From sequence record EU863408: a stretch of 64,000 nucleotides of DNA; one strand, 5' to 3'. The number at the start of each line of letters is the position of its first letter. The stretch's first letter is position 1. The stretch is from Escherichia phage JSE. Below, one piece after another: positions 1-64,000 of this stretch. The notes beneath the pieces are model-generated. The model did not search any database. It was not told the DNA's origin and saw nothing but the letters and a program-made list of their open reading frames with translations. Both the position numbers and the translations under genes were made by a program.

Positions 1-2109
1 TTAAAATTTAACATTCTTAACCAGTTTCATAAAGTCTTGTGCGCGTTTGTCGTTATGCAGAATACGATACCAGTTATCTACAATATCATACAGTAACGGG
101 CTATTCTCTTTAAACTTCGCACAAACTGCTTTAATTCGTTCGTTTGCTGCCGTGAATTTTTCATCACAGATCTTTTTAGTTTCTTCGTCCATAATCCAAC
201 GAGTATGAAGGAGTAACTTGGAAACCTCTTTATTATAATGACGACCGTACAGTCTGTCAATAAATTCTGGAATACAGCGTTCTAGTTCATCGTCATGAAA
301 CAACATAGTGATCACACCCAGATATTCGCCATACCCCAGATGATTGGTCTTAACCTTCTTCGCCAGACCAGCCAGCTTACCGCGAACAAATTCTAGCGCA
401 CATTCCAATTGTTCGTCAACGAGATATTTTTGTGTCTCGTTTCGAGTAATAATATACTTTGTTACCCCGAAGTAGTCAAGCGCCGTATGTAATGTATTTT
501 CACTATAGATCGATTTACGACTACGGCTTTCGAATGCATCACCTACGCGGAACATGTGCAAGCCTGATAACTCGCGAATCTCTGCCGCTTTCATGTGATG
601 GCTGGTTTTATGCCAACTGTCACCAATCTTTTCCATGATATACACGTTAGGCAGCTTGGGAGTCGCTTCACGTTGTGTACGCTCGGTCTTCTCCGGCTTA
701 ACTGCTTTAGCACGCAGATCATCGGCCTCAGAAACTTTAATCACGGTCATTTCAGAATCATCATAATACTGTTTGATGTACTCGAAAGTCTCCATATGTT
801 TTTCGTTGCGCTGACGGAACACAAGTACCTTTTTATTGATGCCGTATTCCTGGACCATGCCGTTAAGAGTCAGTGCACGCAGTTTCGGTTTATCGGTATC
901 ATCAATAAGACACATAATATCTTCTTTATGCATCCATACAAAATGCGTAATGTTGTATTGACTGCTAACGAAAGCAGGGCGCAATTTACTGATTGTGTGA
1001 CGAGTACGATACAGAGTATACACCTGACCTTCTACGTCATTAGGCGAATCTTTACCCGCATTCACAAACTTATTATAGATTGCTACCGGATCGTCCCATT
1101 GTCCGATCTTACCCATCTTGCTAATAATATTGCGTTGCGTCGATGAATACTCGCTCATAAATTGAGCAAGTTTACGCTCTGTTTTAATGTTGGCGATCTT
1201 TTCTTTAACCTTTTCCAACATCATTTCATTGATTTCTGCAATGCGTTTTTCGATGTTCGCTTTAGTCTCAATTGACAAGTGAACTTCTTCACGCGATGGC
1301 ATCAGGTCCAGATCACCCAACTCAAAATTAATGTAAATGGTCTGGTGCTGGCGGTTTACAGCTTCTAACCATGTTCCGCGAACATATTCATACGGGATCG
1401 GATACTGGATCTTACCCATGATTGCATATACTACATAGGAATCGTTATCACGCCCATTACAAACATAATAATTATCAAAGCTAGGGAAATAATTAATTTC
1501 GATTGCATTGATATTCGGTTTGTGTTCCCCAAAATGACGCAGTACAAATTGCGCTTCTCGATGCCATGTCTGAATGTCTTTTTCTTTCACCGGAATAGTG
1601 ATTTTCAGACCATTGTCTTCACAGGTCGGTTCGTCGAAAATCTGCACCATTTTCGGCATAGAGTTTTGCACAAATGCCGTAAAGCCATAAGCGCGACCAT
1701 TGTAATAGTTTACGATTGTAAAGGTGTCGGTATAGCTATAAGCAGACTTCGCACCTAAACCAAAAGATCCGATATAATCATTAGTCTGGTCTTTTGTTGA
1801 TTCAAAGTAAACCGTAAACAGTTGTTCTAATTCTTTCTTAGACGGAATACCAGTACCATAATCACGCACAGAAAAATACGGTTCGATTGCAGTCGGTAAA
1901 TGAATATCAAACGGACGATCTAATGTTCCGGCTTCTTTGTGAGTGTCGGTAGCATTACATGAATACTCACGGACGCAAGCACGCTCACAATATTGATAAG
2001 TGTTCTTAGAAAGCACCATAAAAGCCTTGCTACTTGCTTTCAGTGAAAAATCAACCGCACCGCTCAAGTCACTGCCAAATACTTCTTCATTATCAATATG
2101 CATTTTCAT
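1..2109 (-). CDS. rIIA: rIIA membrane-associated protein (GHKL ATPase-like domain); C-terminus cut by window edge
   Basis: 702-aa ORF; HATPase_c-like motifs RDYGTGIP and GSFGLGAKSAY; SD GAGGA before ATG at 2107-2109; left end of T4-type map. Confidence 0.85.
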   Translation of the reverse strand: MKMHIDNEEVFGSDLSGAVDFSLKASSKAFMVLSKNTYQYCERACVREYSCNATDTHKEAGTLDRPFDIHLPTAIEPYFSVRDYGTGIPSKKELEQLFTVYFESTKDQTNDYIGSFGLGAKSAYSYTDTFTIVNYYNGRAYGFTAFVQNSMPKMVQIFDEPTCEDNGLKITIPVKEKDIQTWHREAQFVLRHFGEHKPNINAIEINYFPSFDNYYVCNGRDNDSYVVYAIMGKIQYPIPYEYVRGTWLEAVNRQHQTIYINFELGDLDLMPSREEVHLSIETKANIEKRIAEINEMMLEKVKEKIANIKTERKLAQFMSEYSSTQRNIISKMGKIGQWDDPVAIYNKFVNAGKDSPNDVEGQVYTLYRTRHTISKLRPAFVSSQYNITHFVWMHKEDIMCLIDDTDKPKLRALTLNGMVQEYGINKKVLVFRQRNEKHMETFEYIKQYYDDSEMTVIKVSEADDLRAKAVKPEKTERTQREATPKLPNVYIMEKIGDSWHKTSHHMKAAEIRELSGLHMFRVGDAFESRSRKSIYSENTLHTALDYFGVTKYIITRNETQKYLVDEQLECALEFVRGKLAGLAKKVKTNHLGYGEYLGVITMLFHDDELERCIPEFIDRLYGRHYNKEVSKLLLHTRWIMDEETKKICDEKFTAANERIKAVCAKFKENSPLLYDIVDNWYRILHNDKRAQDFMKLVKNVKF

Positions 2110-2123
2110 AATATAATCCTCAC

Positions 2124-2381
2124 TTAATTAAAATCTTCTTTGTCCATCTCTGCGTAGATTACATCCCACGCCCATAAATCAATAAACGCATTATATGTCA
2201 CGGTGCAATCGTTGTCAATCACTTCTTTCGCATATTTCTTGATGTTTTCGTAGGAAACTTGCGGATCAATTTTGTGTTTACGAAGGTGTGCATATTCATA
2301 CCTCAAACATTTCATAAACAGGTCCATCGATTTCTTTTCTCGATGGCACTTGGCGATCAGAAAATCAAAACTTCGACTCAT
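2124..2381 (-). CDS. hypothetical protein (rIIA.1 position)
   Basis: 85-aa ORF directly downstream of rIIA, same strand. Confidence 0.5.
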   Translation of the reverse strand: MSRSFDFLIAKCHREKKSMDLFMKCLRYEYAHLRKHKIDPQVSYENIKKYAKEVIDNDCTVTYNAFIDLWAWDVIYAEMDKEDFN

Positions 2382-2391
2382 TTTCTACTCC

Positions 2392-2586
2392 TTATACATT
2401 TTCAATCACCCATTGCAGATGGGCTTCTGCGTCAACCAGTTCAGCGCGGCTTTTCTCTAAGCACTTGCTGTATTCTTTACGTTCCCACTCGGCAATTTCG
2501 TTTTTCAGGACTTCTTCATAGTAAGCAATTACGCCTTTCAGGTCTGAAACTTTACGGCTTGCCAATTCGATGTAATGGTTACGCAT
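2392..2586 (-). CDS. hypothetical small early protein
   Basis: 64-aa ORF; AGGAGAATCAAA-ATG initiation region; early promoter cassette immediately upstream. Confidence 0.5.
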   Translation of the reverse strand: MRNHYIELASRKVSDLKGVIAYYEEVLKNEIAEWERKEYSKCLEKSRAELVDAEAHLQWVIENV

Positions 2587-2624
2587 TTTGATTCTCCTAA
2601 GTGGTATCTCGTTTCGATGGGGAC

Positions 2625-2653
2625 ATTATGATATATCCCCGATCCAGTGTCAA
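2625..2653 (-). promoter_or_regulatory. sigma70-type early promoter (PeSL-like cassette)
   Basis: minus strand TTGACA, 17-nt spacer, CATAAT; GGGGA/TCCCC inverted repeat around the -10 box. Confidence 0.6.
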
Positions 2654-2660
2654 CAGATTT

Positions 2661-2960
2661 TTAATCTTTTTTCAATGCATCCATTACTCGCTCTGCGATC
2701 AGTTCTCGTAAGCACTGATAACCATGATATTTGATGGCAATGTCACGCAGATCATTAACCAGTTCCCGTACTTCATGGTCTTTCAGATCGTCTCTGTATT
2801 TCGATTTAACCGTGTCTTTAGGTGGATTGTGGATAACCTGAAAACCTTGTTCTGCAATCACTGCGGCTTCGCGCTGGCGTTCATGCTGTACTGTATTTTT
2901 GATCAGGTCTGCTTCCATGAACTTTGCCATACTCATCATCATGTTATTCTTTTTGCTCAT
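2661..2960 (-). CDS. hypothetical protein
   Basis: track ORF 2661-2996; start moved to ATG at 2958-2960 (SD GAGGA) because promoter -10 lies at 2995-3000. Confidence 0.45.
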   Translation of the reverse strand: MSKKNNMMMSMAKFMEADLIKNTVQHERQREAAVIAEQGFQVIHNPPKDTVKSKYRDDLKDHEVRELVNDLRDIAIKYHGYQCLRELIAERVMDALKKD

Positions 2961-2994
2961 TATTAAATCCTCATAAAAGAAAAGGGAGACTCCC

Positions 2995-3022
2995 ATTATA
3001 GAGAATCTCCCTTGTATGTCAA
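2995..3022 (-). promoter_or_regulatory. sigma70-type early promoter
   Basis: minus strand TTGACA, 16-nt spacer, TATAAT, followed by GGGAGTCTCCC inverted repeat. Confidence 0.55.
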
Positions 3023-3582
3023 CTAAAATTTAAAGATGCAAACTCCCCGTGATGAATTTTTGCATATTCATCATATGCTCTAGCGGCTTCCTCCTGAGTA
3101 GCAAACGATCCTATGTATTTTCTGTATCCGTTTATCCTTATTTGTGCTTGCCACGGTCTTTTGCTCGATCCTTTGCGATGAGTAACACCATTATATATGC
3201 TCGTGCACCCGTCCATTTTCTTTTTATTGTACATGTTTTGTTGTTGTGTTGCCTCCCGTAAATTTGGTGGATTGTTGTTTTCTGGATTCCCGTCTATGTG
3301 GTCTATTACCTTAACCTGTGTTCCATATTCAAGAAACCAGACAATTCTATGTACAAGATATGTAGATGTTCTCTTTTTAACCTTATTGTAAACATCTATT
3401 GCCAAATGACCGTAATTTAACTTTTTTGTTTTTACTTTATCACCGACTTGGTAGAAATATCCCTCTGGTAGACCATTAAAAGACGGACTATTTGTTTTGT
3501 GATATAGAACACCTTCCGTGTGTCCAAATCTTCGTTTTAATTCCTCTTGAATTTCAGTATTCCAAAATTTCGCACTTTTCAT
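3019..3582 (-). CDS. free-standing HNH homing endonuclease with C-terminal AP2-type DNA-binding domain
   Basis: 187 aa; HNH core HIDGNPENNNPPNLREAT; AP2-like tail (YNGVT...WQAQI...GSFATQEEAARAYD); start 1 nt after gene 39 stop; paralog at 56960-57535. Confidence 0.8.
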   Translation of the reverse strand: MKSAKFWNTEIQEELKRRFGHTEGVLYHKTNSPSFNGLPEGYFYQVGDKVKTKKLNYGHLAIDVYNKVKKRTSTYLVHRIVWFLEYGTQVKVIDHIDGNPENNNPPNLREATQQQNMYNKKKMDGCTSIYNGVTHRKGSSKRPWQAQIRINGYRKYIGSFATQEEAARAYDEYAKIHHGEFASLNFS

Positions 3583-3583
3583 A

Positions 3584-5407
3584 TTATGACGCCATCCATG
3601 CCTTCCTCATGTCTGAATCTTCACTATAGAGCAAATCGAATAGCTCTTTATAGTTTTCCGGTAACGTGATGATCTCCATGACAGGATCGTTGATCACGCG
3701 ATGATAGTCTGATTCTGTGAGCGATGCTAAACCTTTGATATATCGAATGTTGTAACCTTTGATATTATCTCGGTCGTTCTCGAAATCTTCTAGGTCATAA
3801 TACCATCGAACATCATCACCTTTCTTTGGTTCAGCAATGATAATAGGTGTTTTGATAAACCGGATTCGTCCATCTTCGAACAATTCAGGCCAACGTGCAA
3901 AGAAAGAGATCAGACTAGGTTTAATAGACCCGATCCCGTCAGTATCAGCGTCGGTCATAATCGCAATATTTTTGTATTGCATAACTTCCAATGCATCAAC
4001 ACCAAATTGCAAGCCAGTGATCGCCATGATGTTAAAAATTTCGGCGTTCTTAACGATCTTTGCCTCCGGTTGTTCCCACGTTGTAAGAGTTTTGCCTCGC
4101 AACGGGAAACCTCCATGTAAATCTTGATCACGTACAGAGATCAGATAGTTGATCGCGGAATCACCTTCCGTCAAAAACAGGGTAGTTTCTGCGTCAGTTC
4201 CAATAAGGTTAGCTTTAACGTGTTTTGCTACCTTAGCCCGTTTTGCTGCCTTTGCTGCCTTAGTCGCTGCCGCTTTATCTGCTGCCTCTTTGCGTGCCAG
4301 GACTACAGCAATAATAGGCATGATAATGTTTTCTTTCTTCGCAATGACTTTAGCCAGCTTTTTAAAATCAAGATCAATATGACGCTTGATATCACCAGTT
4401 GGGTTAGTCAAGCGTTCTTTTGTCTGTGAATCAAAACGAAGGTTAGGCAATTCACGAACAATCAAAATACAGGTCAATCCAGACTTAACCGCAGCTTTAG
4501 TAACATCAACCTTATATTCTTTCTTGATTCGTTTTACAATCTCTTCACAAAGATCATCTGTCACGTAGTCTACGTGTGTTCCCCCGTTTTTGGTAAACAG
4601 ACCGTTAGCAAAGGATACTGATTTAAAACCTTCTCCCTCGACCGCCGGAACTAGGGCAAGTGAAAAGTTTTTATCTTCAATGACAAACGGATCATCATTG
4701 TATAGTTTAGCATAATCCTTGAACTTACTAACAATACGTTTACCATTAAACTTAAACGTGATCTTAGGAAATATTACGCTCAATGATTGCAGACGATCAT
4801 GAACAATATCTAAAACAGAGTTGTCCATCATATAACCTTCGAAGTGGTCGAAGTCTGGGCAAAATGTAACCTTTGTTCCCTTCAATTTTGATGGTTTCGA
4901 TGACCATGTGATATTTTCAGCACCGTTTGTACATTGAACGGTCATTTCTGTTTCGCCGTCACAGGTCACACCAGTAAACCAATCGCTAAAGAAATTTGAT
5001 AACGACGACCCAACACCGTTCATCCCTTGCGTTAATCGATTGGTATCATCAAAGTTAGACCCTGCTTTTGTTCGTGTCCATGCGGCTACAGGTTGCGGAA
5101 TCTGCGTACCCTCTGGGGTAGTAACCATATGTTGAGGAATACCGCGACCGTTGTCTGTTACCGTAACAATATTGTTTTGGATATCGACGCTAATCACATT
5201 GGCAAATTCAAAATTAGTGCGAATCGCCTCGTCTACAGAGTTGTCGATGATCTCATCAATGATTTTCACCAGTCCAGGAACATATGAAATTTTTGTCCAT
5301 TTACCGAACAGGAAACGTTGATGTTCTTCGTAAGTTGTTGATCCTATATACATTCCTGCACGCTTAAGGACATGCTCACGATCAGATAAAATGCGAAACT
5401 CACTCAT
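3584..5407 (-). CDS. 39: DNA topoisomerase II large subunit (GyrB-like), gene 39 fused with gene-60 region
   Basis: 607 aa; N-terminus MSEFRILSDREHVLKRAGMYIGS; GHKL ATPase and TOPRIM motifs; one continuous ORF through the region that T4 encodes as gene 60. Confidence 0.9.
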   Translation of the reverse strand: MSEFRILSDREHVLKRAGMYIGSTTYEEHQRFLFGKWTKISYVPGLVKIIDEIIDNSVDEAIRTNFEFANVISVDIQNNIVTVTDNGRGIPQHMVTTPEGTQIPQPVAAWTRTKAGSNFDDTNRLTQGMNGVGSSLSNFFSDWFTGVTCDGETEMTVQCTNGAENITWSSKPSKLKGTKVTFCPDFDHFEGYMMDNSVLDIVHDRLQSLSVIFPKITFKFNGKRIVSKFKDYAKLYNDDPFVIEDKNFSLALVPAVEGEGFKSVSFANGLFTKNGGTHVDYVTDDLCEEIVKRIKKEYKVDVTKAAVKSGLTCILIVRELPNLRFDSQTKERLTNPTGDIKRHIDLDFKKLAKVIAKKENIIMPIIAVVLARKEAADKAAATKAAKAAKRAKVAKHVKANLIGTDAETTLFLTEGDSAINYLISVRDQDLHGGFPLRGKTLTTWEQPEAKIVKNAEIFNIMAITGLQFGVDALEVMQYKNIAIMTDADTDGIGSIKPSLISFFARWPELFEDGRIRFIKTPIIIAEPKKGDDVRWYYDLEDFENDRDNIKGYNIRYIKGLASLTESDYHRVINDPVMEIITLPENYKELFDLLYSEDSDMRKAWMAS

Positions 5408-5510
5408 TATTAAACCTCTTCATAACATAACCATAACTTACTGCAACCGCCACAAAGACGGCTGCAACAATCATATTAAAAATTGAGTGATTGTCAAGTA
5501 TATGACTCAT
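5400..5510 (-). CDS. small hydrophobic ORF (36 aa)
   Basis: hand-translated; ATGA overlap with upstream gene, stop overlaps gene 39 start; one predicted TM segment. Confidence 0.3.
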   Translation of the reverse strand: MSHILDNHSIFNMIVAAVFVAVAVSYGYVMKRFNNE

Positions 5511-5680
5511 GACACGCGCACATTTTTATCATAGTACCCGCCATTAATACCGCGCGGGGCAGTTAATCCCTGTTTGCATTCTTTACCACATTCAGGGCAT
5601 TCTGCCTTTTCACGTTCGGAAATTTTGCGGATTTTCTGAAATTGACCGTGTTCTTCACAAGAATAATCATATAATGGCAT
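5507..5680 (-). CDS. zinc-ribbon protein (FmdB-like CxxC...CxxC)
   Basis: track ORF 5507-5761; likely start MPLYDYSCEEHG at 5678-5680; CEEH...CPEC pairs. Confidence 0.5.
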   Translation of the reverse strand: MPLYDYSCEEHGQFQKIRKISEREKAECPECGKECKQGLTAPRGINGGYYDKNVRVS

Positions 5681-5681
5681 A

Positions 5682-6350
5682 TTATCCCCTTTGTTTCTTA
5701 ACTGAATTTGGATCTGGATTTTCTGGCAAGTCTTCCAGACCCATAGCATAACGTTGTGCATAGATTAGCATAAGAATATCGCGAGCGCAATCATGAATTG
5801 CGTCATGCGCGATAAATCCGTCTAGCGTACCCATTGGTAACGGGCATTCACACATACCACGATGCATCAATGTACGCTCAATGGCGGTGCGAACATCTCG
5901 GATATTCCAGAATCGCACAGGTTCAAGGCTGAACGTCTCTCGTGTATTGTGTGCACGGCGGATCATATCAACTAGTAACGGAATATCAAACGCATTACCG
6001 CGTGACCACATTACGGATTTAACCGGATCTACTCCTACGGCTTCACAGAATGCGTTAAAACGCGCTAAACCTTCTTTAGTTGATACTTCCGTACCATTTG
6101 TGATTAATTGCTTTCTCATGCCTTCTGAGGCGGTATTCTTCCACCATTCAACCACACCATGATCAAACACCCTTACACCTTTCTGGGAAGGAATATCAAA
6201 TTTTACCAGAAAGGAATTGTCAACCAGTTCTTTAAATGTAGGTGGATTGTGCGGATCTTCTTTAAATCCGATTGCCGCCATATTGATAACCGCCCCATCA
6301 GGCGGATAACCTAAACTTTCAAAGTCAATCATTAAATCCACTGGAAGCAT
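5682..6350 (-). CDS. dexA: exonuclease A (DnaQ-like 3'-5' exonuclease)
   Basis: track ORF 5682-6422; start MLPVDLMIDFESLG at 6348-6350 with SD GGAGG; between gene 39 and dda as in T4. Confidence 0.8.
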   Translation of the reverse strand: MLPVDLMIDFESLGYPPDGAVINMAAIGFKEDPHNPPTFKELVDNSFLVKFDIPSQKGVRVFDHGVVEWWKNTASEGMRKQLITNGTEVSTKEGLARFNAFCEAVGVDPVKSVMWSRGNAFDIPLLVDMIRRAHNTRETFSLEPVRFWNIRDVRTAIERTLMHRGMCECPLPMGTLDGFIAHDAIHDCARDILMLIYAQRYAMGLEDLPENPDPNSVKKQRG

Positions 6351-6351
6351 T

Positions 6352-6594
6352 TTAAATATCCTCCGCGATATGCCGGAACAACTCCAGATCGTTTTTATCC
6401 AGAATGAAACCGCTACAATCAATAATCCCGTTACCGTAATTATCGGTTAACAGTCGTTCCGTTGCCATGTATGCGCGTACTTTGTTGTTAAAATTCATTA
6501 CATGTTGTGCATAGTCACAATGAATCTTTTGACGGTTCCACGCGACAATTGATTGTAGATGTATTACATTAGCCACATTATTAATAACAACCAT
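6352..6594 (-). CDS. hypothetical protein
   Basis: 80-aa ORF. Confidence 0.4.
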   Translation of the reverse strand: MVVINNVANVIHLQSIVAWNRQKIHCDYAQHVMNFNNKVRAYMATERLLTDNYGNGIIDCSGFILDKNDLELFRHIAEDI

Positions 6595-6595
6595 A

Positions 6596-6769
6596 TCAAA
6601 AACCTCGCTTAGTGAAATGCTCGATCATTTTATTGATACATGCAGCTTCACTATCGCCGGACACGTTCCAGCCGTATAGACCCCATCTAAAGCACATGGT
6701 AACAGTTCCATTGTGACGGCTTACCGTCACATCATTAAATTCTGGGATACTTCGCATAATCATAATAAT
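6596..6769 (-). CDS. small hypothetical ORF (~57 aa)
   Basis: hand-translated; SD GAGGA before ATG at 6767-6769; fills the gap downstream of dda. Confidence 0.35.
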   Translation of the reverse strand: MIMIMRSIPEFNDVTVSRHNGTVTMCFRWGLYGWNVSGDSEAACINKMIEHFTKRGF

Positions 6770-6773
6770 TTCC

Positions 6774-8165
6774 TCAAATATAGTCTACTCGATACCGCGC
6801 ACGGGTAACACCAACATATAATAACTGCATTGCCAATTCAAAGTCAACATTGTCTGTACACATGCAAGGAGTATACAGGAACACGCGGTCTACGCTGATC
6901 CCTTGTGACTTATGAATGGTGCAAGCTGGTAATGCTTTTACATTCAAGAACATACGCTTCATCGTCCAGAATGAATCCCAATCTGGTTTAAATTTTGGAT
7001 TCTCTTTCTTCATTTCGCGATATTGTCCGGCGACCGTATTCAGATAGATAGAGAAAATGTTCTTCTGACGTTGTTCTGTCAGAATGTTGATTTCTACTAA
7101 ATCCGGTTTATCTGTAGTGATTCCGACTGCATCTAAACCGACTTTCTGATTTAGGATCTCTTTGTCTTCGTCATCATCGACGCTTTCCACTTTCAGAGTA
7201 TATCCTAAAACTGGTTGCGGATCTACCCCCGTACAACGTAATGTAAATTCGCGCGGTATAACCTCTTTAACTCGGATCATCTCACCATTGTTAAAAATAA
7301 CATTAGGAATCTTCTTCCCGCGTTCATCTCGCAGATATTCGATCAATGGTTCCTGAGTAACCAGAATTTCATCTACAATCACTGGTTCATCGGTGTTATA
7401 AACGCGCTTACGGACAATTTCATTGAGTTTTTCGACGCTCTTGTTAGTGTAGGCCAGAATACGGTTTTCTAGAAGGTCTTCCGGCGTTTTAACGGTTTCG
7501 AAATAATGCTTCATAAACTCCGGCAGAGTTGAGCTATGGAATACACCCTCGTTACCGCACTGCTTTTCGAATACCCATTTACCATTACGGACAGCGGTCG
7601 CCACATCAATTATTGGCGCATTAGATCGTTTAATCTCTGTAAGTTCTACATTCTGAAACCTTTCATCCGTGAAGAAAGGAGAGATCGACGTTGCACCGCT
7701 CGGATCAACTGGTCGTAACTGGTGCGGATCGCCAACTGCAATAATAACAATTCGACCGTTGATACTCTTCATGAGAATATCAAATAGTTTCTTATCGACC
7801 ATACTCGCTTCATCAACAATGATGATCTGAACATCATCTAGCTTAGGAGTATCTTTTTGCTCAAATACTTGAGTATCTTCATAGTTGGTCGGGTTTAGTC
7901 GCAGTAGTGCATGTAAAGTAAATGCTTGACGACCTACCGCTTTACTCAAAACTTTTTTAGCCTGGTGGGTAGGCGTTGCCAAAACCACACCAGTTACACC
8001 ACGGCGGACCATTTCCTGAACAATGAATTTCATCATTGCGGTTTTACCAGTACCCGCCGCACCACGGACAGTTGTATGCTTCTTTTGTTCAATGCGTTTC
8101 ATTAGAACATCAAAAGCATGTTTTTGCCCGTCTGTTAACATATCGAAAGTTAATACTCTGCTCAT
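6774..8165 (-). CDS. dda: Dda DNA helicase (SF1B)
   Basis: 463 aa; Walker A GAAGTGKT; near-colinear with recalled T4 Dda (SNAPIIDVATAVRNGKW, YVGVTR). Confidence 0.9.
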   Translation of the reverse strand: MSRVLTFDMLTDGQKHAFDVLMKRIEQKKHTTVRGAAGTGKTAMMKFIVQEMVRRGVTGVVLATPTHQAKKVLSKAVGRQAFTLHALLRLNPTNYEDTQVFEQKDTPKLDDVQIIIVDEASMVDKKLFDILMKSINGRIVIIAVGDPHQLRPVDPSGATSISPFFTDERFQNVELTEIKRSNAPIIDVATAVRNGKWVFEKQCGNEGVFHSSTLPEFMKHYFETVKTPEDLLENRILAYTNKSVEKLNEIVRKRVYNTDEPVIVDEILVTQEPLIEYLRDERGKKIPNVIFNNGEMIRVKEVIPREFTLRCTGVDPQPVLGYTLKVESVDDDEDKEILNQKVGLDAVGITTDKPDLVEINILTEQRQKNIFSIYLNTVAGQYREMKKENPKFKPDWDSFWTMKRMFLNVKALPACTIHKSQGISVDRVFLYTPCMCTDNVDFELAMQLLYVGVTRARYRVDYI

Positions 8166-8479
8166 TATCCTAAAATCCTCACCTTGCGAACACAGATAGT
8201 ATTGAGTTCTCGCCGTACCCGTTCTTTTTCATATTCAGGAATTTTATATTCGATACCATCCCGAACAATTTCAGAAGACCGGATTATGCCAAATTTTCGT
8301 TTAGGTACAACCTTGTATTTCGGTTCACCCGCCAATAGACTCTCACAATAATCTATCTGATCACACATTGACGCTAACGCAGCATCATGTGTTTCGCAAG
8401 TTAGGACGCGACCCTTCGCGTCCACTGAGTATTGAAAGAATCCGTCTTTATCACGATAACATACAGCAAATACATGCAT
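8165..8479 (-). CDS. hypothetical protein (dda.1 position)
   Basis: 104-aa ORF, ATGA-coupled to dda. Confidence 0.5.
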   Translation of the reverse strand: MHVFAVCYRDKDGFFQYSVDAKGRVLTCETHDAALASMCDQIDYCESLLAGEPKYKVVPKRKFGIIRSSEIVRDGIEYKIPEYEKERVRRELNTICVRKVRILG

Positions 8480-9234
8480 TATAAACCTACCTTCGCTTTC
8501 ATCAATTCAATCCACGACGCATCAATCGGAAGCCCGTATTTCACGCGTTCTTTTTGTGCTGGCGTTAAGTTCTCATACTTAGAAAGAGATTCAATCAAAA
8601 CGCTGGTATATTTTAGCACGACTTCGGTATTGTTTGCAATAGCCTTAAGTTTTTCTTCTTTCTTGTTGATTTCGCTAAGGGCTTGCTTGAGATCTGCAAT
8701 TTTCTGATAACGTTCTTCCATACGGAAGAGAGTATTTTTAATAGCTCGCTCGACTGCCTCTGCTTTCTCCGGTTCGTTGTGCTTTTTGTGGCGCTCGATT
8801 GCCAATTTCTTTTCTTCGATTGCTATTTCCTGATTTTTGATGCGATTCTCGTTAAGTTCGATCCACTCTATGTACTTCGCACGTAGGGCAATTTCATCAT
8901 CAGAAAGTTTACCGTTAGTTCCTAGTTCCTGGATCTCTTTAAGAGATTCGATAGTGTGATTGCCACGGAAAGAATTGTATTTCAGTTTAACCGGAATTAC
9001 ATTGCCATCAACATATCCCAGATTGCAATCAATGCGCTCTAAGGAGAGTCCATCATCACCTTCACCGAAAGCCTCACCGGAATAGGCGCAATGAGTCTGT
9101 CGGTAAATGTTACGCACAGTGACTAAGCTCATAGAGAAGTCTTTGTTGCGACGTGAAGCACCAGCCATGATAGAGTTCAGACGGAAAACAACCAGCGCCA
9201 ATTCTTCGTTAGATTTAAAAGCAAACAGTTTCAT
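8479..9234 (-). CDS. srd: Srd-like protein (putative sigma-factor decoy)
   Basis: 251 aa; size and position downstream of dda as T4 srd; coiled-coil C-terminus; not verified by alignment. Confidence 0.5.
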   Translation of the reverse strand: MKLFAFKSNEELALVVFRLNSIMAGASRRNKDFSMSLVTVRNIYRQTHCAYSGEAFGEGDDGLSLERIDCNLGYVDGNVIPVKLKYNSFRGNHTIESLKEIQELGTNGKLSDDEIALRAKYIEWIELNENRIKNQEIAIEEKKLAIERHKKHNEPEKAEAVERAIKNTLFRMEERYQKIADLKQALSEINKKEEKLKAIANNTEVVLKYTSVLIESLSKYENLTPAQKERVKYGLPIDASWIELMKAKVGL

Positions 9235-9262
9235 AATTGATTCTCCTTAGTTGGTATGTGTG

Positions 9263-9292
9263 TATTATTGTCTATCTGGTTTGTGCTGTCAA
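9263..9292 (-). promoter_or_regulatory. sigma70-type early promoter
   Basis: minus strand TTGACA, 17-18-nt spacer, AATAAT/ATAATA; then AAGGAGAATCAA-ATG. Confidence 0.5.
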
Positions 9293-9295
9293 CAC

Positions 9296-9799
9296 TTAAA
9301 TTAAAGAAAATTTGTAAATCTCTATCAGATCGCCATTACACGCGTAAACTTCCTCGATCTCATCAAGGATCATGGTCGTCCCTGTCTTGTATATGCATTC
9401 GCGCTCATCTGCCAACATAGCATACAAAGACAGTCGAGTAGTCGGATTGTCATACTCTTTAGACACCACTCGGTCAATAGCATGTTCGTAATAATTCATG
9501 CAAGGCTTGGTAGGTTTTATTGCAATAATCTTTCCTGTTGCATAAACATCTGTTGCAAAGTCCTCTGCTGTTGATTGCAGTGGCGTAAAGCTCATAGGAC
9601 GCTCTACAACGAAAGAATCACCTACAATTAAGGTATCCAGCTTACGGCCTTCTCTTTTGCTCACACCGCGATACAAGGCTTCATGATGCACTAACCGCTC
9701 AGTCTTTTCAATCAATCCATTAAGGATCGACATATCGATATTTTCTTTAGAGTTCATCACTTCATCAATGATGTTAAGTTCTTCTGGTGTAAATTGCAT
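9296..9799 (-). CDS. ADP-ribosyltransferase, ModA/ModB-like
   Basis: track ORF 9296-9865; start at ATG 9797-9799; R-S-E signature (YRGVSKREG, SFTPLQST, ADERE); T4 mod position. Confidence 0.55.
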   Translation of the reverse strand: MQFTPEELNIIDEVMNSKENIDMSILNGLIEKTERLVHHEALYRGVSKREGRKLDTLIVGDSFVVERPMSFTPLQSTAEDFATDVYATGKIIAIKPTKPCMNYYEHAIDRVVSKEYDNPTTRLSLYAMLADERECIYKTGTTMILDEIEEVYACNGDLIEIYKFSLI

Positions 9800-9808
9800 A
9801 ATAAAAAA

Positions 9809-9832
9809 GCCTCCAATCTTTCGACGGGAGGC
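9809..9832 (-). promoter_or_regulatory. hairpin sequestering the Shine-Dalgarno of the Mod-like gene
   Basis: minus-strand RNA GCCUCC-12nt-GGAGGC then U-run; the 3' arm contains the GGAGG about 10 nt before the ATG. Confidence 0.4.
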
Positions 9833-9880
9833 ATAATAAAACCATTGATTGAGTTTGTCAATCACAAAGTGTATGTGATC

Positions 9881-9888
9881 TATAAATA
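9881..9888 (+). promoter_or_regulatory. candidate T4-type late promoter (TATAAATA)
   Basis: exact TATAAATA about 30 nt before the plus-strand endonuclease ATG; RBS AAAGGAGA. Confidence 0.45.
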
Positions 9889-9917
9889 AGTTTGTTAGAA
9901 CTAAAGGAGATCACAAA

Positions 9918-10838
9918 ATGAACTATAAACGTATTTATGATAACCTGATTGAACGTGCTAAGACTAGAAATATCGACGGATACACAGAAAAGCATCACAT
10001 CATACCACGTTGTATGGATGGAAGCGATGACCCCACCAACCTAGTAAGACTTACACCAGAAGAACATTATATGGCACATCTTTTGTTAGTTAAGATATAT
10101 CCAGATAATAATAAACTGATATATGCCGCTAACATGATGTGCGTTTCTTGTCATGGACAAAGACAAACAAATAAGCGTCACGGATGGTTGCGTAGAAAAA
10201 CGGCGGAAGCGCATAGTAAAAGAATACGCGATAGAATGGAGAACGATCCAGAATATAGATCTAAGGTTTCGGAATGGGCTAGAAAAATGGGTAAAGCCAT
10301 GAAAGGCGTTAAGCGAGGACCGGAATTTAGCAGAAAGTTGGCAGAAAGAAACAGAAATACCGTGATGAGAGAAGAAACTAAACGTAAGATCGGGGAAGCC
10401 AACAAAGGAAAGAAACGTACAGAAGAATATAAAAGAAAACATAGTGAAAGGTATAAAGGTGAAGGTAATCCGATGTATGGTAAACGAGGAAAGGACCATC
10501 CGGCATATGGTACTAAACCGTGGAACAACCAAACATCATTTGTTGAGCAGAAAGCATGGTGGCGGTTCGCTGGCATGTTTTATGACTGGTATCGGAGAGA
10601 TATTGACCGTGGAACACATAAACGCCACGGTCATAAGAGAATGTTGGATGAGTTAGGTTTCGTTGGTTGGCGAGAAAAAGAGCCAGCCGCAGCAAGACGA
10701 TCAATTGAGATGTTCGCTAAAGGCTGGAATCCTTATGAAGACCAAGAATGGTTAGATTATGTTAATACCCGCTTTCCAAACGACGATAGTTTTCCGCGTT
10801 CTTCAACATATACAAGACAAACAGATCCTTCGCAGTAA
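9918..10838 (+). CDS. free-standing HNH homing endonuclease with NUMOD3-type repeats
   Basis: 306 aa; HNH core EKHHIIPRCMDGSDDPTNLVRLTPEEHYMAH; repeated basic ETKRKIGEANKGK-type motifs; the only long plus-strand gene here. Confidence 0.8.
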   Translation: MNYKRIYDNLIERAKTRNIDGYTEKHHIIPRCMDGSDDPTNLVRLTPEEHYMAHLLLVKIYPDNNKLIYAANMMCVSCHGQRQTNKRHGWLRRKTAEAHSKRIRDRMENDPEYRSKVSEWARKMGKAMKGVKRGPEFSRKLAERNRNTVMREETKRKIGEANKGKKRTEEYKRKHSERYKGEGNPMYGKRGKDHPAYGTKPWNNQTSFVEQKAWWRFAGMFYDWYRRDIDRGTHKRHGHKRMLDELGFVGWREKEPAAARRSIEMFAKGWNPYEDQEWLDYVNTRFPNDDSFPRSSTYTRQTDPSQ

Positions 10839-11280
10839 GCCCCAACGCCAAGAATTTACACATAATGAAATGGAGTTGGTCGACGGCTTCTAGGTATGTT
10901 TCCAAACGATCCGCCTCAGATAAATCACTAAAGAGGCGGTTTCGTGCTTCCATATGATTGGCTTTCCAGTGTTTCCACACCGCGCTAGCGTCTTTCCCGT
11001 TAGACATACCACCCAACGCAGTATACAGTTCTCGCGTTTCGTCGTCAAGCGCATTATCATTAGCTCGAATAAAATCTAAAATCTCTCCACATGTTTTCAA
11101 TTCATCAATTTTTGCTACCCACGGACGGTCATTAGATACCTGGTCTTGTAGTGCTTTCTGCATGTCCATCATGTGTTGAAATGGGTTATCACCGTTGGCG
11201 ATAATTTCTTTATATTTTTCTTCTGCAAAATTCAGAGTTTCCGCGTTTACTAAGTGTGCACAAGAATTAAATTCTGACAT
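10762..11280 (-). CDS. 56: dCTP pyrophosphatase (MazG-like)
   Basis: track ORF 10762-11286 (GTG); ATG at 11278-11280 with SD GAGGTG; about 172 aa; immediately downstream of primase as T4 gene 56. Confidence 0.75.
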   Translation of the reverse strand: MSEFNSCAHLVNAETLNFAEEKYKEIIANGDNPFQHMMDMQKALQDQVSNDRPWVAKIDELKTCGEILDFIRANDNALDDETRELYTALGGMSNGKDASAVWKHWKANHMEARNRLFSDLSEADRLETYLEAVDQLHFIMCKFLALGLTAKDLFVLYMLKNAENYRRLESGY

Positions 11281-11294
11281 ATTCACCTCATTAA

Positions 11295-12323
11295 TTAAAA
11301 TTTACAATATTTCATAAACCGCATTTTAGCCATCAGACCTTGTACGGTGTTCTCTTTGATATATTCCATGATCTGGTCGCGTGTAGCGCCCTCGTCCTGA
11401 ATCATGGCATTAACGTCTTTAGAATGCCACGGGCAACGATCCCACAATACAATCTTTTCCCCTGCATTGATAAACTTTTCCAGTCGGTGCATTGTATCGG
11501 CAGATCGTGGTTCCGCATCAAGTACAAACACTCGCTGGTCTGGGAAAGGTATTTCATCTAATCCCAAAGTACCGCCAGTAATTGCACACCCGTTATCAAT
11601 AAACAATGAATCGATCGGACCTTCTAAGAAATACACTGGTTTACTCGGATCGGCGCGTTCAAGACCATAGACCTTACTCGCTAACTCATGAGTTTTAATC
11701 GTCATATATTTGGTCTTTCCGTAATCCTTTCTCAATGCTCGCCCCTGAATGGATTCTATCTTGTTCTCGCGGTTAAAGATAGGAATCACTAAACGCGGCT
11801 CAGGTTGTGGATTCTTGAAAGTATCAGCCTTAATGTGATTTGCTACCTTTTGCCATTCTCTCGTGAAATACAGAAGATCCCATTTATCGTGGGGAATGCA
11901 ACGATCACTGACATACTTTATTATAGGATGATTAGTCGGAAGAGTATCTAATCTCTCGCAGAAAGGCAATGTTTGCACTTTCTTAATCTCCGGCTTTTCT
12001 ACCTTTTTTAGTGGCTTGAACGTGGTGTTCTTGTGGTCGCCTTGTTCCTTCCGTCGTTCCATAAGCCATTCCCTGAATAAGTCCGGCTTATACTGTTTGA
12101 GAAATTCACCTAACGGCTGATTGTAGTTACAGTTGAAACAACCACAACGCAAACTATCCTTATAGGTATAGATACGGAATCGCGCTTGAGTATGATTTTT
12201 CTTTGAGTCACCGCAGATCGGACAACTACAGACCAGCGTAAATGAGCTAGTATGCAACCGTTTAAAATTTCGTTCGCCGTATATGGCTTTTTCCGCTATT
12301 TCATAATCTGCGTAGTAAATCAT
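11295..12323 (-). CDS. 61: DNA primase (zinc ribbon + TOPRIM)
   Basis: 342 aa, same length as T4 gp61; CxxC...CxxC (CSCPICGD...CFNC); TOPRIM acidic motifs. Confidence 0.9.
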   Translation of the reverse strand: MIYYADYEIAEKAIYGERNFKRLHTSSFTLVCSCPICGDSKKNHTQARFRIYTYKDSLRCGCFNCNYNQPLGEFLKQYKPDLFREWLMERRKEQGDHKNTTFKPLKKVEKPEIKKVQTLPFCERLDTLPTNHPIIKYVSDRCIPHDKWDLLYFTREWQKVANHIKADTFKNPQPEPRLVIPIFNRENKIESIQGRALRKDYGKTKYMTIKTHELASKVYGLERADPSKPVYFLEGPIDSLFIDNGCAITGGTLGLDEIPFPDQRVFVLDAEPRSADTMHRLEKFINAGEKIVLWDRCPWHSKDVNAMIQDEGATRDQIMEYIKENTVQGLMAKMRFMKYCKF

Positions 12324-12332
12324 AATAACCTC

Positions 12333-12536
12333 TTATAGCTCAAATTTCATGAAAGTTCCCACACTTTCATTTTCATTCTCTCCGTTTTCATCTAAGCCAA
12401 ATTTGTAGACACTACCATCTGGCGATATGTAAGAGAATACACGAAAACGGCCTACCGGGTCAAGTTCTGTAAATTCATATTCTTTTCCGGCTTCAAAAAG
12501 TGCATATGTGCTTTTAAGACATTTCATCGTAATCAT
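12333..12536 (-). CDS. hypothetical protein
   Basis: 67-aa ORF. Confidence 0.4.
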   Translation of the reverse strand: MITMKCLKSTYALFEAGKEYEFTELDPVGRFRVFSYISPDGSVYKFGLDENGENENESVGTFMKFEL

Positions 12537-12691
12537 TTAAGCGCCACCGATGAGAACATGATAATAATACCAGAATACATAACAGTCTCAGAAATTTTTT
12601 CTGTTTTTGTCTTATATCCAGACAACCCGAAAAAGACAACACCCGAAATAGCCATCACAAGCCCGATAATGAATACAATAAAACTAACCAT
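12533..12691 (-). CDS. small membrane protein (52 aa)
   Basis: hand-translated MVSFIVFIIGLVMAISGVVFFG...; strong SD AAGGAG; ATGA overlap with next gene. Confidence 0.5.
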   Translation of the reverse strand: MVSFIVFIIGLVMAISGVVFFGLSGYKTKTEKISETVMYSGIIIMFSSVALK

Positions 12692-12860
12692 TGTCTTTCT
12701 CCTTTTTGCGTTTTTCTTTACCCGCTACACTAGGTCCACGATTGGTAATAGATCCGCTCGTTTCCCCTGCTGCGATCTTCTCAGGATTGCCGCCAGCATC
12801 GCCAGCGGTCATATCTTCTTTGAGTTTATTTTCTTCAACAAACTGTTTAAAACCAATCAT
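12684..12860 (-). CDS. small Gly/Lys-rich hydrophilic ORF (58 aa)
   Basis: hand-translated; ATGA coupling to upstream ORF. Confidence 0.35.
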   Translation of the reverse strand: MIGFKQFVEENKLKEDMTAGDAGGNPEKIAAGETSGSITNRGPSVAGKEKRKKEKDNG

Positions 12861-13231
12861 AGAATAATCTCTTTCAGTAAGTCAACAATCTGGTCTTTCG
12901 TCAGTTTATCCTGATTCTCTACAATCTTGATAACACAAGCGTTAACATCTTTGCGAGTCACGCGGGAGATCGTTTTAATACGATGAAACGGTTCGTAGAA
13001 ATATACTGCTTCATTATAGGTCGCAGCAATTTTTTGACGCATTTGATCTTTATCGGCCATAAAAACAATTGCAATTTTCGGATCTACACCAGCCACATCA
13101 TAAAGTTCGGCGACTCCCCAGCGTCCTCCCGGTTCAATCATCCCAGCGTGTTTACCGTTAATAAAGATAAGAATGTCTCCGTTATTTGCGGTTTTAAATG
13201 CTACATCTTCCGGCGTAATCATATTCTTCAT
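12857..13231 (-). CDS. hypothetical protein
   Basis: 124-aa ORF between primase and helicase genes. Confidence 0.5.
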   Translation of the reverse strand: MKNMITPEDVAFKTANNGDILIFINGKHAGMIEPGGRWGVAELYDVAGVDPKIAIVFMADKDQMRQKIAATYNEAVYFYEPFHRIKTISRVTRKDVNACVIKIVENQDKLTKDQIVDLLKEIIL

Positions 13232-13261
13232 AATATCGTCTCCTTAGAGTTTCATTATAGA

Positions 13262-13897
13262 TCAAGCGAACGTAGAAAGCAAATGTTTTGTTTCTTTCAG
13301 TTGTCGTTCAAGGTCTTTGCGTTTCTCTTTCAACTGTAGTTTAGCATTGTTTCGTTGTTTTTCAACATCTTTATCAATGTGCTTAGTCCAATTATCAATA
13401 TCAGAATAAGTTGGCATACCCAATTCTAGACCTAATGCGGTTGGATGCAGGGTAACAGTCCATAAACCGCTAATCTTCTTAAATAGGTCTGGGTGTAGTG
13501 TACTATCTACATCTTCCGGTGTCAACTCTTTTTCTTCTTTCAGTGGTGGGATCTCGTCATATGGTTCCAATGCATTTACTTTAATATCAGATACCTCATC
13601 AAAGAATCCGCGTACATCCGCAGGAAATACACAAGCAATTTCCCAACCGTGATCACGCAGAGAAGTAATATTTTTCACTCCCCCACCATGTGTGATGATT
13701 GATGTGACATTGCCATCGAGGTCCACCGAATTTACGAGAAATGGCTTATCGTCTGTCAGATCATTATAAAACTGTGCTTCGGCTGTAGTCATCTCCAGAA
13801 ACAGATCTCGGATCGGACGACCATCAGGTGCGTTACCTTCCTTGAGAGTATAAAAGCGACTTACGATCCATTTTGGCGGTAAAGCATTAGCGATCAT
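13262..13897 (-). CDS. hypothetical protein
   Basis: 211-aa ORF between primase and helicase genes. Confidence 0.5.
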   Translation of the reverse strand: MIANALPPKWIVSRFYTLKEGNAPDGRPIRDLFLEMTTAEAQFYNDLTDDKPFLVNSVDLDGNVTSIITHGGGVKNITSLRDHGWEIACVFPADVRGFFDEVSDIKVNALEPYDEIPPLKEEKELTPEDVDSTLHPDLFKKISGLWTVTLHPTALGLELGMPTYSDIDNWTKHIDKDVEKQRNNAKLQLKEKRKDLERQLKETKHLLSTFA

Positions 13898-13947
13898 GTT
13901 ATATCTCCTATCAAATCATTCACCAGCGCCCCGCAGGGCGCATTTTA

Positions 13948-15360
13948 TTAGAAAGTCATGTTATTTGCTAGCTCGTCGAGTTTTTCTCGTTTCTCGGCTT
14001 GCTGTGCGCTTTGTGGTTTAACTTGTGCATTCTCCTGATCTGCGATCTGGTTTGGTACTTCATACCAACGCTGATTGCCTTTCTTCACACCAACGTTAAA
14101 CCGTGAATAATAGTTCTTGTCACCGTAACGAGACTTGATCTGCTTCATGAGTTGGACGCCCATTTTAGCCAGGTCTTCGGTTTCGATAACACCCAACATA
14201 AAGTCGGCAGTAGCCGGAAGACCTGCTGATTCAGCGGTATCACTCATGTTAAGGTCGGAAGCATCCCAACCCGCGCGGGTAGTCTGTGCCGCAGTCCAAC
14301 CAACAACATCCCACTTAACAAAAAATCCTCGCAGTTCTTCCGCAATCGCCTTAACTAGTGTGTAACTATTTTCAGAGTATACACGCAAGCGAGACGATGC
14401 GCAAATCCCCAGATAGTCAACAATCACAACATCAGGTTTAAACTGTTTCTTGAGTCGCAATTCATTCATTAACGCCTCAAAGTGATTGGAGTTCGCGCCA
14501 CCAGTAGGATACTGCTTGATCATCAATTTTCCAACCGGACGATCTCCGATCTTCTTATTCTTAACACGCTTCATGCGTGCGGAATATTCCGCAAAAGAAA
14601 CATTACCATTATCCAATTCATCTAATGTAATGTCAAGCAAGTTTGCGTCGATACGTTTGGCTACGACATGCTCTGCCATCTCCATTGAGATATACAATAC
14701 ATCATAACCACATTCCATATAATCCGCAGCAAGAGAACACAAGCCAAGCGATTTACCAACGTTTACACCAGCAAGCAACACATTTAGCGTTTTTCTTTCC
14801 GCCCCTCCTTTCGTGATTTTATTCAACATCGGCAGCTTAAACGGGATCTTATTCGCCTTAGTCTGATATAGCAAGAATCGTTTTTCAAAGTCATTAAACC
14901 AGTCATGACCTACATCAGAATCAAACGTAATGGATAGTGCTTCCTGCATGATCTCAGGAATAGCACCCTCACTAGGCAATTTCTTATTCTGTTTCTCTTT
15001 TGGTAGTTGTGCGTTCGCCTGAATCTCTAGCGCCCGTGACATTGCATTATACATGGCACGGTCACGAATAAATTTTTCGGTTTCCTTCATTAACCAATCA
15101 AGGTCTTCCGGTGTATTCTCAAGCGAATCAAGAAGAGTTTTAGCCCCTTCATATGTTGTCTGATTGCCTCTCTCCTTGTCTAAAGCAATCTGTAATGCAG
15201 TTGGTGTAGGAATATTGGAATATTCGTCTACGTGCTTTTTAATCAGCTTATAAATCAGTTTTTCTTCGTCTTCGGTGAAGTAGTCCGCTTTAAGGTGAGG
15301 CCATACATTCGTAAAGAATGCGCCATTGTAAATCAACTGTGAAAAGATAGTTTTAATCAT
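13948..15360 (-). CDS. 41: replicative DNA helicase (DnaB-like)
   Basis: 470 aa; Walker A GVNVGKS; RecA-like core; adjacent to primase. Confidence 0.9.
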   Translation of the reverse strand: MIKTIFSQLIYNGAFFTNVWPHLKADYFTEDEEKLIYKLIKKHVDEYSNIPTPTALQIALDKERGNQTTYEGAKTLLDSLENTPEDLDWLMKETEKFIRDRAMYNAMSRALEIQANAQLPKEKQNKKLPSEGAIPEIMQEALSITFDSDVGHDWFNDFEKRFLLYQTKANKIPFKLPMLNKITKGGAERKTLNVLLAGVNVGKSLGLCSLAADYMECGYDVLYISMEMAEHVVAKRIDANLLDITLDELDNGNVSFAEYSARMKRVKNKKIGDRPVGKLMIKQYPTGGANSNHFEALMNELRLKKQFKPDVVIVDYLGICASSRLRVYSENSYTLVKAIAEELRGFFVKWDVVGWTAAQTTRAGWDASDLNMSDTAESAGLPATADFMLGVIETEDLAKMGVQLMKQIKSRYGDKNYYSRFNVGVKKGNQRWYEVPNQIADQENAQVKPQSAQQAEKREKLDELANNMTF

Positions 15361-15674
15361 ACATATCCCCCAACTACACGCATAACAAAGGTCTTGAGTT
15401 TATACCAGAAAGTTTCTTTTTTCAACTTTTCTTCTGCTTCTTTGATCTGCGCGGTTAACGCCTTAATGACGTGTGGATATACCACATCACGATCTGACGG
15501 CGTGGAGTAGTCGACCACAATACCTTTAGTGTCTGGATCGTATTCAACATTATGAATATAGACAATATGATGTTCTCCCTCTTCATCAACAATTATCAAT
15601 TCCTGAATAACTGTCTTCATTGCTTCTTGAATCAAGCCGTGTGCTTCTTCTAAACTTGTTGGTTTCTTATCCAT
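15357..15674 (-). CDS. hypothetical protein (gene 40 position)
   Basis: 105-aa ORF between uvsX and gene 41; GAGGATTATATT-ATG; positional call only. Confidence 0.4.
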   Translation of the reverse strand: MDKKPTSLEEAHGLIQEAMKTVIQELIIVDEEGEHHIVYIHNVEYDPDTKGIVVDYSTPSDRDVVYPHVIKALTAQIKEAEEKLKKETFWYKLKTFVMRVVGGYV

Positions 15675-15694
15675 AATATAATCCTCTCTAGATA

Positions 15695-15718
15695 TGAAAA
15701 AGGGGCACGTAGCCCCTT
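15695..15718 (-). terminator. intrinsic terminator-like hairpin after uvsX
   Basis: minus RNA AGGGGCU-ACGU-GCCCCU followed by UUUUU. Confidence 0.5.
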
Positions 15719-15729
15719 TACTACCATTG

Positions 15730-16800
15730 TTATGCTAACATATCTTCGATTTCTTTGTCAACTGCTTCGTCGCTGATCACTTGCCCCAGCTTATAATGAT
15801 CGTTGATTGCTTCGTTAAACTTATCGTTTGTCAGAAGTGGTTTCCAGAACTCAATGCTATTGGTTTCTTTAGCACGGAACTTGCGTTCTTCGGTTTCCAT
15901 CTCTCCGGTCTCAGTATTCAGGATTGAACGAGAATACCAGCCGTTTGACGGTTTCACTACCCAGCCTAACTCTACAGCCAACTCCAGCAAACCGGAATAA
16001 GGATCGATACCACCGCTAAATGTTACGCTAATCGGGAACTTAGATTTTTCTTTAACGGTTCGTGATTTTTCCGCATTCAGGATAAAATCATAACCAGTAA
16101 TTTCGGTTCCTTCTTTCTGCTGACGACGACCAATAATGAAAACTTCATTGGCTGAATACATCGCGCCCGTACCGCCGGACATAACGGTCTTACTAAACAT
16201 TTCTTGCGTTTCGTAAGTGTGGTTAATAGCGATGCACGGGATATCATTCATAGTCAGATACGGCGTAACCATACGGAACAAGCCTTTAAGTGCTTTCGCT
16301 CGCGTCATATCCTGTGCGGATTTCTCATTAATCGCGTCTTCAACTTCTTTTTTACTTGCTAAGTTACCGATTGAGTCAATAAAGATGATCACTTTATCTT
16401 CACGGGTAATTTGCTCAAGCTGGTTCATGATTTCAAATTTAAGTTCTTCGATGTTCTTGATTGGAACATGCACCACGCGATCAGGATCTACACCCATAGA
16501 TTCAAGATAAGCGGGTGTAATACCGAACTCAGAATCAAAGAACAAACACGCCGCATCAGGATTCTGTTTCATGTATGCACTAACACAAGTTAATCCCATG
16601 TTTGATTTAAAGTGCTTAGACGGACCAGCAAAGAAAATCAGACCAGATTGAAAGCCTTTTTTAAGATCACCTGAAAACGCAATATTCAGCATCGGGATCT
16701 TAGTGCGAGTATTTGTTTTTTCGTTAAAGAAGCTGGATTTAGACAGTACCGCAGTAGTTTTCAGGGTAGAGTTCTTTTTCAGTTTTTCCAGTACAGACAT
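15730..16800 (-). CDS. uvsX: UvsX recombinase (RecA-like)
   Basis: 356 aa; Walker A GPSKHFKS; RecA-fold motifs. Confidence 0.9.
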   Translation of the reverse strand: MSVLEKLKKNSTLKTTAVLSKSSFFNEKTNTRTKIPMLNIAFSGDLKKGFQSGLIFFAGPSKHFKSNMGLTCVSAYMKQNPDAACLFFDSEFGITPAYLESMGVDPDRVVHVPIKNIEELKFEIMNQLEQITREDKVIIFIDSIGNLASKKEVEDAINEKSAQDMTRAKALKGLFRMVTPYLTMNDIPCIAINHTYETQEMFSKTVMSGGTGAMYSANEVFIIGRRQQKEGTEITGYDFILNAEKSRTVKEKSKFPISVTFSGGIDPYSGLLELAVELGWVVKPSNGWYSRSILNTETGEMETEERKFRAKETNSIEFWKPLLTNDKFNEAINDHYKLGQVISDEAVDKEIEDMLA

Positions 16801-16811
16801 TATTAATACCT

Positions 16812-17039
16812 CTATTCAGTTAATCCGTAATACTTTAATTGCTTCATTGTTATTCGATCTTTGTAGTGCTCTTGAATTAACTTTTTCATCGCATCAACAT
16901 TGATCGTCACAAATACTTCGTTGCTGTGATTTCCGTGAACTTTCTTGAAATGCTCTATGCCTTCCTCACGTTCACGTTTAATCTTTTCAATGTCTCTCAT
17001 AGTATATTTCTCACGTTGGCGGGTATCGTCACCCAACAC
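16812..17039 (-). CDS. hypothetical protein
   Basis: 75-aa ORF; the only ORF between uvsX and gene 43. Confidence 0.35.
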   Translation of the reverse strand: MLGDDTRQREKYTMRDIEKIKREREEGIEHFKKVHGNHSNEVFVTINVDAMKKLIQEHYKDRITMKQLKYYGLTE

Positions 17040-17061
17040 CCGCCATTATACACACTTTATC

Positions 17062-18538
17062 TTAAATGTCAAACAGGTCCGTCAGTGAAGCAACTTTTTC
17101 ATATTGCAGCTTCGCAGCCGTGGTAATGTTCTCCAGTGGTTTGACGAAAGTCTTATTAAACAACAAAGGCCAGTCCAACCACTTCAACACCTCTGATTCA
17201 ATTTCTGGCGGAATACGAGTACCAGACAACCAACCAAAACAGATTTCTCCAAACGGATTTCGGTCTTTAAGCGGTACAATCATAACCTTCTCGCCTTCAC
17301 GAATCGGATCTAGTCCGAATTTTCGAGCATTACGATTATAACACAATACACTCTTAACCGCATACGGACAACCCTTAATCGGATACCCGTTTGAATCGCT
17401 GTATTTCTGTAGGTTGTTTGCAGATGATACCGCAGCAACATCAAGATAGTCAAGTTTTCTAAATTCTTGCTCAAAAATACCGTAGTATTCCTGCAATGAC
17501 TCTTCACCTTCCTGCAACATACGGCGAATACATTCTTTCAGTGATTTCTGGCATGCTTTAGGGGTGGAGCTACGTTGCGTTTCCAAGCCCATGATTTTTA
17601 GCTTAGGTTCAGCAAAGCGCGTTCCTTCCATATCCCAAACATTAAGAGCATAACGCTTTTTACCAGTCCAGAATCCACCGATACCCGCAGATTTCAACGG
17701 AGGACCAGCAATTGCCTCACGGTCCATAAACATCAAGTGCTCATAGTTGTTCATGTACTCGCATAACTCGCGATATCCCTTGTCGATAATAGGTTCCATT
17801 CGATGTTTACCGAAATTATCAAGGAAGTCAACAAGTTTTTCGGTATCGTCGAAACGGTCTTCCCCGCCAACCTTATCAATAACATTGTTAACCAGCACAT
17901 AAACGGAGTCAGTATCACAATAACGAACATATGCAAAATCAGTCGTTCCGCAAAGCTCGTTTAAGTATTCGTTAATCTTACGCTCAATCCACTGAATTGC
18001 AAGCTGACCGAACAGTGTGATCGCACTAGCGTTACGGAGATCATAAAAACGGAATTTAGGATTCCCCAACGCACCATAAAGGGAGTTGATCAAAACTTTA
18101 CGAGAAAGCTGGTTTGTATTGCACAAGATCGACTCGTCTTTACATTCTTCCAGTAATTTCTCTAATGCATCTTTACTCAATTCAGAAAGCATCGATTTAA
18201 ACGCTTCATCGAAGTCGTGACGCACTTCAACGCTATAGCTAATGGTTCCCCCATAAACATGATTTTCATCGTGTAGAATCGCTTTACAGAGTTCAGCATT
18301 GCGGTCACATGCCAACATCATGTTTTTGTACTGCTTACGCTGATCGAATACCTTTTTAATCTCAATCGGTACGATACCGTGAATATCTTTTCTATACATC
18401 CATCCGTTAGGCGAGCAAGAATACTCATCACTCGGACGTGGTGCAGTTTTATTGATATACTCGTGCATCGGTGCAGCATCAAAAGATCCGGCGATTGTTT
18501 CCGGCGAAATATTAACCTGACGGATGATTGATGGATAC
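17062..18538 (-). CDS. 43: DNA polymerase gp43, exon 2 (motifs A-distal, B, C; thumb)
   Basis: track ORF 17062-18468 extended in frame upstream to 18538, adding YPSIIRQVNISPETIAGSFDAAP; contains KVLINSLYGALG and YCDTDS. Confidence 0.85.
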
Positions 18539-19002
18539 CATTATGTTCAGCGTGGTTCGCTACTCCCGCGCCCGTTCTCTTGCGAACTGCTACATGTCAC
18601 CATGTAGATCAGACTATATCACATTCTCATAGAGAATCCTGCCATTTCGAATCGCTTGATTCTACTCTACTCGGTTCGTTACCCTTTCGATAGTCGTTGA
18701 ACAACTGCATCTTTAAGCTCATTTTGATCAAACGGTGTTCTCTTACAGTATCCGCTATAATTCTTCACCCTGATACGGATTAGACACCAGTTTAATGTAG
18801 TCGTTTAATGCTTCCTCGTTATGTATTTCGTACTTTCTTAAAATGTCTTTCATCTCGCGCCTCCAATGTATATCAATATCTATATACATTATAAGACACG
18901 TTAGCTCAAAATGCAACTGCTGCTGATTGTCTCCTTAGAGATTTCCCAGCAATTAAGCAGGTTATTCGATCACTGTCACCAGTGAAAGCCCCATATCAGT
19001 TT
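18539..19002 (-). mobile_element. group I intron in gene 43 (464 nt, no endonuclease ORF)
   Basis: exon 1 ends ...TSL (CCCU|) then in-frame stop; intron AAACUGAUAUGGGG...GAACAUAAUG|; contains UUCAACGACUA and GAUAUAGUCU cores; splicing restores DLTSLYPSII. Confidence 0.8.
18755..18853 (-). CDS. small intron-internal ORF (32 aa)
   Basis: hand-translated MKDILRKYEIHNEEALNDYIKLVSNPYQGEEL; SD GGAGG; no endonuclease motif. Confidence 0.25.
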   Translation of the reverse strand: MKDILRKYEIHNEEALNDYIKLVSNPYQGEEL

Positions 19003-20204
19003 AGGGAAGTAAGGTCAAAGCTCATCATCCAACGGTAAGCATTCGGCACAGGTTCTTTTACGAATGCGCCCGGATAAGTCTGCTTAGGCTGTATCTTGTT
19101 CTCTGGTACTACTTTACCCTCAGCTTTCAGAGATCCGAAGATAATAGCATCCCATACTTTCATCGGGTTATAAACATGGTTAAATTTAATCTTTGCATAG
19201 AAACATAGGCTATACACCAGATCGATAAATCCGCGCTTTTTATCAATCGCCAACACACGGTCAACGTCGCCGATGTTATAATCGATGTAAAGTTGATGGT
19301 TGTCATCACGCAATTTCTTTAACGGACCATCATAATCAACCTTACCGATTCCTGTCTCATATTCAGCAACATAATCTAACGCATATGTTGGTTGAGTCGT
19401 AAAGCTAAATTTCTTGTACAGGTCAATATAATCAAGGCTTTCGATCCCCATGATCGTAAATGCTTCACGCTCGTTGCCAAAATCATCCTGTGAGATTCGG
19501 GATTTAATCTTACCGCACGGGCTTAGACGGTTAGCGGTTCTACTTCCGAACTTATTACTGATACGTTTAATGATATATGGAATATCGAATGTTTCTGTGT
19601 TCCAGCCAGTGAAACCAACGGGTCGGTTTTCCTCAAAGAATCGGATGTATTCTAACAGCAATTCATCTTCTGTGTCATAGACGTTATAAACAACGCGCTC
19701 TACAATATCAGGTCGAAGAATAGACTTGCTAGATTCCCAGATTTCACCGTTTTTTCCTTTCAAATCAAATACAAAGAAACGATCATGTACGGAATCATAA
19801 TGCGTAATTGCATCGATAGGATATTTCGCTTCTTCTGGTTTAGGAAATTCTGGGGCAGTGACCTCGATATCAACCCATGCTACACGGATTTTATTTCGGT
19901 CATATCGAATCTCGCCTTTATACGTATCAGACAGATAGGAGATGATAAAGTCATCCATCCCTAGCGCCTCCTGCCCCATTTCTCCCATCTTTTTACGCCA
20001 TTTGTTGGCCTCGTTCATAGATGGGAATTTTTTAGCAATGCAAGGCTTGCCATAGATATCTTTATAATTCGTAACCATACCAGGCGCGGCATGATGAAAT
20101 AAAGTTGGCGTATATTCAACGTAACGCTCTTGTTCTTGTCCAGCATCATCAATATAACGCTCGTAGATCTTATCACCCACTCGCTCACATGACAGAAAAT
20201 ACAT
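19003..20204 (-). CDS. 43: DNA polymerase gp43, exon 1 (N-terminal and 3'-5' exonuclease domains)
   Basis: track ORF 18996-20234; start at ATG 20202-20204 (SD AAGGAG; MYFLSCERVGDKIYERYID matches T4 gp43 N-terminus); Exo motifs; ends at SFDLTSL. Confidence 0.85.
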
Positions 20205-20236
20205 AATATAAACTCCTTCACTTACGAAAGACACTC

Positions 20237-20265
20237 ATTATAGGGGAATCGACTTAGTTTGTCAA
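20237..20265 (-). promoter_or_regulatory. sigma70-type promoter upstream of gene 43
   Basis: minus strand TTGACA, 17-nt spacer, TATAAT. Confidence 0.55.
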
Positions 20266-20286
20266 TACCCCTATCCCATCAGTATC

Positions 20287-20649
20287 TTAGCGTCCGATCT
20301 GATATTTCTCTATCAGCGTCCACTCTTCTTTCTGTTTGAAAGACAGTACACGGAAATTATTAACTTCGGTAGTTTCAAAATCACTATCAATCAGGGTACA
20401 CAGATTCCACTGCGCAAGAAGTTTTGCAATGTTATTACGGCGTAATTCATCTTCCCACGTCATTTTAACACTACGACCATCTAATTTCAACAACTCCTTG
20501 AAATGAACGATGTAATAGCGCCCTTTCTTCTGGAGAATATGACAAGACTGATACAGTGTCTTGTCTCGATTGTTGGCAATGCCGCAGCGGGTTAAAGTTT
20601 CCTTAATTTTAAGGAAGTTTTCAGGACTAATCAAATTAATTTCAATCAT
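20287..20649 (-). CDS. regA: RegA translational repressor
   Basis: 120 aa; near-identical to recalled T4 RegA (KETLTR, YQSCHILQKKG, NNFRV). Confidence 0.9.
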   Translation of the reverse strand: MIEINLISPENFLKIKETLTRCGIANNRDKTLYQSCHILQKKGRYYIVHFKELLKLDGRSVKMTWEDELRRNNIAKLLAQWNLCTLIDSDFETTEVNNFRVLSFKQKEEWTLIEKYQIGR

Positions 20650-20650
20650 T

Positions 20651-21229
20651 TTACCACCTTTCTATAATCTTTTTAAGTCGTTTCCTTTCTGTCTGATTCT
20701 TAGTAACACCCGCCAAAAGTTCATCGGTCGCATACGGTTTAATGTGCTTCAATAACTTGTCCATATATCCCTTTTCATTAGCCAAATCGAGATAAAACCG
20801 GGCGTCATCCATATTTACACAATATGCTTTCGCCACTGCCATTAAAACCAATTTTTGGTCCAATTCTTCTGTTAGTTTAGCCCATTTACCGTATCGTTTC
20901 CCCTTAGAAATACTCTGTAAAAGATAATCAAAATGCATTTGATCTGGGAGGCCATGACCGATTAAATTCATCACATACGCGCTATATAGGCAATCTGCGT
21001 GCTGGGAAAGAGCGGTGTTAATCCATCTCTGATTATATGCAGAATTGTTTCCCACATTAACACGCTGTTTATCTAAGGTGATATGATCCATCAGAGCAAA
21101 TAATGCATTGTCGGTTTTCTCGGTGAATGTGTCAGCTAATTCAGACACCTTTTCCCAATCACGAGAGCGCCATGCAATTTCATGCTCGTTTAATTGTGTA
21201 TCATCTTCACCGAAAAATTGACCTAACAT
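20651..21229 (-). CDS. 62: clamp loader small subunit
   Basis: 192 aa; QLNEHEIAW and GKRYGKWAKL match T4 gp62. Confidence 0.85.
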   Translation of the reverse strand: MLGQFFGEDDTQLNEHEIAWRSRDWEKVSELADTFTEKTDNALFALMDHITLDKQRVNVGNNSAYNQRWINTALSQHADCLYSAYVMNLIGHGLPDQMHFDYLLQSISKGKRYGKWAKLTEELDQKLVLMAVAKAYCVNMDDARFYLDLANEKGYMDKLLKHIKPYATDELLAGVTKNQTERKRLKKIIERW

Positions 21230-22203
21230 TATACGAACTCCAATTCAACCATTAATTGCATTAACAAAAAGACAATGTGAATCTCTTTATCAGCCGCGTG
21301 CGCAAACATCTGATTATTTTCACCGATAATCTCAGTGAGACGAATAATAGAAGCTGGCTTAACTTGAGTATACAACTCAGTATAAAGTTTCTTGACAAAT
21401 TGAGCGTATGTATTGGTATAGCGTGGTGCGAGTTTACGCACATTAGCAAACTGTTTAGTTTTAAGTGCTTCCACCACATCGGTTACTTCGGTATTGCTAC
21501 TTTCGATAACCATGCTCAATACGCCAGCATCAATTTTACCATGTTTAGCGTAGCGGTCCAAAAGTTTCATTACGCGCCGGAAGTCTGGGAAGTTCTGCTT
21601 AACCAGTTCCGCTAATACGCGCATTTCTTCTACTGGCACACCTTCTTTATCAAGAATTGCTTTACACCGGACGATCATTTCTTTCATCATGCGAAGCTGA
21701 TCATCTTTAGTCGGAGATCCAAACGTGATGGGGTCAAAACGAGATCGTAACGCTGGGATAATACCTTCTAGATCGTTTGCTGTGATAATGAATGTCACAT
21801 TGTTTGAGTATGCCTCAGAGAAACTACGCAAGTGTCTTTGAGCGTCAGCCAACCCCGCTCGGTCATACTCATCGATAATAACAACTTTGCCCTTTTCTCG
21901 TTTTTCTTCATCGAGTGATACACTCTGCGCAAAGCGTGTAATCTCATCGCGGATAAAATCAATCTTACAATCTGCGCCGTTAACAAACAGATAATCAACA
22001 CCCACATCTTCGCAAAGCGCCTTAGCAACGGTTGTTTTACCAGTACCCGGCGATGGGCTATGCAGGATCATAGAAGGGATTCGGCCTTGCTTAACAATCT
22101 GCGCGAAGATCTTTTTATCTGCTTCCGGCAGAATACATTCAGAAATTGATTTCGGACGGTATTTCTGTTCCCACTGAAACTCATTTTCATTAACACTCAG
22201 CAT
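21229..22203 (-). CDS. 44: clamp loader large subunit (AAA+)
   Basis: track ORF 21229-22218; ATG at 22201-22203 with SD GAGAGGTG; Walker A SPSPGTGKTT. Confidence 0.9.
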   Translation of the reverse strand: MLSVNENEFQWEQKYRPKSISECILPEADKKIFAQIVKQGRIPSMILHSPSPGTGKTTVAKALCEDVGVDYLFVNGADCKIDFIRDEITRFAQSVSLDEEKREKGKVVIIDEYDRAGLADAQRHLRSFSEAYSNNVTFIITANDLEGIIPALRSRFDPITFGSPTKDDQLRMMKEMIVRCKAILDKEGVPVEEMRVLAELVKQNFPDFRRVMKLLDRYAKHGKIDAGVLSMVIESSNTEVTDVVEALKTKQFANVRKLAPRYTNTYAQFVKKLYTELYTQVKPASIIRLTEIIGENNQMFAHAADKEIHIVFLLMQLMVELEFV

Positions 22204-22236
22204 ATAATCACCTCTCACAAATTACATCATTAAAAT

Positions 22237-22256
22237 GGGGAGTATTTACACTCCCC
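22237..22256 (-). promoter_or_regulatory. intercistronic RNA hairpin between genes 45 and 44
   Basis: minus RNA GGGGAGU-GUAAAU-ACUCCCC then AUUUUAA, just upstream of gene 44 RBS. Confidence 0.4.
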
Positions 22257-22268
22257 ACAAACATTATA

Positions 22269-22955
22269 TTAGTCGGTGTAGCTGGAGTCAAGGTCACACG
22301 CGATCATATAAGATACGGTTTCACTTGCCAGCCATACAGCCTTACGGCGAGTGAAGCTCAGTTTGTAATCGCCGAAGTCCGTAGCAACCAGTTTCATGTT
22401 ATCTTTACGAATAAAGAAATGGAAGTCTGCGGTTCCGGTATATTCGCCCATATCAAGACAAAACATCTCATTAGGATTATTTTTGTCAATCTCTTCCCAA
22501 CCTTTGATCATCAGACGACCATCAATCGGTAGAAATTCAAGGCGATCCACTTTAAGCTGATTGCTCATTTTCATAAGCTGTTTCAGATCGTCGTTGCTCA
22601 GTTCGTAATCTACATCGCTTGCAGGTGGAGTAACTCGGCCTTTCGGTGATACGATAGCAGCAGCACTAGCACCAGGATAATTAATTTTCAGACGATCATT
22701 AGACACACGAATGTTTCCGGTGCGGTTATCAACCGTAATATCTGCTTCATCGCCCACCAGATTCAGAATGCCCAGGAAAGAGTTAAGATCATAGATCCCG
22801 ATTTCGTGTTCCAGTTCTTGATTCAGAGTCGCTTCACCATATACAACGTTTGTCATGTTTTTGGTGATTAGGACGTTTCCTTTTTTCAGGATGATACCTG
22901 GGTTAATAGCGGAAAAGTTTTTCAGGGTAGCAATGGTTTCTTTAGTCAGTTTCAT
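22269..22955 (-). CDS. 45: sliding clamp
   Basis: track ORF 22269-22958; ATG at 22953-22955; 228 aa as T4 gp45; N-terminus MKLTKETIATLKNFSAIN. Confidence 0.9.
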   Translation of the reverse strand: MKLTKETIATLKNFSAINPGIILKKGNVLITKNMTNVVYGEATLNQELEHEIGIYDLNSFLGILNLVGDEADITVDNRTGNIRVSNDRLKINYPGASAAAIVSPKGRVTPPASDVDYELSNDDLKQLMKMSNQLKVDRLEFLPIDGRLMIKGWEEIDKNNPNEMFCLDMGEYTGTADFHFFIRKDNMKLVATDFGDYKLSFTRRKAVWLASETVSYMIACDLDSSYTD

Positions 22956-22985
22956 CAAATCACCTTTATCATGTTAATCAATTAA

Positions 22986-23363
22986 TTACGGGTTTACTTC
23001 GTGCTCATTTTGAATCTTTAGCATTCTTTCGATAAATTTTTTCTCGGCTTCCTTATCGGATGAGTGAGTATACTTCAATCCAATGTAAGCTGTCAAGTAT
23101 TGTTGCAGAGCATAGACAGTAACAGGATTCTTTGCGGTCTTTTTTCCGTCGAGATATACCAGATCACCACGAACATCAAACGCAAGTTTACGACGAATCA
23201 CATCATCAACAAATTTATCTAGGACAAAATACCACTCAATACACTCTATCCCGTGACGGTAGTTCATTACATCATTATCTTTGATATAGTCAAACGGAAT
23301 ATGACATAATTTACTATTTTGTAGGATGAATAGCATTTGTTCTTTTAAGCTCATACGTTTCAT
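22986..23363 (-). CDS. rpbA: RNA polymerase-binding protein RpbA-like
   Basis: track ORF 22986-23384; positional (just upstream of gene 45) and size match; start choice uncertain. Confidence 0.45.
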   Translation of the reverse strand: MKRMSLKEQMLFILQNSKLCHIPFDYIKDNDVMNYRHGIECIEWYFVLDKFVDDVIRRKLAFDVRGDLVYLDGKKTAKNPVTVYALQQYLTAYIGLKYTHSSDKEAEKKFIERMLKIQNEHEVNP

Positions 23364-23367
23364 TCTA

Positions 23368-23760
23368 TCACTTCCCATCAGCAATTGCGATCAGACGAGT
23401 TACTACTACGCTAGCGGCTTCAATCAGCAGTTCATCAGTGTCAATCTGATAACCCTTTTCGAGAATATCTTTACCTCGAATAGTTTTAGCGCCTTTAGCA
23501 ATTGAATCATCGTAATACTTGCGCATTGCCGCGATCCATTCTTTTTGCACCATATCATCAATATGCGCGTACAGTTCAAAGCGTGCTTGCTGCGGGATAA
23601 CCTTCATTTTAGCTTTCTCGCTTTCTGGCATTTGTAGTACCCATGCTTTACGGATCTTGTTCATTGCTCGGTCAAATTCGAGACTGGTTTTCTTGTTCTG
23701 AATGTCTGCTACAGTAATTTTAGCCAGGTTTGCGGAAGTAGTCATAATATTAATCTCCAA
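23368..23760 (-). CDS. hypothetical protein
   Basis: 130-aa ORF. Confidence 0.45.
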   Translation of the reverse strand: MEINIMTTSANLAKITVADIQNKKTSLEFDRAMNKIRKAWVLQMPESEKAKMKVIPQQARFELYAHIDDMVQKEWIAAMRKYYDDSIAKGAKTIRGKDILEKGYQIDTDELLIEAASVVVTRLIAIADGK

Positions 23761-23775
23761 AATAAAATCAGTATA

Positions 23776-24006
23776 TCACGTTCTAAAGTTTGTTGCAACC
23801 CCAGCATCAGGGTAATCAAGTTTATCAAAGTTGGGGACCAGCATAAACTCATGATGACGACAAGACAACATTTTTGTTATGTCCGCATCGCTGTATATGC
23901 TGTTTTTCATATCCCCCATACTAACTACATATTCTTCACCGGAATATAGATTGATTAATGTATACAATTCTAACTCCGGCTGCGTTACTCTGTCAAATGT
24001 TAACAT
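23776..24006 (-). CDS. hypothetical protein
   Basis: 76-aa ORF. Confidence 0.4.
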   Translation of the reverse strand: MLTFDRVTQPELELYTLINLYSGEEYVVSMGDMKNSIYSDADITKMLSCRHHEFMLVPNFDKLDYPDAGVATNFRT

Positions 24007-25675
24007 TCATTTCAGTGAATCGCCCACGTTTAACCATCTTGAGATGACGGCTAAAATCATCAGGGTTATGGTCACGATGGCTGATAATATACACGTTATC
24101 ATCTAACTTGTCAATGATGGAATCAAGTGCTTTTACGCCCTGAACGTCCGTAGCCCCATCATAAATTTCGTCGAGTACCAACAAAGAAATATTAGTACCA
24201 GATACTTTACCAGCAACATCACGCCATGTAAAGAGCATCGCAAGGTCAATACGTGCCTTTTCGCCTTGACTGAATGATGTATACGAAAACGATTCACGCC
24301 CCCGTGATTTGATTGTTTCGTTAAACTCTTCATCTAGCGTAAAGATATAATCCGCTTCCATGATATCAAGATAATACGCAATCCGATCATTGAAATATGG
24401 AATATATTTCTTGACGATAGACGCCTTAACACCGGAATCCTTCAACATTTCTGTTACAAATCCACGGTGATATTTTTCAAGAACTAGCTTTGATTTTTCA
24501 TTAGTAATCTCTACCAGTTCGTGTTCCAGTTTAGCAAGTTCTTCGGAATTGTCAACCCTTTCTTTTTGCAGTTCCTGCATTGCTTTCTGGATCTGTTTAG
24601 CCCGACCTACAGATGCCGTTAAATTCGCTCTCTGTGACTCTATAGCGCGTTTAATTTCCAAGACCTTAGTTTGTGCTGTCTGGAAAGAATTGGCCTTCTC
24701 TGCGTATTCTACGCGTTTCTCGTCAATCAGAGACAGTTTATGTTCTGCTTGTGCTTTTTGTTCGCGTACAGCTTGATCATTACCTTGAATGATCGGTTGT
24801 GTGCACGTAGGACAGATCCCGCCTTTCTCGTGCATATGGATAACACGGTCAAAGTTCTGGATCTGCGCACCAATCTGTGCGATAGCCGTATTAATTTTAG
24901 CCAATGCCGCGCTAGGATCTTCCGGCATAACAACAGCCAATAGCTCATCGGTCAAGCGCGTTTCTTCGGCTTTAAATGCTTTAGCCGATTCTACCTCTTT
25001 ATCATACATATTCTGCAAACGCTGTAGATTCTCGGCACTAGCCTTGCTCGCGTCCTCTATGTACTTTTTATGAGTGTTGATTTGTTGCTGAACGTGATTA
25101 GCTTTCATTTCCTGCATTTGGATATTCTGGGTAATCTCGCGCACATACGCTTTATTCAGTTTATCCATTTCGCCTAGCGTAGCAATATCAAGCAAATCCT
25201 CGACCAGTTTACGGCGACCCGCTGCCGGAAGACTCATAAACGGAACATAACCAGCAGTGCCTAAAACAACGATCTGTTTAAAGCTGGCTAGGTTCATTCC
25301 TATGATACCTTCAAAATATTCCTGAAAGTCTTTGGTGCTTGCGCTCTCGTCGATCTTTTGACCGTCTCGATGCACTTCGAATACTTCCGGTTTTTGACCA
25401 CGTTTGATATAAAACTCTTTCCCGTCCAGTTCAAACCAGACTTCGACTAACAGTTTCTTTTTGTTGACGCTGTTAATCAATTGGCCTTTCTTGATACTAC
25501 GAAACGGTTTACCGAACAACACAAAGCAAAGCGCCTCGATCATGGTCGATTTACCAGCACCGTTAACACCAGTGATTAGTGTCTTTTTGAATCCGTCTAG
25601 CTGAATCTCAACAGGTTCAGCACCCACGCTCATTATATTTTGATAGCGCAAGGTTTTAAAATTTAACTTTGCCAT
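23993..25675 (-). CDS. 46: recombination endonuclease subunit (Rad50/SbcC-like ATPase)
   Basis: track ORF 23993-25690; start MAKLNFK at 25673-25675; Walker A GVNGAGKST; CPTC zinc hook; long match to T4 gp46. Confidence 0.9.
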   Translation of the reverse strand: MAKLNFKTLRYQNIMSVGAEPVEIQLDGFKKTLITGVNGAGKSTMIEALCFVLFGKPFRSIKKGQLINSVNKKKLLVEVWFELDGKEFYIKRGQKPEVFEVHRDGQKIDESASTKDFQEYFEGIIGMNLASFKQIVVLGTAGYVPFMSLPAAGRRKLVEDLLDIATLGEMDKLNKAYVREITQNIQMQEMKANHVQQQINTHKKYIEDASKASAENLQRLQNMYDKEVESAKAFKAEETRLTDELLAVVMPEDPSAALAKINTAIAQIGAQIQNFDRVIHMHEKGGICPTCTQPIIQGNDQAVREQKAQAEHKLSLIDEKRVEYAEKANSFQTAQTKVLEIKRAIESQRANLTASVGRAKQIQKAMQELQKERVDNSEELAKLEHELVEITNEKSKLVLEKYHRGFVTEMLKDSGVKASIVKKYIPYFNDRIAYYLDIMEADYIFTLDEEFNETIKSRGRESFSYTSFSQGEKARIDLAMLFTWRDVAGKVSGTNISLLVLDEIYDGATDVQGVKALDSIIDKLDDNVYIISHRDHNPDDFSRHLKMVKRGRFTEMNVNI

Positions 25676-25919
25676 TAAGCCACTCCGCAATCACACATTC
25701 CATAATATTAAATGCTAACACATCTTCATCAATGTTGTAAACACTTGCTGCCTTCACTTTAACTAATGTGTCTCTGCGATCTGGCAGCATGATCACATAA
25801 TCCAGTGTCGCAGGATCATATGTCATAAAGGGATCAACATAAATCCCTTTATTCAATGCCAGATATTCGCGAAGACCTTCTATAACCCTGTGTCTAAGGT
25901 AGGTCATCGATAGAATCAT
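25656..25919 (-). CDS. hypothetical protein
   Basis: 87-aa ORF. Confidence 0.4.
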   Translation of the reverse strand: MILSMTYLRHRVIEGLREYLALNKGIYVDPFMTYDPATLDYVIMLPDRRDTLVKVKAASVYNIDEDVLAFNIMECVIAEWLNGKVKF

Positions 25920-26512
25920 TTTAGTTTATGTTCCTCTAAAAATTCTTCAATTTCACCTTGCAGGTCTTCCGCTTGCTGTTCCAGAATATCGCGAAATTCA
26001 CCTACAGTCAAGCGGTAATCACATTTCACCAGTCGATGCGGGAGAATATACCCTTTATACATTGTCTCTGACGCTTCTAGGAATACCCCACTATGCATGA
26101 CAGAGATCCAACCTGTTAACGTCAATGGAGTATTCGGAAAATAATACTTGCTGGATTGTTTCCACTGGACGAAAGCACCATATACAATCGGATTATATTC
26201 ACCAACCACACTCTTAATAATGGATTCTACTTTGTCTTTTACAAAGTCGCCAATGCCCATAGTCACCATCAATTCTTGTGGGTGAATCACTTTAAGGTAA
26301 CGACGGTAGCCGTCATCATACCACAGCTTAACCACTGGCTGACCCCACATTTTAGCAATACGCGCTTTCAGATAACCATAGATCGGATTCTTGTAATATG
26401 ATTGTTTTAGTGTGTACGCGTGCACCAATTCAATAAAATATTCCATTGCTATCGAATCAGGATCAGCCGCGACCATAGTCGTATTCATAATATGTTCCTC
26501 GTTCAATTTCAT
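25916..26512 (-). CDS. hypothetical protein
   Basis: 198-aa ORF. Confidence 0.5.
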   Translation of the reverse strand: MKLNEEHIMNTTMVAADPDSIAMEYFIELVHAYTLKQSYYKNPIYGYLKARIAKMWGQPVVKLWYDDGYRRYLKVIHPQELMVTMGIGDFVKDKVESIIKSVVGEYNPIVYGAFVQWKQSSKYYFPNTPLTLTGWISVMHSGVFLEASETMYKGYILPHRLVKCDYRLTVGEFRDILEQQAEDLQGEIEEFLEEHKLK

Positions 26513-26783
26513 ATTGTTTCAGGTCTTCTAAAAGTTCATCCACTGCTTGTTTCAGCACATGACGCAGCGTAAAGTAATAGCTTTCATCAAATTCTATTTC
26601 CGCGCGAGGAATAGAGCGAATCTTACACTTAACAGTAGTATCGGTGAGTCGCTTTTCGACCATCATCCGAACTTCTTCATGCTCTTTGGAATACCATACA
26701 TCAACGGAGATTCCCTTGCGTCGAGCAAACATAGGCAATGCCGCATTAAATTCCATTACCTTTTGTGCAAGTGTTTTCATCAT
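26463..26783 (-). CDS. hypothetical protein
   Basis: 106-aa ORF. Confidence 0.45.
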   Translation of the reverse strand: MMKTLAQKVMEFNAALPMFARRKGISVDVWYSKEHEEVRMMVEKRLTDTTVKCKIRSIPRAEIEFDESYYFTLRHVLKQAVDELLEDLKQYEIERGTYYEYDYGRG

Positions 26784-27028
26784 ACAGACTCCATAGACCC
26801 ACGAGCAATAACATTCTGGGTAATATCAGCAACCTTACGGGATACGATGTTTGTTAGCCCCTCTTTGGTGATATTTTCACGATCAAATGGGATTTCGTCA
26901 TGAGTCCACAAACCATAGTTAGACCGAAATGATAGCATATACTGACCATCTCGCACAACCTCAAATACATGGATCTTAGTGAATTTCGACAAACCTTCGT
27001 TGATTTCTTTCAGTGCATTAGCAATCAT
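26780..27028 (-). CDS. hypothetical protein
   Basis: track ORF 26780-27040; start at ATG 27026-27028 with SD GGAGG. Confidence 0.45.
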   Translation of the reverse strand: MIANALKEINEGLSKFTKIHVFEVVRDGQYMLSFRSNYGLWTHDEIPFDRENITKEGLTNIVSRKVADITQNVIARGSMESV

Positions 27029-27053
27029 AACAACCTCCAATCAATTTTTAGAG

Positions 27054-27082
27054 AGTATAACGGGGATTTCTCCCCGCGTCAA
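27054..27082 (-). promoter_or_regulatory. sigma70-type early promoter (PeSL-like)
   Basis: minus strand TTGACG, 17-nt spacer forming GGGGA-GAAA-UCCCC stem-loop, TATACT. Confidence 0.55.
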
Positions 27083-28108
27083 CTAACTTTTTGCGTTATT
27101 TACTTCGGCTAAAAGTTCATCAGAAATACGCTTGACCGCCGCAAGTTCTTCCGGTTCTAGGTTTTGTTCTTCCAGATATTCATAGACCATCTGAATAGTG
27201 CTTTTAACTTCAATAACACCTGTTTCCTGTGATGCGCTACTCTCCAGTTTATGGACCACCTTTAGCTTGTGTACAACGGCCTCTAACGCGCTTTCTAACT
27301 TAGTTAACCCATTATCAGCGACCGTTGCGATAAGACGCACACTAAGCCCTTTAAAGCGTTCTACATCGATTTTATCGTCTGACGGGTAAGTGATACGCAC
27401 ATGATAAGTTTTGTCATTCTGAATAAACTCTTTTTTGTGTGTATCGGTATCGAATACCCAAAAACCACGCGGATCGTTTTCGTCACCCGCCGTTAGTGTG
27501 TATGGTGTACCAATATACGTTACGTTACCGCCATCACTGATAGTATGAAAGTGTCCCGAAAACACTTCACGGTATTTCTTGAGGAAGTCCGCGCTATAAC
27601 CTTCGGATTTTAGCCCTTTATAGAAATAGTAGCCAGACAATTCCCAATGGCCTACACAATATTCGCTGAATGAGTTTTGAATAAACTCTAAAATCTCTGA
27701 TTTATTGTCATCACAAAACCACGGGAACAGGTCAAATGATACACCATCAAAGGTAACTGTTTCCGGTTTATCGATAACCTTAATGCAATCATACTGGCTT
27801 AACACTTCACGCGGTGCGTTAGGCTGGATCTTATGACGTTTGAATAGATCATGGTTCCCTACGGTCACATAACAGGTGATTCCAGATTCTTCCAGTAACG
27901 GGATGACCTTAGTACGGTTAAAACTCATCGTCGCATGAGTAATAGCTTTTCGGCAATCAAACCAATCCCCTGTTTGAATCCATGTCTTAATATTATGCTC
28001 TTTGGAGTATTCAACCGCTTTCTTGATGGTATCAAGAATATACTCATGCACCCACGGATCATCGCCACCGATACCAGTATGCAGATCACCTAAAAGCAAA
28101 ATTTTCAT
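27083..28108 (-). CDS. 47: recombination endonuclease subunit (Mre11/SbcD-like phosphoesterase)
   Basis: 341 aa; calcineurin-like motifs (GDLHTG, GDWFD, GNHD). Confidence 0.85.
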   Translation of the reverse strand: MKILLLGDLHTGIGGDDPWVHEYILDTIKKAVEYSKEHNIKTWIQTGDWFDCRKAITHATMSFNRTKVIPLLEESGITCYVTVGNHDLFKRHKIQPNAPREVLSQYDCIKVIDKPETVTFDGVSFDLFPWFCDDNKSEILEFIQNSFSEYCVGHWELSGYYFYKGLKSEGYSADFLKKYREVFSGHFHTISDGGNVTYIGTPYTLTAGDENDPRGFWVFDTDTHKKEFIQNDKTYHVRITYPSDDKIDVERFKGLSVRLIATVADNGLTKLESALEAVVHKLKVVHKLESSASQETGVIEVKSTIQMVYEYLEEQNLEPEELAAVKRISDELLAEVNNAKS

Positions 28109-28199
28109 AGTCTCTTCCTCTCTTCGTTTTCGATGCTCTCACTATATCACAGAAAAATAAAAAGGGAAACCCCTTTCAGAGTCTCCCTTATAAAAGCCA

Positions 28200-28487
28200 T
28201 TACAGCATACTTAATACCGTTTGCCGTGTACTGACCCACATAGCAGAAAGCAGTTCTGGCGTGTGTGGCTGTTTGTAGATATCACGTAATTTTCCGATAG
28301 CGTAGATATACGCATCACGATTATCATCGATGATAGCTTGTTCAGCCCACCGCTTAAGTCGTGCAATCTCTCGCGAGTTCTTACGCAAGATCTTTTCCGC
28401 TTTCTTAGCGGCTTTAGCCTCTAGTTCTGCTTGTACTTTGTCTACTTCATTCACTGCAATCTTGTCATGCTGTTCATCGTAAGTCAT
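28200..28487 (-). CDS. hypothetical protein
   Basis: 95-aa ORF. Confidence 0.45.
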   Translation of the reverse strand: MTYDEQHDKIAVNEVDKVQAELEAKAAKKAEKILRKNSREIARLKRWAEQAIIDDNRDAYIYAIGKLRDIYKQPHTPELLSAMWVSTRQTVLSML

Positions 28488-28488
28488 G

Positions 28489-28722
28489 TTATTTTACCTC
28501 TGGGATATAATCAATTATTAAAGAAAATTCATCTTCTGATACATTATAGCTATGTGAGATTGTACCCGTCAAGACCTCAAGATCCGGTGATTTGATATTG
28601 CACGGATCGATAATCACCGGAACGCCGCAATCTCTCAAAAATAATTTGGCGAAATACGGCACGAGGTCAGTTTCAAACTCTGCTTCTTCCAGCAAACGGG
28701 AAATGTTAATTTTCAATCTCAT
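28489..28722 (-). CDS. hypothetical protein
   Basis: 77-aa ORF. Confidence 0.4.
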
Positions 28723-29239
28723 AAAATTGGTCCAGGCTAGGCAATTCCTCAGTCAATACATCTTCAACCTTTGGCGCTTTCGGTTTATTGACCGATTCCT
28801 CGTAGTTGTTGATTTTATCGTAAATGTCCTGTATGAATGCCTCATCAGCAATCTGGCACATATCAGCGTCGCGTTCGTCATATACATGATGCACAAAATA
28901 TTTGTATTTTGCGGCTGTCGCTGTTCTCTCTTTTTTAATGCGCTGTACAAAAGCATTAAAGCACGCTTGCGTGATGTAAGCATGAGGATTTTTATACTTT
29001 GTCTCGTCAAAATTAATCAAACCCTTGACCGCCGCTTCGATTCCGTCGTCGATCATTTCTTCGCGCCATGTTTGACTATAACCAGAAAAGTTAAAACGAC
29101 GTGATAGATTTTTAGAGATTTGCATAATTGCTAGGCCGATTTGATCGCTCATTGGAACTTGCCGACCTTCTGCTGCAATTTGTTGTTTCCAACGGCAAAT
29201 TTCTTCGTAAAGCTCTTTATTGTTTACATAATCAGACAC
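28706..29239 (-). CDS. 55: late-transcription sigma factor gp55
   Basis: 177 aa, GTG start; [30 protein letters not shown] and FIQDIYDK identical to recalled T4 gp55. Confidence 0.9.
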
Positions 29240-29279
29240 TTCGCACCCTCGCTATTATTTAGGAAATAACCCTTTCGGG

Positions 29280-30749
29280 CTATTCCCCATTGCCATTATA
29301 CTTTCTTTGCTTAGTTATCCACACTCTAACCATCTCTACTGATTCACCGTCAGACGGATCAAGAGTTTTTCCTTTTTTCTTCATGCGATACTTAAATCCG
29401 TTAAATCTTGCATTCTCTTGCTCGTTAAAGTCGAACATCTTTTTAAATGATTTTCGCCCTTTACGCTCACCACATTCTAGCGGAATCATTCGGTCTGTTA
29501 TTACATTGGCATTAGGTAGAAACGTTTTTAGATAATCTACCAACGCCCAATCAGGAACATATAGATTAACATTCTCCTTGCTCTCGTTGTCTCTCAGGTT
29601 ACAACGCAAACATAATTGAAATGCTGGTTCCAGATAATCAGACACATGACGCGCTTTCAAAAACTCGTTTGTCGGGAGATCGCAACTATTAGCAAGACCT
29701 TTTAAAATATCAATCTCCCATCGTTGAGGGTTAAAGCTGAACATCACAGCAACATTTTTATGATGAATGTAAGAGTTAAGACCATAAGATCCGTAAGGTA
29801 TCCGCTCACCAATACCATTTGTGCACGCTTCTCGGTCCCGATTCACGGTATAAATGAAGTCATCGCCACATTCATTTTTAACCATATCAACAAGACGTTC
29901 AAAGGTATTGTTTGTTTCTGACTGGTGACGCGACCAGCGTTCGGAGTCAGTCATAAGGATGATGTTAACTCTATCTGTATTTTTATACTCTTTGAAATAT
30001 AGTCTGGATTCTAGCGCACTCGGAACAAAATCGCAATTTGCATAGTATCGTAGATACTTCCCGCTATATGTATCAAAGAGATTTGCACATGCTATCGTAA
30101 CCTTTTTAAAGTCTCCCCACGTACCGTGTTTGTTATCGTTCAAGAAAACAATTTTCGACCCATTCTTCCGGTGTCCTTCGTTATGTTTTACCATAACGTT
30201 GATTTTCTTCTCTAATAACGCCTCATAAAGCCCTCGAAGAGAAGAATCGATCATATCAGTACCATCCTTTGCACTTTCTATCTTTTCTTTGATAGCGGCC
30301 TTCTCAGAGTCTTTTAGAACTAAGTTCTGTAGGCATTCCGATTCGTCGGCGATTGGTTCGCAATGCTTCGTGATAAGTTCAAGATTAGACTTAAACGGAT
30401 ACTCATTAAATTCAACCAGTTGAGGAACTTCATCAATGTAAAGAGCATAATCACCAAACATTTTTGAACGTTCCATATTAGATAACGCTGTATGTGTAAT
30501 GAATATCACATCAGCACCGTCTTTAACTGATTGCATTATCGACGCTTGCACTGTCTTAAGGCTTCTTAGTCTTGTGCTATCGATCAAGACAGCACGACCG
30601 CCCATTCTTTTAAACTTATTGTAAGATTGTTCACTTAAAACACGAGATGGCGAAGCAATAACCGCTTTTTCTTTTGTCTCTAGGACGTGGGAAAGTATAG
30701 CATCAGTTTTCCCCGCCGCTGGCAATGCGATTAATGTTTCAATCTTCAT
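29280..30749 (-). CDS. P-loop NTPase of unknown function (helicase-like Walker A/B)
   Basis: 489 aa; Walker A LPAAGKT near N-terminus; Walker B-like LYIDEVPQ; no match to a T4 core gene that I recognise. Confidence 0.55.
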   Translation of the reverse strand: MKIETLIALPAAGKTDAILSHVLETKEKAVIASPSRVLSEQSYNKFKRMGGRAVLIDSTRLRSLKTVQASIMQSVKDGADVIFITHTALSNMERSKMFGDYALYIDEVPQLVEFNEYPFKSNLELITKHCEPIADESECLQNLVLKDSEKAAIKEKIESAKDGTDMIDSSLRGLYEALLEKKINVMVKHNEGHRKNGSKIVFLNDNKHGTWGDFKKVTIACANLFDTYSGKYLRYYANCDFVPSALESRLYFKEYKNTDRVNIILMTDSERWSRHQSETNNTFERLVDMVKNECGDDFIYTVNRDREACTNGIGERIPYGSYGLNSYIHHKNVAVMFSFNPQRWEIDILKGLANSCDLPTNEFLKARHVSDYLEPAFQLCLRCNLRDNESKENVNLYVPDWALVDYLKTFLPNANVITDRMIPLECGERKGRKSFKKMFDFNEQENARFNGFKYRMKKKGKTLDPSDGESVEMVRVWITKQRKYNGNGE

Positions 30750-31054
30750 TAGAAACCCTTACGTCGTGCTTTCTGGCATTTCTTGATCATTTTATCAGAA
30801 ATTTCGCGCTTAGGTGCAATCTCTTTCACACCGAAAGCACTAATGCCAAATTCAGAGAGAATATATTCAACTAACAATTCACGCACACGCGCTTTACCGA
30901 TATTCACGCCGTTATTTTTCAGATATGTCTGGCCTTCGACTTGCATCAGATCTAAATCTGCGTCGGTAATATTGATTTCTTCCATGCGCCCAAATCGAGA
31001 ATAAACCATGTGTGCGATTGCATTGTGTACTAACATAATATATTCCTCACTCAA
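30749..31054 (-). CDS. hypothetical protein
   Basis: 101-aa ORF, ATGA-coupled. Confidence 0.45.
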   Translation of the reverse strand: MSEEYIMLVHNAIAHMVYSRFGRMEEINITDADLDLMQVEGQTYLKNNGVNIGKARVRELLVEYILSEFGISAFGVKEIAPKREISDKMIKKCQKARRKGF

Positions 31055-31057
31055 GAA

Positions 31058-31216
31058 TTACTTAATGATACTTACTTTACCAGATCCGTGACAATGAGCA
31101 CAACACCCATCACCACGCAATCCTGTTCCGTTACAGTGTTTACACTTCTTCAACGGTAAAGCCATTATAGCAAATAAAGCAATAATGAACACCGAAACTA
31201 AATTCTCAATAATCAT
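31058..31216 (-). CDS. small membrane protein with DnaJ-type zinc finger
   Basis: track ORF 31058-31282; start at ATG 31214-31216 (SD GGGAG); one TM then CKHCNGTG...CAHCHGSG. Confidence 0.45.
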   Translation of the reverse strand: MIIENLVSVFIIALFAIMALPLKKCKHCNGTGLRGDGCCAHCHGSGKVSIIK

Positions 31217-31475
31217 AAATCTCCCTAAGTTCTTTATAGCCTCCAATGTGCTCGTTGTCAATGAATATCTGGGGGTATACAAATCGGAGGCTCTTTGAGT
31301 TCAGCCTCCCCGCCAGTTCTTCAATCATATCACGGTCGGGAATAATGTCAACCCCAACCTGCTTGAATACTGGTTTAAGTGTATACGGAATACCCAGATC
31401 ATCCAGTAGCTTCATTGCACTAATACAACCATAACAATGATAAGCCTCTTTCGGTATGCCGTATATCTCGATCAT
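31206..31475 (-). CDS. nrdH: glutaredoxin-like protein NrdH
   Basis: 89 aa; CYGC active site; YPQIFIDNEHIGGY. Confidence 0.8.
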   Translation of the reverse strand: MIEIYGIPKEAYHCYGCISAMKLLDDLGIPYTLKPVFKQVGVDIIPDRDMIEELAGRLNSKSLRFVYPQIFIDNEHIGGYKELREIYDY

Positions 31476-31948
31476 TTCTCAGCCTTTAATCGTTCTAGTT
31501 CTTCTTCCAGTTCCTTGATCCGTTGGTCACGTTCAAAGTCACGCTGCAACTTAGTGGCGAATACTCGTTTAAACTGATTGTAATCATCGATTTTAAACAC
31601 TTCTTCTTCGCCATAGCGACGTACAGAAACTTCGTAGTTATTGAAGAATTGTTGCATCATTGCTTCGGATGATAGTTCTGCCGATACTACTTTAAAATAT
31701 TGATCTTCTGTAGGCGAAAACCAATTGCAAGCATAAAGATAAACCTTTTCATTGTCTGGACACTGGTAAGCCTTACCATCGATTTCAATCACAGAAACAT
31801 ATTCAGGTATAGTAGATGAATCAATAGCTAAGACTTTAAACGAACGGTCCCCGATAAACTCGGAGATCACACGATTCGCATCACTGGTTGCAAATGCTTT
31901 ACGCGCTTGTTCGTTTTTCCACTGATAGGTCATACCAACAACAAACAT
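31472..31948 (-). CDS. paralog-family protein (WEVGKTY-type repeat, family A)
   Basis: track ORF 31472-31972; start at ATG 31946-31948; shares N-terminal and beta-rich core with next three ORFs. Confidence 0.5.
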   Translation of the reverse strand: MFVVGMTYQWKNEQARKAFATSDANRVISEFIGDRSFKVLAIDSSTIPEYVSVIEIDGKAYQCPDNEKVYLYACNWFSPTEDQYFKVVSAELSSEAMMQQFFNNYEVSVRRYGEEEVFKIDDYNQFKRVFATKLQRDFERDQRIKELEEELERLKAEK

Positions 31949-31949
31949 A

Positions 31950-32774
31950 TTACCAACCTCGCTCTTTACCAATCAAAAATTCAACTTCACGACGTTTAAT
32001 GTCTTCTTGAAGGTCTTTAATCTTCTGGCGATCTTGCATTATTTCGTCCATCTTGTCAAGTGCTGCGATGAAATCATCGAAACGTTCAAAGGTTTTACCT
32101 TCATTTGCTTCGCCAAATTTAACCATTGTCAGGCCGTAACGACTACTAAACAGACGTTTCAACTGTCCAACGATTTTAGAATCAGTGGTTATAACTTCCA
32201 ATTCTTCTACTTCACGAAAGAATTTTCTATCAGAATCAATAAACCAGCTAGTTCCCTTATGGTCGCTATCTTCTGTTGCGCTCATTAGAGTATGGTCTTT
32301 ACCATCAATTTCAATTACATCAATTTGCCCACATGGACTAACATTTTTAACAGTAAAAGGTCTATAATTTATTGCTCGTGCAATAACATAATTAAGGTTA
32401 GATACGTTTTCAGCATAATGGCAGAAGTCTGTCATAGCATTCGCATCTTTCCAAGTATAAGTTTTACCAACTTCCCATTTCTGGGGAACTTCTTCAACTT
32501 CACGAAAGAATTTTCTATCAAATGGACTAAAGAAATATGTTGCAGTCCAAATGTCTTTTCCTGTAGCAGTTTTCGCCGTATGATAAACACCGTCTAGCTC
32601 TATTGCATCAATCCAACCGTTACCCTCGATCTCGATGATGGTAAATGGCTTGTCACCAATAGCTGCACTAATATCGCTGTTAAGTGGAGAAAGAACACCT
32701 TCTCCGTTAGTAATAAACTCAGTTTTAGCGTTTTCGTCTTTCCAGGTGTAAGTTTTACCAATTTCCCATTTCAT
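31950..32774 (-). CDS. paralog-family protein with two tandem repeat modules (family A)
   Basis: 274 aa; MKWEIGKTYTWKDENAKTEF and QKWEVGKTYTWKDANAMTDF each followed by ...IDVIEIDGK... Confidence 0.55.
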   Translation of the reverse strand: MKWEIGKTYTWKDENAKTEFITNGEGVLSPLNSDISAAIGDKPFTIIEIEGNGWIDAIELDGVYHTAKTATGKDIWTATYFFSPFDRKFFREVEEVPQKWEVGKTYTWKDANAMTDFCHYAENVSNLNYVIARAINYRPFTVKNVSPCGQIDVIEIDGKDHTLMSATEDSDHKGTSWFIDSDRKFFREVEELEVITTDSKIVGQLKRLFSSRYGLTMVKFGEANEGKTFERFDDFIAALDKMDEIMQDRQKIKDLQEDIKRREVEFLIGKERGW

Positions 32775-32786
32775 AATATATTCCCC

Positions 32787-33251
32787 TTAACCGATTTTAT
32801 CAAGTTCGTTTAATGCTTTCTCTGCTTCCTGTATAGCTTGCACCCTTTCCGGCATTTTGTCAAGAAAATCTTTCAACTCTTCAAAACTGGAGATATGACG
32901 CAAGGCGTTAGCACCGATAGCCGCATGTGATTTGCATTCAAAGCGGATTTTATAATTATCCATCGCCAATTTGAGAAGATCAATTAATTTAGATTCTTCT
33001 GGAATAATAATTTCTTCAAATCTGCTACGGTCATGATCCAGAAACCAACAAGATAGACCTACATCGGTTGAACTCATATAAGTTCCATCATGAAGATAAA
33101 CAGACCGCACGTATCCTTTTTTCGCATCAACCGACGCAACTTTAAACGGTAATCTCAGATATTTCAAATAATCAACATCATACCATTTAAAAAATTGGTT
33201 TGCATCTTTTACATCTTTCCACGCATAGGTCTTACCAACTTCCCATTTCAT
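32787..33251 (-). CDS. paralog-family protein (family A)
   Basis: track ORF 32787-33266; start MKWEVGKTYAWKD at 33249-33251. Confidence 0.55.
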   Translation of the reverse strand: MKWEVGKTYAWKDVKDANQFFKWYDVDYLKYLRLPFKVASVDAKKGYVRSVYLHDGTYMSSTDVGLSCWFLDHDRSRFEEIIIPEESKLIDLLKLAMDNYKIRFECKSHAAIGANALRHISSFEELKDFLDKMPERVQAIQEAEKALNELDKIG

Positions 33252-33255
33252 AATA

Positions 33256-33783
33256 TCATCTCTCATTTTTGATACGTGATTCTAATTGGATCATACGGTC
33301 GCGCGTTTGCTTGTATTCGCGGATAGCACCGATCCGGCTAGGCATACCATCAAGCACGCTCTTAATACCTTCTAGGGTAGTAATTTTGGCAATGCTATTA
33401 TGTAACCCCATCTTATCGATCAACTGAATGTCGTAGGCTTCCATAAGCAGACCCAGGCGTTCTAAAGTTAGGTCTTCTTCTTTTTCTTCCGATTCTGGAA
33501 TCTTAGGTTCAATAGTAACTTCGGTAAAGAAACGACGCTCACCCGACCAAAACCACACACCGGAACAGCCAATAGGGGATTCTTTTAACGTCATAGAGTC
33601 GAAATTACTACCAATAATAGTAATTTCTCTAACATCACCATCATCGTCAAGGTCTTCTACCCTAAACGGGCGACCAGCCAACAAGTCCACAATACATCTG
33701 TTAATAGACGACGAAAATTTAGTCAGTTCGGCTTTCGACGCTTCGCATTCAATCTTGTAAGTTTTACCAACTTCCCATTCCAT
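33256..33783 (-). CDS. paralog-family protein (family A)
   Basis: track ORF 33256-33792; start MEWEVGKTYKIE at 33781-33783 with SD GAGGTG. Confidence 0.55.
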   Translation of the reverse strand: MEWEVGKTYKIECEASKAELTKFSSSINRCIVDLLAGRPFRVEDLDDDGDVREITIIGSNFDSMTLKESPIGCSGVWFWSGERRFFTEVTIEPKIPESEEKEEDLTLERLGLLMEAYDIQLIDKMGLHNSIAKITTLEGIKSVLDGMPSRIGAIREYKQTRDRMIQLESRIKNER

Positions 33784-33793
33784 AATAATCACC

Positions 33794-34297
33794 TCAAATA
33801 ATTTTCACTGGAATACTATTAACAATCTTGTATTGTACTTGATTGTCAGACCCCCGCCACGGCTTCTTCGTTGGCATATCTTTAATATAACGCCCATCGA
33901 TGAACATGTCAACTGATTCTACAATTTTTCTTTGCTCATCATTCAATTGGTCAAGGGTATAACCGGACCATAGCCAAATATCTTTATTTGGCATCCATGA
34001 TTTTACTTCATCGATGATCCGCTGTACACCCTTTAAATTGCGTTTATACAACGGATCACCACCTAAGAATGTTAGCCCCTGAATAAAATCAGGTCTAAGC
34101 AGATCCAGAATCAATCCCATTGTATCATCGGTGAATGGTTCCCCGTTCTTAGGATTGAGTAGGCTAGCATTAAAGCAACCATCACATGCGTGTGAACATC
34201 CGGTAACGTAAAGGGAGACTCTCACTCCCTCACCGTTAACCATATCACAATCTTTAATATCGGCATAGCGTAGTTTGCCGTATGTATCAGAACTCAT
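33794..34297 (-). CDS. nrdG: anaerobic ribonucleotide reductase activating protein (radical SAM)
   Basis: track ORF 33794-34303; CSHACDGC radical-SAM cluster motif. Confidence 0.85.
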   Translation of the reverse strand: MSSDTYGKLRYADIKDCDMVNGEGVRVSLYVTGCSHACDGCFNASLLNPKNGEPFTDDTMGLILDLLRPDFIQGLTFLGGDPLYKRNLKGVQRIIDEVKSWMPNKDIWLWSGYTLDQLNDEQRKIVESVDMFIDGRYIKDMPTKKPWRGSDNQVQYKIVNSIPVKII

Positions 34298-34439
34298 ATT
34301 CAATTACCCCGAACTCGTTTACAATCTGCGCTTTATAGTAACCACCGCGAGATGCTAATAGATAAGCTGGGCTTAGGTATTCGTATTCACGGATTTCTAC
34401 TTGTGCGTTTTCAGTTTCCCAAATCAGTAAAGTCCACAT
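34287..34439 (-). CDS. small hypothetical protein (50 aa)
   Basis: track ORF 34287-34514 trimmed to ATG 34437-34439 downstream of promoter; AGGAGAATCAAAT-ATG. Confidence 0.45.
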   Translation of the reverse strand: MWTLLIWETENAQVEIREYEYLSPAYLLASRGGYYKAQIVNEFGVIEYEF

Positions 34440-34481
34440 ATTTGATTCTCCTGTAAAGTTGTATCTCGTCTTGATGAATAT

Positions 34482-34510
34482 AGTATAGGGGATCTCGCGA
34501 TCCCCGTCAA
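34482..34510 (-). promoter_or_regulatory. sigma70-type early promoter (PeSL-like)
   Basis: minus strand TTGACG, 17-nt spacer GGGATC-GCGA-GATCCC, TATACT. Confidence 0.55.
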
Positions 34511-34514
34511 GCAT

Positions 34515-35069
34515 TTATTTAAATTTTTCGAGAGATTTCAACCACAGGCGGCCTGGTAGGTACTCTCCGGCAAACATGAAATTGTCATCTGGATAAGAAC
34601 GCAGCATATTCAAAATAAACTTCCGGCACTCTTCGTAATCTTTACGTTTAAGATAAATCACATTCTCGCCAGTACCGATCACACCTTTTCTGTATCCATG
34701 CTCTTTACGCACAGACCATTGTACAGTATCTTTTTTAACCCGAATCACAACAGGTTCCCAATACCCAGCGCATCCGGCTACACCACACGAACAGGTGAGG
34801 AAGTATTGACCTTTTGCTTTGTTTTCCTCCCACCCGATATTAACCGGATGCCATTCGTGAAACAAGGCTAAAGCATCGTGTGTCTCTTCGATCTGTTTAT
34901 TGTCAATTCTTACCGTAACCATCCATACAGGGATCTTATTTGTTGGTTCATCATCATAACATGAATCATCATCAATATGTTCTAATGTCATGTCAACATT
35001 AATTGATTTTGCGTGTTCCATGTGTCGTTGTGCTTTACGCTTACGATTCAATAATTTAGACATATTCAC
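34515..35069 (-). CDS. hypothetical protein
   Basis: 184-aa ORF; Cys cluster CSCGVAGCAG. Confidence 0.5.
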   Translation of the reverse strand: MNMSKLLNRKRKAQRHMEHAKSINVDMTLEHIDDDSCYDDEPTNKIPVWMVTVRIDNKQIEETHDALALFHEWHPVNIGWEENKAKGQYFLTCSCGVAGCAGYWEPVVIRVKKDTVQWSVRKEHGYRKGVIGTGENVIYLKRKDYEECRKFILNMLRSYPDDNFMFAGEYLPGRLWLKSLEKFK

Positions 35070-35075
35070 CTCACA

Positions 35076-35612
35076 TTATAAACGAAATTGTACGCCATCA
35101 AAATGAGAACTTGCATTACAGCTATTATAGATAATAAATCCTGTATCTGGCGCTTGTACTACAAATTGACTTGCATTAACAGCGGCAACAGTAAAAATAC
35201 GATCCGTGAGACTATGTTTAATTTCTGTCCCAACTTCCAATGGGATGTACTCTTCCTCTTCGACCCCAACACCAAAACAGCCTTCTTCATGGTACGCCTG
35301 AATCTTTTTATCACAATTACACAGTTTAGCAAAATCAAGCGTATACAATTCACGAGAGTTGTCGGTATAAACCAACACAGATTGATTATGATAGCGAATC
35401 ACATACAGGTTATTATCTTCGTCAACGACACAAAAACTACGGATTTGTGTGCCTTCGCCTTTACTCCAGCAGATATTAACAACCGTTCCCATAATAAAGA
35501 AACTTTCTTTTGTACCAAAGCTAGCCAGTGTGCTAGCGTGCATTTTAACAACTACACCATCACCAATTTCTAACTTGCGAATTTTAATTTCTTTATTCAA
35601 TATACAAAACAT
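35076..35612 (-). CDS. hypothetical protein
   Basis: track ORF 35076-35645; start at ATG 35610-35612 (SD AGAGAGGA) downstream of promoter. Confidence 0.5.
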   Translation of the reverse strand: MFCILNKEIKIRKLEIGDGVVVKMHASTLASFGTKESFFIMGTVVNICWSKGEGTQIRSFCVVDEDNNLYVIRYHNQSVLVYTDNSRELYTLDFAKLCNCDKKIQAYHEEGCFGVGVEEEEYIPLEVGTEIKHSLTDRIFTVAAVNASQFVVQAPDTGFIIYNSCNASSHFDGVQFRL

Positions 35613-35633
35613 AATGTTGTCCTCTCTTGTTTT

Positions 35634-35661
35634 CGATGTGAGCATTATACACGAGCTAATC
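35634..35661 (-). promoter_or_regulatory. sigma70-type early promoter
   Basis: minus strand TTGACA, 16-nt spacer, TATAAT. Confidence 0.55.
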
Positions 35662-35667
35662 CGGTTG

Positions 35668-35699
35668 TCAACACCCCAAAACGAAAAAGCCGACCCTTT
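35668..35699 (-). terminator. intrinsic terminator after nrdD
   Basis: minus RNA hairpin CGAUCC-GAAA-GGGUCG then GCUUUUUCGUUUU. Confidence 0.55.
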
Positions 35700-35714
35700 C
35701 GGATCGACTAAAAA

Positions 35715-36707
35715 TTACATGTGCTTAACGCGGTTTACCATCTCGGAGTGTTTCCCGTGGTTAAATGGACGCAGATCAACAGATCCAAGATATCCACTAA
35801 CGCGACGGATAACATTCATCTTTTCCAGATTGTCATTTCCGCAATCAGGGCAAACAAAACCAGACTCGGTCGCTCTCATTTCCTTATTAGATCCGCATAC
35901 ATGACATACATCAGAAGGAGTATTAACACCGAAGTAGTGCAATTTATCCATTGCATAGTCTACTACAGTTTCAAGACCTTTCAGGTTGTTTTTCATGTCT
36001 GGGAACTCAACATAAGAGATCATGCCACCGGACGCCAGCCAGTGATAATCTTTCTCAAAGTCGATTTTCTCAAATGGTGTGACTTTCCGGTCTACGTCAA
36101 GGTGGAATGAGTTGGTGTACCAGTCTTTATCGGTAGCACCCTTAACAATACCAAATTGCTCTCTGTCCAGTCGATTAAATCGATAGCAAAGGCTCTCGGC
36201 TGGCGTACCGTAAAGACTAAACCCAAGTCCGGTTTCGTCCTTCCATTTTTCAGTATAATGACGCAAGATCTTAAGAATATGTTTACCGTATCGCTGCGCA
36301 TCTTCCGAATCAAACGGATGAACACCAAACAGGACGCTCAATACCTCATGTAAACCAATATATCCAAGAGAGATACTAGCGCGACCATCTTTCAGCACTT
36401 CCAAAATTTCATCGTTTTGATGAATACGGAAAAATGCACCTTCTGTATACAGTACAGGAGCAACATTGGCTTTAGCCCCTTTTAAAGCGTCTACGCGACT
36501 CATAAGCGCATCAAAGCAAATAGGCATACGATTAGCTAGCTCTTGTTCGAATAGCTCAATTCTGCGCATTACAGACGCTTTACCAGCACGACGCGCGGCA
36601 ATAAGAGCAATACGCGGAAGATTCAGAGTCACAACACCCAAGTTATTACGTCCGTCTAATACTTCCTCGCCTTTCTCGTTATGCCACACACCCAGGAAAC
36701 TTCTACA
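35715..36707 (-). CDS. nrdD: anaerobic ribonucleotide reductase NrdD, exon 2
   Basis: 330 aa starting CRSFLGVW; glycyl-radical motif RVSGYLG; C-terminal CxxC...CxxC. Confidence 0.85.
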   Translation of the reverse strand, partial: CRSFLGVWHNEKGEEVLDGRNNLGVVTLNLPRIALIAARRAGKASVMRRIELFEQELANRMPICFDALMSRVDALKGAKANVAPVLYTEGAFFRIHQNDEILEVLKDGRASISLGYIGLHEVLSVLFGVHPFDSEDAQRYGKHILKILRHYTEKWKDETGLGFSLYGTPAESLCYRFNRLDREQFGIVKGATDKDWYTNSFHLDVDRKVTPFEKIDFEKDYHWLASGGMISYVEFPDMKNNLKGLETVVDYAMDKLHYFGVNTPSDVCHVCGSNKEMRATESGFVCPDCGNDNLEKMNVIRRVSGYLGSVDLRPFNHGKHSEMVNRVKHM

Positions 36708-37467
36708 CATTATTTGTTCAGGGTAGGTCGCTAATCTACCCCCGCCTTTCGGCTGCTACATGTCGCCATGCAGATCAGACTATATCTTCTATCTTTCGAT
36801 AGTCTACCATTTCGGATCGCTTGATCCTACGCCGCTACATTCATCACGGCTAGTCGTTAGGCATTTCATAGCGGAACTCATATTCATAAGTATTGGTTTT
36901 TCTACCATCAAGAATTGCAGATACATTTTTACGATGCAAGCCCAATGTTTCAGAAAGACTTCTCACGCTTTTAAATGTCTGCTCTTGTCCGGTTTCTTTA
37001 TGGATCGCAGTAACCTTATATGAACGACGTTTGAACTTATAGCACCCGTTTTCGTAACCTTCTTTCGTGTTTTCGCTGTTAGTCCCCCACTCAAGGTTAG
37101 ATGCATCGTTTATAGTTTTATCGTCGTTTTTATGTTTCACATATCGATAGCCGTTAGGATTCGGAATCCAACATTCAGCCACAATAACATGAACACGCAA
37201 ACATAAAGGTTTCTTGTCTCTCCTTACCCTTACTAATGTATATCCGGTATTGTTTTCTATCCAGGTACTCAACTGTTTACCTTTAGGAGAAAACACCCGT
37301 CCATCTTTCGATACCATATATTCGGTATCACGAATTTTTCTAAGTTCCATAATATATCCTCTTATACACATTGGCGTAAAGAGAATATGACCGCTATGTT
37401 TAGCACGGGATTGTCTTCTAGAGAGTTCCCCCGTTTAGGCAGATTTTAGATGAGCTGTTTAAAGTTT
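36708..37467 (-). mobile_element. group I intron in nrdD carrying an HNH homing endonuclease gene
   Basis: exon 1 ends ...SPMG (GGGU|); intron AAACUUUAAAC...GGGGGAACUCUCUAGAAGACAAUCCCGUGCUAAA...CUGAACAAAUAAUG|; cores CCUAACGACUAG and GAUAUAGUCUGAUCUGCAUGG shared with the gene 43 intron. Confidence 0.8.
36850..37350 (-). CDS. intron-encoded HNH homing endonuclease (NUMOD4/HNH_3 with IENR1-like tail)
   Basis: track ORF 36850-37371; start MELRK at 37348-37350 with SD AAGAGGA; HVIVAECWIPNPNGYRYVKHKNDDKTINDASNLEWGT; stop overlaps intron core. Confidence 0.8.
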   Translation of the reverse strand: MELRKIRDTEYMVSKDGRVFSPKGKQLSTWIENNTGYTLVRVRRDKKPLCLRVHVIVAECWIPNPNGYRYVKHKNDDKTINDASNLEWGTNSENTKEGYENGCYKFKRRSYKVTAIHKETGQEQTFKSVRSLSETLGLHRKNVSAILDGRKTNTYEYEFRYEMPND

Positions 37468-38337
37468 ACCCATCGGGCTAACCGGAACACTAGATCCAGT
37501 GATGCTACGGTTATTCTTCGCAGAGATATAATCAGGGTAAAGACGCTTACTAGAACATTCCAATGCAAGTTGCTTAATGTCGTAGTTCGGATCTTCCGGT
37601 TTAAGGTTTAATCCTTCTTCTAAGAACATCACCAGCTTAGGAAACACCGGAGTTATACCGTCTTTACCTAAACCTTTAGTTCGAACTTTCAGGATCGCTT
37701 TCTGAATCAGTTTTTCTTCCCAGCTAGTACCCATACCAAAGGTTAAAGTCACAAAAGGTGTTTGACCGTTGGTAGAGAACAAAGTGTTGATCTCATATTC
37801 CAACGCCTGATATCCGTCTAACGTTTCTTTTTCTGTTTTCTCTTGTGCATAGAGAGTATCAGCTTTGATTCCGTAGGTTTCGGCATCAGCAAGGTGTTTA
37901 TGATATGTTTTCTTAACATACGGCGCTAACACCTGGTCGATGTTTGCAATTGTGGTCCCGCCATATTGATGACTTGCCACCTGTGCGATAATTTGAGCGG
38001 TTACAGCACATGCAACACCGATCGATTTAGGACTTTCGATTTGTGCGCTACCCAATTTAAAACCATTCTCTAACATGTCTTTGAGATTAACAAGACAGCA
38101 GTTAGTAAACGGCATAGCTGGTGCATAATCCATATCATGATAATGAATATCACCGTCTACATGCGCTTTATAGATGTGCTCAGGTAACACGGTTTTAGCA
38201 ATATGTTTAGACACAGCGCCAGCAATCAGATCTCGACGTGTCGGGAATGTTCGCGCGTCTTTGTTCGCGTTCTCTTTGCTTACTTCGTTTTCTTTACCCG
38301 TTGCGATCTCTGTAATGTCTTTGATTAGTTTTTCCAT
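37468..38337 (-). CDS. nrdD: anaerobic ribonucleotide reductase NrdD, exon 1
   Basis: 290 codons ending ...SSVPVSPMG; in-frame stop 2 codons into the intron; joins to CRSFL of exon 2. Confidence 0.85.
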
Positions 38338-38350
38338 TGTATCACCTATG

Positions 38351-38371
38351 AAAAAGCGGGATTTCTCCCGC
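38351..38371 (-). terminator. terminator-like hairpin before nrdD start
   Basis: minus RNA GCGGGA-GAAA-UCCCGC then UUUUUC. Confidence 0.45.
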
Positions 38372-38381
38372 TCGTTGATAG

Positions 38382-38876
38382 TTATTTTACCAGTTCTGCT
38401 AATTCTTTTTCTTTAGCTTCTAGTTCAGCTTTAAGCTGTTTAATCTCTTGTCGCTTCTTATTAGCGGCTTCCTGCTTACTATTTCGGATAACCTGATCTA
38501 GATACAACTCCCAATCCTGAATATTTTTGATAATGTATCCGTCAACATTAATTGGTCGGAGATTCAGTACAGCTTCCAGTTTAGTTGCAAAAACTTTAAT
38601 TGCTGGGGTGAAGTATTCATATTCGTTATCTTCAAACCAATAACCTAGACTTGCATTCTCAATACGAAGATGAAGTTTAAGATCAAGGTCTTTATCATCG
38701 GTATATAGGTCTTTTACACACCCCATAGAATTAACAACAACTTTAAAACGAATTTTATCTACACCACCAAAAACATCTTCAAGAATATCAGCAATTGAGC
38801 TATTAGCGCAAGATTGGTCGCTGAATGCGTCAAGGTTTTCTTTAGTTACAGTATACCAAACATCTTGTACCCACAT
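38382..38876 (-). CDS. hypothetical protein (coiled-coil C-terminus)
   Basis: 164-aa ORF; GAGAGGATTATATT-ATG. Confidence 0.5.
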   Translation of the reverse strand: MWVQDVWYTVTKENLDAFSDQSCANSSIADILEDVFGGVDKIRFKVVVNSMGCVKDLYTDDKDLDLKLHLRIENASLGYWFEDNEYEYFTPAIKVFATKLEAVLNLRPINVDGYIIKNIQDWELYLDQVIRNSKQEAANKKRQEIKQLKAELEAKEKELAELVK

Positions 38877-38906
38877 AATATAATCCTCTCGTTGTTAAGT
38901 GGGAGT

Positions 38907-38934
38907 ATTATAGCATACTCCCTTCGCATGTCAA
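38907..38934 (-). promoter_or_regulatory. sigma70-type early promoter (PeSL-like)
   Basis: minus strand TTGACA, 16-nt spacer, TATAAT inside GGGAGUAU/AUACUCCC inverted repeat. Confidence 0.55.
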
Positions 38935-40109
38935 GCACTAACTTTTTTCTTTACTGCTTTCACCTTCTGGCGAATTACTCGAATCTCTTCGATCTCTTTT
39001 TCAGTCTCTTTAACAATTTCTTTGCGATTCTGAATATCTGTATCGAGATTATCATCAAGTTTAGGCAGCATGTCAATCAAGAACTTTTTAAAGTCTTTCA
39101 GGTTTCGGATAACAGCACCTTCACCCATTACCGCCACACCAACACCATCCGGCAGATCACCAAACAGTTTAACCAGTTCAGACAGATGATCATGGTCTTC
39201 TAATGCTTCCTCCGGTTCAGATGGCAGTTCAACAAAGTTATAACGTTCATCATTGCTGATCAAGTGATACCAGCAAAGCCCGAAAGATTTCGGTGTATAT
39301 TCTACACCATCAATTTCAACCGCGTCAACACTTCCATAATCATCTACTTTAGTTACCTTAAATCCTTGTCCCAGCTTTTGAACAATTTCAACAACATGAC
39401 TTGATACAGTTTCAGCGGTAAACCAATATGGCAAATTATGCTGATTTGGCTTGTAGCGTTCACCTACTTTAAATCTCTGACCATCCGCTTGCATAGCATG
39501 AAATTGTTGTTTCGTGATTTCCGCGAAGTATTCAAATTCGCCACCATCAAACACACAAGCCCATTGATCACAAAAACGATCTGCCTTAACAGTTTCACCT
39601 TTCGCGGTGATCATGGTAGCTGATCCGTGCAATTCTTCTTCAACTAAAAAGCCATATTCGACAAAATCAACAAGTTTCATAGCTTCTTTGTGATCTGGAT
39701 CATGCTCTCCCCAGAATCGCTTAAATTCTTGCAAACCTTCTGGTGTAAACGAATAACATTTACCTTTTTCAAAGTAAGTCGGCATTGCATCCTCTTTCTT
39801 GTTCATCGCTTCGTATGCCTCTTTTGAGATGCGTTTAAAGTATTTACGCTCATCGTGCATAATCATAGTAGCCCAATAATAAACGATATCCTCAGCGGAA
39901 TAAACTACATCTCCAGCTTCAATAGTAATAACATGACCGTTGTCATCTTTTTCTAATACTTTAAAGCCCTTTTCGACGATTTCAGCAACCCGAATATGAC
40001 CACGGCGCGAAGCATCGGTCAGAATAATTGAATAGCGAGAAAAGTCTAGAAACTCATCTTTACCACCTTCACGGAATGCATAGTAATGACCTTCAAAGAA
40101 TTTAGCCAT
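38931..40109 (-). CDS. paralog-family protein with about 3 internal repeat modules (family B)
   Basis: 392 aa; repeated GFKV..., ...IDGVEYT... and KYFKRISKE modules shared with 40173-40733 and 40748-41020. Confidence 0.55.
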   Translation of the reverse strand: MAKFFEGHYYAFREGGKDEFLDFSRYSIILTDASRRGHIRVAEIVEKGFKVLEKDDNGHVITIEAGDVVYSAEDIVYYWATMIMHDERKYFKRISKEAYEAMNKKEDAMPTYFEKGKCYSFTPEGLQEFKRFWGEHDPDHKEAMKLVDFVEYGFLVEEELHGSATMITAKGETVKADRFCDQWACVFDGGEFEYFAEITKQQFHAMQADGQRFKVGERYKPNQHNLPYWFTAETVSSHVVEIVQKLGQGFKVTKVDDYGSVDAVEIDGVEYTPKSFGLCWYHLISNDERYNFVELPSEPEEALEDHDHLSELVKLFGDLPDGVGVAVMGEGAVIRNLKDFKKFLIDMLPKLDDNLDTDIQNRKEIVKETEKEIEEIRVIRQKVKAVKKKVSA

Positions 40110-40140
40110 AATATAATCCTCTCGTTGTTTAAATGGGAGT

Positions 40141-40169
40141 ATCTTACTACTCCCGTTTCATCATGTCAA
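40141..40169 (-). promoter_or_regulatory. sigma70-type early promoter (PeSL-like)
   Basis: minus strand TTGACA, 17-nt spacer, TAAGAT; GGGAGUA/UACUCCC stem. Confidence 0.5.
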
Positions 40170-40172
40170 GCG

Positions 40173-40733
40173 TTAAATGACTTTTTGGATCTCTTTCAGT
40201 TCAGCTACTTTATCGGCGCTGAATTTAGCGTAGGTATCATGTCGAATAATTTCACTTTCAAGAAAGGTTTCCAGCCGAGATCTATTTTCAATAAGGAACT
40301 CTTTCAGGTCTTCCGCGTTCTTGATAAAGATTTTATTGTCAGTAATGTCATCTTCAATCGCAAAGGAGATAGAGCGAACTTTACCAAACAAGTTAATCAG
40401 ATCTTCCAGCGATTCTTCTTTCTTAACTGGTTTCATTTCTTCAAACTGCTTTTTAGTGATGCGTTTAAAGTATTTGCGCTCGCTTGCATCAATCATGATT
40501 GACGCACCCTCATAATCATGAGTTTCTACCAAATACACTTTACCCATAACATTAACCGTAAGAACTTTAAAGCCCCTGTGAAGCACACCATACAGGAACT
40601 TGTTATGTTGTGGATAGCGTTTAACAAATTCCTCTGCGGACTCAGCATTACGGAAAGTGTAATAACGACCTCGTTCAAAAACAGCATCATTTGAAGACTT
40701 AGCTGGATACAATTTATACGTTTTCTGTACCAT
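40173..40733 (-). CDS. paralog-family protein (family B)
   Basis: track ORF 40173-40751; start at ATG 40731-40733 with AGAGGATTATATT. Confidence 0.5.
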   Translation of the reverse strand: MVQKTYKLYPAKSSNDAVFERGRYYTFRNAESAEEFVKRYPQHNKFLYGVLHRGFKVLTVNVMGKVYLVETHDYEGASIMIDASERKYFKRITKKQFEEMKPVKKEESLEDLINLFGKVRSISFAIEDDITDNKIFIKNAEDLKEFLIENRSRLETFLESEIIRHDTYAKFSADKVAELKEIQKVI

Positions 40734-40747
40734 AATATAATCCTCTA

Positions 40748-41020
40748 TCATTTCACTAATTGAACAGCACGAAACAGAATGCGGTCACACGGAAGAAGCA
40801 TAAATTCCCAACGCGGATCAAAGTCTTTAGCGGTATATGTTTTCCCATCAACCGAGATTTCACTTACATAACCAATAGGTGACACTTTAAGAACAGTAAA
40901 CCCATTCTTGATGACTTCGTAGGTATCTTTCAATCCTTCGTAGTCATCCTCTAGGAAGTCTTTACGTGCTTGCTCAGATTTAAAAACATAGGCCACACCG
41001 GATTTAAACATCTTACGCAT
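40748..41020 (-). CDS. paralog-family protein (family B, single module)
   Basis: track ORF 40748-41080 (TTG inside promoter); start MRKMFKSG at 41018-41020 with SD GAAGGAG. Confidence 0.5.
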   Translation of the reverse strand: MRKMFKSGVAYVFKSEQARKDFLEDDYEGLKDTYEVIKNGFTVLKVSPIGYVSEISVDGKTYTAKDFDPRWEFMLLPCDRILFRAVQLVK

Positions 41021-41051
41021 TGTTGATTCTCCTTCTTGATTAGATGGGAGT

Positions 41052-41080
41052 ATTTTACTACTCCCATTTCTTATTGTCAA
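41052..41080 (-). promoter_or_regulatory. sigma70-type early promoter (PeSL-like)
   Basis: minus strand TTGACA, 17-nt spacer, TAAAAT; UGGGAGUA/UACUCCCA stem. Confidence 0.5.
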
Positions 41081-41083
41081 CTA

Positions 41084-41557
41084 CTATCTTAATCTTTGTA
41101 TAAATTGTTTCTTATACTTCTTCGTGATCTCTTCTCTTGTATCAGCGTCACAGTAATCGAAACCTTCTGCGTCCATAATAGCAACCATCTCCGCGCGTGT
41201 CAAGCGTGAAAATCGTTTTACTTTATCAACAGCATATTGAGGATGTAAATGATTGTTGGTGTAGTCTCCTTTGATGTAATTAACATAGTTTGTAGCCCAA
41301 ACAACGAAATCAGCACCTAAAGCACCAACACCAAACCGTTTAAAGTCTCCGGTCAACGATCCTTCTAGGCGGTTGCAACACGAATGAAGCAATCCCCTTA
41401 CACGGCCTTGCCCTTTCCCATCTAGATCGTGGTCGTGGTCAAGATGGTTTTTGCTCATATCCTCAAAAAGTGGCAATTGACAAAGGGGGCAAATACCCCC
41501 CTGTTTTTCGAATAGTTCTTGTTTGTACTCTTTAGCACTCTTAGCAGTCAGTAACAT
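41084..41557 (-). CDS. 49: endonuclease VII (Holliday junction resolvase)
   Basis: track ORF 41084-41572; start MLLTAK at 41555-41557 (SD GGAGGG); 157 aa as T4 gp49; LDHDH...VRGLL...CN motif. Confidence 0.85.
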   Translation of the reverse strand: MLLTAKSAKEYKQELFEKQGGICPLCQLPLFEDMSKNHLDHDHDLDGKGQGRVRGLLHSCCNRLEGSLTGDFKRFGVGALGADFVVWATNYVNYIKGDYTNNHLHPQYAVDKVKRFSRLTRAEMVAIMDAEGFDYCDADTREEITKKYKKQFIQRLR

Positions 41558-41581
41558 AAATTCACCCTCCAAAGAAGGTAT

Positions 41582-41863
41582 TTAACCATGAATCTTGTTT
41601 TTGACTACAAAGGATCGGAACTCATCAAAGCCACCAATATAATCACCATCATAGAAAATCTGCGGCATGGTGGCAATAACTTCTACCCCTGCGCGATCCT
41701 GAATGTCGGCAATGATAGAATCAATCTTTACAGGGCGACCGTTTTCGTCCACACCATCATTGACAGGAATATAGATGTAAGGGATCTTACGCGATTCACA
41801 AAGGCGCTTTGCATTCTGGCAATACTTACAGTTGTAACCTTCAAAACCAAAAATTTCTACCAT
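41582..41863 (-). CDS. nrdC: thioredoxin/glutaredoxin NrdC
   Basis: track ORF 41582-41875; start at ATG 41861-41863; CKYC active site; MPQIFYDGDYIGGF. Confidence 0.75.
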   Translation of the reverse strand: MVEIFGFEGYNCKYCQNAKRLCESRKIPYIYIPVNDGVDENGRPVKIDSIIADIQDRAGVEVIATMPQIFYDGDYIGGFDEFRSFVVKNKIHG

Positions 41864-41871
41864 GTTGTACC

Positions 41872-42684
41872 TCAATCTACGTTAGTTACATAAACTTCTT
41901 GTGTATCAGAAGACTTACCACCTGAACGATCTAGGCAATAGGTCTTATTCAACAGGACGCAGTTTAAATCATTCCGCTTGATAAAGTCAAGGAGATGATC
42001 ATTTACCTTTCCCTTATGATGTGTGACATTACTGATACCAAACCGAAAACCACGCTCCATAATAGATTCTACCCACTGATAGAATTTAATCTCTTCCTCG
42101 TCACTCCAGAACTTATTGTATTCCGCAGAAGTGATAAGGTACGGCGGGTCCAAATAAACGAAATCACCTGGCAAGATCTCGATCTCGTCATAGCGACCAG
42201 ACGTAAAACTGATTCGACCGTCTTTGTTTTCTTCCTTAAAATTCAGGACACGCTCTACCGCGTTTTCGTTAAAAGTCCGGCGACCAAAATTAGCATTAAA
42301 TTCTCCCTTCCTGTTATGGCGGTTAATGTTGCTAAAACTGTGCTGAATCAGAACAAACAGAGATAGCGGATCTGGATTCTCATTATACTTCTTACGGAAT
42401 GCCATGTAAGCGTCTTTATCTTCGCGAGACAAACCATTCTCGGCAATAATCCGCTTGATCGTAGAAACCGGGTCAGGACACTCGTCAATCGCTTTGTACG
42501 CGTCAATTAAGCGGTGATCATAGTCATTAGCCAGCACATCCCCTTCGACGTACAGAGACACGCTCAAGCCGCCACAAAAGGCATCAACAAAGCGGTTATA
42601 GTGCTTAGGGAAATACTTACTAACACCAGGCAATAACTTTTCCTTATTGCCAGTATAGGGAATTAAACCTAATGCTTTCTTCAT
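41872..42684 (-). CDS. dam: DNA adenine methyltransferase (Dam, N6-A alpha class)
   Basis: track ORF 41872-42741; start MKKALGLIPYTGNK at 42682-42684; FCGG motif I, DPPY motif IV; GDFVYLDPPYLITSAEYNKFWSDEEE matches T4 Dam. Confidence 0.85.
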   Translation of the reverse strand: MKKALGLIPYTGNKEKLLPGVSKYFPKHYNRFVDAFCGGLSVSLYVEGDVLANDYDHRLIDAYKAIDECPDPVSTIKRIIAENGLSREDKDAYMAFRKKYNENPDPLSLFVLIQHSFSNINRHNRKGEFNANFGRRTFNENAVERVLNFKEENKDGRISFTSGRYDEIEILPGDFVYLDPPYLITSAEYNKFWSDEEEIKFYQWVESIMERGFRFGISNVTHHKGKVNDHLLDFIKRNDLNCVLLNKTYCLDRSGGKSSDTQEVYVTNVD

Positions 42685-43115
42685 TATCCCTTCCTCAAAT
42701 AAGTTCTCTCGATCTCTACCAGTTCGAAAAATTCTTGCCAATCACACGGAAAATTGCAGTTTCCGAAATGATCCTCTTTGTAAAGTTCTTTACCGGATGG
42801 CAGCTTAATATCTGTTACGCTGTAGTATCCGCAACAATCGCAATCACCATCTGTATATTCTGTTTTAGTCGGAATATCCATCATTGCCAGATACAAAGGT
42901 ACATCGTCTTGCTCAAAGTTCATGTAACCTTCATGGTCGAATGAAACAAAGTTATCATCACCACCGAAAGGGATATAATGGTCATAATCGGTTACAGGGT
43001 GACCGTGTAATTCCCATTCTACAATTTTAACATTACCACTAAACTTTATACCCATAATTTCAACAAGAAAATGAGTATCGTCAATGTAAATCTTACTAGG
43101 GGTTGGATAAACCAT
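42684..43115 (-). CDS. hypothetical protein
   Basis: 143-aa ORF. Confidence 0.5.
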   Translation of the reverse strand: MVYPTPSKIYIDDTHFLVEIMGIKFSGNVKIVEWELHGHPVTDYDHYIPFGGDDNFVSFDHEGYMNFEQDDVPLYLAMMDIPTKTEYTDGDCDCCGYYSVTDIKLPSGKELYKEDHFGNCNFPCDWQEFFELVEIERTYLRKG

Positions 43116-43125
43116 TATATAATCC

Positions 43126-43422
43126 TCATATCTCAGAGAATAGAATCTCTGTTAGCTTCACTGACTGCTCTCTGAATGTTAGCGTATACTCGAAAGGAAA
43201 GTCAATACCCAACTTCAAAAGAGAATAGCCTACCGCCTCTTTATGCTTATCGGTTAGGGCGATCCTAACCAATTCCCGTTGAATCTCTTTAGGCGGTGAA
43301 TGGATAGTAACACGGGTATCATGCAATGTCCAGTCACCATTACGAATCAAGATTAACGGTTTATCGTCATTGAAGATCACCGACCCCTTTCCGGTCGGTG
43401 AGTGTTTTATACTAATCATCAA
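43126..43422 (-). CDS. hypothetical protein
   Basis: 98-aa ORF. Confidence 0.45.
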   Translation of the reverse strand: MMISIKHSPTGKGSVIFNDDKPLILIRNGDWTLHDTRVTIHSPPKEIQRELVRIALTDKHKEAVGYSLLKLGIDFPFEYTLTFREQSVKLTEILFSEI

Positions 43423-43633
43423 ATTCTAAGAAATATTCTGGAACGATATAACCGTTAAAGTCATTACACTTATAAAAATGTGGTGCATTTAATGCTGGAT
43501 GAGCATTAGTAAAGAGTTTACCCTCTAGAAACAGAATGTAATTAATAGGTCTAATACCTACAGAATCAGGGTCTAAACCTTTTTCTTTCAGTTCAGCCAG
43601 CGTTAAAACTCGTCCAGATCGTAACTTAGCCAT
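43412..43633 (-). CDS. hypothetical protein
   Basis: 73-aa ORF. Confidence 0.45.
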   Translation of the reverse strand: MAKLRSGRVLTLAELKEKGLDPDSVGIRPINYILFLEGKLFTNAHPALNAPHFYKCNDFNGYIVPEYFLEFDD

Positions 43634-43919
43634 GATTTACCCCCAATTCATCAAGATTATGTCGCAGCATTTCAGAGTATTTTTCTACTTCCTTAATCTT
43701 AGTGTGGATCTCCACGATCTCATCTTCACTATCAGAAAGTTTAATGGCAATAGCGGTACTTCCTTGACCCGTCTTGATCGCTTCTTTCAGTTCAACCAAC
43801 ATGTCCGCGTGTTTCAATAGCAATTCTTCACGTCGAACATAAGCGACGGTCAAAGCCTCATCAGCGATTTCTAAAGCATTTTCAGCAACACCAACAACCA
43901 TTTTACGAGTAGACAGCAT
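43626..43919 (-). CDS. hypothetical protein
   Basis: 97-aa ORF. Confidence 0.45.
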   Translation of the reverse strand: MLSTRKMVVGVAENALEIADEALTVAYVRREELLLKHADMLVELKEAIKTGQGSTAIAIKLSDSEDEIVEIHTKIKEVEKYSEMLRHNLDELGVNHG

Positions 43920-43933
43920 AAATTCACCTCACA

Positions 43934-44242
43934 TTATTTCACGTTAACGCCGTCATCAATCCAGCCGACGCTATTTGGTTTAACAGTTTTACCATAGGAT
44001 GCATACTTAATCAAGCATGGTTTAACATCATTATCAAATCTTCCTAAACGTACTCCCAAATCAGGAATATCCATGTATGCGGCTTTATATCCCCATGTAC
44101 CGTATTCAGAATCAATCTCAACCGGACGGCCTTTAAAAGCATACACTACACCGTGACGGTCAACGATAACATAGCGATAGCCAGCCGGAAGATACACAGT
44201 TTCGCCGTAAACTTTAACTGGAGTAGCAGAAGAGATAAACAT
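43934..44242 (-). CDS. hypothetical protein
   Basis: track ORF 43934-44278; start MFISSATP at 44240-44242 with GAGGATTATATT. Confidence 0.45.
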   Translation of the reverse strand: MFISSATPVKVYGETVYLPAGYRYVIVDRHGVVYAFKGRPVEIDSEYGTWGYKAAYMDIPDLGVRLGRFDNDVKPCLIKYASYGKTVKPNSVGWIDDGVNVK

Positions 44243-44275
44243 AATATAATCCTCACATCGTTCATTTGATGCGGT

Positions 44276-44304
44276 CATTATATGATAACCGCATTTTCAT
44301 GTCA
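44276..44304 (-). promoter_or_regulatory. sigma70-type early promoter (PeSL-like)
   Basis: minus strand TTGACA, 17-nt spacer, TATAAT; UGCGGU/ACCGCA inverted repeat around -10. Confidence 0.55.
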
Positions 44305-44312
44305 ACAGTTTT

Positions 44313-44619
44313 TTAAAAATCTTCTTCCGGTTTATATCGACCGTCATCGACTGGTTTTGGACTGAATCCTTTATGCGTGCGCGGCTTCGCTTCCGGTTTA
44401 CCAGCAATCATCAAACCAAAACATTTCAGCCCCTTATAACACATAACATTATCAACCACGGTCCACGTTATAGGCCATACGATTGCAGCAATACAAAATG
44501 CTCCTGTATCGACCTCTTTGGTGTCCTTGTCGAATCTGGCGTACAAGCAGAATACTAGATACGAGATCATTGCACCAGTAGTCCAGATATAAAGCACATT
44601 AACAATATCTTGTGTTGTC
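44313..44619 (-). CDS. small membrane protein
   Basis: track ORF 44313-44735; probable GTG start at 44617-44619 (SD AAGGAGG); two hydrophobic segments. Confidence 0.4.
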
Positions 44620-44631
44620 ACATTATCCTCC

Positions 44632-44910
44632 TTACATGTCTTGCAGTGCATAAAAGCATTTTTCTTCATAGTCATAGAAAATGTCAAAGTATGCTTTTTC
44701 CACATACTCGCCATTAATCCAAGCGGCAGTAACAATCAGAGTGGTCCAGTTAGATCCGCTCTCAACGGTAAAGGTTTTAATACCCAGCTTCGCTGCCAAG
44801 TCGAACGCAAACCGGACGCAACCACGGCAGGAAGTGATATTGGAAGTTTTGATTTTAAAGCCACCGCGAGTTTTAGAAATTTCTACTTTAGCGAAAGACA
44901 GGTTGCTCAT
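44632..44910 (-). CDS. hypothetical protein
   Basis: 92-aa ORF; AGGAGAATCAAA-ATG. Confidence 0.5.
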   Translation of the reverse strand: MSNLSFAKVEISKTRGGFKIKTSNITSCRGCVRFAFDLAAKLGIKTFTVESGSNWTTLIVTAAWINGEYVEKAYFDIFYDYEEKCFYALQDM

Positions 44911-44952
44911 TTTGATTCTCCTTAAGAAAGTGTGTTTCGTTTTGATGTGTGT

Positions 44953-44981
44953 AGTATAGGGGATACGTGATCCCCTGTCAA
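44953..44981 (-). promoter_or_regulatory. sigma70-type early promoter (PeSL)
   Basis: minus strand TTGACA, 17-nt spacer GGGGAUC-ACG-UAUCCCC stem-loop, TATACT. Confidence 0.6.
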
Positions 44982-44989
44982 CAAATTTT

Positions 44990-45319
44990 TTATGATTTTA
45001 GTGAATTAACCACTACATCAAAATGATGGACAGAGCACACCTTATTAAACACATACTCATCGTGTTTAGGAATAGCGCCTAACCGCTTTATTTCGCTCGC
45101 TGACACGATAAACCGTTTATCCGGTGCATTTACCTTACATGCTTCAACAACGCACGGGAAACGCGTTTCAGAGAGTTCTGGATAGTTTTCTGAATCCATC
45201 AGGACAATGAATACCCTGTTACATTGATTGTAGAATCCTGTTTTTGATTTCATCAAGTTTTCTTCTCTGTACAATTCGTGCAATCTTCCTTTCATGATTT
45301 CGTTGGTTCTTGTCTTCAC
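44990..45319 (-). CDS. hypothetical protein
   Basis: 109-aa track ORF; true start probably internal. Confidence 0.35.
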   Translation of the reverse strand: MKTRTNEIMKGRLHELYREENLMKSKTGFYNQCNRVFIVLMDSENYPELSETRFPCVVEACKVNAPDKRFIVSASEIKRLGAIPKHDEYVFNKVCSVHHFDVVVNSLKS

Positions 45320-45560
45320 AGTTTACCCATTCAACAAGATCTTTACCCAACTCGAAAGCCCATTCTCGGTCTTGCTTTACGTTTTGTAGGTATGGACTTT
45401 CTGACACTCTACGAAGTGATGTTGTCGTAACAAGAATGATCCCAGGAATGGTCGGATGTTCCTTTCCATATACAATAGGACGCGAGTCACTATCAATACC
45501 TTGTAAGAAGGTGTATCCTGAATCACTTAGAATCATATACTTTTTCATTTCACACATCAC
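45219..45560 (-). CDS. hypothetical protein
   Basis: 113-aa ORF. Confidence 0.45.
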   Translation of the reverse strand: MMCEMKKYMILSDSGYTFLQGIDSDSRPIVYGKEHPTIPGIILVTTTSLRRVSESPYLQNVKQDREWAFELGKDLVEWVNCEDKNQRNHERKIARIVQRRKLDEIKNRILQSM

Positions 45561-45814
45561 AGTTTCCTCAACCAGTTATTAAAGCGAGCAAACCATGACG
45601 CTTTTCGTGCTTCTTTTACTTTATGTGCACGAAAACCACTGAAACACCATTCATAATCATCACCGAAACATGATTCAACAGGAACACCCGCATTTCGTAG
45701 TTCTCTGGTCTTTATCATAAATCCTTGACATAAGGGTCGACCTTCAACAATGATAGGAAGTTTAACTTTTTCCATGAAAGTATACCCAGCACGGTCAATA
45801 ATTTCAATTTTCAT
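45557..45814 (-). CDS. hypothetical protein
   Basis: 85-aa ORF, ATGA-coupled. Confidence 0.45.
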   Translation of the reverse strand: MKIEIIDRAGYTFMEKVKLPIIVEGRPLCQGFMIKTRELRNAGVPVESCFGDDYEWCFSGFRAHKVKEARKASWFARFNNWLRKL

Positions 45815-46059
45815 TTTACATTATCTCCATAGATCTTTCCAGCAATATCAATTTCACCAGCGCGAACATCTAGGATAAGATGCGGTAGGTGTATGCAGTT
45901 TTCCCACCCCACTCGCTTCATTTCTGAAACCGTGACGTAAGCCCATCCGTTCGCTGTAATAAAGTCTACTTCAACCTTGAGAGGAAAGCAAGACTTTTCT
46001 ATGTCTTCAAATCCGATAATGTGTTTTGTCGTTGAATATGGAATATATCCGGTGATCAT
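45811..46059 (-). CDS. hypothetical protein
   Basis: 82-aa ORF, ATGA-coupled. Confidence 0.45.
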   Translation of the reverse strand: MITGYIPYSTTKHIIGFEDIEKSCFPLKVEVDFITANGWAYVTVSEMKRVGWENCIHLPHLILDVRAGEIDIAGKIYGDNVK

Positions 46060-46517
46060 TTTGTGATCTCCTTATACTCAACACACCATAAGCAGGTAGC
46101 CCATGATAAACGCTCATAACGCTGGCAGAAATCGGACCATAGATATTGTGCACCGTTCGGCATAGTTGAAATATGCGTTTTCTCTCCAACTTTCACGAAA
46201 GAAGTATTCGATTTTGTGATCTCGACCGGAGTATATCCGAAAGCGGGTTCCAACTCAACATCTGAACTAAATGCCAATTTAACAGAATTTGTTTTTCTGA
46301 CCGCTGTCCGGTTTCCTTCTGGGTACAGCACAGCAGGTTTAGCGCCTAAGCGGATAAACTCAGTATTTTTAATGAACAGAATATCATGATAACCGTCATA
46401 TTCCGACACTTCCATAGTAACAGGAAAATCGACATGTGCTAAACCTGGTAGATCTCGCATATCATGAAAGGTCGCCATCAACTTTTTCATTCTATATTCC
46501 TCACTCTTCTGTTTCAT
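46056..46517 (-). CDS. hypothetical protein
   Basis: 153-aa ORF. Confidence 0.5.
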   Translation of the reverse strand: MKQKSEEYRMKKLMATFHDMRDLPGLAHVDFPVTMEVSEYDGYHDILFIKNTEFIRLGAKPAVLYPEGNRTAVRKTNSVKLAFSSDVELEPAFGYTPVEITKSNTSFVKVGEKTHISTMPNGAQYLWSDFCQRYERLSWATCLWCVEYKEITK

Positions 46518-46737
46518 TTCTTTTATATGGTACTATAACAGGATTAATACAGCAAGCACCAATTACGTTATGAGCACCACAAGTTAAACATTTATAGTCA
46601 TGGAACTTATTAAGGAATCGACCAAACTCATAACCGACTAGCGCCGCGTGTACTTGAGTCTCGATCTCATCCATATCAGCCAATGTTTTAACCTTCATAG
46701 TATAATCCTCAAATGGTAGTTTTGCGAAGATGGTCAT
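46501..46737 (-). CDS. hypothetical Cys-containing protein
   Basis: 78-aa ORF; CLTCGAHNVIGACC. Confidence 0.45.
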   Translation of the reverse strand: MTIFAKLPFEDYTMKVKTLADMDEIETQVHAALVGYEFGRFLNKFHDYKCLTCGAHNVIGACCINPVIVPYKRNETEE

Positions 46738-46999
46738 TACATGCTTTTAATGCATCAGTCGCGGTGTCATAGCGAGTATTATCATAGCACCAGTAACCAT
46801 CTGTCAACTGATAAATCAATCCGTCCTTTTTAGCTTCGATGAAAGACAATTCTTTGAAAGTTTCTACTTTCTTTGCTGATACTCCACGGTCACGGCGTTT
46901 ATAGAGTTTAGCTAAAATGCGTTCAGCTTGTTCCTCTTTATTGCCAGACAGATCCCAGATGATGTTTCTTATATGCTTGATTAATTGTTCAGTGGTCAT
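46709..46999 (-). CDS. hypothetical protein
   Basis: 96-aa ORF; AGGAGAATCAAAG-ATG. Confidence 0.5.
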   Translation of the reverse strand: MTTEQLIKHIRNIIWDLSGNKEEQAERILAKLYKRRDRGVSAKKVETFKELSFIEAKKDGLIYQLTDGYWCYDNTRYDTATDALKACNDHLRKTTI

Positions 47000-47028
47000 C
47001 TTTGATTCTCCTTAGTTGGTATGCGTGC

Positions 47029-47056
47029 ATTATAGCATTGTGATTATCTTTGTCAA
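47029..47056 (-). promoter_or_regulatory. sigma70-type early promoter
   Basis: minus strand TTGACA, 16-nt spacer, TATAAT. Confidence 0.55.
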
Positions 47057-47061
47057 CACCC

Positions 47062-47093
47062 AAAAACAAAAAAGGCTATCCCGAAGGATAGCC
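47062..47093 (-). terminator. intrinsic terminator after the glycine-rich protein gene
   Basis: minus RNA GGGCUAUCC-UUCG-GGAUAGCC then UUUUUUGUUUUU. Confidence 0.65.
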
Positions 47094-47100
47094 CATAAAA

Positions 47101-47877
47101 TTACACGCGAGCACCGTAGATCGTGCCTACTTTATCCCAGCGTGGAGCATTACCAGTAACGGCTTTACCAGCAGCACCACCGTTATATTCTGTACCGTTC
47201 CCCTGAGTATTACATCTTCCTCCAGCAGCACCAACGTTACCGCCCGCACCGCCTGTATATGCACTAAGAGACCCCTCACCAACAGATCCTTTACCAGGAG
47301 CGGAAATAGTACCAGCAGTTGCACCGGAACTCATATGAGAGGAAGACCCACCAGCACCGAATGGGCGACCACCGCCACCACCAAATACTAGTCGACCCCT
47401 GTTACCGCCGCCACCGCCGCCACCGCCGCCAGCGATAGCACCGTTATTTGTAATTCGTAGACGTGTACCGATAGCGTTATTGATTGCGTTTCCACCAGCA
47501 GCGCCAGCAGCGTTACTACCACCATTACCCCCACGTCCGTAGACAGTCACACCGGAGTTAATGATCAATGTTACATATTCGTTTGTTAACGAGCTAGGGA
47601 AGTCAAGACAAGGAACGCCAGTAGATTGGGAAACAATATCACCAGTGATAGTAATTACTACAGGAGTAGATCCTTGTGCTTTCATCCAGTTAATAAGAGT
47701 GTCTTTATTGTAAGAGTTACTAGCACCAATGCTATAATGAATCTCTTTAGAGCGTCCGACCATTGCCGACATATACGCCGGACGACCTAAGCGTACAGCT
47801 TCCATTGCGGCACTCATCCACCGTTGACCAGTCTCGGACACAGCAGATGATCCTACCCATCCAGAAGATATTGCCAT
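47101..47877 (-). CDS. glycine-rich protein of unknown function
   Basis: 258 aa; C-terminal two-thirds dominated by Gly runs incl. nine consecutive Gly from (GGC/GGT) repeats; own terminator. Confidence 0.6.
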   Translation of the reverse strand: MAISSGWVGSSAVSETGQRWMSAAMEAVRLGRPAYMSAMVGRSKEIHYSIGASNSYNKDTLINWMKAQGSTPVVITITGDIVSQSTGVPCLDFPSSLTNEYVTLIINSGVTVYGRGGNGGSNAAGAAGGNAINNAIGTRLRITNNGAIAGGGGGGGGGNRGRLVFGGGGGRPFGAGGSSSHMSSGATAGTISAPGKGSVGEGSLSAYTGGAGGNVGAAGGRCNTQGNGTEYNGGAAGKAVTGNAPRWDKVGTIYGARV

Positions 47878-47891
47878 AAAATTTCCTCACA

Positions 47892-47913
47892 AGAAAAGCC
47901 CCATTTAAGGGGC
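47892..47913 (-). terminator. terminator-like hairpin
   Basis: minus RNA GCCCC-UUAAAU-GGGGC then UUUUCUU. Confidence 0.45.
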
Positions 47914-47931
47914 ATTGATTGATAATATTAC

Positions 47932-48153
47932 TTAGATGATCTCTGCTTCACCATCCAAGAAGAAAGACCATGTTTTGTTAGGATAGCGAAGCGCCCATGA
48001 TTCGGCAGTTTTAACACCAGTTTCGAACAATTGACGGCTGGTCACTTTAGCCATACCATCTTCGATGGCAACGTTTTCAATAATCATCGGGTACTTAGCG
48101 CCACGCATGAAACCGAAGCCAGCGGAAGATTTGATAATTTTAACAGTTGCCAT
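47932..48153 (-). CDS. hypothetical protein
   Basis: track ORF 47932-48207; start MATVKII at 48151-48153 with AGGAGAATCAAAA. Confidence 0.5.
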   Translation of the reverse strand: MATVKIIKSSAGFGFMRGAKYPMIIENVAIEDGMAKVTSRQLFETGVKTAESWALRYPNKTWSFFLDGEAEII

Positions 48154-48192
48154 TTTTGATTCTCCTAGAAAGTGTCGTGTTTCGATGGGTGT

Positions 48193-48221
48193 ATTATGCA
48201 ATAACACCGGATCGCTGTCAA
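48193..48221 (-). promoter_or_regulatory. sigma70-type early promoter (PeSL-like)
   Basis: minus strand TTGACA, 17-nt spacer, CATAAT; conserved CGAAACACGACAC 5' leader. Confidence 0.55.
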
Positions 48222-48240
48222 CACTTTCTAAGAAAAATTT

Positions 48241-48525
48241 TTAAACTAATCGAATATAGCCCAGAATTTCAGCACCTTTAGCCAGTCCTAAAACTTCCCA
48301 TTCAAGGTCGCCGTAGTCATAATTTGCAACCATCAACTGACCATTTTTCATGCAGCAATCATGAGAGAAAATTTGCCCCGCATAAACTACGATAGTAATA
48401 AACTTTCCTGATTCTGGCGGTGTGGAAGACAAAGCGACCATATGACCATTCAGCTTAGTAACCAGTGATGGAACAATAAAATTCGGGCTTACCTTAATAC
48501 CGTTAAATTCGTTTGTGTCTTTCAT
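48241..48525 (-). CDS. hypothetical protein
   Basis: 94-aa ORF. Confidence 0.45.
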   Translation of the reverse strand: MKDTNEFNGIKVSPNFIVPSLVTKLNGHMVALSSTPPESGKFITIVVYAGQIFSHDCCMKNGQLMVANYDYGDLEWEVLGLAKGAEILGYIRLV

Positions 48526-48872
48526 GCCAGACCTCGCAAAACACTAATAGCATAATCATGCTGGTTATTCATAATATCAATTGCATTGTGATAACGAGCT
48601 AAACCATCAAGGATAAATTCTTGTTTATCCTGTTTCAGTTTGGTATCACGCGCAGCCATAAGAGCATCAAGAACAGGTCCAAAGTGATTATCTAATTCAT
48701 CTTCGGTTGCAATGTTTCCTATTGCCTCGTCTATCCGTGATTCTAATGCTTGCTTTTCGTTGATCACTTGCTGGGTATATTCCAACACATCAAGAATATC
48801 GCGGGTAACGTCGCCATGATAAGGTATTCCCGCATGAAGATGATCAATTAGTCGTTGAATGTCAATGTTCAT
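48522..48872 (-). CDS. hypothetical protein
   Basis: 116-aa ORF, ATGA-coupled. Confidence 0.45.
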   Translation of the reverse strand: MNIDIQRLIDHLHAGIPYHGDVTRDILDVLEYTQQVINEKQALESRIDEAIGNIATEDELDNHFGPVLDALMAARDTKLKQDKQEFILDGLARYHNAIDIMNNQHDYAISVLRGLA

Positions 48873-49207
48873 TTGTAACCCTCCTCTGAAAGCACATCCC
48901 AGATCGTTGAGTCAAGGTGCATTAAATTCCACATAATAGAGTCATAACTACCGAAGCCAGAAGTAAAAATTACATCACACTGGCGATATGTCTTATGAAA
49001 ATCGGTGGCTGTCTCTGCATCAATAGGCATATCGTCACCTGAAAGCACCAGACATTTAAGAATCATAACTCTGTTAGCCGTTGGCGCTTGCTTAGTCTTT
49101 TCAGCATATTTTTCGATGATCCGTTTTGCCTTTTCTTCTTTGATACGTCCAGACCAAATCCGGTTTCGGTATTGATTCATAATAATTTCAATCACATCAT
49201 TTTGCAT
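48869..49207 (-). CDS. hypothetical protein
   Basis: 112-aa ORF, ATGA-coupled. Confidence 0.45.
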   Translation of the reverse strand: MQNDVIEIIMNQYRNRIWSGRIKEEKAKRIIEKYAEKTKQAPTANRVMILKCLVLSGDDMPIDAETATDFHKTYRQCDVIFTSGFGSYDSIMWNLMHLDSTIWDVLSEEGYK

Positions 49208-49406
49208 TCTTCACGGTCTCCATAATGGTTTTGTAAGCCAGTTTAAGATGATCACCGAAAAACTTTGCGGTGTTACCCTTCGGATCGCGGAGCATGGTTT
49301 CTACGATCTCATCGGCAGTAACAATTTCTCCTTTCTTTGCTGCATGTTCTACCATATACTTCAAAGTTTCTTCGGAAGCAAGTGCTGCGGCTACTGGATT
49401 AATCAT
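49197..49406 (-). CDS. hypothetical protein
   Basis: 69-aa ORF; AGGAGAATCAAAA-ATG. Confidence 0.45.
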   Translation of the reverse strand: MINPVAAALASEETLKYMVEHAAKKGEIVTADEIVETMLRDPKGNTAKFFGDHLKLAYKTIMETVKNAK

Positions 49407-49436
49407 TTTTGATTCTCCTTTGTTGTCGATGTGTGC

Positions 49437-49465
49437 ATTATGCTATACCCTATTCCGGTTGTCAA
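49437..49465 (-). promoter_or_regulatory. sigma70-type early promoter
   Basis: minus strand TTGACA, 17-nt spacer, CATAAT. Confidence 0.55.
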
Positions 49466-49470
49466 CACCT

Positions 49471-49506
49471 AAAAACGAAAAAGCCACCCTTTCGGATGGC
49501 TTTTTG
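49471..49506. terminator. bidirectional intrinsic terminator
   Basis: hairpin AGCCACCC-TTTC-GGATGGCT flanked by A-run and T-run. Confidence 0.6.
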
Positions 49507-49735
49507 ATTATATTTTATTCACGTCCATTTGTATAGTAGTGTTTGAATCGACCTTTGCTAAACTAGTTAAACATAGTAACCAATTCACCATCCCTTTCCA
49601 ATGATAACCCTTCCTCGTCTTAGACGGGTCTTCCGATTCGGTAGTAATTGAACACGCGAAAGTATGAGGAAGCCAAATAGTTGTGTTAATGCTAGTATTC
49701 TTTTACTTCTGGTATGCATCCCACGGTGACTAACA

Positions 49736-50134
49736 TTAAGCCAGTCGAGTGAGTTTATAAATTGTTTTAAAGCATAGAGCTTTGATATCGTCTAAAACGC
49801 TCTGTAACGAGCTATCAACATCATTATAAATCTCACTAGCCATTTGCGTTAACTCTTGCAAATAGGCAATTTCGCTAATCTCCTTGCGGACGACCAACTT
49901 TGGCTGATAACGACCAGTGATCCCAATATTGGTTTCAGTGAAATTATCAACCAATTCTTGCATTTCAAGATAGAACTCTTCTAGAGCCTTATGTTTTGCA
50001 TAAGATCCAGGACCAGTTACCCCAAAATGCGCAGAATGCATATAAGTAACACTCATCAGACATTCACCGATAAAGCGGTCAACTTTATTAGCCTTTCCCT
50101 CTTCGGACGTCTTTAGAAAATCACTGAATTTCAT
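49736..50134 (-). CDS. hypothetical protein (weak ferritin/Dps-like pattern)
   Basis: 132 aa; HSAHFGVTGPGSYAKHKALEEFYLEMQE resembles Dps helix A/B; not verified. Confidence 0.4.
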   Translation of the reverse strand: MKFSDFLKTSEEGKANKVDRFIGECLMSVTYMHSAHFGVTGPGSYAKHKALEEFYLEMQELVDNFTETNIGITGRYQPKLVVRKEISEIAYLQELTQMASEIYNDVDSSLQSVLDDIKALCFKTIYKLTRLA

Positions 50135-50423
50135 GTTCTAGATTCTCCATATTATGCAACAGAACAAATTGTTGTGCGGCATATCCCCCCATAATAAAAC
50201 ACTGCCTAGAATCCATACATTTACTACGAGCATACATCTTCATAATATGGGCATGAAATTTCTGGCTGGTTTCAATGGAAGGAGATATTTTGTTTACATA
50301 TACTATCATTGCGCCGTCGAAATAATCAGTAAAGTCACCAGTTGGATCATATTGATCAGCACCGACACTTCCGACCGCAGTCAAGCATATTGCCGCTGTT
50401 AGAGTTTTACGAATAAATGACAT
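50121..50423 (-). CDS. small secreted protein (signal peptide)
   Basis: 100 aa; N-terminus MSFIRKTLTAAICLTAVGSVGA. Confidence 0.45.
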   Translation of the reverse strand: MSFIRKTLTAAICLTAVGSVGADQYDPTGDFTDYFDGAMIVYVNKISPSIETSQKFHAHIMKMYARSKCMDSRQCFIMGGYAAQQFVLLHNMENLEHEIQ

Positions 50424-50456
50424 AAGTCATTCCCCCAGATTGAAAATATTCAGTTA

Positions 50457-50464
50457 TATTTATA
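50457..50464 (-). promoter_or_regulatory. candidate T4-type late promoter (TATAAATA)
   Basis: minus-strand TATAAATA about 33 nt before ATG of 50121-50423, inside a 9-bp inverted repeat. Confidence 0.35.
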
Positions 50465-50491
50465 ATCTGGGGCTTTATTTATGATTAACTC

Positions 50492-51088
50492 TTATTTGGT
50501 AGTACCGTCAATAAAATGTTTACGACACACAGAAACATATTTATCCTCTGCACCAACTTCTATTTGAGCACCATCGCGAATAACATTACCCTCTTTATCT
50601 ACACGAAGGACCATTGTTGCTTTCTTGCCACAATGACAAATACCCTTCATTTCGACCAGTTTATCAGCAAATGCCATTAATGCCGCAGATCCTTCAAATA
50701 GATTGCCCTGAAAGTCAGTGCGAAGGCCATAGCACAGTACAGGGATATTAGCATCATCAACAAGCGCACACAAGCCTAAAACATGCTCTTTAGTCATAAA
50801 TTGGGCTTCATCTACAAATACAGCATCAGGACGCCAGCGATCCGGTCTACGCTTACCTAACGATTCACGATAAACCAAATCGAAAAGATCATCCGATTTA
50901 GTGAAGGTGATCGCTGGGGCACTTAGGCCAATTCGGGAAACGACTTCACTTTCTGAATCTCGATTATCAATCGCTGGCTTAAGAATTAATACTCGCATAT
51001 CACGTTCTGTATAGTTATAAGCACTTTGTAACAGAGAAGTTGATTTGCCAGCGTTCATAGATGCATAGTAGAAATATAATTGCGCCAT
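50492..51088 (-). CDS. tk: thymidine kinase
   Basis: 198 aa; P-loop YYASMNAGKSTSLLQ; C-terminal zinc motif CHCGKKA...CRKH. Confidence 0.9.
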   Translation of the reverse strand: MAQLYFYYASMNAGKSTSLLQSAYNYTERDMRVLILKPAIDNRDSESEVVSRIGLSAPAITFTKSDDLFDLVYRESLGKRRPDRWRPDAVFVDEAQFMTKEHVLGLCALVDDANIPVLCYGLRTDFQGNLFEGSAALMAFADKLVEMKGICHCGKKATMVLRVDKEGNVIRDGAQIEVGAEDKYVSVCRKHFIDGTTK

Positions 51089-51381
51089 TAATTAATCTCC
51101 AAAAATCCAACAAGACCTAAACCGATATAAGTCCAGATACCAATAAAAAAGATGTTAATGCTCATGGCAAGGATAAACCCTTTCAGCGTTTTGGGATACC
51201 CGACCCAATATTCCCGACCATCTTCTAACCGGATCAGTTTATTGCCTTGAGAGTCCATATCAACTACAACATGTTTATTTCGAGATTGCAATAGATATTG
51301 TTTTACAATCTCTACACCCGCCATAATAACAATAACGAAAATAAAAGTCCACACAACAAGATTAATGATAGTCTCAAGCAT
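51088..51381 (-). CDS. small membrane protein
   Basis: 97 aa; two hydrophobic segments; ATGA-coupled to tk. Confidence 0.5.
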   Translation of the reverse strand: MLETIINLVVWTFIFVIVIMAGVEIVKQYLLQSRNKHVVVDMDSQGNKLIRLEDGREYWVGYPKTLKGFILAMSINIFFIGIWTYIGLGLVGFLEIN

Positions 51382-51616
51382 TTTCTATCACCTCCACCCA
51401 ATCAGGTGTTTCCTGAAAGACTCCTTCTCCTTCATGATGGTCGCAACCTTTATTGCTACAATACATCCACCAATCCCACATTCCCCACGGTAAACGCTGC
51501 ATATCGTCGTTACAGCAAGTGAAGATAATAGGCCAACCACATCTAACACATCGGCAGTTTTCTTTCATGTGAGCGGTATTCGGCTTCTTCATAGATGACT
51601 CCAATATAATCGACAT
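51374..51616 (-). CDS. Cys-rich small protein
   Basis: 80 aa; CRCVRCGW...CC...C..C.HHE. Confidence 0.45.
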   Translation of the reverse strand: MSIILESSMKKPNTAHMKENCRCVRCGWPIIFTCCNDDMQRLPWGMWDWWMYCSNKGCDHHEGEGVFQETPDWVEVIENA

Positions 51617-51819
51617 TTACATTTAGGGCAATGCGGTTCTTTAATATAATACCCGTCTGTCTTTGGAACACTAACAGGAGCGGTTTTTATATTGTATTCA
51701 GTGAAACAACGAAAACAAGTTACGTTTTCTACAGACTGACGTTTCACCCAATCACCGGAATATAGATCATTTTTATTTGTCATATTCAACCACCACAATG
51801 TTAATGTCTGGAGTAGCAA
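51589..51819 (-). CDS. zinc-ribbon small protein
   Basis: 76 aa; CFRC...CPKCKC. Confidence 0.45.
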   Translation of the reverse strand: MLLQTLTLWWLNMTNKNDLYSGDWVKRQSVENVTCFRCFTEYNIKTAPVSVPKTDGYYIKEPHCPKCKCRLYWSHL

Positions 51820-52228
51820 TATTAATGATCTCTTCTACACATTCCCACTCAAGGCCACCGATACCGCAACCGATTTTAGGAATATAGAAAGGCTGTATAG
51901 CACCTTCAAAAACATCATTGATAGTCTCAAATCCTTTCAGGATAGCACCATATTCAGCATTTGGACCCGGTCGGAATTGGGTATATAGATTCACCCCGCA
52001 CCAGTTATAACCATTAACTTGATGCGTCCAGACACTAAACCCACCCAGCTTTTCTACCTTACCGCGAGAAGTTTGCTTGTCAATCTCTAACGCTTGCGGG
52101 AACTCTTTCGCGATCTTTGCAGCAATACCAGCACCCATAGTATGAAAACAATTACAACCATGAATTAAATGACCGTTTCCTTGTTTAAACAGGGCGATGA
52201 GATCGCCCTTTACAGTATCAATAATCAT
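51773..52228 (-). CDS. macro-domain-like protein (putative ADP-ribose binding/processing)
   Basis: 151 aa; signature HGCNCFHTMGAGIAAKIAKEFPQA typical of one macro-domain family; SD GAGAGG. Confidence 0.55.
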   Translation of the reverse strand: MIIDTVKGDLIALFKQGNGHLIHGCNCFHTMGAGIAAKIAKEFPQALEIDKQTSRGKVEKLGGFSVWTHQVNGYNWCGVNLYTQFRPGPNAEYGAILKGFETINDVFEGAIQPFYIPKIGCGIGGLEWECVEEIINIATPDINIVVVEYDK

Positions 52229-52243
52229 AATATAAACCTCTCA

Positions 52244-52603
52244 TTAGTCACGGGAAGACAACCCAGCCATAAAACGGCTTAACAGTGTGTCGCGATAAGC
52301 AAAGCATAATTGCTTATCAGGGGCAGTATCACAAAGGTTGCGTTTTGTTTTAGCAAAGCTGGCAATACTCAGATCCCACGCTCGATTTTTTCGTTTTTCG
52401 TCTCGACCTTGTTTGTATGCTTCGTCGAGTTCAAGTGCGATAAAATCACTACACATGTTATCATCATCACAGAAAGTTTTAATGATCTTTTTGTTGATCT
52501 CAAATCCTTTGTATTCGAACTTTGGATAAGGGCGCTCATTACTAGCAAGCGCACCAGCCGAGAACATCATAGCAATCATAGCAATTATTGTCAACTTTTT
52601 CAT
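52244..52603 (-). CDS. secreted protein (signal peptide)
   Basis: 119 aa; N-terminus MKKLTIIAMIAMMFSAGALA; several Cys. Confidence 0.5.
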   Translation of the reverse strand: MKKLTIIAMIAMMFSAGALASNERPYPKFEYKGFEINKKIIKTFCDDDNMCSDFIALELDEAYKQGRDEKRKNRAWDLSIASFAKTKRNLCDTAPDKQLCFAYRDTLLSRFMAGLSSRD

Positions 52604-52610
52604 ATATTCC

Positions 52611-53201
52611 TCAATAGCGTTTAGTCTTAAGAATGCCTTTACTCTTTAGATGGTTAGCCTTTTTTAGTACATCATCAGCATAACCTAACCCGGCTTTATA
52701 GTTCCATCCAGCATTGTAAGAAGCTAGCGCGAGTCGGATATTACCGTTTCGAACATCCAGCCAGTATGCTAACTCATCCATCGCGTAGAATGCAGAAACC
52801 TCGCGATTCATGATAAAGTTGATAGTCTGGCGATCACTCATTTTAACACCGCGCTTTGCATTTTTCGCTTTCACCGTTTTAAGGTAATTTTGAAATAATC
52901 CATAAGCATGATGATTTTTCTTTGGTGCTAAGTTTGCACCCGCGCTTGATTCTTGCCATGCGATACCCGCCAGGATGTGACCTAAACCCTTTCCGTTATA
53001 GCGAATATTCGGATGGTCCTTTTTCAACTTACCGCTTTTCTCGAATTGCTCGCCGTATTGATAGGCGAAATGTAAATTATCTAGTTGGTGTGCTGTAAAG
53101 TTGTCTATCGGCGCTTTTTTGATCGGTGCGCTAGTCGATGCGTGTGTAGCACCAACGGCTAGTGACAGACTCAATACTATCGCTTTTAGAACTTTTAACA
53201 T
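52611..53201 (-). CDS. lytic transglycosylase-like (SLT domain) with signal peptide
   Basis: 196 aa; signal peptide MLKVLKAIVLSLSLAVGATHA; SLT motifs AWQESS, GLFQ, YNAG. Confidence 0.6.
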   Translation of the reverse strand: MLKVLKAIVLSLSLAVGATHASTSAPIKKAPIDNFTAHQLDNLHFAYQYGEQFEKSGKLKKDHPNIRYNGKGLGHILAGIAWQESSAGANLAPKKNHHAYGLFQNYLKTVKAKNAKRGVKMSDRQTINFIMNREVSAFYAMDELAYWLDVRNGNIRLALASYNAGWNYKAGLGYADDVLKKANHLKSKGILKTKRY

Positions 53202-53235
53202 TAATTTCTCCTGTTTGGCTTAACTTTCTGATTCC

Positions 53236-53264
53236 ATAATATAGCCCTATCACCAGAAAGTCAA
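53236..53264 (-). promoter_or_regulatory. sigma70-type promoter
   Basis: minus strand AATGCTTGACT (TTGACT), 17-nt spacer, TATTAT. Confidence 0.45.
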
Positions 53265-53287
53265 GCATTATTTTTAACCAATTTCCA

Positions 53288-53710
53288 TTATTGGTCTACC
53301 TTCAAAACAACCGCCGACATTTTACCCGCCAGTCGTTTTGGATTCTCTATAATCATTCGGCAGCATAGACCGTGATATGGCTTACCCTCTTCGATTAGAT
53401 CTACTGTCATCCCGATCCACATGTTACCGTCAGTAATTTCTAATCGATTCGGTCGGTCTTCCATTTTCAGGAAGTCGAAGATCTCCGGCAAACGAGTTTC
53501 TATCTTATTGAATAGTTCCATTGTCTTATGTTCATCGATATGACGATCGGTTAGACGGTCGATCATATGCGGACTAAAGCGAATGAAAATATACTCACCG
53601 TAACCATCATTCAAGCACTTTTCTTTGATCTGCGCATTGGTTTTGCGCATTTCGGTTTCGAAGAATCTACGCAGCTTACTACGGCGAACATGTACGTTAA
53701 TTGTTTCCAT
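53288..53710 (-). CDS. regB: RegB endoribonuclease
   Basis: track ORF 53288-53752; start METINVHVRRSKLRR at 53708-53710; RLEITDGNMWIGMTV and CRMIIENPKRLAGK match T4 RegB. Confidence 0.75.
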   Translation of the reverse strand: METINVHVRRSKLRRFFETEMRKTNAQIKEKCLNDGYGEYIFIRFSPHMIDRLTDRHIDEHKTMELFNKIETRLPEIFDFLKMEDRPNRLEITDGNMWIGMTVDLIEEGKPYHGLCCRMIIENPKRLAGKMSAVVLKVDQ

Positions 53711-53714
53711 TTTA

Positions 53715-54050
53715 TTATCCTTTCTTAAACAAATTGCGAATCCAGTATACAAACGGGATTTCTTTAAACTTGAATTTCTCTATAGTTAATTCTTTAGTAG
53801 CAAGATGAATACCATAAGCATCATGTGTAACTATATGCCATTTTCTATAGCCCAAATGTGAACAACCGTCTGGATCTAGGTTAATAAGAGTTTCTCGCTC
53901 ACTAGGATTATTTTTCCACAATTTTGTAATAGGATCGCACATAATTCGACCTAGCGTACCATGAATAATCTCACAACGGTAAAGTTTTCCAGCAGTGAGA
54001 TAGGCGCACCCGTCATAGTCGGTATAAACAAACACTTCTTTAACACTCAT
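53715..54050 (-). CDS. hypothetical protein (tandem paralog family C)
   Basis: track ORF 53715-54110; start at ATG 54048-54050 (SD AAAGGAG); DPDGCSHLGYRKW module shared with next two ORFs. Confidence 0.45.
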   Translation of the reverse strand: MSVKEVFVYTDYDGCAYLTAGKLYRCEIIHGTLGRIMCDPITKLWKNNPSERETLINLDPDGCSHLGYRKWHIVTHDAYGIHLATKELTIEKFKFKEIPFVYWIRNLFKKG

Positions 54051-54081
54051 TTTAATACTCCTTTGTTGTTTCGATGGGGGT

Positions 54082-54110
54082 ATATTACTACCCCCGATCA
54101 TGTGTGTCAA
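54082..54110 (-). promoter_or_regulatory. sigma70-type early promoter (PeSL)
   Basis: minus strand TTGACA, 17-nt spacer with GGGGGUA/UACCCCC stem, TAATAT. Confidence 0.55.
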
Positions 54111-54354
54111 CTACTTTTTCAAGATTTTTTTTGATTGCATTCCAAAGACCTTTATTTCCAGGTTGTTTTGGTTCTTCGATCAGTGTCCATGTTCGACCGT
54201 CTAAGTGTGCACAATTTTTAAGGCAAATAAAAATCTGGTGTCCCTTATCAGCACGGATATAACCACTATTCGCAAATCTTTCATGTGGTGTATATTCATA
54301 CAGTGTATTAGGTGTAATATACTTGCGGTTACTATAAGGTGTCATCACATACAT
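54088..54354 (-). CDS. hypothetical protein (family C)
   Basis: track ORF 54088-54372; ...KNCAHLDGRTWTLIEEP module. Confidence 0.45.
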   Translation of the reverse strand: MYVMTPYSNRKYITPNTLYEYTPHERFANSGYIRADKGHQIFICLKNCAHLDGRTWTLIEEPKQPGNKGLWNAIKKNLEKVVDTHDRG

Positions 54355-54548
54355 CATGGTACTAACTCCCAACGATCACCGCGAAGATGAGAACATCCAC
54401 CATCAAGAAGTATCGTAATACGATAACCTATATCATCTTTGATGTAACCGATTGTCGGTGGATTTTCGTCGTCTCGTGCCGGGGTAAAATCATACATCTT
54501 TCCGGGCGTAATATCTTGTCCTTTATTGCTATTGGTATAAACTTGCAT
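54354..54548 (-). CDS. hypothetical protein (family C)
   Basis: 64 aa; ...DGGCSHLRGDRWELVP module. Confidence 0.45.
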   Translation of the reverse strand: MQVYTNSNKGQDITPGKMYDFTPARDDENPPTIGYIKDDIGYRITILLDGGCSHLRGDRWELVP

Positions 54549-54569
54549 TTTCTTAATCTCCTATATTAA

Positions 54570-55268
54570 CTAACCACGGGTATAGTGTTCCAGAACAACG
54601 GTCAGATGAATATATTCTAATAGATCTTTCCAAAAGTCAACATCTGGTTCTTCCGGCATACCGTTTTTCTTTGCCTCTTCACGCGCGAGTTTAACACGCT
54701 CGTAGAGATCTTTCAATTCTTCCCGCACATTATCAAAGGTTCTTTCTCCTAACTTACACGCTAAAATAGAAGAACGTCGCGCGAGCGGGAATTGTAGATC
54801 ACCTGTCTGATAGATTTCAAGTAGCTGATAACCAACACGCAGAGCATGAGAAAGATCTTTCCAGTTACTGAAATACTTTTCAGATTTGGCTACCTGCTTT
54901 TTGAGATAGCCAGACAAACCCCACATACCAACATGATAGAATTTATCTCGATGTGTTCGGATGTATTCCCATTCTCTGGAGGATTCAACCAACATGTTAC
55001 TAGGCGCGTGCACCATATCAATAGCGCCGATATCGCCTTTACATGCCAGATTGATAAACCGTTTTAGACTGAACATATTAACGTCAATATCGTCTTTGGT
55101 GTTCTTGATCCCTTGACCGCTAGTGCTTTGATCATAGTGTTCTTTCATCGATCCTAAGATAATTTCTTTCGCAGTCGGAACAAAGATACCACGATAATCT
55201 TTATCGGAATTTTCAGTATCAAGGCCGTATAAGTGAGATCCGAAGACCATTTTAACCATTGTATGCAT
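54570..55268 (-). CDS. predicted nucleotidyltransferase (pol-beta superfamily)
   Basis: 232 aa; N-terminal GSHLYGLDTENSDKDYRGIF fits the G[SG]...D.D signature. Confidence 0.55.
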   Translation of the reverse strand: MHTMVKMVFGSHLYGLDTENSDKDYRGIFVPTAKEIILGSMKEHYDQSTSGQGIKNTKDDIDVNMFSLKRFINLACKGDIGAIDMVHAPSNMLVESSREWEYIRTHRDKFYHVGMWGLSGYLKKQVAKSEKYFSNWKDLSHALRVGYQLLEIYQTGDLQFPLARRSSILACKLGERTFDNVREELKDLYERVKLAREEAKKNGMPEEPDVDFWKDLLEYIHLTVVLEHYTRG

Positions 55269-55281
55269 AATTAAACCCTCA

Positions 55282-55812
55282 TTAGTATTTTACGTTACGT
55301 CGAACGCCTTTTCGAATCTGACAAATAGCAGACGGTGAAACATTATATTTTCTTGCAAGTTCTACACCCTTCATATGGGGAGAAGATAAAATCTCTTCCA
55401 CTTGGTCGTCGGTAAGTTTTGCGTTTCCGTGGTTCTCTCCCCAATTTTTGTTTAATCCTTCTTCCTTCGCATGAACAAGATTTCGGGTATCTGTCGTCCA
55501 TTCAAGATTATAAAGGTCATAGTTTTGTTTGTTTCCATCCTTATGATTAACTACACGGTAGTTATTTGGATTCGGAATAAACGCAACCGCCATAGCTTTA
55601 TGCATGTTCACGGTTTTTCTAAATCCATCCGGCTTATAACATACTGTAAATTTAGAATAACCAGTTTTACCATAAACACTAATATAATTTCCGGTCTCCG
55701 TATTTCTAACCCTACCATGAGAGCTAATCTCAAATTGAGTGTAGGGCAACAGCGCATCAATCACTTTCCATTCTTCGACAGGATGGTCATCACAATATCT
55801 TTTAATCATCAT
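55282..55812 (-). CDS. free-standing HNH homing endonuclease (NUMOD4/HNH_3 with C-terminal HTH)
   Basis: 176 aa; EEWKVIDALLPYTQFEISSHGRVRN; HKAMAVAFIPNPNNYRVVNHKDGNKQNYDLYNLEWTT; directly after terminator 55822-55852. Confidence 0.8.
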   Translation of the reverse strand: MMIKRYCDDHPVEEWKVIDALLPYTQFEISSHGRVRNTETGNYISVYGKTGYSKFTVCYKPDGFRKTVNMHKAMAVAFIPNPNNYRVVNHKDGNKQNYDLYNLEWTTDTRNLVHAKEEGLNKNWGENHGNAKLTDDQVEEILSSPHMKGVELARKYNVSPSAICQIRKGVRRNVKY

Positions 55813-55821
55813 ATCACCTCA

Positions 55822-55852
55822 TAAAAATAAAGCCAACCCTTTCGGATTGGCT
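55822..55852 (-). terminator. intrinsic terminator after GrcA-like gene
   Basis: minus RNA AGCCAAUCC-GAAA-GGGUUGGCU then UUAUUUUUAU. Confidence 0.6.
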
Positions 55853-55859
55853 TAAAAAT

Positions 55860-56276
55860 TTACATTGCTTCCGTAAAGGTGCGCGAAATAACGTCACGTT
55901 GTTGGTCTGGAGTCAGACTATTGAATCTTACGGCATATCCGCTAACGCGAATGGTTAGTTGCGGATACTTATCAGGATTAGCAACCGCATCGAGAAGAAG
56001 ATCGCGACTCATAACATTGATATTAGCGTGCTGACCACCTTCGACAACCGGAGCACCATTATCTACAATCACCGGACGGAAGCTAGTTGTGTGCAGTGCC
56101 AGAGAATCGACGTCTTCTGCGGTGATCACATGGTCTTCTGCGAAAGTTTTACTAACAATTACTTTAGCGCCGATCAGTGCTTTCGGTTCGGATACCAGAA
56201 TCATAGGCGCGAAGTGTCCACCAATAATAGTACCTTTATGCTCACCTTTCATGATTTGAATTGCTTTAAATTCCAT
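55860..56276 (-). CDS. autonomous glycyl radical cofactor (GrcA/YfiD-like)
   Basis: 138 aa; C-terminus [33 protein letters not shown] near-identical to E. coli GrcA. Confidence 0.8.
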
Positions 56277-56283
56277 AATTCAC

Positions 56284-56412
56284 CTCTTATAGATCAGGAC
56301 GTTCGTCATTAATTTTACCAACCAAAACACCATAGAGTTTATCAGGTTGGACTTTACGATTCTTTTTAATTGTAGCACGGAATCGACGAGCTACGCTATC
56401 TTTATTTTTCAT
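56284..56412 (-). CDS. small basic ORF (42 aa)
   Basis: hand-translated MKNKDSVARRFRATIKKNRKVQPDKLYGVLVGKINDERPDL; TAATG overlap with upstream stop. Confidence 0.35.
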
Positions 56413-56897
56413 TAGTTGATACCTAAGCCAATGAAAATAGGTTGGTCTTCTACATTACCCATCCCAACACTAAGTCGATTCAATTCTAAAAACTGCAATA
56501 CGCTGTCAGTAAATCCGCGCATGGTAGTATCTAGGATAAAAATTGTTTTGTCAAGACTACGACCTCGCCATGTGATCGGATTCAGGAAAGTTCGGATAGA
56601 TGTACAATCTACATCTGAAATATTTACATTTTCACCGCGACCGCGATCTCGGATCGTTTTGGCATGTTCCCGCGTCGTTGAAACGATAAAGACACTATAG
56701 CCTTTTCGCGTATAATGGTCATATAACTTGATTGTAGCGTCTGTATGCCCTGTCTGACGGCCTAAATTGATTGAGACGATGGAATCTAGGTCATCAGCAA
56801 AATTGCGTCGCTTACGGCGTTCTATGATGCCATTTACGGCAGATACACACGCAGCATAAATCAAATCTTTACTTTCTAATTTTACATCAATATTCAT
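56412..56897 (-). CDS. hypothetical protein
   Basis: 161-aa ORF; preceded by inverted repeat ACGGGGAGA...UCUCCCCGU. Confidence 0.5.
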   Translation of the reverse strand: MNIDVKLESKDLIYAACVSAVNGIIERRKRRNFADDLDSIVSINLGRQTGHTDATIKLYDHYTRKGYSVFIVSTTREHAKTIRDRGRGENVNISDVDCTSIRTFLNPITWRGRSLDKTIFILDTTMRGFTDSVLQFLELNRLSVGMGNVEDQPIFIGLGIN

Positions 56898-56959
56898 GGT
56901 AAAGTCTCCAGTGAACGGGGAGAGATCCTTAGATTGTCTCCCCGTTGATGGTTAATATT

Positions 56960-57535
56960 TTATTTTGGATCTGGGAAATTCAATAGAGCATATTCTCCAT
57001 AAAATTTCCTAGCTGCATTATCATAAGCGATTGCAGCTTCGATTTCTGTGTCATATTGTCCAAGAACATGTCTTTGTAGGTTGACCATTATACTAGCTCT
57101 CCATTTCTTACGCAAATCCTTCCTGTTACACTTACTAACACCCTTATACACACTAGAAAACTTTTTAGACTTCTTCTTTCTATTATGTTGATTTTGCGCG
57201 TCGGTTGCCTCCCTAAGATTTGGAGGATTGTTATTAGCAGGATTACCGTCAATATGATCAATTAATCTAACTTGCGTCCCATGTTCTAGAAACCAAACAA
57301 CCCTATGCACGAATAGATGAACTCTAGGAAGACCGTCATCTCTACTATGCCAAAATCTAAGATGACCATCTTTATTTGTTCTGACTTTAACTAAATCGCC
57401 GTGTTTATATCTACTCCCTAATGGTCGTCCTTTGATAGCTTTACTATCGACTCTATAATATAAGATACCCTCTATATGAGCATATCTAAGTTTTATCTCG
57501 TTTTGTAGGGATTCATCCCAATATTTAAAAGCCAT
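56960..57535 (-). CDS. free-standing HNH homing endonuclease with AP2-type domain (paralog of 3019-3582)
   Basis: 191 aa; HRVVWFLEHGTQVRLIDHIDGNPANNNPPNLREAT; also similar to 3019-3582 at nucleotide level. Confidence 0.8.
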   Translation of the reverse strand: MAFKYWDESLQNEIKLRYAHIEGILYYRVDSKAIKGRPLGSRYKHGDLVKVRTNKDGHLRFWHSRDDGLPRVHLFVHRVVWFLEHGTQVRLIDHIDGNPANNNPPNLREATDAQNQHNRKKKSKKFSSVYKGVSKCNRKDLRKKWRASIMVNLQRHVLGQYDTEIEAAIAYDNAARKFYGEYALLNFPDPK

Positions 57536-57580
57536 TTTATAATCCTCACAAAGCCAGCGATTAAGCTGGCTTTATTTTAG

Positions 57581-57970
57581 TTATACCGGGTCTGGATATA
57601 CCTTTTTATCGAGTTCCATATGCGGTCCGTCTTTAAAAGTAACCCAATCAACACCGCAGATAACAGGAACACCCAATTCTCGACCAGCTTGTTTAAATGC
57701 ATCAGCGATCATACGGTAGTATTTCATGTTCCATGTATCCTTATCTTTCGGATACGCTACAACGTCAACCGCGAAACCGTGAAGATGACGAGATTTCATA
57801 GTCTTAGATTTACCTTCCGCAACATATTTCTTTTGCGTTTCTAGACTACGTACACCTTCCGTAATACCAAAATCGACCGGAGTCAGTTCTAACGCACGAT
57901 GAACGACTTTTACCAGGTCTGGATGCACACCAACAAGCCGATCTTTGCTTCTTTGAGATAATTTAAACAT
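57581..57970 (-). CDS. peptidase M15-type cell-wall hydrolase (L-Ala-D-Glu / D-Ala-D-Ala peptidase fold)
   Basis: 129 aa; SRHLHGFAVDV zinc-binding signature. Confidence 0.65.
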   Translation of the reverse strand: MFKLSQRSKDRLVGVHPDLVKVVHRALELTPVDFGITEGVRSLETQKKYVAEGKSKTMKSRHLHGFAVDVVAYPKDKDTWNMKYYRMIADAFKQAGRELGVPVICGVDWVTFKDGPHMELDKKVYPDPV

Positions 57971-57998
57971 TATTCACCCCCTTTGTGAGTGATAATAT

Positions 57999-58190
57999 TT
58001 AGATCCCGGCGATCCTGCATAGAGTTCTTGTATTAGCACCAATAAGGATAGCATTAACGACAACCATTCCCCAATCAACCCACTGATTATTATAAATGCT
58101 AAATCCGTTTGCTAGGCCAAATACAAGCATTCCGGTACACATACTCAGAGCAATAATCAACATCACGGTAAAACCAAATGCAAATCTCAT
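57999..58190 (-). CDS. small membrane protein
   Basis: 63 aa, two hydrophobic helices. Confidence 0.4.
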   Translation of the reverse strand: MRFAFGFTVMLIIALSMCTGMLVFGLANGFSIYNNQWVDWGMVVVNAILIGANTRTLCRIAGI

Positions 58191-58191
58191 A

Positions 58192-58458
58192 TTATTTTCC
58201 TTTTCTCTGTTTACGTTTATAAAAGTAATACATTACCTCATCGCGTCCGGTGATCCAACATGCTAGGGCGGTAAACAGGTTTACAATTCCCAACACACCT
58301 ACTGACGCGGCGCTGTCAACAGACATAGGAACAGTAAAGGCCATAGCTAACATAGCAACGCCACAAATGACATTAAGCACCATTATAATAAGACCGAAGA
58401 AAACCATTGTCAATCCTCCGACACAAGAAAACCAACAATCACGCCAGTGATAAGACAT
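58192..58458 (-). CDS. small membrane protein
   Basis: 88 aa, multiple hydrophobic segments, basic C-terminus. Confidence 0.45.
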   Translation of the reverse strand: MSYHWRDCWFSCVGGLTMVFFGLIIMVLNVICGVAMLAMAFTVPMSVDSAASVGVLGIVNLFTALACWITGRDEVMYYFYKRKQRKGK

Positions 58459-58601
58459 GATGCGCCGCTAATCAGACAACCCGCACCAAGTGATTCCCAC
58501 CAGATCAGAGAAGCGACAATAACACAGAATCCCCATACTACCGCAATCACAACATAGGCAAGGGTCGCCCAAAACATATATTTGTTCATAATAAATCCCA
58601 T
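58410..58601 (-). CDS. small membrane protein
   Basis: 63 aa, hydrophobic. Confidence 0.4.
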   Translation of the reverse strand: MGFIMNKYMFWATLAYVVIAVVWGFCVIVASLIWWESLGAGCLISGASCLITGVIVGFLVSED

Positions 58602-58774
58602 TCACCAAACAAATAAGAAAAAAGCCATATCAACAGAAACGAGGCAATTGATCCGGCAAGCAAAATGATATTAGAGAATCCGCCGTCTATCCAGGCGACA
58701 AAACAGAATACGCCAGTATAGAAGCATAAACCAATTACAAAGCATACTATAAGCAACCATAGATAAAACGCCAT
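58586..58774 (-). CDS. small membrane protein
   Basis: 62 aa, hydrophobic. Confidence 0.4.
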   Translation of the reverse strand: MAFYLWLLIVCFVIGLCFYTGVFCFVAWIDGGFSNIILLAGSIASFLLIWLFSYLFGEWDLL

Positions 58775-58996
58775 AGAAAGCCCTCCATCGAGATAAATTA
58801 GTGCGGGTAGTACATTACCCTACCCGCATTGTTAATCATCGCAGAGCGTGTTCTAGAACGATTCCACACCAACCGCTAACCACACCCAAACACACAGCAA
58901 CAAGCAGATTCATTCGGTCTTTTGGAATCATCGCAAACAGAACAACACCCACACAGAAAGCCATTACCATTGAAGTTAACATTTGTTCAACCATTA

Positions 58997-59335
58997 TCAC
59001 ACCTTTAAAGTCATAGACGCATAAACATTAATGTCAGGCCAGTTAGGTTCGCAATTATACTCAACATCCCACAAATAAAGCGGTTTAGATGTATCAGCCA
59101 AGTTTTTAAAATCTTCTACCCACATTTCAAGGCTATATGATGGATAAACTAGGCTATCATATCCGCCGTAACGTTGGCCTACTGGTCGGTCAGTAAAAAC
59201 TACCTCAAGATCCGGTAATTCTTTTTCAAGGATAACCGCCAGCGCATAAATCAGACGGTCTTCCTTGTTACGCTGCCGAAGGACCGTTGTCAGTGGGTTT
59301 TTCTGGTTCACTAGCAAGCACCTCCACATTTTCAC
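58997..59335 (-). CDS. hypothetical protein
   Basis: 112-aa track ORF; start uncertain (overlaps upstream ORF). Confidence 0.4.
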   Translation of the reverse strand: MKMWRCLLVNQKNPLTTVLRQRNKEDRLIYALAVILEKELPDLEVVFTDRPVGQRYGGYDSLVYPSYSLEMWVEDFKNLADTSKPLYLWDVEYNCEPNWPDINVYASMTLKV

Positions 59336-59588
59336 AGAATGAAATTTTCACAGACACAATTTTACCATAAGTGAAGAATGAATATACATTATCGAGATAT
59401 TCAACGTCACCTACAATCACATCAAACTGCGGATCAGCAACCGCCGCAACATATTCTACCAGTTCATCAAGAGAATGCAACTTAATTTCATCAATTCGGC
59501 TGTATTTGGTTGCATCTTTGATTTTAAAACCACGTTCTTTCAGCTTATCAATTAGAATTTCACGCGGAGTTTCAAACAGTTTGCTCAT
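59268..59588 (-). CDS. hypothetical protein
   Basis: 106 aa; GAGGATTATATT-ATG. Confidence 0.45.
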   Translation of the reverse strand: MSKLFETPREILIDKLKERGFKIKDATKYSRIDEIKLHSLDELVEYVAAVADPQFDVIVGDVEYLDNVYSFFTYGKIVSVKISFCENVEVLASEPEKPTDNGPSAA

Positions 59589-59610
59589 AATATAATCCTC
59601 ACATAGTTAA

Positions 59611-59805
59611 TCAATGGTCAATAATCTTGCACATTATAACAGAAAGAACAAAGACCGCAACCCACATATAGATCCCAGCAATCAATGCAATTTCAATATC
59701 ACAATATCCAAGATATACAACAGGAATAAAAACAAACATACAGACCAGCGCAAAGAAACTAGCAAAGACGCTAGAAAATCCGATAGCAGTATTAGTAATA
59801 TTCAT
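59611..59805 (-). CDS. small membrane protein
   Basis: 64 aa, hydrophobic. Confidence 0.4.
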   Translation of the reverse strand: MNITNTAIGFSSVFASFFALVCMFVFIPVVYLGYCDIEIALIAGIYMWVAVFVLSVIMCKIIDH

Positions 59806-59806
59806 A

Positions 59807-59989
59807 TTAACAATCCTCGCGGCTTAAGTCAACAGCAATTGCATACAGCATAATGAATATGCTAGCCGATCCGAGAATCAATGCACCCTCACATTTTGAA
59901 ACTCGCTCATCAAAATGTAACATTATCCATCCGAGGATGTTAAAGGCGCAGACCGCGCCTATGTTCGCTAACCAATTAATCTTTTTCAT
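59807..59989 (-). CDS. small membrane protein
   Basis: 60 aa, hydrophobic. Confidence 0.4.
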   Translation of the reverse strand: MKKINWLANIGAVCAFNILGWIMLHFDERVSKCEGALILGSASIFIMLYAIAVDLSREDC

Positions 59990-59997
59990 AATATACC

Positions 59998-60324
59998 TTA
60001 GAAAGAAACAGTTTTCAAGAAATCCAGATTTTTAGTACCGAAAACAGAAAAGTAGTGTTTTCCTTTTTCGGTTTTAGAGAAAGCGATTGTCTTCTCTACA
60101 TGGTGACGGAAGCCAGACAGACGATCACCCAGGTCAAGGCGGCAAGCGTAAGTAGTGCCGTTTTCGAAAGTAACCTCGATTTGAGTTTTGTCATATTCGC
60201 TTTCATAGGCTTTTGCTGCCGCTTCCTGTGCTTTACGCTCGAAGTCTTCGAAGTGGAATACTTCGTTTGCGTTAGCGAATACAGAAGATTCAGAGAAGAT
60301 AACTTTAACAGATACTGGTTTCAT
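59998..60324 (-). CDS. hypothetical protein
   Basis: 108 aa; AGGAGTATCAAA-ATG. Confidence 0.5.
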   Translation of the reverse strand: MKPVSVKVIFSESSVFANANEVFHFEDFERKAQEAAAKAYESEYDKTQIEVTFENGTTYACRLDLGDRLSGFRHHVEKTIAFSKTEKGKHYFSVFGTKNLDFLKTVSF

Positions 60325-60366
60325 TTTGATACTCCTTAGTAGTTCGTGTTTCGTTTCGATGGGTGT

Positions 60367-60395
60367 ATTATGCTATACACCCTCTCTCGTGTCAA
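60367..60395 (-). promoter_or_regulatory. sigma70-type early promoter (PeSL-like)
   Basis: minus strand TTGACA, 17-nt spacer, CATAAT; GGGUGUAU/AUACACCC inverted repeat; CGAAACGAAACAC leader. Confidence 0.6.
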
Positions 60396-60402
60396 CAACT
60401 TT

Positions 60403-60591
60403 TTAGTCTTTTTTCATAATTTCTAGAGCAGTTTCTACAGCACCTTTCCAACCTTCCCACATAATGGACATAGTAAGGAAGTTAAAGCACCCGCAGGAAT
60501 CAACCTTTTTAGAGATAAACCATTCTACAAACGCTTCGCTCATACCATGCTCTTTAGCGGATTCGCGTAATTGTTCAATTTGGTCTTCCAT
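60403..60591 (-). CDS. hypothetical protein
   Basis: 62-aa ORF. Confidence 0.4.
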   Translation of the reverse strand: MEDQIEQLRESAKEHGMSEAFVEWFISKKVDSCGCFNFLTMSIMWEGWKGAVETALEIMKKD

Positions 60592-60613
60592 AGTATCACC
60601 TCAACACTTAACG

Positions 60614-60808
60614 TTATTCAAACTCAAACGGTCTATTCATCCTATTGTAAAAGTACATATAACAAGCATAGTTATGTTTTGGTTGTACCGTATCAGATAG
60701 ACACGCTTTTACAGCCTCGCGGTCCGATGGGTCTACACCCTCAGCTTTAAGTAATGCTAAAATCTGGTTATAGCGTACTCTTAGTTGTACTAATGGTTTA
60801 TCCCCCAT
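60614..60808 (-). CDS. hypothetical protein
   Basis: 64-aa ORF. Confidence 0.4.
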   Translation of the reverse strand: MGDKPLVQLRVRYNQILALLKAEGVDPSDREAVKACLSDTVQPKHNYACYMYFYNRMNRPFEFE

Positions 60809-60817
60809 ATTACCCCC

Positions 60818-61039
60818 TTATAGTTGATCAGCGATGTAAGCGTGACAAGCGCGGAGTTTCATTAATGCACTACCTTTCACTTCGCCTACGATGTTCATAA
60901 CTTCTAAGCGGTCGGATGGATTCATCTTAGAGCACCAGATCTGGTTAGCCAATTCCAGTTTACTCATATTTGGTTCCATCTCAAACAGTTCACGCTCAAA
61001 GTCGATAATTTCTTTTGCTGCGTCTTTAAAGTTAATCAT
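60818..61039 (-). CDS. hypothetical protein
   Basis: 73 aa; GGAGAATCAAA-ATG. Confidence 0.45.
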   Translation of the reverse strand: MINFKDAAKEIIDFERELFEMEPNMSKLELANQIWCSKMNPSDRLEVMNIVGEVKGSALMKLRACHAYIADQL

Positions 61040-61068
61040 TTTGATTCTCCCGTTTCGTTGATGGTTGT

Positions 61069-61097
61069 ATTGTAGGGGAGTTATCCTCCCCTGTCAA
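61069..61097 (-). promoter_or_regulatory. sigma70-type early promoter (PeSL)
   Basis: minus strand TTGACA, 17-nt spacer GGGGAG-GAUAA-CUCCCC, TACAAT. Confidence 0.6.
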
Positions 61098-61105
61098 CAC
61101 TTTTA

Positions 61106-61291
61106 TCAGAAATATGCAATATAGTTTGCCAGTCCGACAGAGTCATCATTCGGCATTGCTTTTACTGCCAGTTCAAACCCTGCTTCAACTTTCTGTTTAG
61201 CGGATTCTTCGTTATAACCCCAGATTACCAGAATAGCTACTACGTTTTCTTTGCTTACTGCTTTCAGTGCTTTAGTGATGCGACGTGCCAT
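61106..61291 (-). CDS. hypothetical protein
   Basis: 61 aa; GGAGAATCAAATT-ATG. Confidence 0.45.
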   Translation of the reverse strand: MARRITKALKAVSKENVVAILVIWGYNEESAKQKVEAGFELAVKAMPNDDSVGLANYIAYF

Positions 61292-61337
61292 AATTTGATT
61301 CTCCGTTTAAGAAAGTGTGTTTCGTTTCGATGGGTGT

Positions 61338-61366
61338 ATTATGCTATAGGCCGGATCTGGTGTCAA
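61338..61366 (-). promoter_or_regulatory. sigma70-type early promoter
   Basis: minus strand TTGACA, 17-nt spacer, CATAAT; conserved leader. Confidence 0.6.
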
Positions 61367-61397
61367 CAACTTTTTTTAAAAAAAATTTTTAGGCAAT

Positions 61398-61424
61398 AAA
61401 AAAGCCACTCCGAAGAGTGGCTTA
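61398..61424 (-). terminator. intrinsic terminator
   Basis: minus RNA GCCACUC-UUCG-GAGUGGC then UUUUUUAUU. Confidence 0.6.
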
Positions 61425-61570
61425 TAGGGAAGGTAGCGAATCTTCCTTGTCTCCAACCTGCTAGCGGCCTAGCAAGTGAATGCTTTAGCGTACCGGATCG
61501 CCCATACGCTGCAATAAATGCGGCTAGGTGACGTCCAAATCATTCTAACCGCGCTGTCTTTAGTTCACTA

Positions 61571-61789
61571 TTATTTATATCGCTTTCTCTCGCGACGTTT
61601 TTGATCTTCTTCCTTGATAGAGTTAAATGCATCAAAAAGACACATGACACTAATAATAAACATAACCGTATTTTCTACGATATCCCACGGCTTCGCATCA
61701 GTACAGATCCCCCAAACGGTAAGAAATGCAAATAGTGCAGAAGAGATCACAAGCATGATACTTGCTAAGATATAAAAAGTCATTTTCAT
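61571..61789 (-). CDS. small membrane protein
   Basis: 72 aa; two TM helices, basic tail. Confidence 0.45.
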   Translation of the reverse strand: MKMTFYILASIMLVISSALFAFLTVWGICTDAKPWDIVENTVMFIISVMCLFDAFNSIKEEDQKRRERKRYK

Positions 61790-61980
61790 GGTTTTACCTC
61801 AATTCTTCGATATTCATCACACATCCACGCAGTAAGCAAGAATCCTAACACATAAGCAACAAAATACGTTAATGCTTCTTCTGGTTCTGTGCTGTGTATC
61901 ATCATTAAACCAGCTAGAACGGTCTTAACAATTACATTTAAAATAATTAGCCACGCAAATAATTTCATCGTTTGCCCCAT
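61786..61980 (-). CDS. small membrane protein
   Basis: 64 aa, hydrophobic; ATGA-coupled. Confidence 0.4.
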   Translation of the reverse strand: MGQTMKLFAWLIILNVIVKTVLAGLMMIHSTEPEEALTYFVAYVLGFLLTAWMCDEYRRIEVKP

Positions 61981-62204
61981 TTCGGTCGAGTCTTTTCAAA
62001 CTTATACATTCCGTAACAATCTCGAATCATCCACGTAACAAGAGCACCAGTCAACACAGACAATACACAGAAGAAGTAAAACGGTCCAGTTGCATTATCA
62101 ACATGAGCAAGCCATGTAAAGAAAACACATGCTAAGAATGTAAAGAACATCATAAAACACAAGAAAGCAAAATATTTTATGCTACTCATAGCGCCACCAT
62201 ACAA
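61965..62204 (-). CDS. small membrane protein
   Basis: 79 aa, hydrophobic. Confidence 0.4.
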   Translation of the reverse strand: MYGGAMSSIKYFAFLCFMMFFTFLACVFFTWLAHVDNATGPFYFFCVLSVLTGALVTWMIRDCYGMYKFEKTRPKWGKR

Positions 62205-62292
62205 CAGATCATAAGAAAACCCAACGCAATAAGAATTGCATCAAATTTAGTGAACTCAGGTCCACCTATCAACATCATTCGTTCCTGTTCAT

Positions 62293-62490
62293 TCATAGAT
62301 CACAGAGCCATCTTACAGCACCACATAAAGCGATCAAAAGACTAGGTATAAACGAGATTACAACAAGTTTACAAAAATCATCTAAGGTAACACCGGAATA
62401 GCTACCTACTGTAACAACACCGATCATCAGACACAGAAAGAAAACAAATGCAATCAGAAACAAAGTATTGCTAAACAGTTTAGTGATCAT
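62293..62490 (-). CDS. small membrane protein
   Basis: 65 aa, hydrophobic. Confidence 0.4.
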   Translation of the reverse strand: MITKLFSNTLFLIAFVFFLCLMIGVVTVGSYSGVTLDDFCKLVVISFIPSLLIALCGAVRWLCDL

Positions 62491-62684
62491 TAGACACCCC
62501 CACGACGATCAATTTCAAAAACTTTTTTACCATCAACGAAGCATGTCACAACTGCCTCGTTGACTTCCGCAAATTGTTGTGTCACCCACTTAAGGTCAGA
62601 GCGAAACAATGTTCTATTAATAACAAATGTTTTACCGCTCTTATCCTTACCCATAAATTTTGCTTTAACCATATCCAATTCCAT
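62490..62684 (-). CDS. hypothetical protein
   Basis: 64-aa ORF. Confidence 0.4.
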   Translation of the reverse strand: MELDMVKAKFMGKDKSGKTFVINRTLFRSDLKWVTQQFAEVNEAVVTCFVDGKKVFEIDRRGGV

Positions 62685-62694
62685 ATTATCACCT

Positions 62695-62853
62695 TATTTG
62701 CTAATCGCTAAACCCAATCCGAAGAGAGCACCCGATGCTACAGTATACCCGAAAGTTTCAAATGCAGTAAAGATATCTAAGCCACCAGCTAACAGAGTTG
62801 CAGTAAACAGAGTACCAGCTACGAACATAAAAGTTTTACCGATAAATTTCATT
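62695..62853 (-). CDS. small membrane protein (52 aa)
   Basis: hand-translated MKFIGKTFMFVAGTLFTATLLAGG...; AGGAGAATCAAA-ATG; promoter directly upstream. Confidence 0.5.
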
Positions 62854-62884
62854 TTGATTCTCCTTTCGTTTGTTTGTGGGGGTA

Positions 62885-62913
62885 TCTTACTACCCCCGTT
62901 TCATGTTGTCAAC
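62885..62913 (-). promoter_or_regulatory. sigma70-type early promoter (PeSL)
   Basis: minus strand TTGACA, 17-nt spacer with GGGGGUA/UACCCCC stem, TAAGAT. Confidence 0.55.
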
Positions 62914-62918
62914 TGTTT

Positions 62919-63293
62919 TTAAGAAAATTTTACTTCGTCTACAATGTCTTTCATGACATTGATTTCCATTCCGGTCAGAACACGTTGGAACATGTGCTGC
63001 ACATACGCTTTCAGGTATTCATTTGATGGCTTGCTATCGAAAGTCTTTTTAGTGTAGTAGTCATCACCGAAAGCTACTGTAATTACATTTTCGTCGTCGT
63101 TCCAAGCGATATAAGCAAATTTGCCGTTATCCCAGAAGCGAGCACTAATTGCTACTTTTGTTGAATCGAATCCTACTTCGCTGTGAGATTCAAGAACTAC
63201 TTGCGTACCAGTTTCTTTATGAATGTAGTAGCGGGATACTAAGTCAAAGTTACGGGTGTAGTGACATTCGAATTTATCTTTAAACATCATCAT
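62919..63293 (-). CDS. hypothetical protein
   Basis: track ORF 62919-63362 (alt start inside promoter); start MMMFKDKFECHY at 63291-63293 after AGGAGAATCAAA. Confidence 0.5.
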   Translation of the reverse strand: MMMFKDKFECHYTRNFDLVSRYYIHKETGTQVVLESHSEVGFDSTKVAISARFWDNGKFAYIAWNDDENVITVAFGDDYYTKKTFDSKPSNEYLKAYVQHMFQRVLTGMEINVMKDIVDEVKFS

Positions 63294-63330
63294 TTTGATT
63301 CTCCTAAGTGTGTTTCGTTTCGATATGTGC

Positions 63331-63359
63331 ATTATGCTATAGTCGTTTATGGTTGTCAA
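63331..63359 (-). promoter_or_regulatory. sigma70-type early promoter
   Basis: minus strand TTGACA, 17-nt spacer, CATAAT; conserved leader. Confidence 0.6.
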
Positions 63360-63364
63360 CACCT

Positions 63365-63396
63365 AAAAACAAAAAACCCCGAAAAATTTTCGGGGT
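63365..63396 (-). terminator. intrinsic terminator after 2H phosphoesterase gene
   Basis: minus RNA ACCCCGAAAA-UUUUUCGGGGU then UUUUUUGUUUUU. Confidence 0.65.
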
Positions 63397-63402
63397 ATAA
63401 AA

Positions 63403-63867
63403 TTACAGTTTGGTCGTCCACTCCAGGTCTAGATCTTCGACATACTCATGAGATCGGACAATCTCTAAATCGAACTCTAGGTCAGTGCCAAATTTACGCG
63501 CACCAACATCATAAGAAAGCGTGATATGCGGTACATATTCAGGATAATCCCACGTCGCGCCTAAAGCAGTGCCGATATCGTGTCTGAATTGCATGTAGTC
63601 GCTTTCAAATGCCAACACAAGCGCATTAGTACCGGATTGAGTTTCAAACACTTTCAGATGGCATAGAGAGCCTAAAAACTTTTCACCCTCTTCTGGGATA
63701 AACGGAACATAGACACGAGAATATAAGATAGTGCTATGCAGTTTATCACGAGGAACGGCATTAGGCAGATCGTAGAACTCCTGCAATTTTTCAATGCGGT
63801 CTAGTGTATCCTCAGTGAATTTAACAGCCGCATATGTACCTTTAACGGATTCTCGAAACGGGGTCAT
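63403..63867 (-). CDS. 2H phosphoesterase (LigT/Acb1-like); candidate anti-CBASS cyclic-nucleotide phosphodiesterase
   Basis: track ORF 63403-63873 (TTG); ATG at 63865-63867 with SD GGAGG; two H-x-T/S motifs (H44-S-T, H114-I-T); position corresponds to T4 57B. Confidence 0.6.
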   Translation of the reverse strand: MTPFRESVKGTYAAVKFTEDTLDRIEKLQEFYDLPNAVPRDKLHSTILYSRVYVPFIPEEGEKFLGSLCHLKVFETQSGTNALVLAFESDYMQFRHDIGTALGATWDYPEYVPHITLSYDVGARKFGTDLEFDLEIVRSHEYVEDLDLEWTTKL

Positions 63868-63869
63868 AA

Positions 63870-64000
63870 TCAAGCCTCCGTGATCAGTTCTACTTCCTCT
63901 TCTGCGTCTTCCGCTGCTTCGTCTTTAGGGAGAAGTGCTTTCACTTCTTCGACAATAGCATCAAGGGAAACAGTCCCGTTTTCGTCTGGCTGAATACCCA
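63870..64000 (-). CDS. hypothetical protein, 5' end outside window (C-terminal 43 codons visible)
   Basis: open frame to window edge ending ...EDAEEEVELITEA; stop 2 nt before downstream ATG. Confidence 0.4.
   Translation of the reverse strand, partial: GIQPDENGTVSLDAIVEEVKALLPKDEAAEDAEEEVELITEA

Follow-up and report, generated by a model that had tools for sequence, protein, structure and literature searches.

We consider it quite likely that, in an RB49-like phage, a mob-like homing endonuclease gene (HEG) settled in the short spacer that follows gene 56, in the orientation opposed to the early genes, and that the overlap between the two coding sequences is passive. The element lies in the 64,000 nt of Escherichia phage JSE (EU863408) that were analysed here, which we call the window. 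It is a free-standing, mob-like HNH HEG and, as such, an ordinary and already annotated mobile element; both genes and their overlap are already annotated in phage JSE, a Krischvirus. Literature searches for a prior description of the convergent HEG/gene 56 arrangement found nothing specific.

The endonuclease gene and gene 56

The endonuclease gene occupies positions 9918..10838 on the plus strand and encodes 306 amino acids, corresponding to the JSE 'Homing endonuclease' (YP_002922087.1); this protein and the JSE gp56 are exact matches to the open reading frames of the window. An earlier note on this DNA had recognised an endonuclease here, and profile searches bear this out. The protein matches phrog_655, 'homing endonuclease' (E=2e-78), and phrog_12434, 'HNH endonuclease' (E=6e-11), and contains a NUMOD3 module (PF07460) at residues 164-189, with E=4.7e-7 and 30.1 bits against a cutoff of 20.4 bits. 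The Pfam HNH profile (PF01844) gave E=9e-4 and 19.8 bits, which is under its 21.4-bit cutoff. The residues of the HH..N..H..H pattern, H26, H27, N41, H50 and H54, are invariant in an alignment of 18 family sequences. No sequence match to the endonuclease was found in the PDB, and the top Foldseek matches to PDB structures are HNH nucleases (McrA, Cas8-HNH and Gme), all with E>1. Among the haplotypes of the cassette that carries the gene (see below), 49 of the 68 variable codons in the body of the endonuclease show synonymous changes only, a pattern indicating that the body is under purifying selection.

The element can be compared with the T4 MobA-E proteins and mob-like HNH endonucleases such as MobE at nrdA/nrdB, in which an HNH domain is likewise followed by NUMOD-type modules. 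These genes, too, are free-standing, lie in a spacer beside a conserved nucleotide-metabolism gene and occur sporadically among close relatives; the likeness was drawn from these features. For JSE, Table 5 of PMC2993671 gives two HNH genes of the mob-like kind. Unlike the JSE element, the T4 mob genes are oriented as their neighbours, and mobA, mobC, mobD and mobE are promoter-less cassettes (PMC2988022).

Gene 56 lies on the minus strand at 10762..11280 and encodes a dCTPase/dUTPase-type NTP pyrophosphohydrolase of 172 amino acids, here in an allele that is linked to the HEG. A mechanical reading of the open frame (10762..11286) places its start at a GTG at 11286. This start was rejected; the GTG falls inside the Shine-Dalgarno sequence GAGGTG, and the true start is the ATG at 11280 (MSEFNSC...), in agreement with RB49, G37-3 and the JSE annotation. 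The earlier note had assigned the minus-strand frame to gene 56, and it is a full-length homologue of that gene: its C terminus aligns end to end with the RB49 and Slopekvirus proteins, and the stop is at the same position in the window (...LKNAENYRRLESGY) and in RB49 (...LKNAENFARQERGY). Matches to gp56 at 100% query coverage are present in 1397 phage records. The profile matches are phrog_173 (E=4e-33) and Pfam dUTPase_2, the latter with 20.0 bits and thus under its 22.9-bit cutoff. Outside the overlap, 41 of 44 variable codons of gene 56 are synonymous-only. The label 'dCTPase' comes from homology only, and such a role is doubtful because Krischvirus has been listed without an hmC transferase or hmC pathway (PMC12115623, Table 4); we infer that a role as dUTPase or general NTP pyrophosphatase is more likely.

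The two genes converge and share the 77 nt from 10762 to 10838, so that the overlap read in the earlier note is confirmed at its full length. The same 77 nt are shared in the GenBank annotation of G37-3 and in all nine examined metagenomic or genomic loci with a complete endonuclease gene; in a tenth locus (L014) the endonuclease gene runs off the contig end. Read from the sequence, codon position 2 of the endonuclease frame lies opposite codon position 3 of gene 56. The length of the overlap is statistically unremarkable, because for 18% of 67 proxy genes in the window the antisense frame with the same offset is also open for at least 77 nt from the 3' end of the gene. For the other two offsets this holds for 27-48% of the proxy genes.

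The late-promoter motif and possible antisense transcription

The earlier note placed an exact TATAAATA about 30 nt upstream of the endonuclease ATG, and it is found there, on the plus strand at 9881-9888, 29 nt before the start codon. It is followed after 15 nt by the Shine-Dalgarno sequence AAGGAG (9904..9909, plus strand), which lies 8 nt before the ATG. Both elements are invariant in eight distinct cassette haplotypes that differ at ~10% of sites and in which 8 of 56 intergenic columns vary. The motif is single-copy in each fetched locus that has one. Late promoters resembling those of T4, with TATAAATA at -13 to -6, have been reported for RB49-type phages (PMC1524935), and the predicted transcript start therefore lies near 9894.

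Related HEGs are present in two other genera. The HEG of Slopekvirus phT4A (YP_010088948.1) encodes 219 amino acids, is 44% identical and is convergent to gene 56 with an overlap of 7 nt. The relative in Acinetobacter Lazarusvirus (AB-Navy4, UNI74483.1) encodes 312 amino acids, has 39% identity and is also convergent to gene 56, with a gap of 23 nt between the two genes and a terminator in between. These HEGs resemble the JSE element in protein family, niche, orientation to gene 56 and an upstream TATAAATA, which is found at 1468-1475 of Lazarusvirus locus L018, 25 nt before the ATG of the HEG, and at 1791-1798 of Slopekvirus locus L003. Slopekvirus differs from JSE in having a small additional open reading frame between the promoter motif and the HEG, and one exception in this genus, Prick1, has CATAAATA in place of TATAAATA.

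The support for TATAAATA as a candidate gp55-type late promoter is purely positional and comparative. Enrichment of the motif is absent across the window, which holds 3 copies with 5.7 +/- 2.4 expected (at least 3 in 92 of 100 shuffles). Because the related HEGs in other genera have the motif upstream, comparison lends the late-promoter reading good support. Given this recurrence and the invariance across cassette haplotypes, TATAAATA very probably represents a genuine late promoter.

Endonuclease-specific promoters in T4 are middle or late (PMC2988022). For I-TevI, I-TevII, I-TevIII, T4 segB and Aeh1 mobE, a middle or late promoter just upstream delays expression (PMC2988022), an arrangement comparable to that in JSE. 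The I-TevI group adds an RNA hairpin, which in read-through transcripts masks the ribosome-binding site. A similar structure can be drawn in JSE (9874-9881/9908-9915; -12 kcal/mol, z=-2.6); in most other haplotypes, however, the 3' arm reads GACCAC and a mismatch breaks the pairing, and we treated this hairpin as a chance structure. The closest T4 precedent in orientation is segD, between genes 23 and 24, which is the sole T4 HEG opposed to its neighbours and is antisense like the JSE element (PMC2988022). No promoter can be identified for segD, and its expression is considered to be minimal, whereas the JSE HEG is preceded by a conserved TATAAATA and has a good ribosome-binding site.

A second hairpin lies downstream of the endonuclease stop codon, inside gene 56. 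At 10906..10945 on the plus strand, a stem of CCGCCTC/GAGGCGG (10911-10939) with a 15-nt loop is followed by TTTCGTGCTT and forms a candidate weak terminator of the endonuclease transcript. It folds with -16.9 kcal/mol (z = -4.06), and 0 of 200 shuffles fold as well. ARNOLD annotates it as a terminator in G37-3. Among the haplotypes its stems are invariant and its loop is variable, and RB49 has no equivalent. A simple pattern scan for terminators passed it over, its T-run being too weak.

This hairpin and the promoter motif raise the possibility that the overlap is a selected regulatory device, in which late antisense transcription would cross the 3' end of gene 56 and continue as far as the hairpin at 10911-10939. 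Such transcription could silence or destabilise the gene 56 mRNA late in infection, or convergent transcription could limit the expression of the endonuclease. The arrangement is retained in all haplotypes examined, the stable plus-strand hairpin has invariant stems and is missing from RB49, and intact haplotypes show no variation in the first 54 nt of the overlap, which could point to a constraint on the RNA or on the endonuclease tail; invading endonuclease genes can moreover create antisense transcripts (PMC2988022). However, the related HEGs in the same niche need no such overlap, as the 23-nt gap with its terminator in Lazarusvirus and the 7 nt in Slopekvirus indicate. A convergent HEG transcript that continues past its stop codon would be antisense to gene 56 even without coding overlap. 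The U-tract of the hairpin is weak, which is in line with the result of the pattern scan, and invariant runs of 68, 55 and 54 nt occur elsewhere in the cassette too. We therefore regard a regulatory function of the overlap as unlikely.

It is similarly improbable that the convergent layout as a whole is a selected design that anchors the element, with the 3' end of the HEG in gene 56, an embedded hairpin and a late-only promoter. If it were, precise loss of the element would be costly, and late antisense RNA would tune gene 56 or the nuclease. In at least three Straboviridae genera the clade would then have evolved jointly with gene 56, and it could drive the replacement of a whole essential gene by a foreign version.

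The C-terminal tail of the endonuclease

The earlier note had pointed to the C-terminal ~25 residues of the two proteins as the place where conservation should be compared. Conservation holds for gp56, which aligns with its homologues up to the stop codon, and fails for the endonuclease, whose homology stops at residue 285. The overlap segment is thus conserved in gp56 homologues and not in endonuclease homologues. Beyond the cassette variants, which are 93-94% identical, the closest relatives of the endonuclease are alignable up to residue 285, a point ~11 nt inside gene 56. A tblastn search gave a Slopekvirus match that ends at the same residue. The short-form members of the family (218-222 aa) end 3-8 residues past a W(L/V)xW motif, before the tail. 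In the AlphaFold2 model the last predicted helix spans residues 276-285, and the residues that follow are predicted coil with a pLDDT of 49 that drops to 35. What remains is a non-conserved tail of residues 286-306, FPNDDSFPRSSTYTRQTDPSQ, encoded at 10773..10835 on the plus strand, antisense to the 3' end of gene 56.

The substitutions within the overlap point in the same direction. All six are silent in gp56 and change the tail: 4 of 4 variable gp56 codons are synonymous and 5 of 5 variable endonuclease codons are amino-acid-changing, in what is a small sample. Two further tail changes, in the broken copy P0220, are also silent in gp56. Within the overlap the pattern does not suggest purifying selection on both proteins. 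Because homology and the last helix end at residue 285 and the substitutions change the tail, ~63 of the 77 nt would represent a hitch-hiking tail rather than a conserved dual-coding segment. From the sequence comparisons and the model, the long overlap looks passive, a by-product of compaction in which gp56 sets the sequence and the tail follows. Past its conserved part, the endonuclease frame would simply happen to be open for 21 further codons on the antisense strand.

It is very unlikely, in our view, that the 21-residue tail is functional, for example as a DNA-contacting extension or as the remnant of a long-form linker, with 10773-10835 dual-coding and selected in both frames. The phrog_655 profile alignment does extend to residue 297, and MAFFT sets FPNDD..SFPRSSTYT opposite FPDIDISKFRFQPAFKYA of the long-form members. 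In intact copies, none of the 17 gp56 codons that come first in the overlap varies at its third position, compared to 41 of 147 codons elsewhere in gene 56, which has a nominal probability of ~0.004 in a test that was picked post hoc, with the data already seen. Against this, the relatives that stop before the tail include the Slopekvirus protein, which is the closest one besides the cassette variants, the tail is predicted to be coil of low and falling pLDDT, and every variable codon in or at the tail changes an amino acid while gp56 stays unaltered. In addition, as read from the alignment, RB49's own gene 56 is open for ~19 codons in the same antisense frame, and therefore the open frame would be a property of the gp56 sequence.

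The cassette, its borders and its distribution

Compared with RB49-type phages, the HEG-carrying phages JSE and G37-3 differ by a cassette. In a three-way alignment it spans ~9862..11256 and consists of the endonuclease gene and a foreign allele of nearly all of gene 56; its counterpart in RB49 is 8 nt of intergenic DNA and that phage's own gene 56. The flanks are 98-100% identical to RB49, and the body of gene 56 is ~60% identical in DNA and 57% in protein. On the right, identity with RB49 is regained at 11257, corresponding to codon 8 of gene 56. On the left, it ends just after TGTCAA, at the modB early promoter and its stem-loop (9799..9861, minus strand), an element of the PeSL type that scores 11/12 in a sigma-70 scan and is annotated in GEC-3S. 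Its -35 box TTGACA is at 9861-9856, its -10 box TATTAT at 9838-9833 and the modB ATG at 9799-9797; a hairpin at ~9832-9809, which holds the GGAGG ribosome-binding site, folds with -20.8 kcal/mol (z = -4.7). PeSLs were described for RB49 and phi1 and were proposed to mediate HEG-independent module shuffling (PMC2839356).

The HEG is absent in 55 of 57 Krischvirus records, the 55 being listed at 95-99% identity, and G37-3 is the one record of the 57 that holds most of the query; the HEG-carrying Krischvirus phages are G37-3 and the window itself. In gene 61, G37-3 differs by 3 nt from GEC-3S, which lacks the HEG, and by 17 nt from JSE, which carries it. By their flanking genes, phages with and without the HEG are interleaved, and the gene 61 pattern fits a lateral spread of the cassette. 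The search for a donor of the foreign gene 56 allele did not find one: the best matches outside the cassette are 64-66% identical, and they lie on T4-like contigs without the HEG, in a different neighbourhood that has Mom-like, Tad2-like and Dam genes downstream.

In Slopekvirus, 22 of 114 records that match at >=95% identity carry the HEG. Compared to KP15, which lacks it, the HEG is a clean insertion of ~870 nt, and the junctions are clean in Krischvirus as well. Over the last 126 nt of Slopekvirus gene 56, 29 of 42 codons are changed, 22 of them silently, compared to 5 changed codons among the first 137. Gene 56 is therefore strongly diverged beside the HEG in two genera, with the divergence limited to the last 126 nt in Slopekvirus and affecting the whole gene in JSE. 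A common origin of the HEG-linked gene 56 3' ends in Krischvirus and Slopekvirus was considered and rejected, as over the last 132 nt JSE has an identity of 0.58 with phT4A (with HEG) and of 0.61 with KP15 (without HEG); the JSE and Slopekvirus 3' ends have only a short CGTCGTT stretch in common.

The T4 element at the same locus is segF, which is inserted at soc/56 and targets gene 56 according to Table 1 of PMC2988022 and to PMC2330249, both of which summarise Belle, Landthaler and Shub 2002. Like the JSE element, SegF is encoded by a free-standing HEG directly downstream of gene 56. In these summaries, SegF targets gene 56 in the phage that lacks the HEG and causes the gene 56 allele of the neighbour to be excluded or co-converted. 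The segF open reading frame also overlaps a neighbouring one, by 11 bp. SegF is a GIY-YIG enzyme, shown as a hybrid in the review's drawing, and the JSE element is of the HNH/NUMOD3 type; segF is co-directional with gene 56 and has no promoter of its own, whereas the JSE element is convergent and has its own late-promoter motif.

We infer that the JSE endonuclease cleaves gene 56, and the process would be one of intronless homing with co-conversion. Late in infection, RNA polymerase with gp55 would start from TATAAATA at ~9894 and produce an mRNA with a short leader. The nuclease would then cut the gene 56 region of co-infecting HEG-less phages, and double-strand-break repair would transfer to the broken genome both the HEG and the gene 56 allele beside it, which resists cleavage. 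It is very unlikely that the cassette came instead by HEG-independent modular recombination between the PeSL and the conserved patch of gene 56, with the endonuclease as a passenger or inactive: the left junction does adjoin a PeSL-type element at its -35 box (PMC2839356), the right one falls within the conserved 5' end of gene 56 that codes for FNSCAH and one metagenomic contig has an endonuclease copy broken into two parts of 47 and 183 aa, but there is no PeSL at the right junction, the endonuclease body is under purifying selection with invariant catalytic residues, and in three genera HEGs of this one clade are associated with the gene 56 3' end, with local divergence of the gene 56 sequence.

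With homing as the preferred explanation, the striking 77-nt overlap would be the passive read-through tail of an annotated selfish gene and not the result of opposite-strand co-evolution of two proteins. Gene 56 appears as a recurrent landing site for unrelated HEGs, with the GIY-YIG enzyme SegF in T4 and the HNH clade in Krischvirus, Slopekvirus and Lazarusvirus. Members of the HNH clade consistently oppose the direction of early transcription and have a late-promoter motif of their own, in contrast to the T4 paradigm, where 14 of the 15 endonuclease genes point the same way as their neighbours. The Krischvirus element is linked to the exchange of an entire gene for an essential enzyme. This illustrates how such elements move foreign core-gene alleles between therapy phages, JSE having been isolated for therapy.

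The endonuclease gene and gene 56

The endonuclease gene of phage JSE is a plus-strand ORF of 306 aa (9918-10838) with the motif AAGGAG (9904-9909, plus strand) 8 nt before its ATG, and it converges with gene 56 on the minus strand (10762-11280, 172 aa), for which the RB49, G37-3, and JSE annotations all use the ATG at 11280. A GTG at 11286 was rejected as the gene 56 start; it lies inside the GAGGTG ribosome-binding site. The two coding sequences share 77 nt (10762-10838), which confirms the convergent overlap of about 77 nt that the earlier note had read from the ORF ends at 10838 and 10762. The overlap is real and is already on record. The endonuclease and gp56 are identical to YP_002922087.1 ('Homing endonuclease') and YP_002922088.1 of phage JSE, respectively, and the G37-3 record annotates both genes with an identical 77-nt overlap. 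Nine contigs of metagenomic or genomic origin also have the pair and its overlap; a tenth contig (L014) ends within the endonuclease gene.

The endonuclease matches phrog_655 'homing endonuclease' (E=2e-78) and Pfam NUMOD3 (E=5e-7), and it has kept the HH...N...H...H residues that are invariant across the 18-member family alignment. The Pfam HNH model scored slightly short of its threshold (19.8 versus 21.4 bits), and fold and PDB searches with the endonuclease gave no significant match. Judged from its sequence, the element is a mob-like, free-standing HNH homing endonuclease gene at the gene 56 hot spot, and it is already in public records. A comparison of eight distinct haplotypes of its cassette showed its body to be synonymous-only at 49 of 68 variable codons, and the gene is therefore maintained by selection. 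The cassette varies most in the stretch right after the HNH motif (10017-10211), where a 9-nt indel explains the difference between 306 aa in JSE and 309 aa in other haplotypes. One metagenomic contig of 141 kb apparently has the gene in two fragments (P0217, 47 aa, and P0220, 183 aa), a sign that this copy may be decaying.

The minus-strand ORF encodes a full-length homologue of T4-type gp56. Because the hydroxymethylcytosine pathway is absent from Krischvirus, the RB49-like phages that include JSE (PMC12115623, Table 4), 'dCTPase' is a homology label here, and a role as a dUTPase or NTP-pyrophosphatase is more likely.

The overlapping coding stretch

The earlier note had proposed to check whether the C-terminal residues of either protein are conserved in homologues. 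This turned out to be the case for gp56, the C terminus of which aligns with RB49 and Slopekvirus and has the same stop position. The endonuclease tail (residues 286 to 306) lies beyond the family homology, so that the overlap, although real as ORFs, is mostly a nonconserved tail. Family homology stops at '...GWNPYEDQEWLDYVNTR', short-form relatives end 3 to 8 residues past the W(L/V)xW motif, and in tblastn the alignment with Slopekvirus reaches no further than residue 285 (nucleotide 10772). AlphaFold2 places the last helix at residues 276 to 285 and predicts the tail as coil, with the pLDDT falling from 49 to 35.

Codon position 2 of the endonuclease frame is opposite codon position 3 of gene 56 throughout the shared stretch. 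The intact haplotypes have four substitutions there, all synonymous in gp56 and all altering the tail, and the broken copy P0220 has two further tail changes (N to D and D to G) that, by reading of the frames, are silent in gp56. In 18% of proxy genes, an antisense frame of the same offset has no stop for 77 nt or more. These results favour a passive endonuclease tail and are most simply explained by loss of the spacer between the two convergent genes, with the endonuclease frame continuing to the first chance stop. A caveat is that no intact copy varies in the first 54 nt of the overlap, which has a nominal probability of about 0.004 given the gene 56 synonymous rate, for a test picked after seeing the data; other parts of the cassette also have invariant stretches, of 68, 55, and 54 nt.

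The cassette in Krischvirus

Alignment of the window with G37-3 and RB49 defined the cassette. The window diverges from RB49, in which the gene 56-modB spacer is only 69 nt, across about 9862-11256, covering the endonuclease gene and nearly the whole of gene 56 (about 60% DNA and 57% protein identity), and the flanks are 98 to 100% identical. On the left, the cassette borders directly on the -35 box (9856-9861) of the early promoter of modB, which together with its stem-loop is a PeSL-type element, as described for RB49/phi1 (PMC2839356), and the right border is at gene 56 codon 8, within the conserved FNSCAH-coding stretch. At the left junction (window 9860-9870), contig locus L009 (about 3925-3935) reads CAACTATAAAG versus CAATCACAAAG in the other haplotypes, so RB49-like sequence reaches 3 nt further there, a hint that this junction may have been resolved independently.

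G37-3 is the one carrier of the cassette among 57 matching phage records. A search for the donor of its gene 56 allele found none; the best outside matches are 64 to 66% identical and are on unrelated T4-like contigs without the endonuclease gene. In the flanking gene 61, carriers and noncarriers are interleaved, and G37-3 differs by 3 nt from the noncarrier GEC-3S versus 17 nt from JSE, a pattern that fits lateral spread of the cassette.

Some cassette-carrying Krischvirus contigs have an extra ORF with a NUMOD4 match (142 to 184 aa) just upstream of gene 61 (L007 897-1325; L010 899-1453; L013 897-1325), which is absent from the window. Gene 61 of L007 and L010, the two loci compared, differs at 64 to 89 of 1,029 nt from all other Krischvirus copies, which differ at no more than 35 among themselves. 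This ORF appears to be a second homing endonuclease gene that has a co-converted flank of its own. Shortened or split calls on single contigs, for gene 61 (L008 1719-2486, 255 versus 342 aa) and for modB and srd (L010 4041-5308), may be assembly errors or real disruptions.

Gene 56 as a landing site and the candidate late promoter

Beyond the cassette's own variants (93 to 94% identical), the closest relatives of the endonuclease are in Slopekvirus (e.g., phT4A; 44% identical, 219 aa), directly downstream of gene 56 and convergent with it, with a 7-nt overlap. An Acinetobacter Lazarusvirus relative (39% identical, 312 aa) is placed in the same way, separated from gene 56 by a 23-nt gap containing a terminator hairpin. 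More distant family members, such as that of Ackermannviridae SKML-39, are located away from gene 56. Compared to the noncarrier KP15, Slopekvirus carriers have a clean insertion of about 870 nt, and their gene 56 has changes in 29 of its last 42 codons (22 silent) versus 5 of its first 137. By its sequence pattern, this dense patch is the footprint expected beside a homing endonuclease target, through co-conversion or cleavage immunity. T4 SegF is reported to be inserted at soc/56, to target gene 56, and to exclude the T2 gene 56 allele (PMC2988022, Table 1; PMC2330249), so gene 56 is a known landing site for such elements.

The T4 late-promoter consensus that the earlier note had placed upstream of the endonuclease ATG is indeed there (TATAAATA, 9881-9888, plus strand), and comparison strengthened its reading as a late promoter. 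Together with the overlap, which is mostly nonconserved tail, this leaves the note's interpretation partly supported. With 3 copies in the window versus 5.7 expected, the motif shows no over-representation; it occurs once per fetched locus in those loci that have it, and is unchanged in all eight haplotypes, with 8 of 56 intergenic columns varying. It recurs in Lazarusvirus, 25 nt before the endonuclease ATG, and in Slopekvirus, upstream of a small ORF leading into the endonuclease gene; Slopekvirus Prick1 has CATAAATA instead. In phT4A, this small ORF (L003 1817-2017, plus strand, about 66 aa) overlaps the endonuclease start, and the Prick1 annotation has minus-strand ORFs over the matching DNA. 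RB49-type phages have been reported to use late promoters of the T4 type, in which the motif is at -13 to -6 (PMC1524935), and this position predicts a transcript start near 9894, and endonuclease-specific promoters of T4 are middle or late (PMC2988022). Late expression of the endonuclease gene is thus well supported by sequence comparison. The other copies of TATAAATA are both on the minus strand: that at 50457-50464 has a classical placement, 34 nt before an ATG at 50423, and that at 61572-61579 overlaps the 3' end of an ORF (61571-61789), and no ORF begins in the next 280 nt or so downstream of it.

Inside gene 56 there is a candidate terminator hairpin for the plus strand (10911-10939; -16.9 kcal/mol, z=-4.06), which the G37-3 record annotates as a terminator. 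Its stems are invariant and its loop is variable across haplotypes, and alignment revealed no equivalent in RB49. A pattern scan for terminators did not call it, and its U-tract is weak. Termination at this hairpin would give a late transcript that is antisense to gene 56 over about 180 nt. T4 endonuclease genes are co-oriented with their neighbours, segD being the sole exception (PMC2988022). The convergent orientation together with the gene's own candidate late promoter is conserved across three genera and is of modest interest.

Follow-up and report, generated by a model that had tools for sequence, protein, structure and literature searches.

The genome of Escherichia phage JSE (record EU863408) carries only one small gene between uvsX and the DNA polymerase gene 43, an interval that in T4 holds segA, b-gt, 42, imm and imm.1. 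This raises the question of whether the genes for hydroxymethylcytosine (hmC) and its glucosylation lie elsewhere in the genome, whether the phage modifies its DNA by a different scheme, or whether its cytosine is not modified at all. We analyzed a stretch of 64,000 nucleotides (the window), which represents the rIIA-proximal 64 kb of the genome, the remaining part being about 100 kb. By nucleotide identity and gene order the window is that of an RB49-type "pseudo-T-even" coliphage of the genus Krischvirus, a relative of T4 whose named members include RB49, phi1, JSE, ECD7, GEC-3S and others. Queries of 25 kb from the window showed 97-98% nucleotide identity with many Krischvirus records, gene for gene the window is collinear with the complete RB49 genome, and the proteins common to both mostly show 96-100% identity. 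The A+T content of the genome is 60%.

The interval between uvsX and gene 43

The ORF map and tblastn searches confirmed that no dCMP hydroxymethylase or glucosyltransferase gene is located between uvsX and gene 43, as had been proposed from the sequence. The original prediction had also given the T4 contents of this interval rightly as beta-gt, 42, imm and imm.1, leaving out only the segA gene of the T4 layout. The single ORF that it described here does stand alone, but its length of 75 aa, corresponding to a GTG start (16812..17039), is probably too long. The ATG at 17000, yielding 62 aa, is the more likely start because the 62 positions of phrog_12120 cover residues 14-75 of the longer reading, the RB49 homologue RB49p025 is annotated as 189 nt, and the GTG sits within a stem-loop directly 3' of a promoter. 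This early promoter shows the sigma-70 consensus, with TTGACA (17072..17067) and TATAAT (17050..17045) separated by a 16-nt spacer. Its -35 box is placed within the final codons of gene 43, shortly before the TAA stop codon (17064..17062), and the stem-loop GGCGGGT...ACCCGCC (17044..17018) follows the promoter directly. An early promoter is annotated at the same place in RB49, and the configuration resembles the PeSL motif class described in PMC2839356. A PeSL-type early promoter plus stem-loop would drive a 62-aa, lineage-specific ORFan.

About 57 Krischvirus records contain the ORFan with 97-100% identity, and weak matches (43-48% identity) came from phages of Klebsiella, Salmonella and E. 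coli of roughly 45-50 kb. Among 5.8 billion proteins it formed only 4 clusters, all near-identical, and it had no match in Pfam; as these clusters differ so little, AlphaFold was given the single sequence, and its model was a helical hairpin of low confidence (pLDDT 63). The neighboring UvsX is 99.7% identical to that of RB49. The same arrangement of uvsX, ORFan and gene 43 occurs in RB49 and ECD7, and it is uninterrupted in all close relatives including SAP. The window thus has the Krischvirus-type interval, with only the RB49p025-type ORFan behind an early promoter. This short interval would be the normal form of the lineage, and T-even phages would have segA, beta-gt, 42, imm and imm.1 inserted in it.

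Gene 43 itself is not one ORF but is interrupted by a group I intron (Table 1). The joined exons encode 892 aa, of which 890 agree with RB49 gp43, and removal of the intron restores the polymerase motif A, SFDLTSLYPSIIRQ. The match to RF00028 covers the full model (1-253) with 42.9 bits, which is below the gathering score of 50, and was obtained in a targeted E-value search; Rfam at gathering thresholds gave no matches in the whole window. In ECD7 the intron version is 1114 nt long and has a 274-aa HNH ORF. A gene 43 intron with a truncated endonuclease gene has been described for JSE (PMC2993671), and the window matches that description.

Table 1. Coordinates of the features discussed, with the evidence for each
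Feature	Position	Strand	Evidence
uvsX, RecA-like recombinase, 356 aa	15730..16800	-	63.7% identity to T4 UvsX over 350 aa, E = 6e-152
Small early ORFan, 62 aa (more likely start), RB49p025 homologue	16812..17000	-	phrog_12120 (unknown function), E = 2.4e-41
PeSL-like cassette (predicted early promoter and stem-loop)	17018..17072	-	promoter matches 12/12
Gene 43 exon 2	17062..18538	-	collinear with RB49 gene 43
Group I intron in gene 43, 464 nt	18539..19002	-	Rfam RF00028, E = 1.9e-9
HNH homing endonuclease remnant in the intron, 53 aa	18916..18755	-	phrog_12434 positions 2-36
Gene 43 exon 1	19003..20204	-	comparison with RB49 gene 43
Gene 56, dCTPase/dUTPase family NTP pyrophosphohydrolase	10762..11286	-	42% identity to T4 gp56, E = 3e-44
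Locus syntenic with T4 alpha-gt: 47, a-gt.4 and a-gt.5 homologues, 55	27083..29239	-	ORF map, RB49 correspondence
dam, N6-adenine DNA methyltransferase	41872..42684	-	46% identity to T4 Dam over 266 aa, E = 4e-64

Search for the hmC and glucosylation genes

Using tblastn with the T4 proteins gp42, beta-gt, alpha-gt, imm and imm.1, nothing better than E = 0.78 was found in the window: this value belonged to beta-gt, at a place inside gene 55, and the best E-values for gp42 and alpha-gt were 3.9 and 9.9. When alc, denB, arn and ndd were included, no homologue of any of these nine T4 proteins was identified in either the window or the complete genome of RB49, except for a weak match of gp42 to its paralogue td in RB49 (E = 0.008). 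The T4 map positions of alc, denB and arn are outside the region of the window, and their absence from this phage, like that of the hmC genes beyond the window, is taken from relatives at 97-98% identity. The other modification locus of T4, with alpha-gt between genes 47 and 55, is also covered by the window. There, 91 nt separate gene 47 (27083..28108) from the homologues of a-gt.4 and a-gt.5, which are followed by gene 55; a glucosyltransferase gene is missing. Both the uvsX-43 and the 47-55 intervals are thus inside the window, and neither contains a glucosyltransferase-sized gene.

hmC is made at the nucleotide level by an enzyme of the thymidylate synthase family. The only protein of this family in RB49, which also has cd, denA, frd and gene 1, is Td (Pfam Thymidylat_synt, E = 1e-84). 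We considered the RB49 td product (410 aa) as a disguised dCMP hydroxymethylase and rejected it, as it has Asn, in LGLPFN, at the position of Asp179 of gp42 and its best matches are the T4 td exons. No glycosyltransferase, thymidylate synthase (PF00303) or other base-modifying Pfam family was detected in the 30 window ORFs screened. Some dozen ORFs of 130-210 aa in the window could be assigned to no family, and the only large protein of this kind, with 489 aa, is encoded downstream of gene 55. The possibility that it is a GT-B glycosyltransferase in disguise was rejected: the Walker A (PAAGKT) and Walker B (IDEV) sequences that it carries make it a P-loop NTPase, and it matches the DEAD family. 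PDB sequence searches with this protein and with gp56 returned nothing meaningful.

Published surveys agree with these results. RB49 is described as lacking the hydroxymethylase and beta-gt (PMC4041780), and RB49-type phages as lacking gene 42, alc and denB (Table 4 of PMC2993671); DenA and dCTPase-dUTPase homologues are the only ones kept in the RB49 group (PMC8056088), and homologues of the 5hmdCMP synthase and of the DNA glucosyltransferases are missing from Krischvirus genomes (PMC13390438). The absence of hmC genes is stated for the whole genus both in reviews and in a chemical study of 2026 (PMC2993671, PMC8056088, PMC13390438).

The original prediction had offered as one possibility that the hmC genes are located outside the window; this would be the other, roughly 100-kb part of the genome. 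The window covers only 64 kb, the genomes of T4-like phages are mosaics with many homing endonucleases, and the window itself contains five endonuclease genes and one relic that RB49 does not have at those sites. Nevertheless, both T4 syntenic loci are in the window and are empty, and the complete, collinear RB49 genome lacks gp42, alpha-gt, beta-gt, alc, denB and arn, in agreement with the condition of the whole genus (PMC2993671, PMC13390438). Moreover, hypermodified DNA would not maintain the strong avoidance of restriction sites described below, which T4 does not show. We regard a location of these genes outside the window as extremely improbable.

The presence of gene 56 and dam, which the original prediction had noticed, was substantiated (Table 1), but to read gene 56 as a hint of hmC was unwarranted. 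Apart from the giant phages of Aeromonas and Vibrio, every sequenced T4 relative has gene 56, with or without gene 42 (Table 4 of PMC2993671), and because it is so nearly universal it is no indicator of hmC; for annotation, "dCTPase gene 56 present" should not be taken as a marker of hmC DNA. The gene is a divergent allele, with 57% identity to RB49 gp56 at the protein level while the neighboring genes show 97-100%, and its product is 98% identical only to that of phage G37-3. The motifs common to all three gp56 sequences compared are intact, and the protein matches phrog_173 (E = 4e-33). The adjoining endonuclease is an HNH/NUMOD3 (Mob-like) enzyme; SegF, which adjoins gene 56 in T4, was considered as a relative of it and is unrelated (E = 0.5). 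We suggest that gp56 would act as a dUTPase and as a partial drain from dCTP to dCMP, and that together with dCMP deaminase and thymidylate synthase it may shift the nucleotide pool to dTTP for a genome of 60% A+T, its role not being the exclusion of cytosine from DNA. Against this explanation counts the argument that an efficient dCTPase is counterproductive in a phage with dC (PMC8056088).

Restriction-site avoidance and the state of the cytosines

We compared observed and expected counts of six-base palindromes, taking those with an expected count of at least 5. In the window 15 of 53 were absent, as were 19 of 60 in RB49 and 0 of 52 in T4; the absent ones include TCCGGA (0 observed versus 25 expected), GAATTC (0 versus 14), GGATCC and AAGCTT (0 versus 13 each). 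Only 8 of 3672 non-palindromic hexamers were missing from the window, known type IIS sites such as CTGAAG being among them. The mean log2 ratio of observed to expected palindromes was -1.65 in the window, -2.0 in RB49 and -0.29 in T4, and palindromes containing C/G (-1.84) were far more depleted than those of A/T only (-0.32). Other recognition sites were also scarce in the window: CCWGG (31 versus 65 expected), EcoKI (0 versus 5.9) and EcoBI (3 versus 10.6). This depletion fits the mark of DNA long exposed to restriction enzymes. Protection from host restriction would then come from the purging of type II, IIS and I recognition sites from the sequence, and adenine methylation by the dam product would be its second source. 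The Dam protein (PF02086, MethyltransfD12, E = 4e-30) is 97% identical to RB49 Dam and, from its homology to T4 Dam, is presumably GATC-specific.

HpaII and NheI are blocked by cytosine methylation. RB49 DNA was cut by both enzymes in a digestion of 2014 (PMC4041780), and Krischvirus TB34 showed canonical dC by HPLC-MS (PMC13390438). Because of these two results and the strong site avoidance in the window, we consider that there is very probably no cytosine modification at all; the original suggestion of a different modification scheme was right only in taking this phage not to use hmC. Judged from sequence and from its relatives, the window very probably represents an RB49-type phage devoid of the T-even hmC module, with ordinary deoxycytidine in its DNA, a short uvsX-43 interval as its normal state, and protection by site purge and Dam.

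Could protection depend mainly on methylation, by Dam m6A and phage cytosine methyltransferases, rather than on site avoidance? The dam gene is present and GATC, unlike most palindromes, is not depleted in the window (365 observed versus 351 expected). RB49p143 and RB49p189, two more annotated methyltransferases of RB49, correspond to positions outside the window, and a DNA-cytosine methyltransferase homologue has been mentioned for the RB49 group (PMC8056088). But the cutting of RB49 DNA by HpaII and NheI (PMC4041780) and the lack of any modified nucleoside in TB34 (PMC13390438) argue against this reading, and a few methylated motifs cannot explain dozens of depleted sites. As the main mechanism methylation is very unlikely; as a minor component it is compatible with the explanation by site purge.

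The other alternative, reported for the Krischvirus SAP, is that cytosine is modified by a route independent of gp42 and of the known glucosyltransferases. SAP is 99.96% identical to the unmodified TB34, yet about one third 5-hmdC and two thirds alpha-gentiobiosyl-hmdC were reported in its DNA, along with restriction by the type IV enzyme BrxU; there were no candidate genes, the pathway was not identified, and the published comparison of SNPs between SAP and TB34 gave no leads (PMC13390438). The many window ORFs without known function would leave room for such enzymes. However, the SAP profile does not differ from that of seven Tequatrovirus phages handled in this study, and this likeness together with the unmodified twin TB34 leads us to infer a mixed or swapped stock as the simpler reading. 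Besides, there is no thymidylate-synthase-family enzyme apart from the dUMP-specific Td, RB49 is cut by HpaII and NheI, and the lineage-wide purge of C/G sites argues for cytosines that were exposed and unprotected over evolutionary time. We thus give this route very little credence, and no more is due to the broader proposal that Krischvirus, possibly including the phage of the window, can put (glycosylated) 5-hmC in place of C without a gp42-type synthase or a known glucosyltransferase. If it were true, some of the lineage's ORFans would have to encode the enzymes, and the pathway would genuinely involve gene 56; the SAP report of 2026, if real, would point to a new cytosine-modification pathway.

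Under the preferred reading, ordinary cytosine in a site-purged genome, the missing hmC genes are ordinary for the RB49-type lineage and already known. The absence of gene 42 and glucosyltransferases and the restrictable cytosine DNA were stated in a review of 2010 (PMC2993671), and confirmation followed from restriction digestion in 2014 and HPLC-MS in 2026. Site avoidance plus Dam as the anti-restriction strategy would account for the sensitivity of such phages to sequence-specific defences and for their capability for generalised transduction.

Comparison with known modification systems

The glucosyl-hmC system of T4 comprises gp56, gp42, gp1, alpha-gt, beta-gt, alc, denB and arn, whereas the window has homologues of gp56 and Dam. 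What the window shares with T4 is the conserved replication backbone (41, 40, uvsX, 43, regA, 62, 44, 45, 46, 47 and 55). GATC is depleted in T4 and spared in the window. With RB69 and the other Mosigvirus phages, which carry arabinosyl-5-hydroxycytosine, it has only the general T4-like backbone in common. The Mosigvirus modification depends on arabinosyltransferases, one of which is encoded in the rIIA-gene 39 interval, and on a 5-hodCMP synthase homologous to gp42, whose gene occupies the place of gene 42 (PMC13390438). The window has no gene at that place, no glycosyltransferase family was detected in the ORFs screened, and between rIIA and gene 39 there are just three small ORFs and the gene of an HNH-AP2-like endonuclease. 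The coliphage group of RB43 (Pseudotevenvirus), a different genus, is likewise without gene 42. It has no genes for non-canonical bases and keeps DenA and dCTPase-dUTPase homologues (PMC8056088, PMC12115623), and its gp56 is about 54-56% identical to the allele in the window.

The closest system is RB49 itself, together with the genus Krischvirus. Features of the window that set it apart from RB49 are the intron in gene 43, an insertion in nrdD that carries an HNH ORF, the replaced allele of gene 56 and the HNH endonuclease adjoining it, and three more free-standing endonuclease genes; the HNH-AP2 gene found beside gene 47 in RB49 is missing from the window. Both genomes are alike in gene order, in the interval formed by uvsX, the 62-aa ORF and gene 43 with the same early promoter, in the presence of gene 56, dam and the a-gt.4/a-gt.5 homologues where 42, alpha-gt and beta-gt are absent, and in their avoidance of palindromes.

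The interval between uvsX and gene 43

The original prediction stated that beta-gt, 42, imm and imm.1 are missing between uvsX and gene 43, and this was confirmed. At the same map position the T4 RefSeq record shows segA, beta-gt, 42, imm and imm.1, and the window a single tiny early gene. The genes of this region all run on the minus strand. The presence of one ORF in the interval had been predicted correctly, though its length is probably not 75 aa. It is better read as a putative gene of 62 aa starting at the ATG at 17000, because the phrog_12120 profile (62 positions) matches residues 14-75 (E = 2.4e-41), the RB49 homologue, RB49p025, is annotated as 189 nt and the GTG lies within the stem-loop that follows the promoter. 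This promoter-then-stem-loop layout, or "PeSL", has been described for RB49 and phi1 (PMC2839356).

At high identity (97-100%) the small ORF was found only in Krischvirus, the genus of RB49-like T4 relatives (about 57 genomes). Weak relatives occur in enterobacterial phages of roughly 45-50 kb, and a collection of 5.8 billion proteins contained only four near-identical clusters. No Pfam family was found for it, and its predicted structure is a helical hairpin of low confidence. It is an early ORFan without any link to DNA modification. Megablast of the window retrieved dozens of Krischvirus records at 97-98% identity, none of them identical. The window begins at rIIA and is collinear gene by gene with RB49, most shared proteins being 96-100% identical. 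The order uvsX, small ORF, gene 43 is annotated in RB49 and ECD7 exactly as in the window, and megablast showed this stretch unbroken in all close relatives, phages SAP and TB34 included.

Features of the JSE window, in window coordinates
Feature	Position	Strand	Remarks
uvsX	15730..16800	-	356 aa; 63.7% identity to T4 UvsX, E = 6e-152 (tblastn)
Small ORF	16812..17039	-	75 aa if read from GTG; 11 bases beyond uvsX
Stem-loop GGCGGGT...ACCCGCC	17044..17018	-	GTG of small ORF inside
Sigma-70 promoter TTGACA-16 nt-TATAAT	17072..17045	-	perfect (12/12 matches); stem-loop directly after
Gene 43	17062..20204	-	intron inside polymerase motif A
Gene 43 stop codon TAA	17064..17062	-	from sequence reading
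Group I intron of gene 43	19002..18539	-	464 nt
HNH homing endonuclease remnant	18916..18755	-	53 aa; within gene 43 intron
Replaced cassette	9862..11257		relative to RB49
HNH/NUMOD3 homing endonuclease gene	9918..10838	+	306 aa; overlaps gene 56 3' end
nrdD	35715..38337	-	contains insertion
nrdD insertion	36708..37467	-	760 bp relative to RB49
HNH endonuclease ORF	36850..37371	-	173 aa; in nrdD insertion
Free-standing homing endonuclease gene	3019..3582	-	
Free-standing homing endonuclease gene	55282..55812	-	
Free-standing homing endonuclease gene	56960..57535	-	
Large protein	29280..30749		489 aa; Walker A and B motifs, DEAD-family match
phrog_5347 member	31472..31972	-	PHROGs
phrog_5347 member	31950..32774	-	PHROGs
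phrog_5347 member	32787..33266	-	PHROGs
phrog_5347 member	33256..33792	-	PHROGs
phrog_5347 member	38931..40109	-	PHROGs
phrog_5347 member	40173..40751	-	PHROGs

Search for hydroxymethyl-cytosine and glucosylation genes

Based on tblastn searches of the window and the whole RB49 genome with T4 proteins (from the RefSeq record), the window has strong homologues of gp56, Dam and UvsX, which bears out the predicted presence of gene 56 and dam, and RB49 has strong homologues of Cd, DenA and Frd. For beta-gt, alpha-gt, imm, imm.1, alc, denB, arn and ndd there was nothing below E = 0.04 in the window or in complete RB49, and the dCMP hydroxymethylase gp42 gave one weak paralogous match in them, RB49 td (E = 0.008). 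This gene was ruled out as a gp42 counterpart: its product matches Pfam Thymidylat_synt at 1e-84, the T4 td exons are its best match and its LGLPFN motif has Asn at the position of gp42 Asp179, which sets the specificity for dCMP. On this evidence RB49 Td is a true thymidylate synthase. The td gene lies outside the window (RB49 locus L005, 36870..38102, in its own coordinates) and encodes 410 aa, its Thymidylat_synt domain being divided in two by an insert of some 135 aa (approximately residues 118-253).

The T4 alpha-gt locus (genes 47-55) falls inside the window, where no alpha-gt was found and only a-gt.4 and a-gt.5 homologues are left. A Pfam scan of 30 window ORFs, including every unannotated one of at least 130 aa, yielded no glycosyltransferase, thymidylate-synthase relative or other base-modifying family, and the PHROGs matches were all of "unknown function" or goF-like. 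The sole large unknown protein, of 489 aa, is a predicted P-loop NTPase on account of its Walker motifs and DEAD-family match. The paralogous family phrog_5347 ('goF / frd.2-like') has six members, flanking the nrdH-nrdG and nrdD regions.

Hydroxymethyl-cytosine (hmC) genes located outside the window had been offered as one explanation of their absence. This is not the best reading, since none occurs in the complete genome of the collinear RB49. Indeed, the missing hmC genes are already known biology for the RB49 lineage, as several reports attest. According to Petrov et al. 2010 (PMC2993671, Table 4), carriers of gene 42, alc and denB are confined to the T-even, JS98, RB69, CC31, Acinetobacter and 44RR types, with RB49, phi1 and JSE not among them, and of the phages tabulated only the giant ones of Aeromonas and Vibrio lack gene 56. 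RB49 has neither hydroxymethylase nor beta-glucosyltransferase, and HpaII and NheI digest its DNA but not that of T4 (Yaung et al. 2014, PMC4041780). In the RB49 group the only homologues kept are those of DenA and dCTPase-dUTPase (Nikulin and Zimin 2021, PMC8056088; PMC12115623). Krischvirus genomes lack 5hmdCMP/5hodCMP synthases and DNA glucosyltransferases, and Krischvirus TB34 (OX001802.1) has canonical cytosine by HPLC-MS (2026 Durham Collection paper, PMC13390438).

Gene 56, introns and homing endonucleases

The window gp56 is probably active, as it keeps the motifs common to the T4 and RB49 proteins (DDE.REL, ASAVWK.WK and E..D..HF). In a phage with unmodified dC its conserved role would most plausibly be that of a dUTPase. 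It could also turn some of the dCTP and dCDP into dCMP, which the Cd, Td and Frd enzymes (RB49 has all three) would use to enrich dTTP for a genome of 60% A+T. The window gp56 shares only 57% identity with that of RB49, the flanking genes being 97-100% identical; its closest match is in phage G37-3 (98%), and anything else reaches at most 57%. The cassette replaced relative to RB49, gene 56 allele plus HNH/NUMOD3 gene, was found in one of 56 Krischvirus records, G37-3 (93.6% nucleotide identity). The divergent allele adjoining this endonuclease gene, the region's only long plus-strand gene, suggests delivery by a homing event. The endonuclease was rejected as a T4 SegF relative, the two being unrelated on comparison.

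Gene 43 is interrupted by an intron rather than split; the intron scores under the Rfam gathering threshold (E = 1.9e-9) yet covers the full-length model. Splicing would restore the motif SFDLTSLYPS and a gp43 of 892 aa, with 890 residues the same as in RB49 gp43 (99.8%). ECD7-type introns have an intact HNH gene, whereas here only the stump is left; this truncation has already been described for JSE (Petrov et al. 2010, PMC2993671). GenBank relatives have gene 43 annotated as two separate 'DNA polymerase' CDSs. The nrdD insertion, with a weak group I signal (RF00028, E = 1e-4, 27 bits), is probably a second endonuclease-bearing intron. Two of the three free-standing endonucleases are paralogues (42-46% identity) of RB49p040, an HNH endonuclease annotated with an AP2 DNA-binding domain, and the other is an HNH_3/NUMOD4 ORF without RB49 counterpart. 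RB49 has its own HNH gene beside gene 47, which is absent from the window.

Restriction-site avoidance and the state of cytosine

Word counts were compared with those expected under a maximal-order Markov model. Fifteen of the 53 six-base palindromes with an expected count of 5 or more are absent from the window (19 of 60 in RB49), and the mean log2 observed/expected over all 64 is -1.65 (-2.0 in RB49). TCCGGA, GAATTC and GGATCC, expected 25, 14 and 13 times, do not occur; AGCGCT, ACCGGT, AAGCTT, CAGCTG, CCATGG, CCGCGG and GGTACC are also missing. Among 3672 non-palindromic hexamers just 8 do not occur, including CTGAAG, ACTGGG, GAGGAG and ACCGGC. We take these to be largely type IIS or degenerate sites, CTGAAG being Eco57I and ACCGGC falling within RCCGGY. 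Palindromes containing C/G are depleted (mean log2 -1.84) and those of A/T only are not (-0.32). EcoKI sites number 0 versus 5.9 ± 2.6 expected, and EcoBI sites are reduced (3 versus 10.6 ± 3.3). We found no description of such extreme avoidance by RB49-type phages in the literature searched.

If cytosine were hypermodified, type II enzymes would put no selection on the sequence. The depletion is what one classically sees in DNA exposed without protection to restriction enzymes. From the window sequence alone, this speaks in favour of canonical cytosine, and of an anti-restriction strategy that combines site avoidance with Dam methylation. A discordant report concerns Krischvirus SAP (OZ034687.1), whose DNA contained 5-hmdC and alpha-gentiobiosyl-hmdC and which was sensitive to BrxU, in spite of 99.96% identity to unmodified TB34; all known pathway genes were missing and no genetic explanation was found (PMC13390438). 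That SAP and its lineage modify cytosine by a new pathway seems to us extremely improbable, because SAP has the same profile as seven Tequatrovirus phages of the same collection (PMC13390438), the lineage has no thymidylate-synthase-type enzyme other than Td and site avoidance runs deep in it. On the same three grounds a mixed or mixed-up stock is plausible, and in our view likelier than a new pathway. The earlier interpretation is supported in part: JSE probably does not use hmC, and the best reading is that its cytosine carries no modification, in preference to relocated genes or the different modification scheme also put forward.

T4 lacks this pattern. With 52 six-base palindromes at an expected count of 5 or more, it is missing none (86 kb; mean log2 -0.29 over all 64), and CCWGG is not depleted (75 observed versus 72 expected), compared with 31 versus 65 in the window and 69 versus 180 in RB49. 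GATC, presumably the site that the phage's Dam methylates, is not depleted in the window (365 versus 351); T4 shows none of the window's site avoidance, yet its GATC is depleted (91 versus 283).

Follow-up and report, generated by a model that had tools for sequence, protein, structure and literature searches.

How can a T4-type phage make its replicative DNA polymerase from a gene that is broken within the catalytic motif A of the enzyme? This question is raised by gene 43 of Escherichia phage JSE, an RB49-like member of the genus Krischvirus in which this gene encodes the PolB-type replicase. In the window, i.e. the whole stretch of 64,000 nucleotides analysed here, gene 43 appears as two open reading frames (ORFs), whose unjoined products are exactly the JSE proteins ACL77977.1 and ACL77976.1 (exact protein look-up). 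The features of the locus indicate with high confidence that the gene is interrupted at motif A by a subgroup-IA group I intron that harbours the remnant of an endonuclease gene and that is predicted to splice. The gene would be organized as follows:

19003..20204, minus strand: exon 1, starting with the ATG at 20204 and encoding gp43 residues 1 to ~401 (ORF list and sequence)
18539..19002, minus strand: putative group I intron, subgroup IA type with P7.1/P7.2 (Rfam RF00028, covariation, fold z-score)
17062..18538, minus strand: exon 2, opening with the G of a Leu codon followed by YPSIIRQVN... and ending with the stop codon 17062-17064

The first ORF spans 18996..20234 (minus strand) and terminates in ...SFDLTSLN*. 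The gene start is the ATG at 20204, which matches the annotated RB49 start MYFLSC, and not the GTG at 20234. Exon 1 ends with the codons of ...SFDLTS and the CU of a Leu codon; the stop of the ORF is a UGA (18998-18996) formed by nucleotides 5-7 of the insert, within the P1 loop. The second ORF (17062..18468, minus strand) has the ATG of MHEYI (Met 18468) as its first start codon, no ATG, GTG or TTG being present upstream of this Met in the exon-2 frame. The preliminary description of this DNA had remarked on both the N-terminal ORF ending just after SFDLTSL and the C-terminal ORF devoid of a start upstream of MHEYI, and the sequence agrees on both points. The exon-2 frame upstream of MHEYI encodes YPSIIRQVNISPETIAGSFDAAP; these first 23 codons are open, in frame and protein-identical to RB49, with almost only synonymous differences from relatives.

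Joining CCCU|GUAUCC (19003 to 18538), as had been proposed, keeps the frame, restores DLTSLYPSII and leads to an 892-aa product that is identical to the intronless RB49 gp43 at 890 of 892 positions with zero gaps. The intron would thus lie between the second and third bases of the Leu codon of motif A (DLTSL|YPSII), the joined mRNA would read ...ACUUCCCU|GUAUCCAUC... across the junction and the corresponding peptide would be ...FDLTSLYPSIIR....

A truly split gene would provide another explanation of the two ORFs. A 402-aa 43A protein (...SLN) and a 468-aa 43B protein (MHEYI...) would then assemble from unspliced RNA, like gp43A and gp43B of Aeromonas phages 44RR/25, whose split enzymes are functional (PMC2988022). 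Indeed, both ORFs exist. In GenBank, JSE and each of the 12 intron-bearing relatives have a separate CDS for either ORF, called 'DNA polymerase', or, in one record, a pseudogene-like misc_feature, and none has an annotated intron. However, the break sits in catalytic motif A, and a 43B protein starting at MHEYI would lose YPSIIRQVNISPETIAGSFDAAP, 23 conserved residues including the YPSII of motif A. A separately translated 43B that includes motif A is rejected, as Met 18468 is not preceded by any start codon in its frame. Furthermore, a complete and covarying group I core is found in the spacer, and its guide matches the ends of both exons. A split gene is therefore very improbable, and an intein is ruled out by stop codons in all frames of the insert as well as by the group I core.

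The intron reading rests on several lines of evidence. The insert is 464 nt long, its 5' end is AAACUG and its last base, at 18539, is a G (omega-G); as checked on the minus strand, length, limits (18539-19002) and both ends had been correctly given in the preliminary description. The covariance-model search suggested there matches the full RF00028 model (Intron_gpI, 1-253) with E=1.9e-9 and 42.9 bits, short of the gathering score (50). When the whole window was scanned with Rfam at the gathering threshold, no match was reported, an effect of the large inserts in P6 and P7.1, which depress the score of the JSE intron; the homologue found at the same site in phage PC3 reaches 58.6 bits, above the gathering score. 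The fold z-score of the intron is -3.2. The omega-G, a U·G-containing P1 and a possible 5-bp P10 are all read from the intron sequence. The fold into P1-P9 that had also been suggested yields a group I core, including the P3/P7 pseudoknot, with the following elements:

18989..19006, minus strand: P1, in which exon CCCU (19006-19003) and intron AAA pair with the guide UAUGGGG (18995-18989) (sequence, Rfam alignment)
18993..18997, minus strand: putative P10 guide GAUAU, complementary to GUAUC (18538-18534) of exon 2 (from sequence)
18971..18984, minus strand: P2 hairpin CACUG-GUGA-CAGUG, 3/5 pairs compensatory with respect to the Ackermannviridae homologue
18957..18961, minus strand: P3 5' strand CCUGC, pairing with GCAGG 18642-18638, 3/5 pairs compensatory
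within 18921..18951, minus strand: P4, UGCUG 18951-18947 with CAGCA 18925-18921, invariant and always paired
within 18921..18951, minus strand: P5, UCUC 18941-18938 with GAGA 18933-18930, invariant and always paired
18701..18920, minus strand: extended P6/P6a stem, 18920-18903 with 18719-18701, enclosing the endonuclease-gene relic (constrained fold)
18691..18695, minus strand: P7 5' strand GACUA, inside the R element GUUCAACGACUA, its 5 pairs invariant and always paired
18690-18676, minus strand: P7.1, tentative (energy model only)
18649..18662, minus strand: P7.2 hairpin GAAUC-AAGC-GAUUC, 2 compensatory pairs and 1 single-sided change
18623..18637, minus strand: P8 hairpin AUUCUC-UAU-GAGAAU, 1 compensatory pair
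18590..18607, minus strand: P9 hairpin CUACAUG-GUGA-CAUGUAG, 2 compensatory pairs (Rfam alignment, fold)
18587 to 18549, minus strand: extension 3' of P9, further tentative stems (energy model only)

At the 5' splice site, CCCU (19006-19003) pairs with GGGG (18992-18989), the last exon pair being the U19003·G wobble. The strands of P4 and P5 correspond to the classical P and Q elements. The R/S-type cores noticed earlier, UUCAACGACUA and GAUAUAGUCU, are present and aligned to the invariant Intron_gpI core: the former corresponds to J6/7 and the P7 5' strand (~18701-18691), the latter to the P7 3' strand (~18620-18611). P7 forms by pairing of GACUA with UAGUC (18616-18612) inside the S element GAUAUAGUCU, generating the P3/P7 pseudoknot. 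The P7 5' strand and the P3 3' strand are separated by 43 nt, with the extra helices P7.1/P7.2 that define subgroup IA.

The covariation test included P2, P3, P4, P5, P7, P7.2, P8 and P9, i.e. 45 pairs, with the crossing P3 and P7 counted in separate brackets. All cells are paired (270/270) and 11 pairs are changed on both sides with respect to the Ackermannviridae homologue (three in P2, three in P3, two in P7.2, one in P8 and two in P9), versus 0-1 compensatory pairs in slid controls. As the sample consists of two diverged clades, each nearly uniform internally, this covariation amounts to one evolutionary comparison. P1 and P10 were judged from sequence and left out of the count because MAFFT misaligned P1, whose loops have 10 vs 15 nt, between the clades; P10 is weaker in the Ackermannviridae homologue than in JSE. 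P6 stands outside the test, as its sequences cannot be aligned between the two clades; like P7.1 and the region 3' of P9, it was modelled by energy alone. The earlier proposal of a group I intron splitting gp43 in motif A is thus supported by the RF00028 match, P1, P10 and the terminal G, the 11 compensatory pairs and the restoration of the RB49 protein.

The intron is the deleted version of a longer element. Twelve Krischvirus phage records hold a 1114-nt version, the carriers named being ECD7, JK32, MIZ4/5, kvi, G2494, G5211, PTE-Eco09, Cognac, ELT4 and JEP8. These introns are 99.1-99.6% identical to that of JSE over all its 464 nt and have the same insertion site and flanking exon bases, but carry 650 more nt, giving in the P6 loop an ORF for a 274-aa HNH-type endonuclease. 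The last codons of this ORF (VQRLSKG) overlap the J6/7-P7 core, and in PTE-Eco09 it carries a nonsense mutation. Two features of the JSE intron correspond to what is left of this gene:

18755-18853, minus strand: 32-aa ORF MKDILRKYEIHNEEALNDYIKLVSNPYQGEEL*, N-terminal relic of an HNH homing endonuclease and sole ATG ORF in the intron
18760..18765, minus strand: deletion junction, one surviving AAGAAT (BLAST segments 1-243 and 238-464 vs ECD7 1-243 and 888-1114)

The 32-aa ORF is preceded by a Shine-Dalgarno sequence (GGAGG, 18864-18860) and matches PHROG 12434 'HNH endonuclease' (positions 4-36, E=9.8e-6). The relic DNA upstream of the junction (~first 29-30 codons) is identical to the endonuclease gene of ECD7/JK32. 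In the relatives, two AAGAAT copies flank the 650 nt of endonuclease coding sequence lost in JSE. The HHICP...N...H region of the ECD7 endonuclease falls inside this deletion, and therefore JSE has no intact HNH motif. The class assignment of the endonuclease is based on matches to PHROG 12434 and 655 and on the HH...N...H motif recognized by eye; Pfam, NCBIfam and PDB sequence searches with the intact endonuclease of the relatives gave no match. The preliminary description was right in finding a lone ORF of 32 aa, but this ORF is a relic with a known parent: as a 1114-nt parent intron with a 274-aa endonuclease exists in 12 relatives, 'ORF-less' has to be replaced by '650-nt-deleted homing-endonuclease gene', in line with the PHROG 12434 match. 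Outside the deletion, JSE differs from the aligned ECD7 and JK32 copies at 3 positions, 0 of them in core helices. An A-to-G change in TATAAATA was considered as post-deletion decay, a view weakened by ELT4, which shares the change and has an intact endonuclease gene.

The 464-nt form was found in JSE only: the 12 phage records and 8 metagenome places all have the full endonuclease gene instead, and IMG/VR does not contain the junction 23-mer. Such a unique form might suggest an artefact of sequencing or assembly, or else a defective genome in which the gene is an inactivated pseudogene. However, 12 independent isolates and a number of metagenome contigs share the insertion site and the two ends of the intron at 99% identity, the ends of the deletion are clean, show microhomology and lie in a dispensable loop, and the exons are intact, making an artefact or a pseudogene extremely improbable.

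The proposed history and splicing of the intron are as follows. The intron would once have been mobile, and JSE has lost 650 nt of the endonuclease gene by deletion between the AAGAAT repeats. As the deletion is confined to the P6 loop and leaves the core helices untouched, the JSE intron is predicted to be splicing-competent and non-autonomous. The gene 43 pre-mRNA would fold into P1-P9, and the guide 5'-GAUAU-GGGG-3' would pair with the exon-1 end CCCU, with the U·G wobble at the cleavage site. Exogenous guanosine would then attack the 5' splice site; after this first step, the guide may pair with the exon-2 start GUAUC (P10), and the freed 3'-OH of exon 1 would attack after the terminal G (18539). 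The ligated mRNA would encode the intact 892-aa polymerase, while ribosomes would halt on the unspliced RNA at the UGA that begins at the fifth intron base.

Since the first 23 codons of exon 2 have no start of their own, a complete motif A is expected from spliced RNA only. As JSE is viable and has been propagated, a working polymerase must be made, and it is reasonable to consider that replication depends on splicing. No published demonstration of splicing was found in the literature for the JSE gene 43 intron; we infer from the sequence that it self-splices, and likewise the activity and target of the endonuclease.

Efficient splicing in vivo requires translation or protein chaperones in the case of several phage and organellar group I introns. 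By this general precedent, the JSE intron might require a protein cofactor or the translation of exon 1, or might splice inefficiently after the change in P6, so that self-splicing would fail in vitro. The deletion did change the P6 peripheral domain, and the Rfam score is under the gathering score. On the other hand, the core helices are intact, as is the P6 stem itself, with no difference from the endonuclease-bearing copies. Furthermore, self-splicing in vitro occurs in related T4 introns with this core type, and the JSE core is 80% identical to that of T4 nrdB. Such a dependence or inefficiency is accordingly unlikely, self-splicing being preferred.

The alleles without intron provide information on the past of the site. 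In about 50 relatives, gene 43 is continuous and intronless, and the insertion site of intronless alleles reads ...GACTTAACAAGTCTGTAYCCATCTATTATTCGA.... The 5' flank is TCC CT, which is needed for P1, in 9/9 intron-bearing alleles and AGT CT in intronless alleles. Relative to most intronless Krischvirus alleles, the intron-bearing ones show 6 synonymous changes over the 9 nt upstream and 4 over the 18 nt downstream, and have TCC CT and ATC ATC in common with the exons of Ackermannviridae. The flanks of RB49 are mixed, intronless-type on the 5' side and intron-type on the 3' side, possibly as the footprint of a precise intron loss. It is conceivable, at somewhat under an even chance, that the intron and its endonuclease moved as a unit between Straboviridae (Krischvirus) and Ackermannviridae, into the same nucleotide of PolB motif A and with a short tract of donor exon. 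If so, Krischvirus would display all the stages of a homing endonuclease, i.e. intact, nonsense (PTE-Eco09), 650-nt deletion (JSE) and possible precise loss (RB49), and the JSE intron would be a non-autonomous passenger, mobilizable in trans by related phages during co-infection.

More generally, this locus is a further case of essential phage genes targeted by mobile introns in their most conserved catalytic motifs, and of endonuclease genes that decay once fixed, with a useful natural intact/nonsense/deleted/absent series in one genus. For annotation, JSE and the 12 related GenBank genomes should carry a joined gene 43 CDS and an intron feature. The JSE intron opens no new question.

This intron has been known since 2010 and is of a well-known kind. 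Whether the insertion was already described had been asked in the preliminary description; it was, since Petrov et al. 2010 (Virol J 7:292, PMC2993671) mention, for gene 43 of JSE, a putative group I intron whose endonuclease gene is truncated. In the available passages of that paper, it is the subject of one sentence and a 'relic?' table entry; splicing data do not appear in these passages, nor do the insertion site, structure and parent intron, which were worked out here.

Another close system is the PolB motif-A intron of Ackermannviridae (Dickeya phage RC-2014, Salmonella phage SeF6a, E. coli phage PC3), which has an identical insertion point (DLNSL|YPHII, after the CU of Leu) and a homologous core with compensatory changes, but only ~76% identity to JSE over the conserved parts. 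Its endonuclease is homologous to that of Krischvirus and shares with it the C-terminus VQRLSK, which overlaps P7; an independent loss of the endonuclease gene in PC3 led to a 465-nt intron. However, these phages belong to a different virus family, and their introns have larger P7.1 and P8 and a longer P1 loop. Two putative introns were also reported within LIMEstone1's DNA polymerase gene (PMC3296691).

The intron of T4 nrdB, to which that of JSE is likened in PMC2993671, has the same core type and is 80% identical to it over 95 nt of the P7.2-P9 region. It belongs to the T-even subgroup IA2 introns (td, nrdB, nrdD), and its HNH endonuclease gene (defunct I-TevIII) was also truncated by deletion. 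Both introns lie in essential genes of nucleotide or DNA metabolism, but the host gene and insertion site differ. Splicing of the T4 intron is experimentally proven.

The intron 25.g43B of Aeromonas phage 25 was reportedly the subject of work by Petrov, Ratnayaka and Karam in 2010 (J Mol Biol 395:457). According to PMC2993671, this group I intron interrupts gene 43 of a T4-related phage and does not itself carry an endonuclease gene. Its core is related to that of JSE (74% over 114 nt, Aes120 copy). Identity of the JSE site with the known g43B site is rejected: g43B, like the intron of Providencia phage PSTCR6, lies in motif B (KILINSLYGA|...GNNFFRFYD for 25.g43B), and that of JSE in motif A. 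In phage 25, moreover, the gene is divided between two cistrons, 43A and 43B, and a GIY-YIG endonuclease gene is present as a free-standing gene.

Gene 43 is encoded on the minus strand of the window as two open reading frames:

18996–20234, minus strand: upstream ORF, ending in ...SFDLTSLN-stop
17062–18468, minus strand: downstream ORF, whose earliest possible start is the Met of MHEYI

Upstream of this Met, the same frame encodes YPSIIRQVNISPETIAGSFDAAP and contains no ATG, GTG or TTG. The interval between T19003 and G18538 comprises 464 nt, starts with AAACUG and ends with G. Joining 19003 to 18538 preserves the frame and, with translation beginning at ATG 20204 as annotated in the intronless phage RB49, gives an 892-aa protein that is identical to RB49 gp43 at 890 of 892 positions, without gaps, and that reads DLTSLYPSII across the junction. 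The split ORFs, the 464-nt insert and the junction of CCCU with GUAUCC put forward in the preliminary description are therefore exact. The two exon products match exactly ACL77977.1/YP_002922100.1 and ACL77976.1/YP_002922099.1, both named 'DNA polymerase [Escherichia phage JSE]'. A two-subunit polymerase made without splicing would agree with this GenBank annotation, but it would cut motif A and drop 23 residues that are open, in frame, conserved and devoid of a start codon, which makes it very improbable. An intein is ruled out by stop codons in all frames, and an artefact by the same site and ends in 12 isolates and several metagenome contigs.

The interruption of motif A by a group I intron, as initially proposed, is borne out by a covariance-model match, by covariation and by exon restoration. 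Indeed, a sensitive Rfam scan of 18300–19200 gave a single match, to RF00028 (group I catalytic intron), at 18590–19012 on the minus strand; it covers the whole model (1–253) with 42.9 bits (E=1.9e-9), short of the curated gathering score (50) because P6 holds 216 nt and another 44 nt separate P7 from P3'. At the gathering threshold, the whole 64-kb window yields no match, and therefore routine annotation misses the intron. The core helices of a group I fold could be placed from P2 to P9 as follows:

18984–18980 / 18975–18971, minus strand: P2
18961–18957 / 18642–18638, minus strand: P3
18951–18947 / 18925–18921, minus strand: P4
18941–18938 / 18933–18930, minus strand: P5
18920–18903 / 18719–18701, minus strand: P6/P6a (long), predicted fold
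18695–18691 / 18616–18612, minus strand: P7
18662–18658 / 18653–18649, minus strand: P7.2
18637–18632 / 18628–18623, minus strand: P8
18607–18601 / 18596–18590, minus strand: P9

P1 was read from the sequence: exon CCCU (19006–19003) pairs with GGGG (18992–18989), so that the last exon base forms the canonical U·G wobble. Exon 2 opens with GUAUC, five bases complementary to GAUAU (18997–18993), the 5' continuation of the guide, and this pairing is a predicted P10; the terminal base of the intron is G18539. On its own, the intron gives a better fold than any of 100 shuffled versions (z = -3.2). As P7.2 and a tentative P7.1 are present, it belongs to subgroup IA, of the phage type; over 95 nt of P7.2–P9 it shares 80% identity with the T4 nrdB intron, and about 590 phage records give weaker matches, the td, nrdD, T7-like DNA polymerase I and phiKZ elements among them. 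Splicing may be autonomous in vitro or may be helped by translation or proteins; a literature search found no published splicing assay for the JSE or Krischvirus intron.

A homologous intron occupies the identical nucleotide position in the PolB gene of Ackermannviridae (DLNSL/YPHII, after the CU of the Leu codon; here and below, a slash in a motif or codon marks the insertion site), namely in Dickeya phage RC-2014, Salmonella phage SeF6a and E. coli phage PC3, the PC3 copy scoring above the Rfam gathering score (58.6 bits). In an alignment of three Krischvirus and three Ackermannviridae copies, with P3/P7 treated as a pseudoknot, 45 pairs show standard pairing in 270 of 270 cells. Both-sided changes affect 11 pairs (three in P2, three in P3, two in P7.2, one in P8 and two in P9), against 0–1 pairs and 34–44% pairing when partners were slid by 1–3 columns, although two clades are in effect contrasted, which amounts to one deep comparison and not to many independent events.

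The comparison with T4-related genomes disclosed a longer form of the intron. Among 65 Krischvirus-type matches (Megablast, 50,697 phage records), about 50, such as RB49 and GEC-3S, have an unbroken gene 43 and no intron, and 12 records carry the same insert at 99.1–99.6% identity and a length of 1114 nt. Their 650 extra nt complete a 274-aa ORF annotated variously as 'HNH endonuclease', 'NUMOD3 motif family protein' or 'hypothetical protein'. The preliminary description had called the JSE intron ORF-less; its single 32-aa ORF is real, but it is the stump of this endonuclease gene:

18755–18853, minus strand: 32-aa ORF, 5' part of the endonuclease gene, DNA identical to ECD7/JK32 until the deletion junction

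It also matches PHROG 12434 ('HNH endonuclease') at positions 4–36 (E=9.8e-6). The deletion ends are two AAGAAT copies in the relatives, a single copy being left at 18760–18765; 650 nt are not a whole number of codons, hence a frameshift that stops the 32-aa ORF after GEEL. The deletion lies wholly within the P6 loop, and the three other differences from ECD7/JK32 affect no core helix. The JSE intron is thus a deletion derivative of a mobile intron. The junction 23-mer of the 464-nt form is absent from IMG/VR, and none of the eight metagenome places encoding the identical exon-2 protein has this form, all eight having the 274-aa gene.

The Krischvirus endonuclease is not recognized in Pfam, NCBIfam or PDB sequence searches. 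It is homologous over its full length to a 292-aa Ackermannviridae endonuclease, with which it shares EYSExHHIxP...WNxVxL...DHVEAHRLL and NPAKRxxVRLKIS, and the final codons of both genes (VQRLSK) form the J6/7-P7 core sequence GUUCAACGACUAUCGAAAG. In Escherichia phage vB_EcoM_PTE-Eco09 (L013 398–1222; L numbers designate loci with local coordinates), a TGC codon of the gene has become the nonsense codon TGA (locus position 607), a second, independent decay route in the same genus; a base 3 nt ahead of the 3' splice site is lacking as well (~1359; ACATAATG to ACATATG). PC3 carries a 465-nt motif-A intron (L004 2486–2950) that lost its endonuclease gene independently of, and in parallel with, JSE, through two separate deletions, of ~648 nt and of ~57 nt relative to RC-2014/SeF6a, whose junctions show short overlaps. 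None of the 12 GenBank records with the 1114-nt form annotates an intron or joined CDS; 11 of the 12 intron-bearing records give two 'DNA polymerase' CDS, and in G2494 (L012) the whole of gene 43 is a misc_feature, 'similar to putative DNA polymerase'.

In the exon flanks, the nine intron-bearing alleles that were examined share GAC CTT ACT TCC CT/G TAT CCA TCA ATC ATC CGT, and six of seven intronless ones have GAC TTA ACA AGT CT/G TAY CCA TCT ATT ATT CGA; the changes are synonymous only and clustered from -11 to +18. TCC CT provides the CCCU that pairs with the guide, and Ackermannviridae exons likewise have TCC CT and ATC ATC. This pattern would fit co-conversion of donor exons during homing together with the P1 requirement. 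RB49 (L003 ~1740–1770) is chimeric, with an intronless-type 5' flank (TTA ACA AGT CT) and an intron-type 3' flank (TCA ATC ATC CGT), where the other six intronless phages have TCT ATT ATT CGA; this may be a trace left by loss of the intron or by recombination there.

A long predicted hairpin lies just 5' of the endonuclease start (18856–18900, minus strand; L001 1851–1900), with arms CGUGUCUU/UAAUGUAUAU and AUAUACAUUG/GAGGCGCG and the Shine-Dalgarno GGAGG buried in the predicted pairing. In 12 of 13 scanned copies that bear the endonuclease gene, its loop matches the T4-type late-promoter motif exactly (TATAAATA); TATAGATA replaces it in the window (18884–18877) and in phage ELT4. T4 intron endonucleases are expressed from late transcripts only, an arrangement that the hairpin and promoter motif appear to resemble.

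Other elements were encountered in these searches. In Acinetobacter phage YMC13/03/R2096 (L005), two adjacent strong group I matches (2342–2611 and 2727–2949; 78.8 and 96.6 bits) fall where nothing is annotated, between an HNH endonuclease gene and the CDS of the terminase large subunit, and the terminase gene may be interrupted and mis-annotated. The metagenomic Krischvirus contig SRR12268560_9660 (L025 5291–6040) has an extra 249-aa gene between uvsX and the next head-chaperone-like gene, found neither in the window nor in the other contigs; its weak match to the I-TevI DNA-binding domain suggests that it is probably a free-standing homing endonuclease.

The JSE gene 43 intron is a textbook kind of element and has already been reported: Petrov et al. 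2010 mention a putative group I intron with a truncated endonuclease gene (PMC2993671). The additions of modest interest are the 1114-nt parent intron of 12 genomes, the deletion at a microhomology, the homologue that sits at the same site in a second virus family and lost its endonuclease gene independently, and the flank haplotypes. In RC-2014 (L007 2616–3971), a segment holding an annotated opposite-strand ORF (3049–3924) splits PolB again, downstream of the motif-A intron, in agreement with the two putative introns with endonuclease genes reported in the gene for the DNA polymerase of LIMEstone1, another member of the Ackermannviridae (PMC3296691). Providencia phage PSTCR6 (L009 ~800–2760) and Aeromonas phage Aes120 (L006 ~2750–3010), both T4-related, have a group I intron at gp43 motif B (KILINSLYGA/...), so that intron insertion in gene 43 has at least two separate hot spots, one at motif A and one at motif B. 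Whereas the JSE intron interrupts motif A, the other published gene 43 intron, that of Aeromonas phage 25, is inserted within the 43B cistron at motif B.
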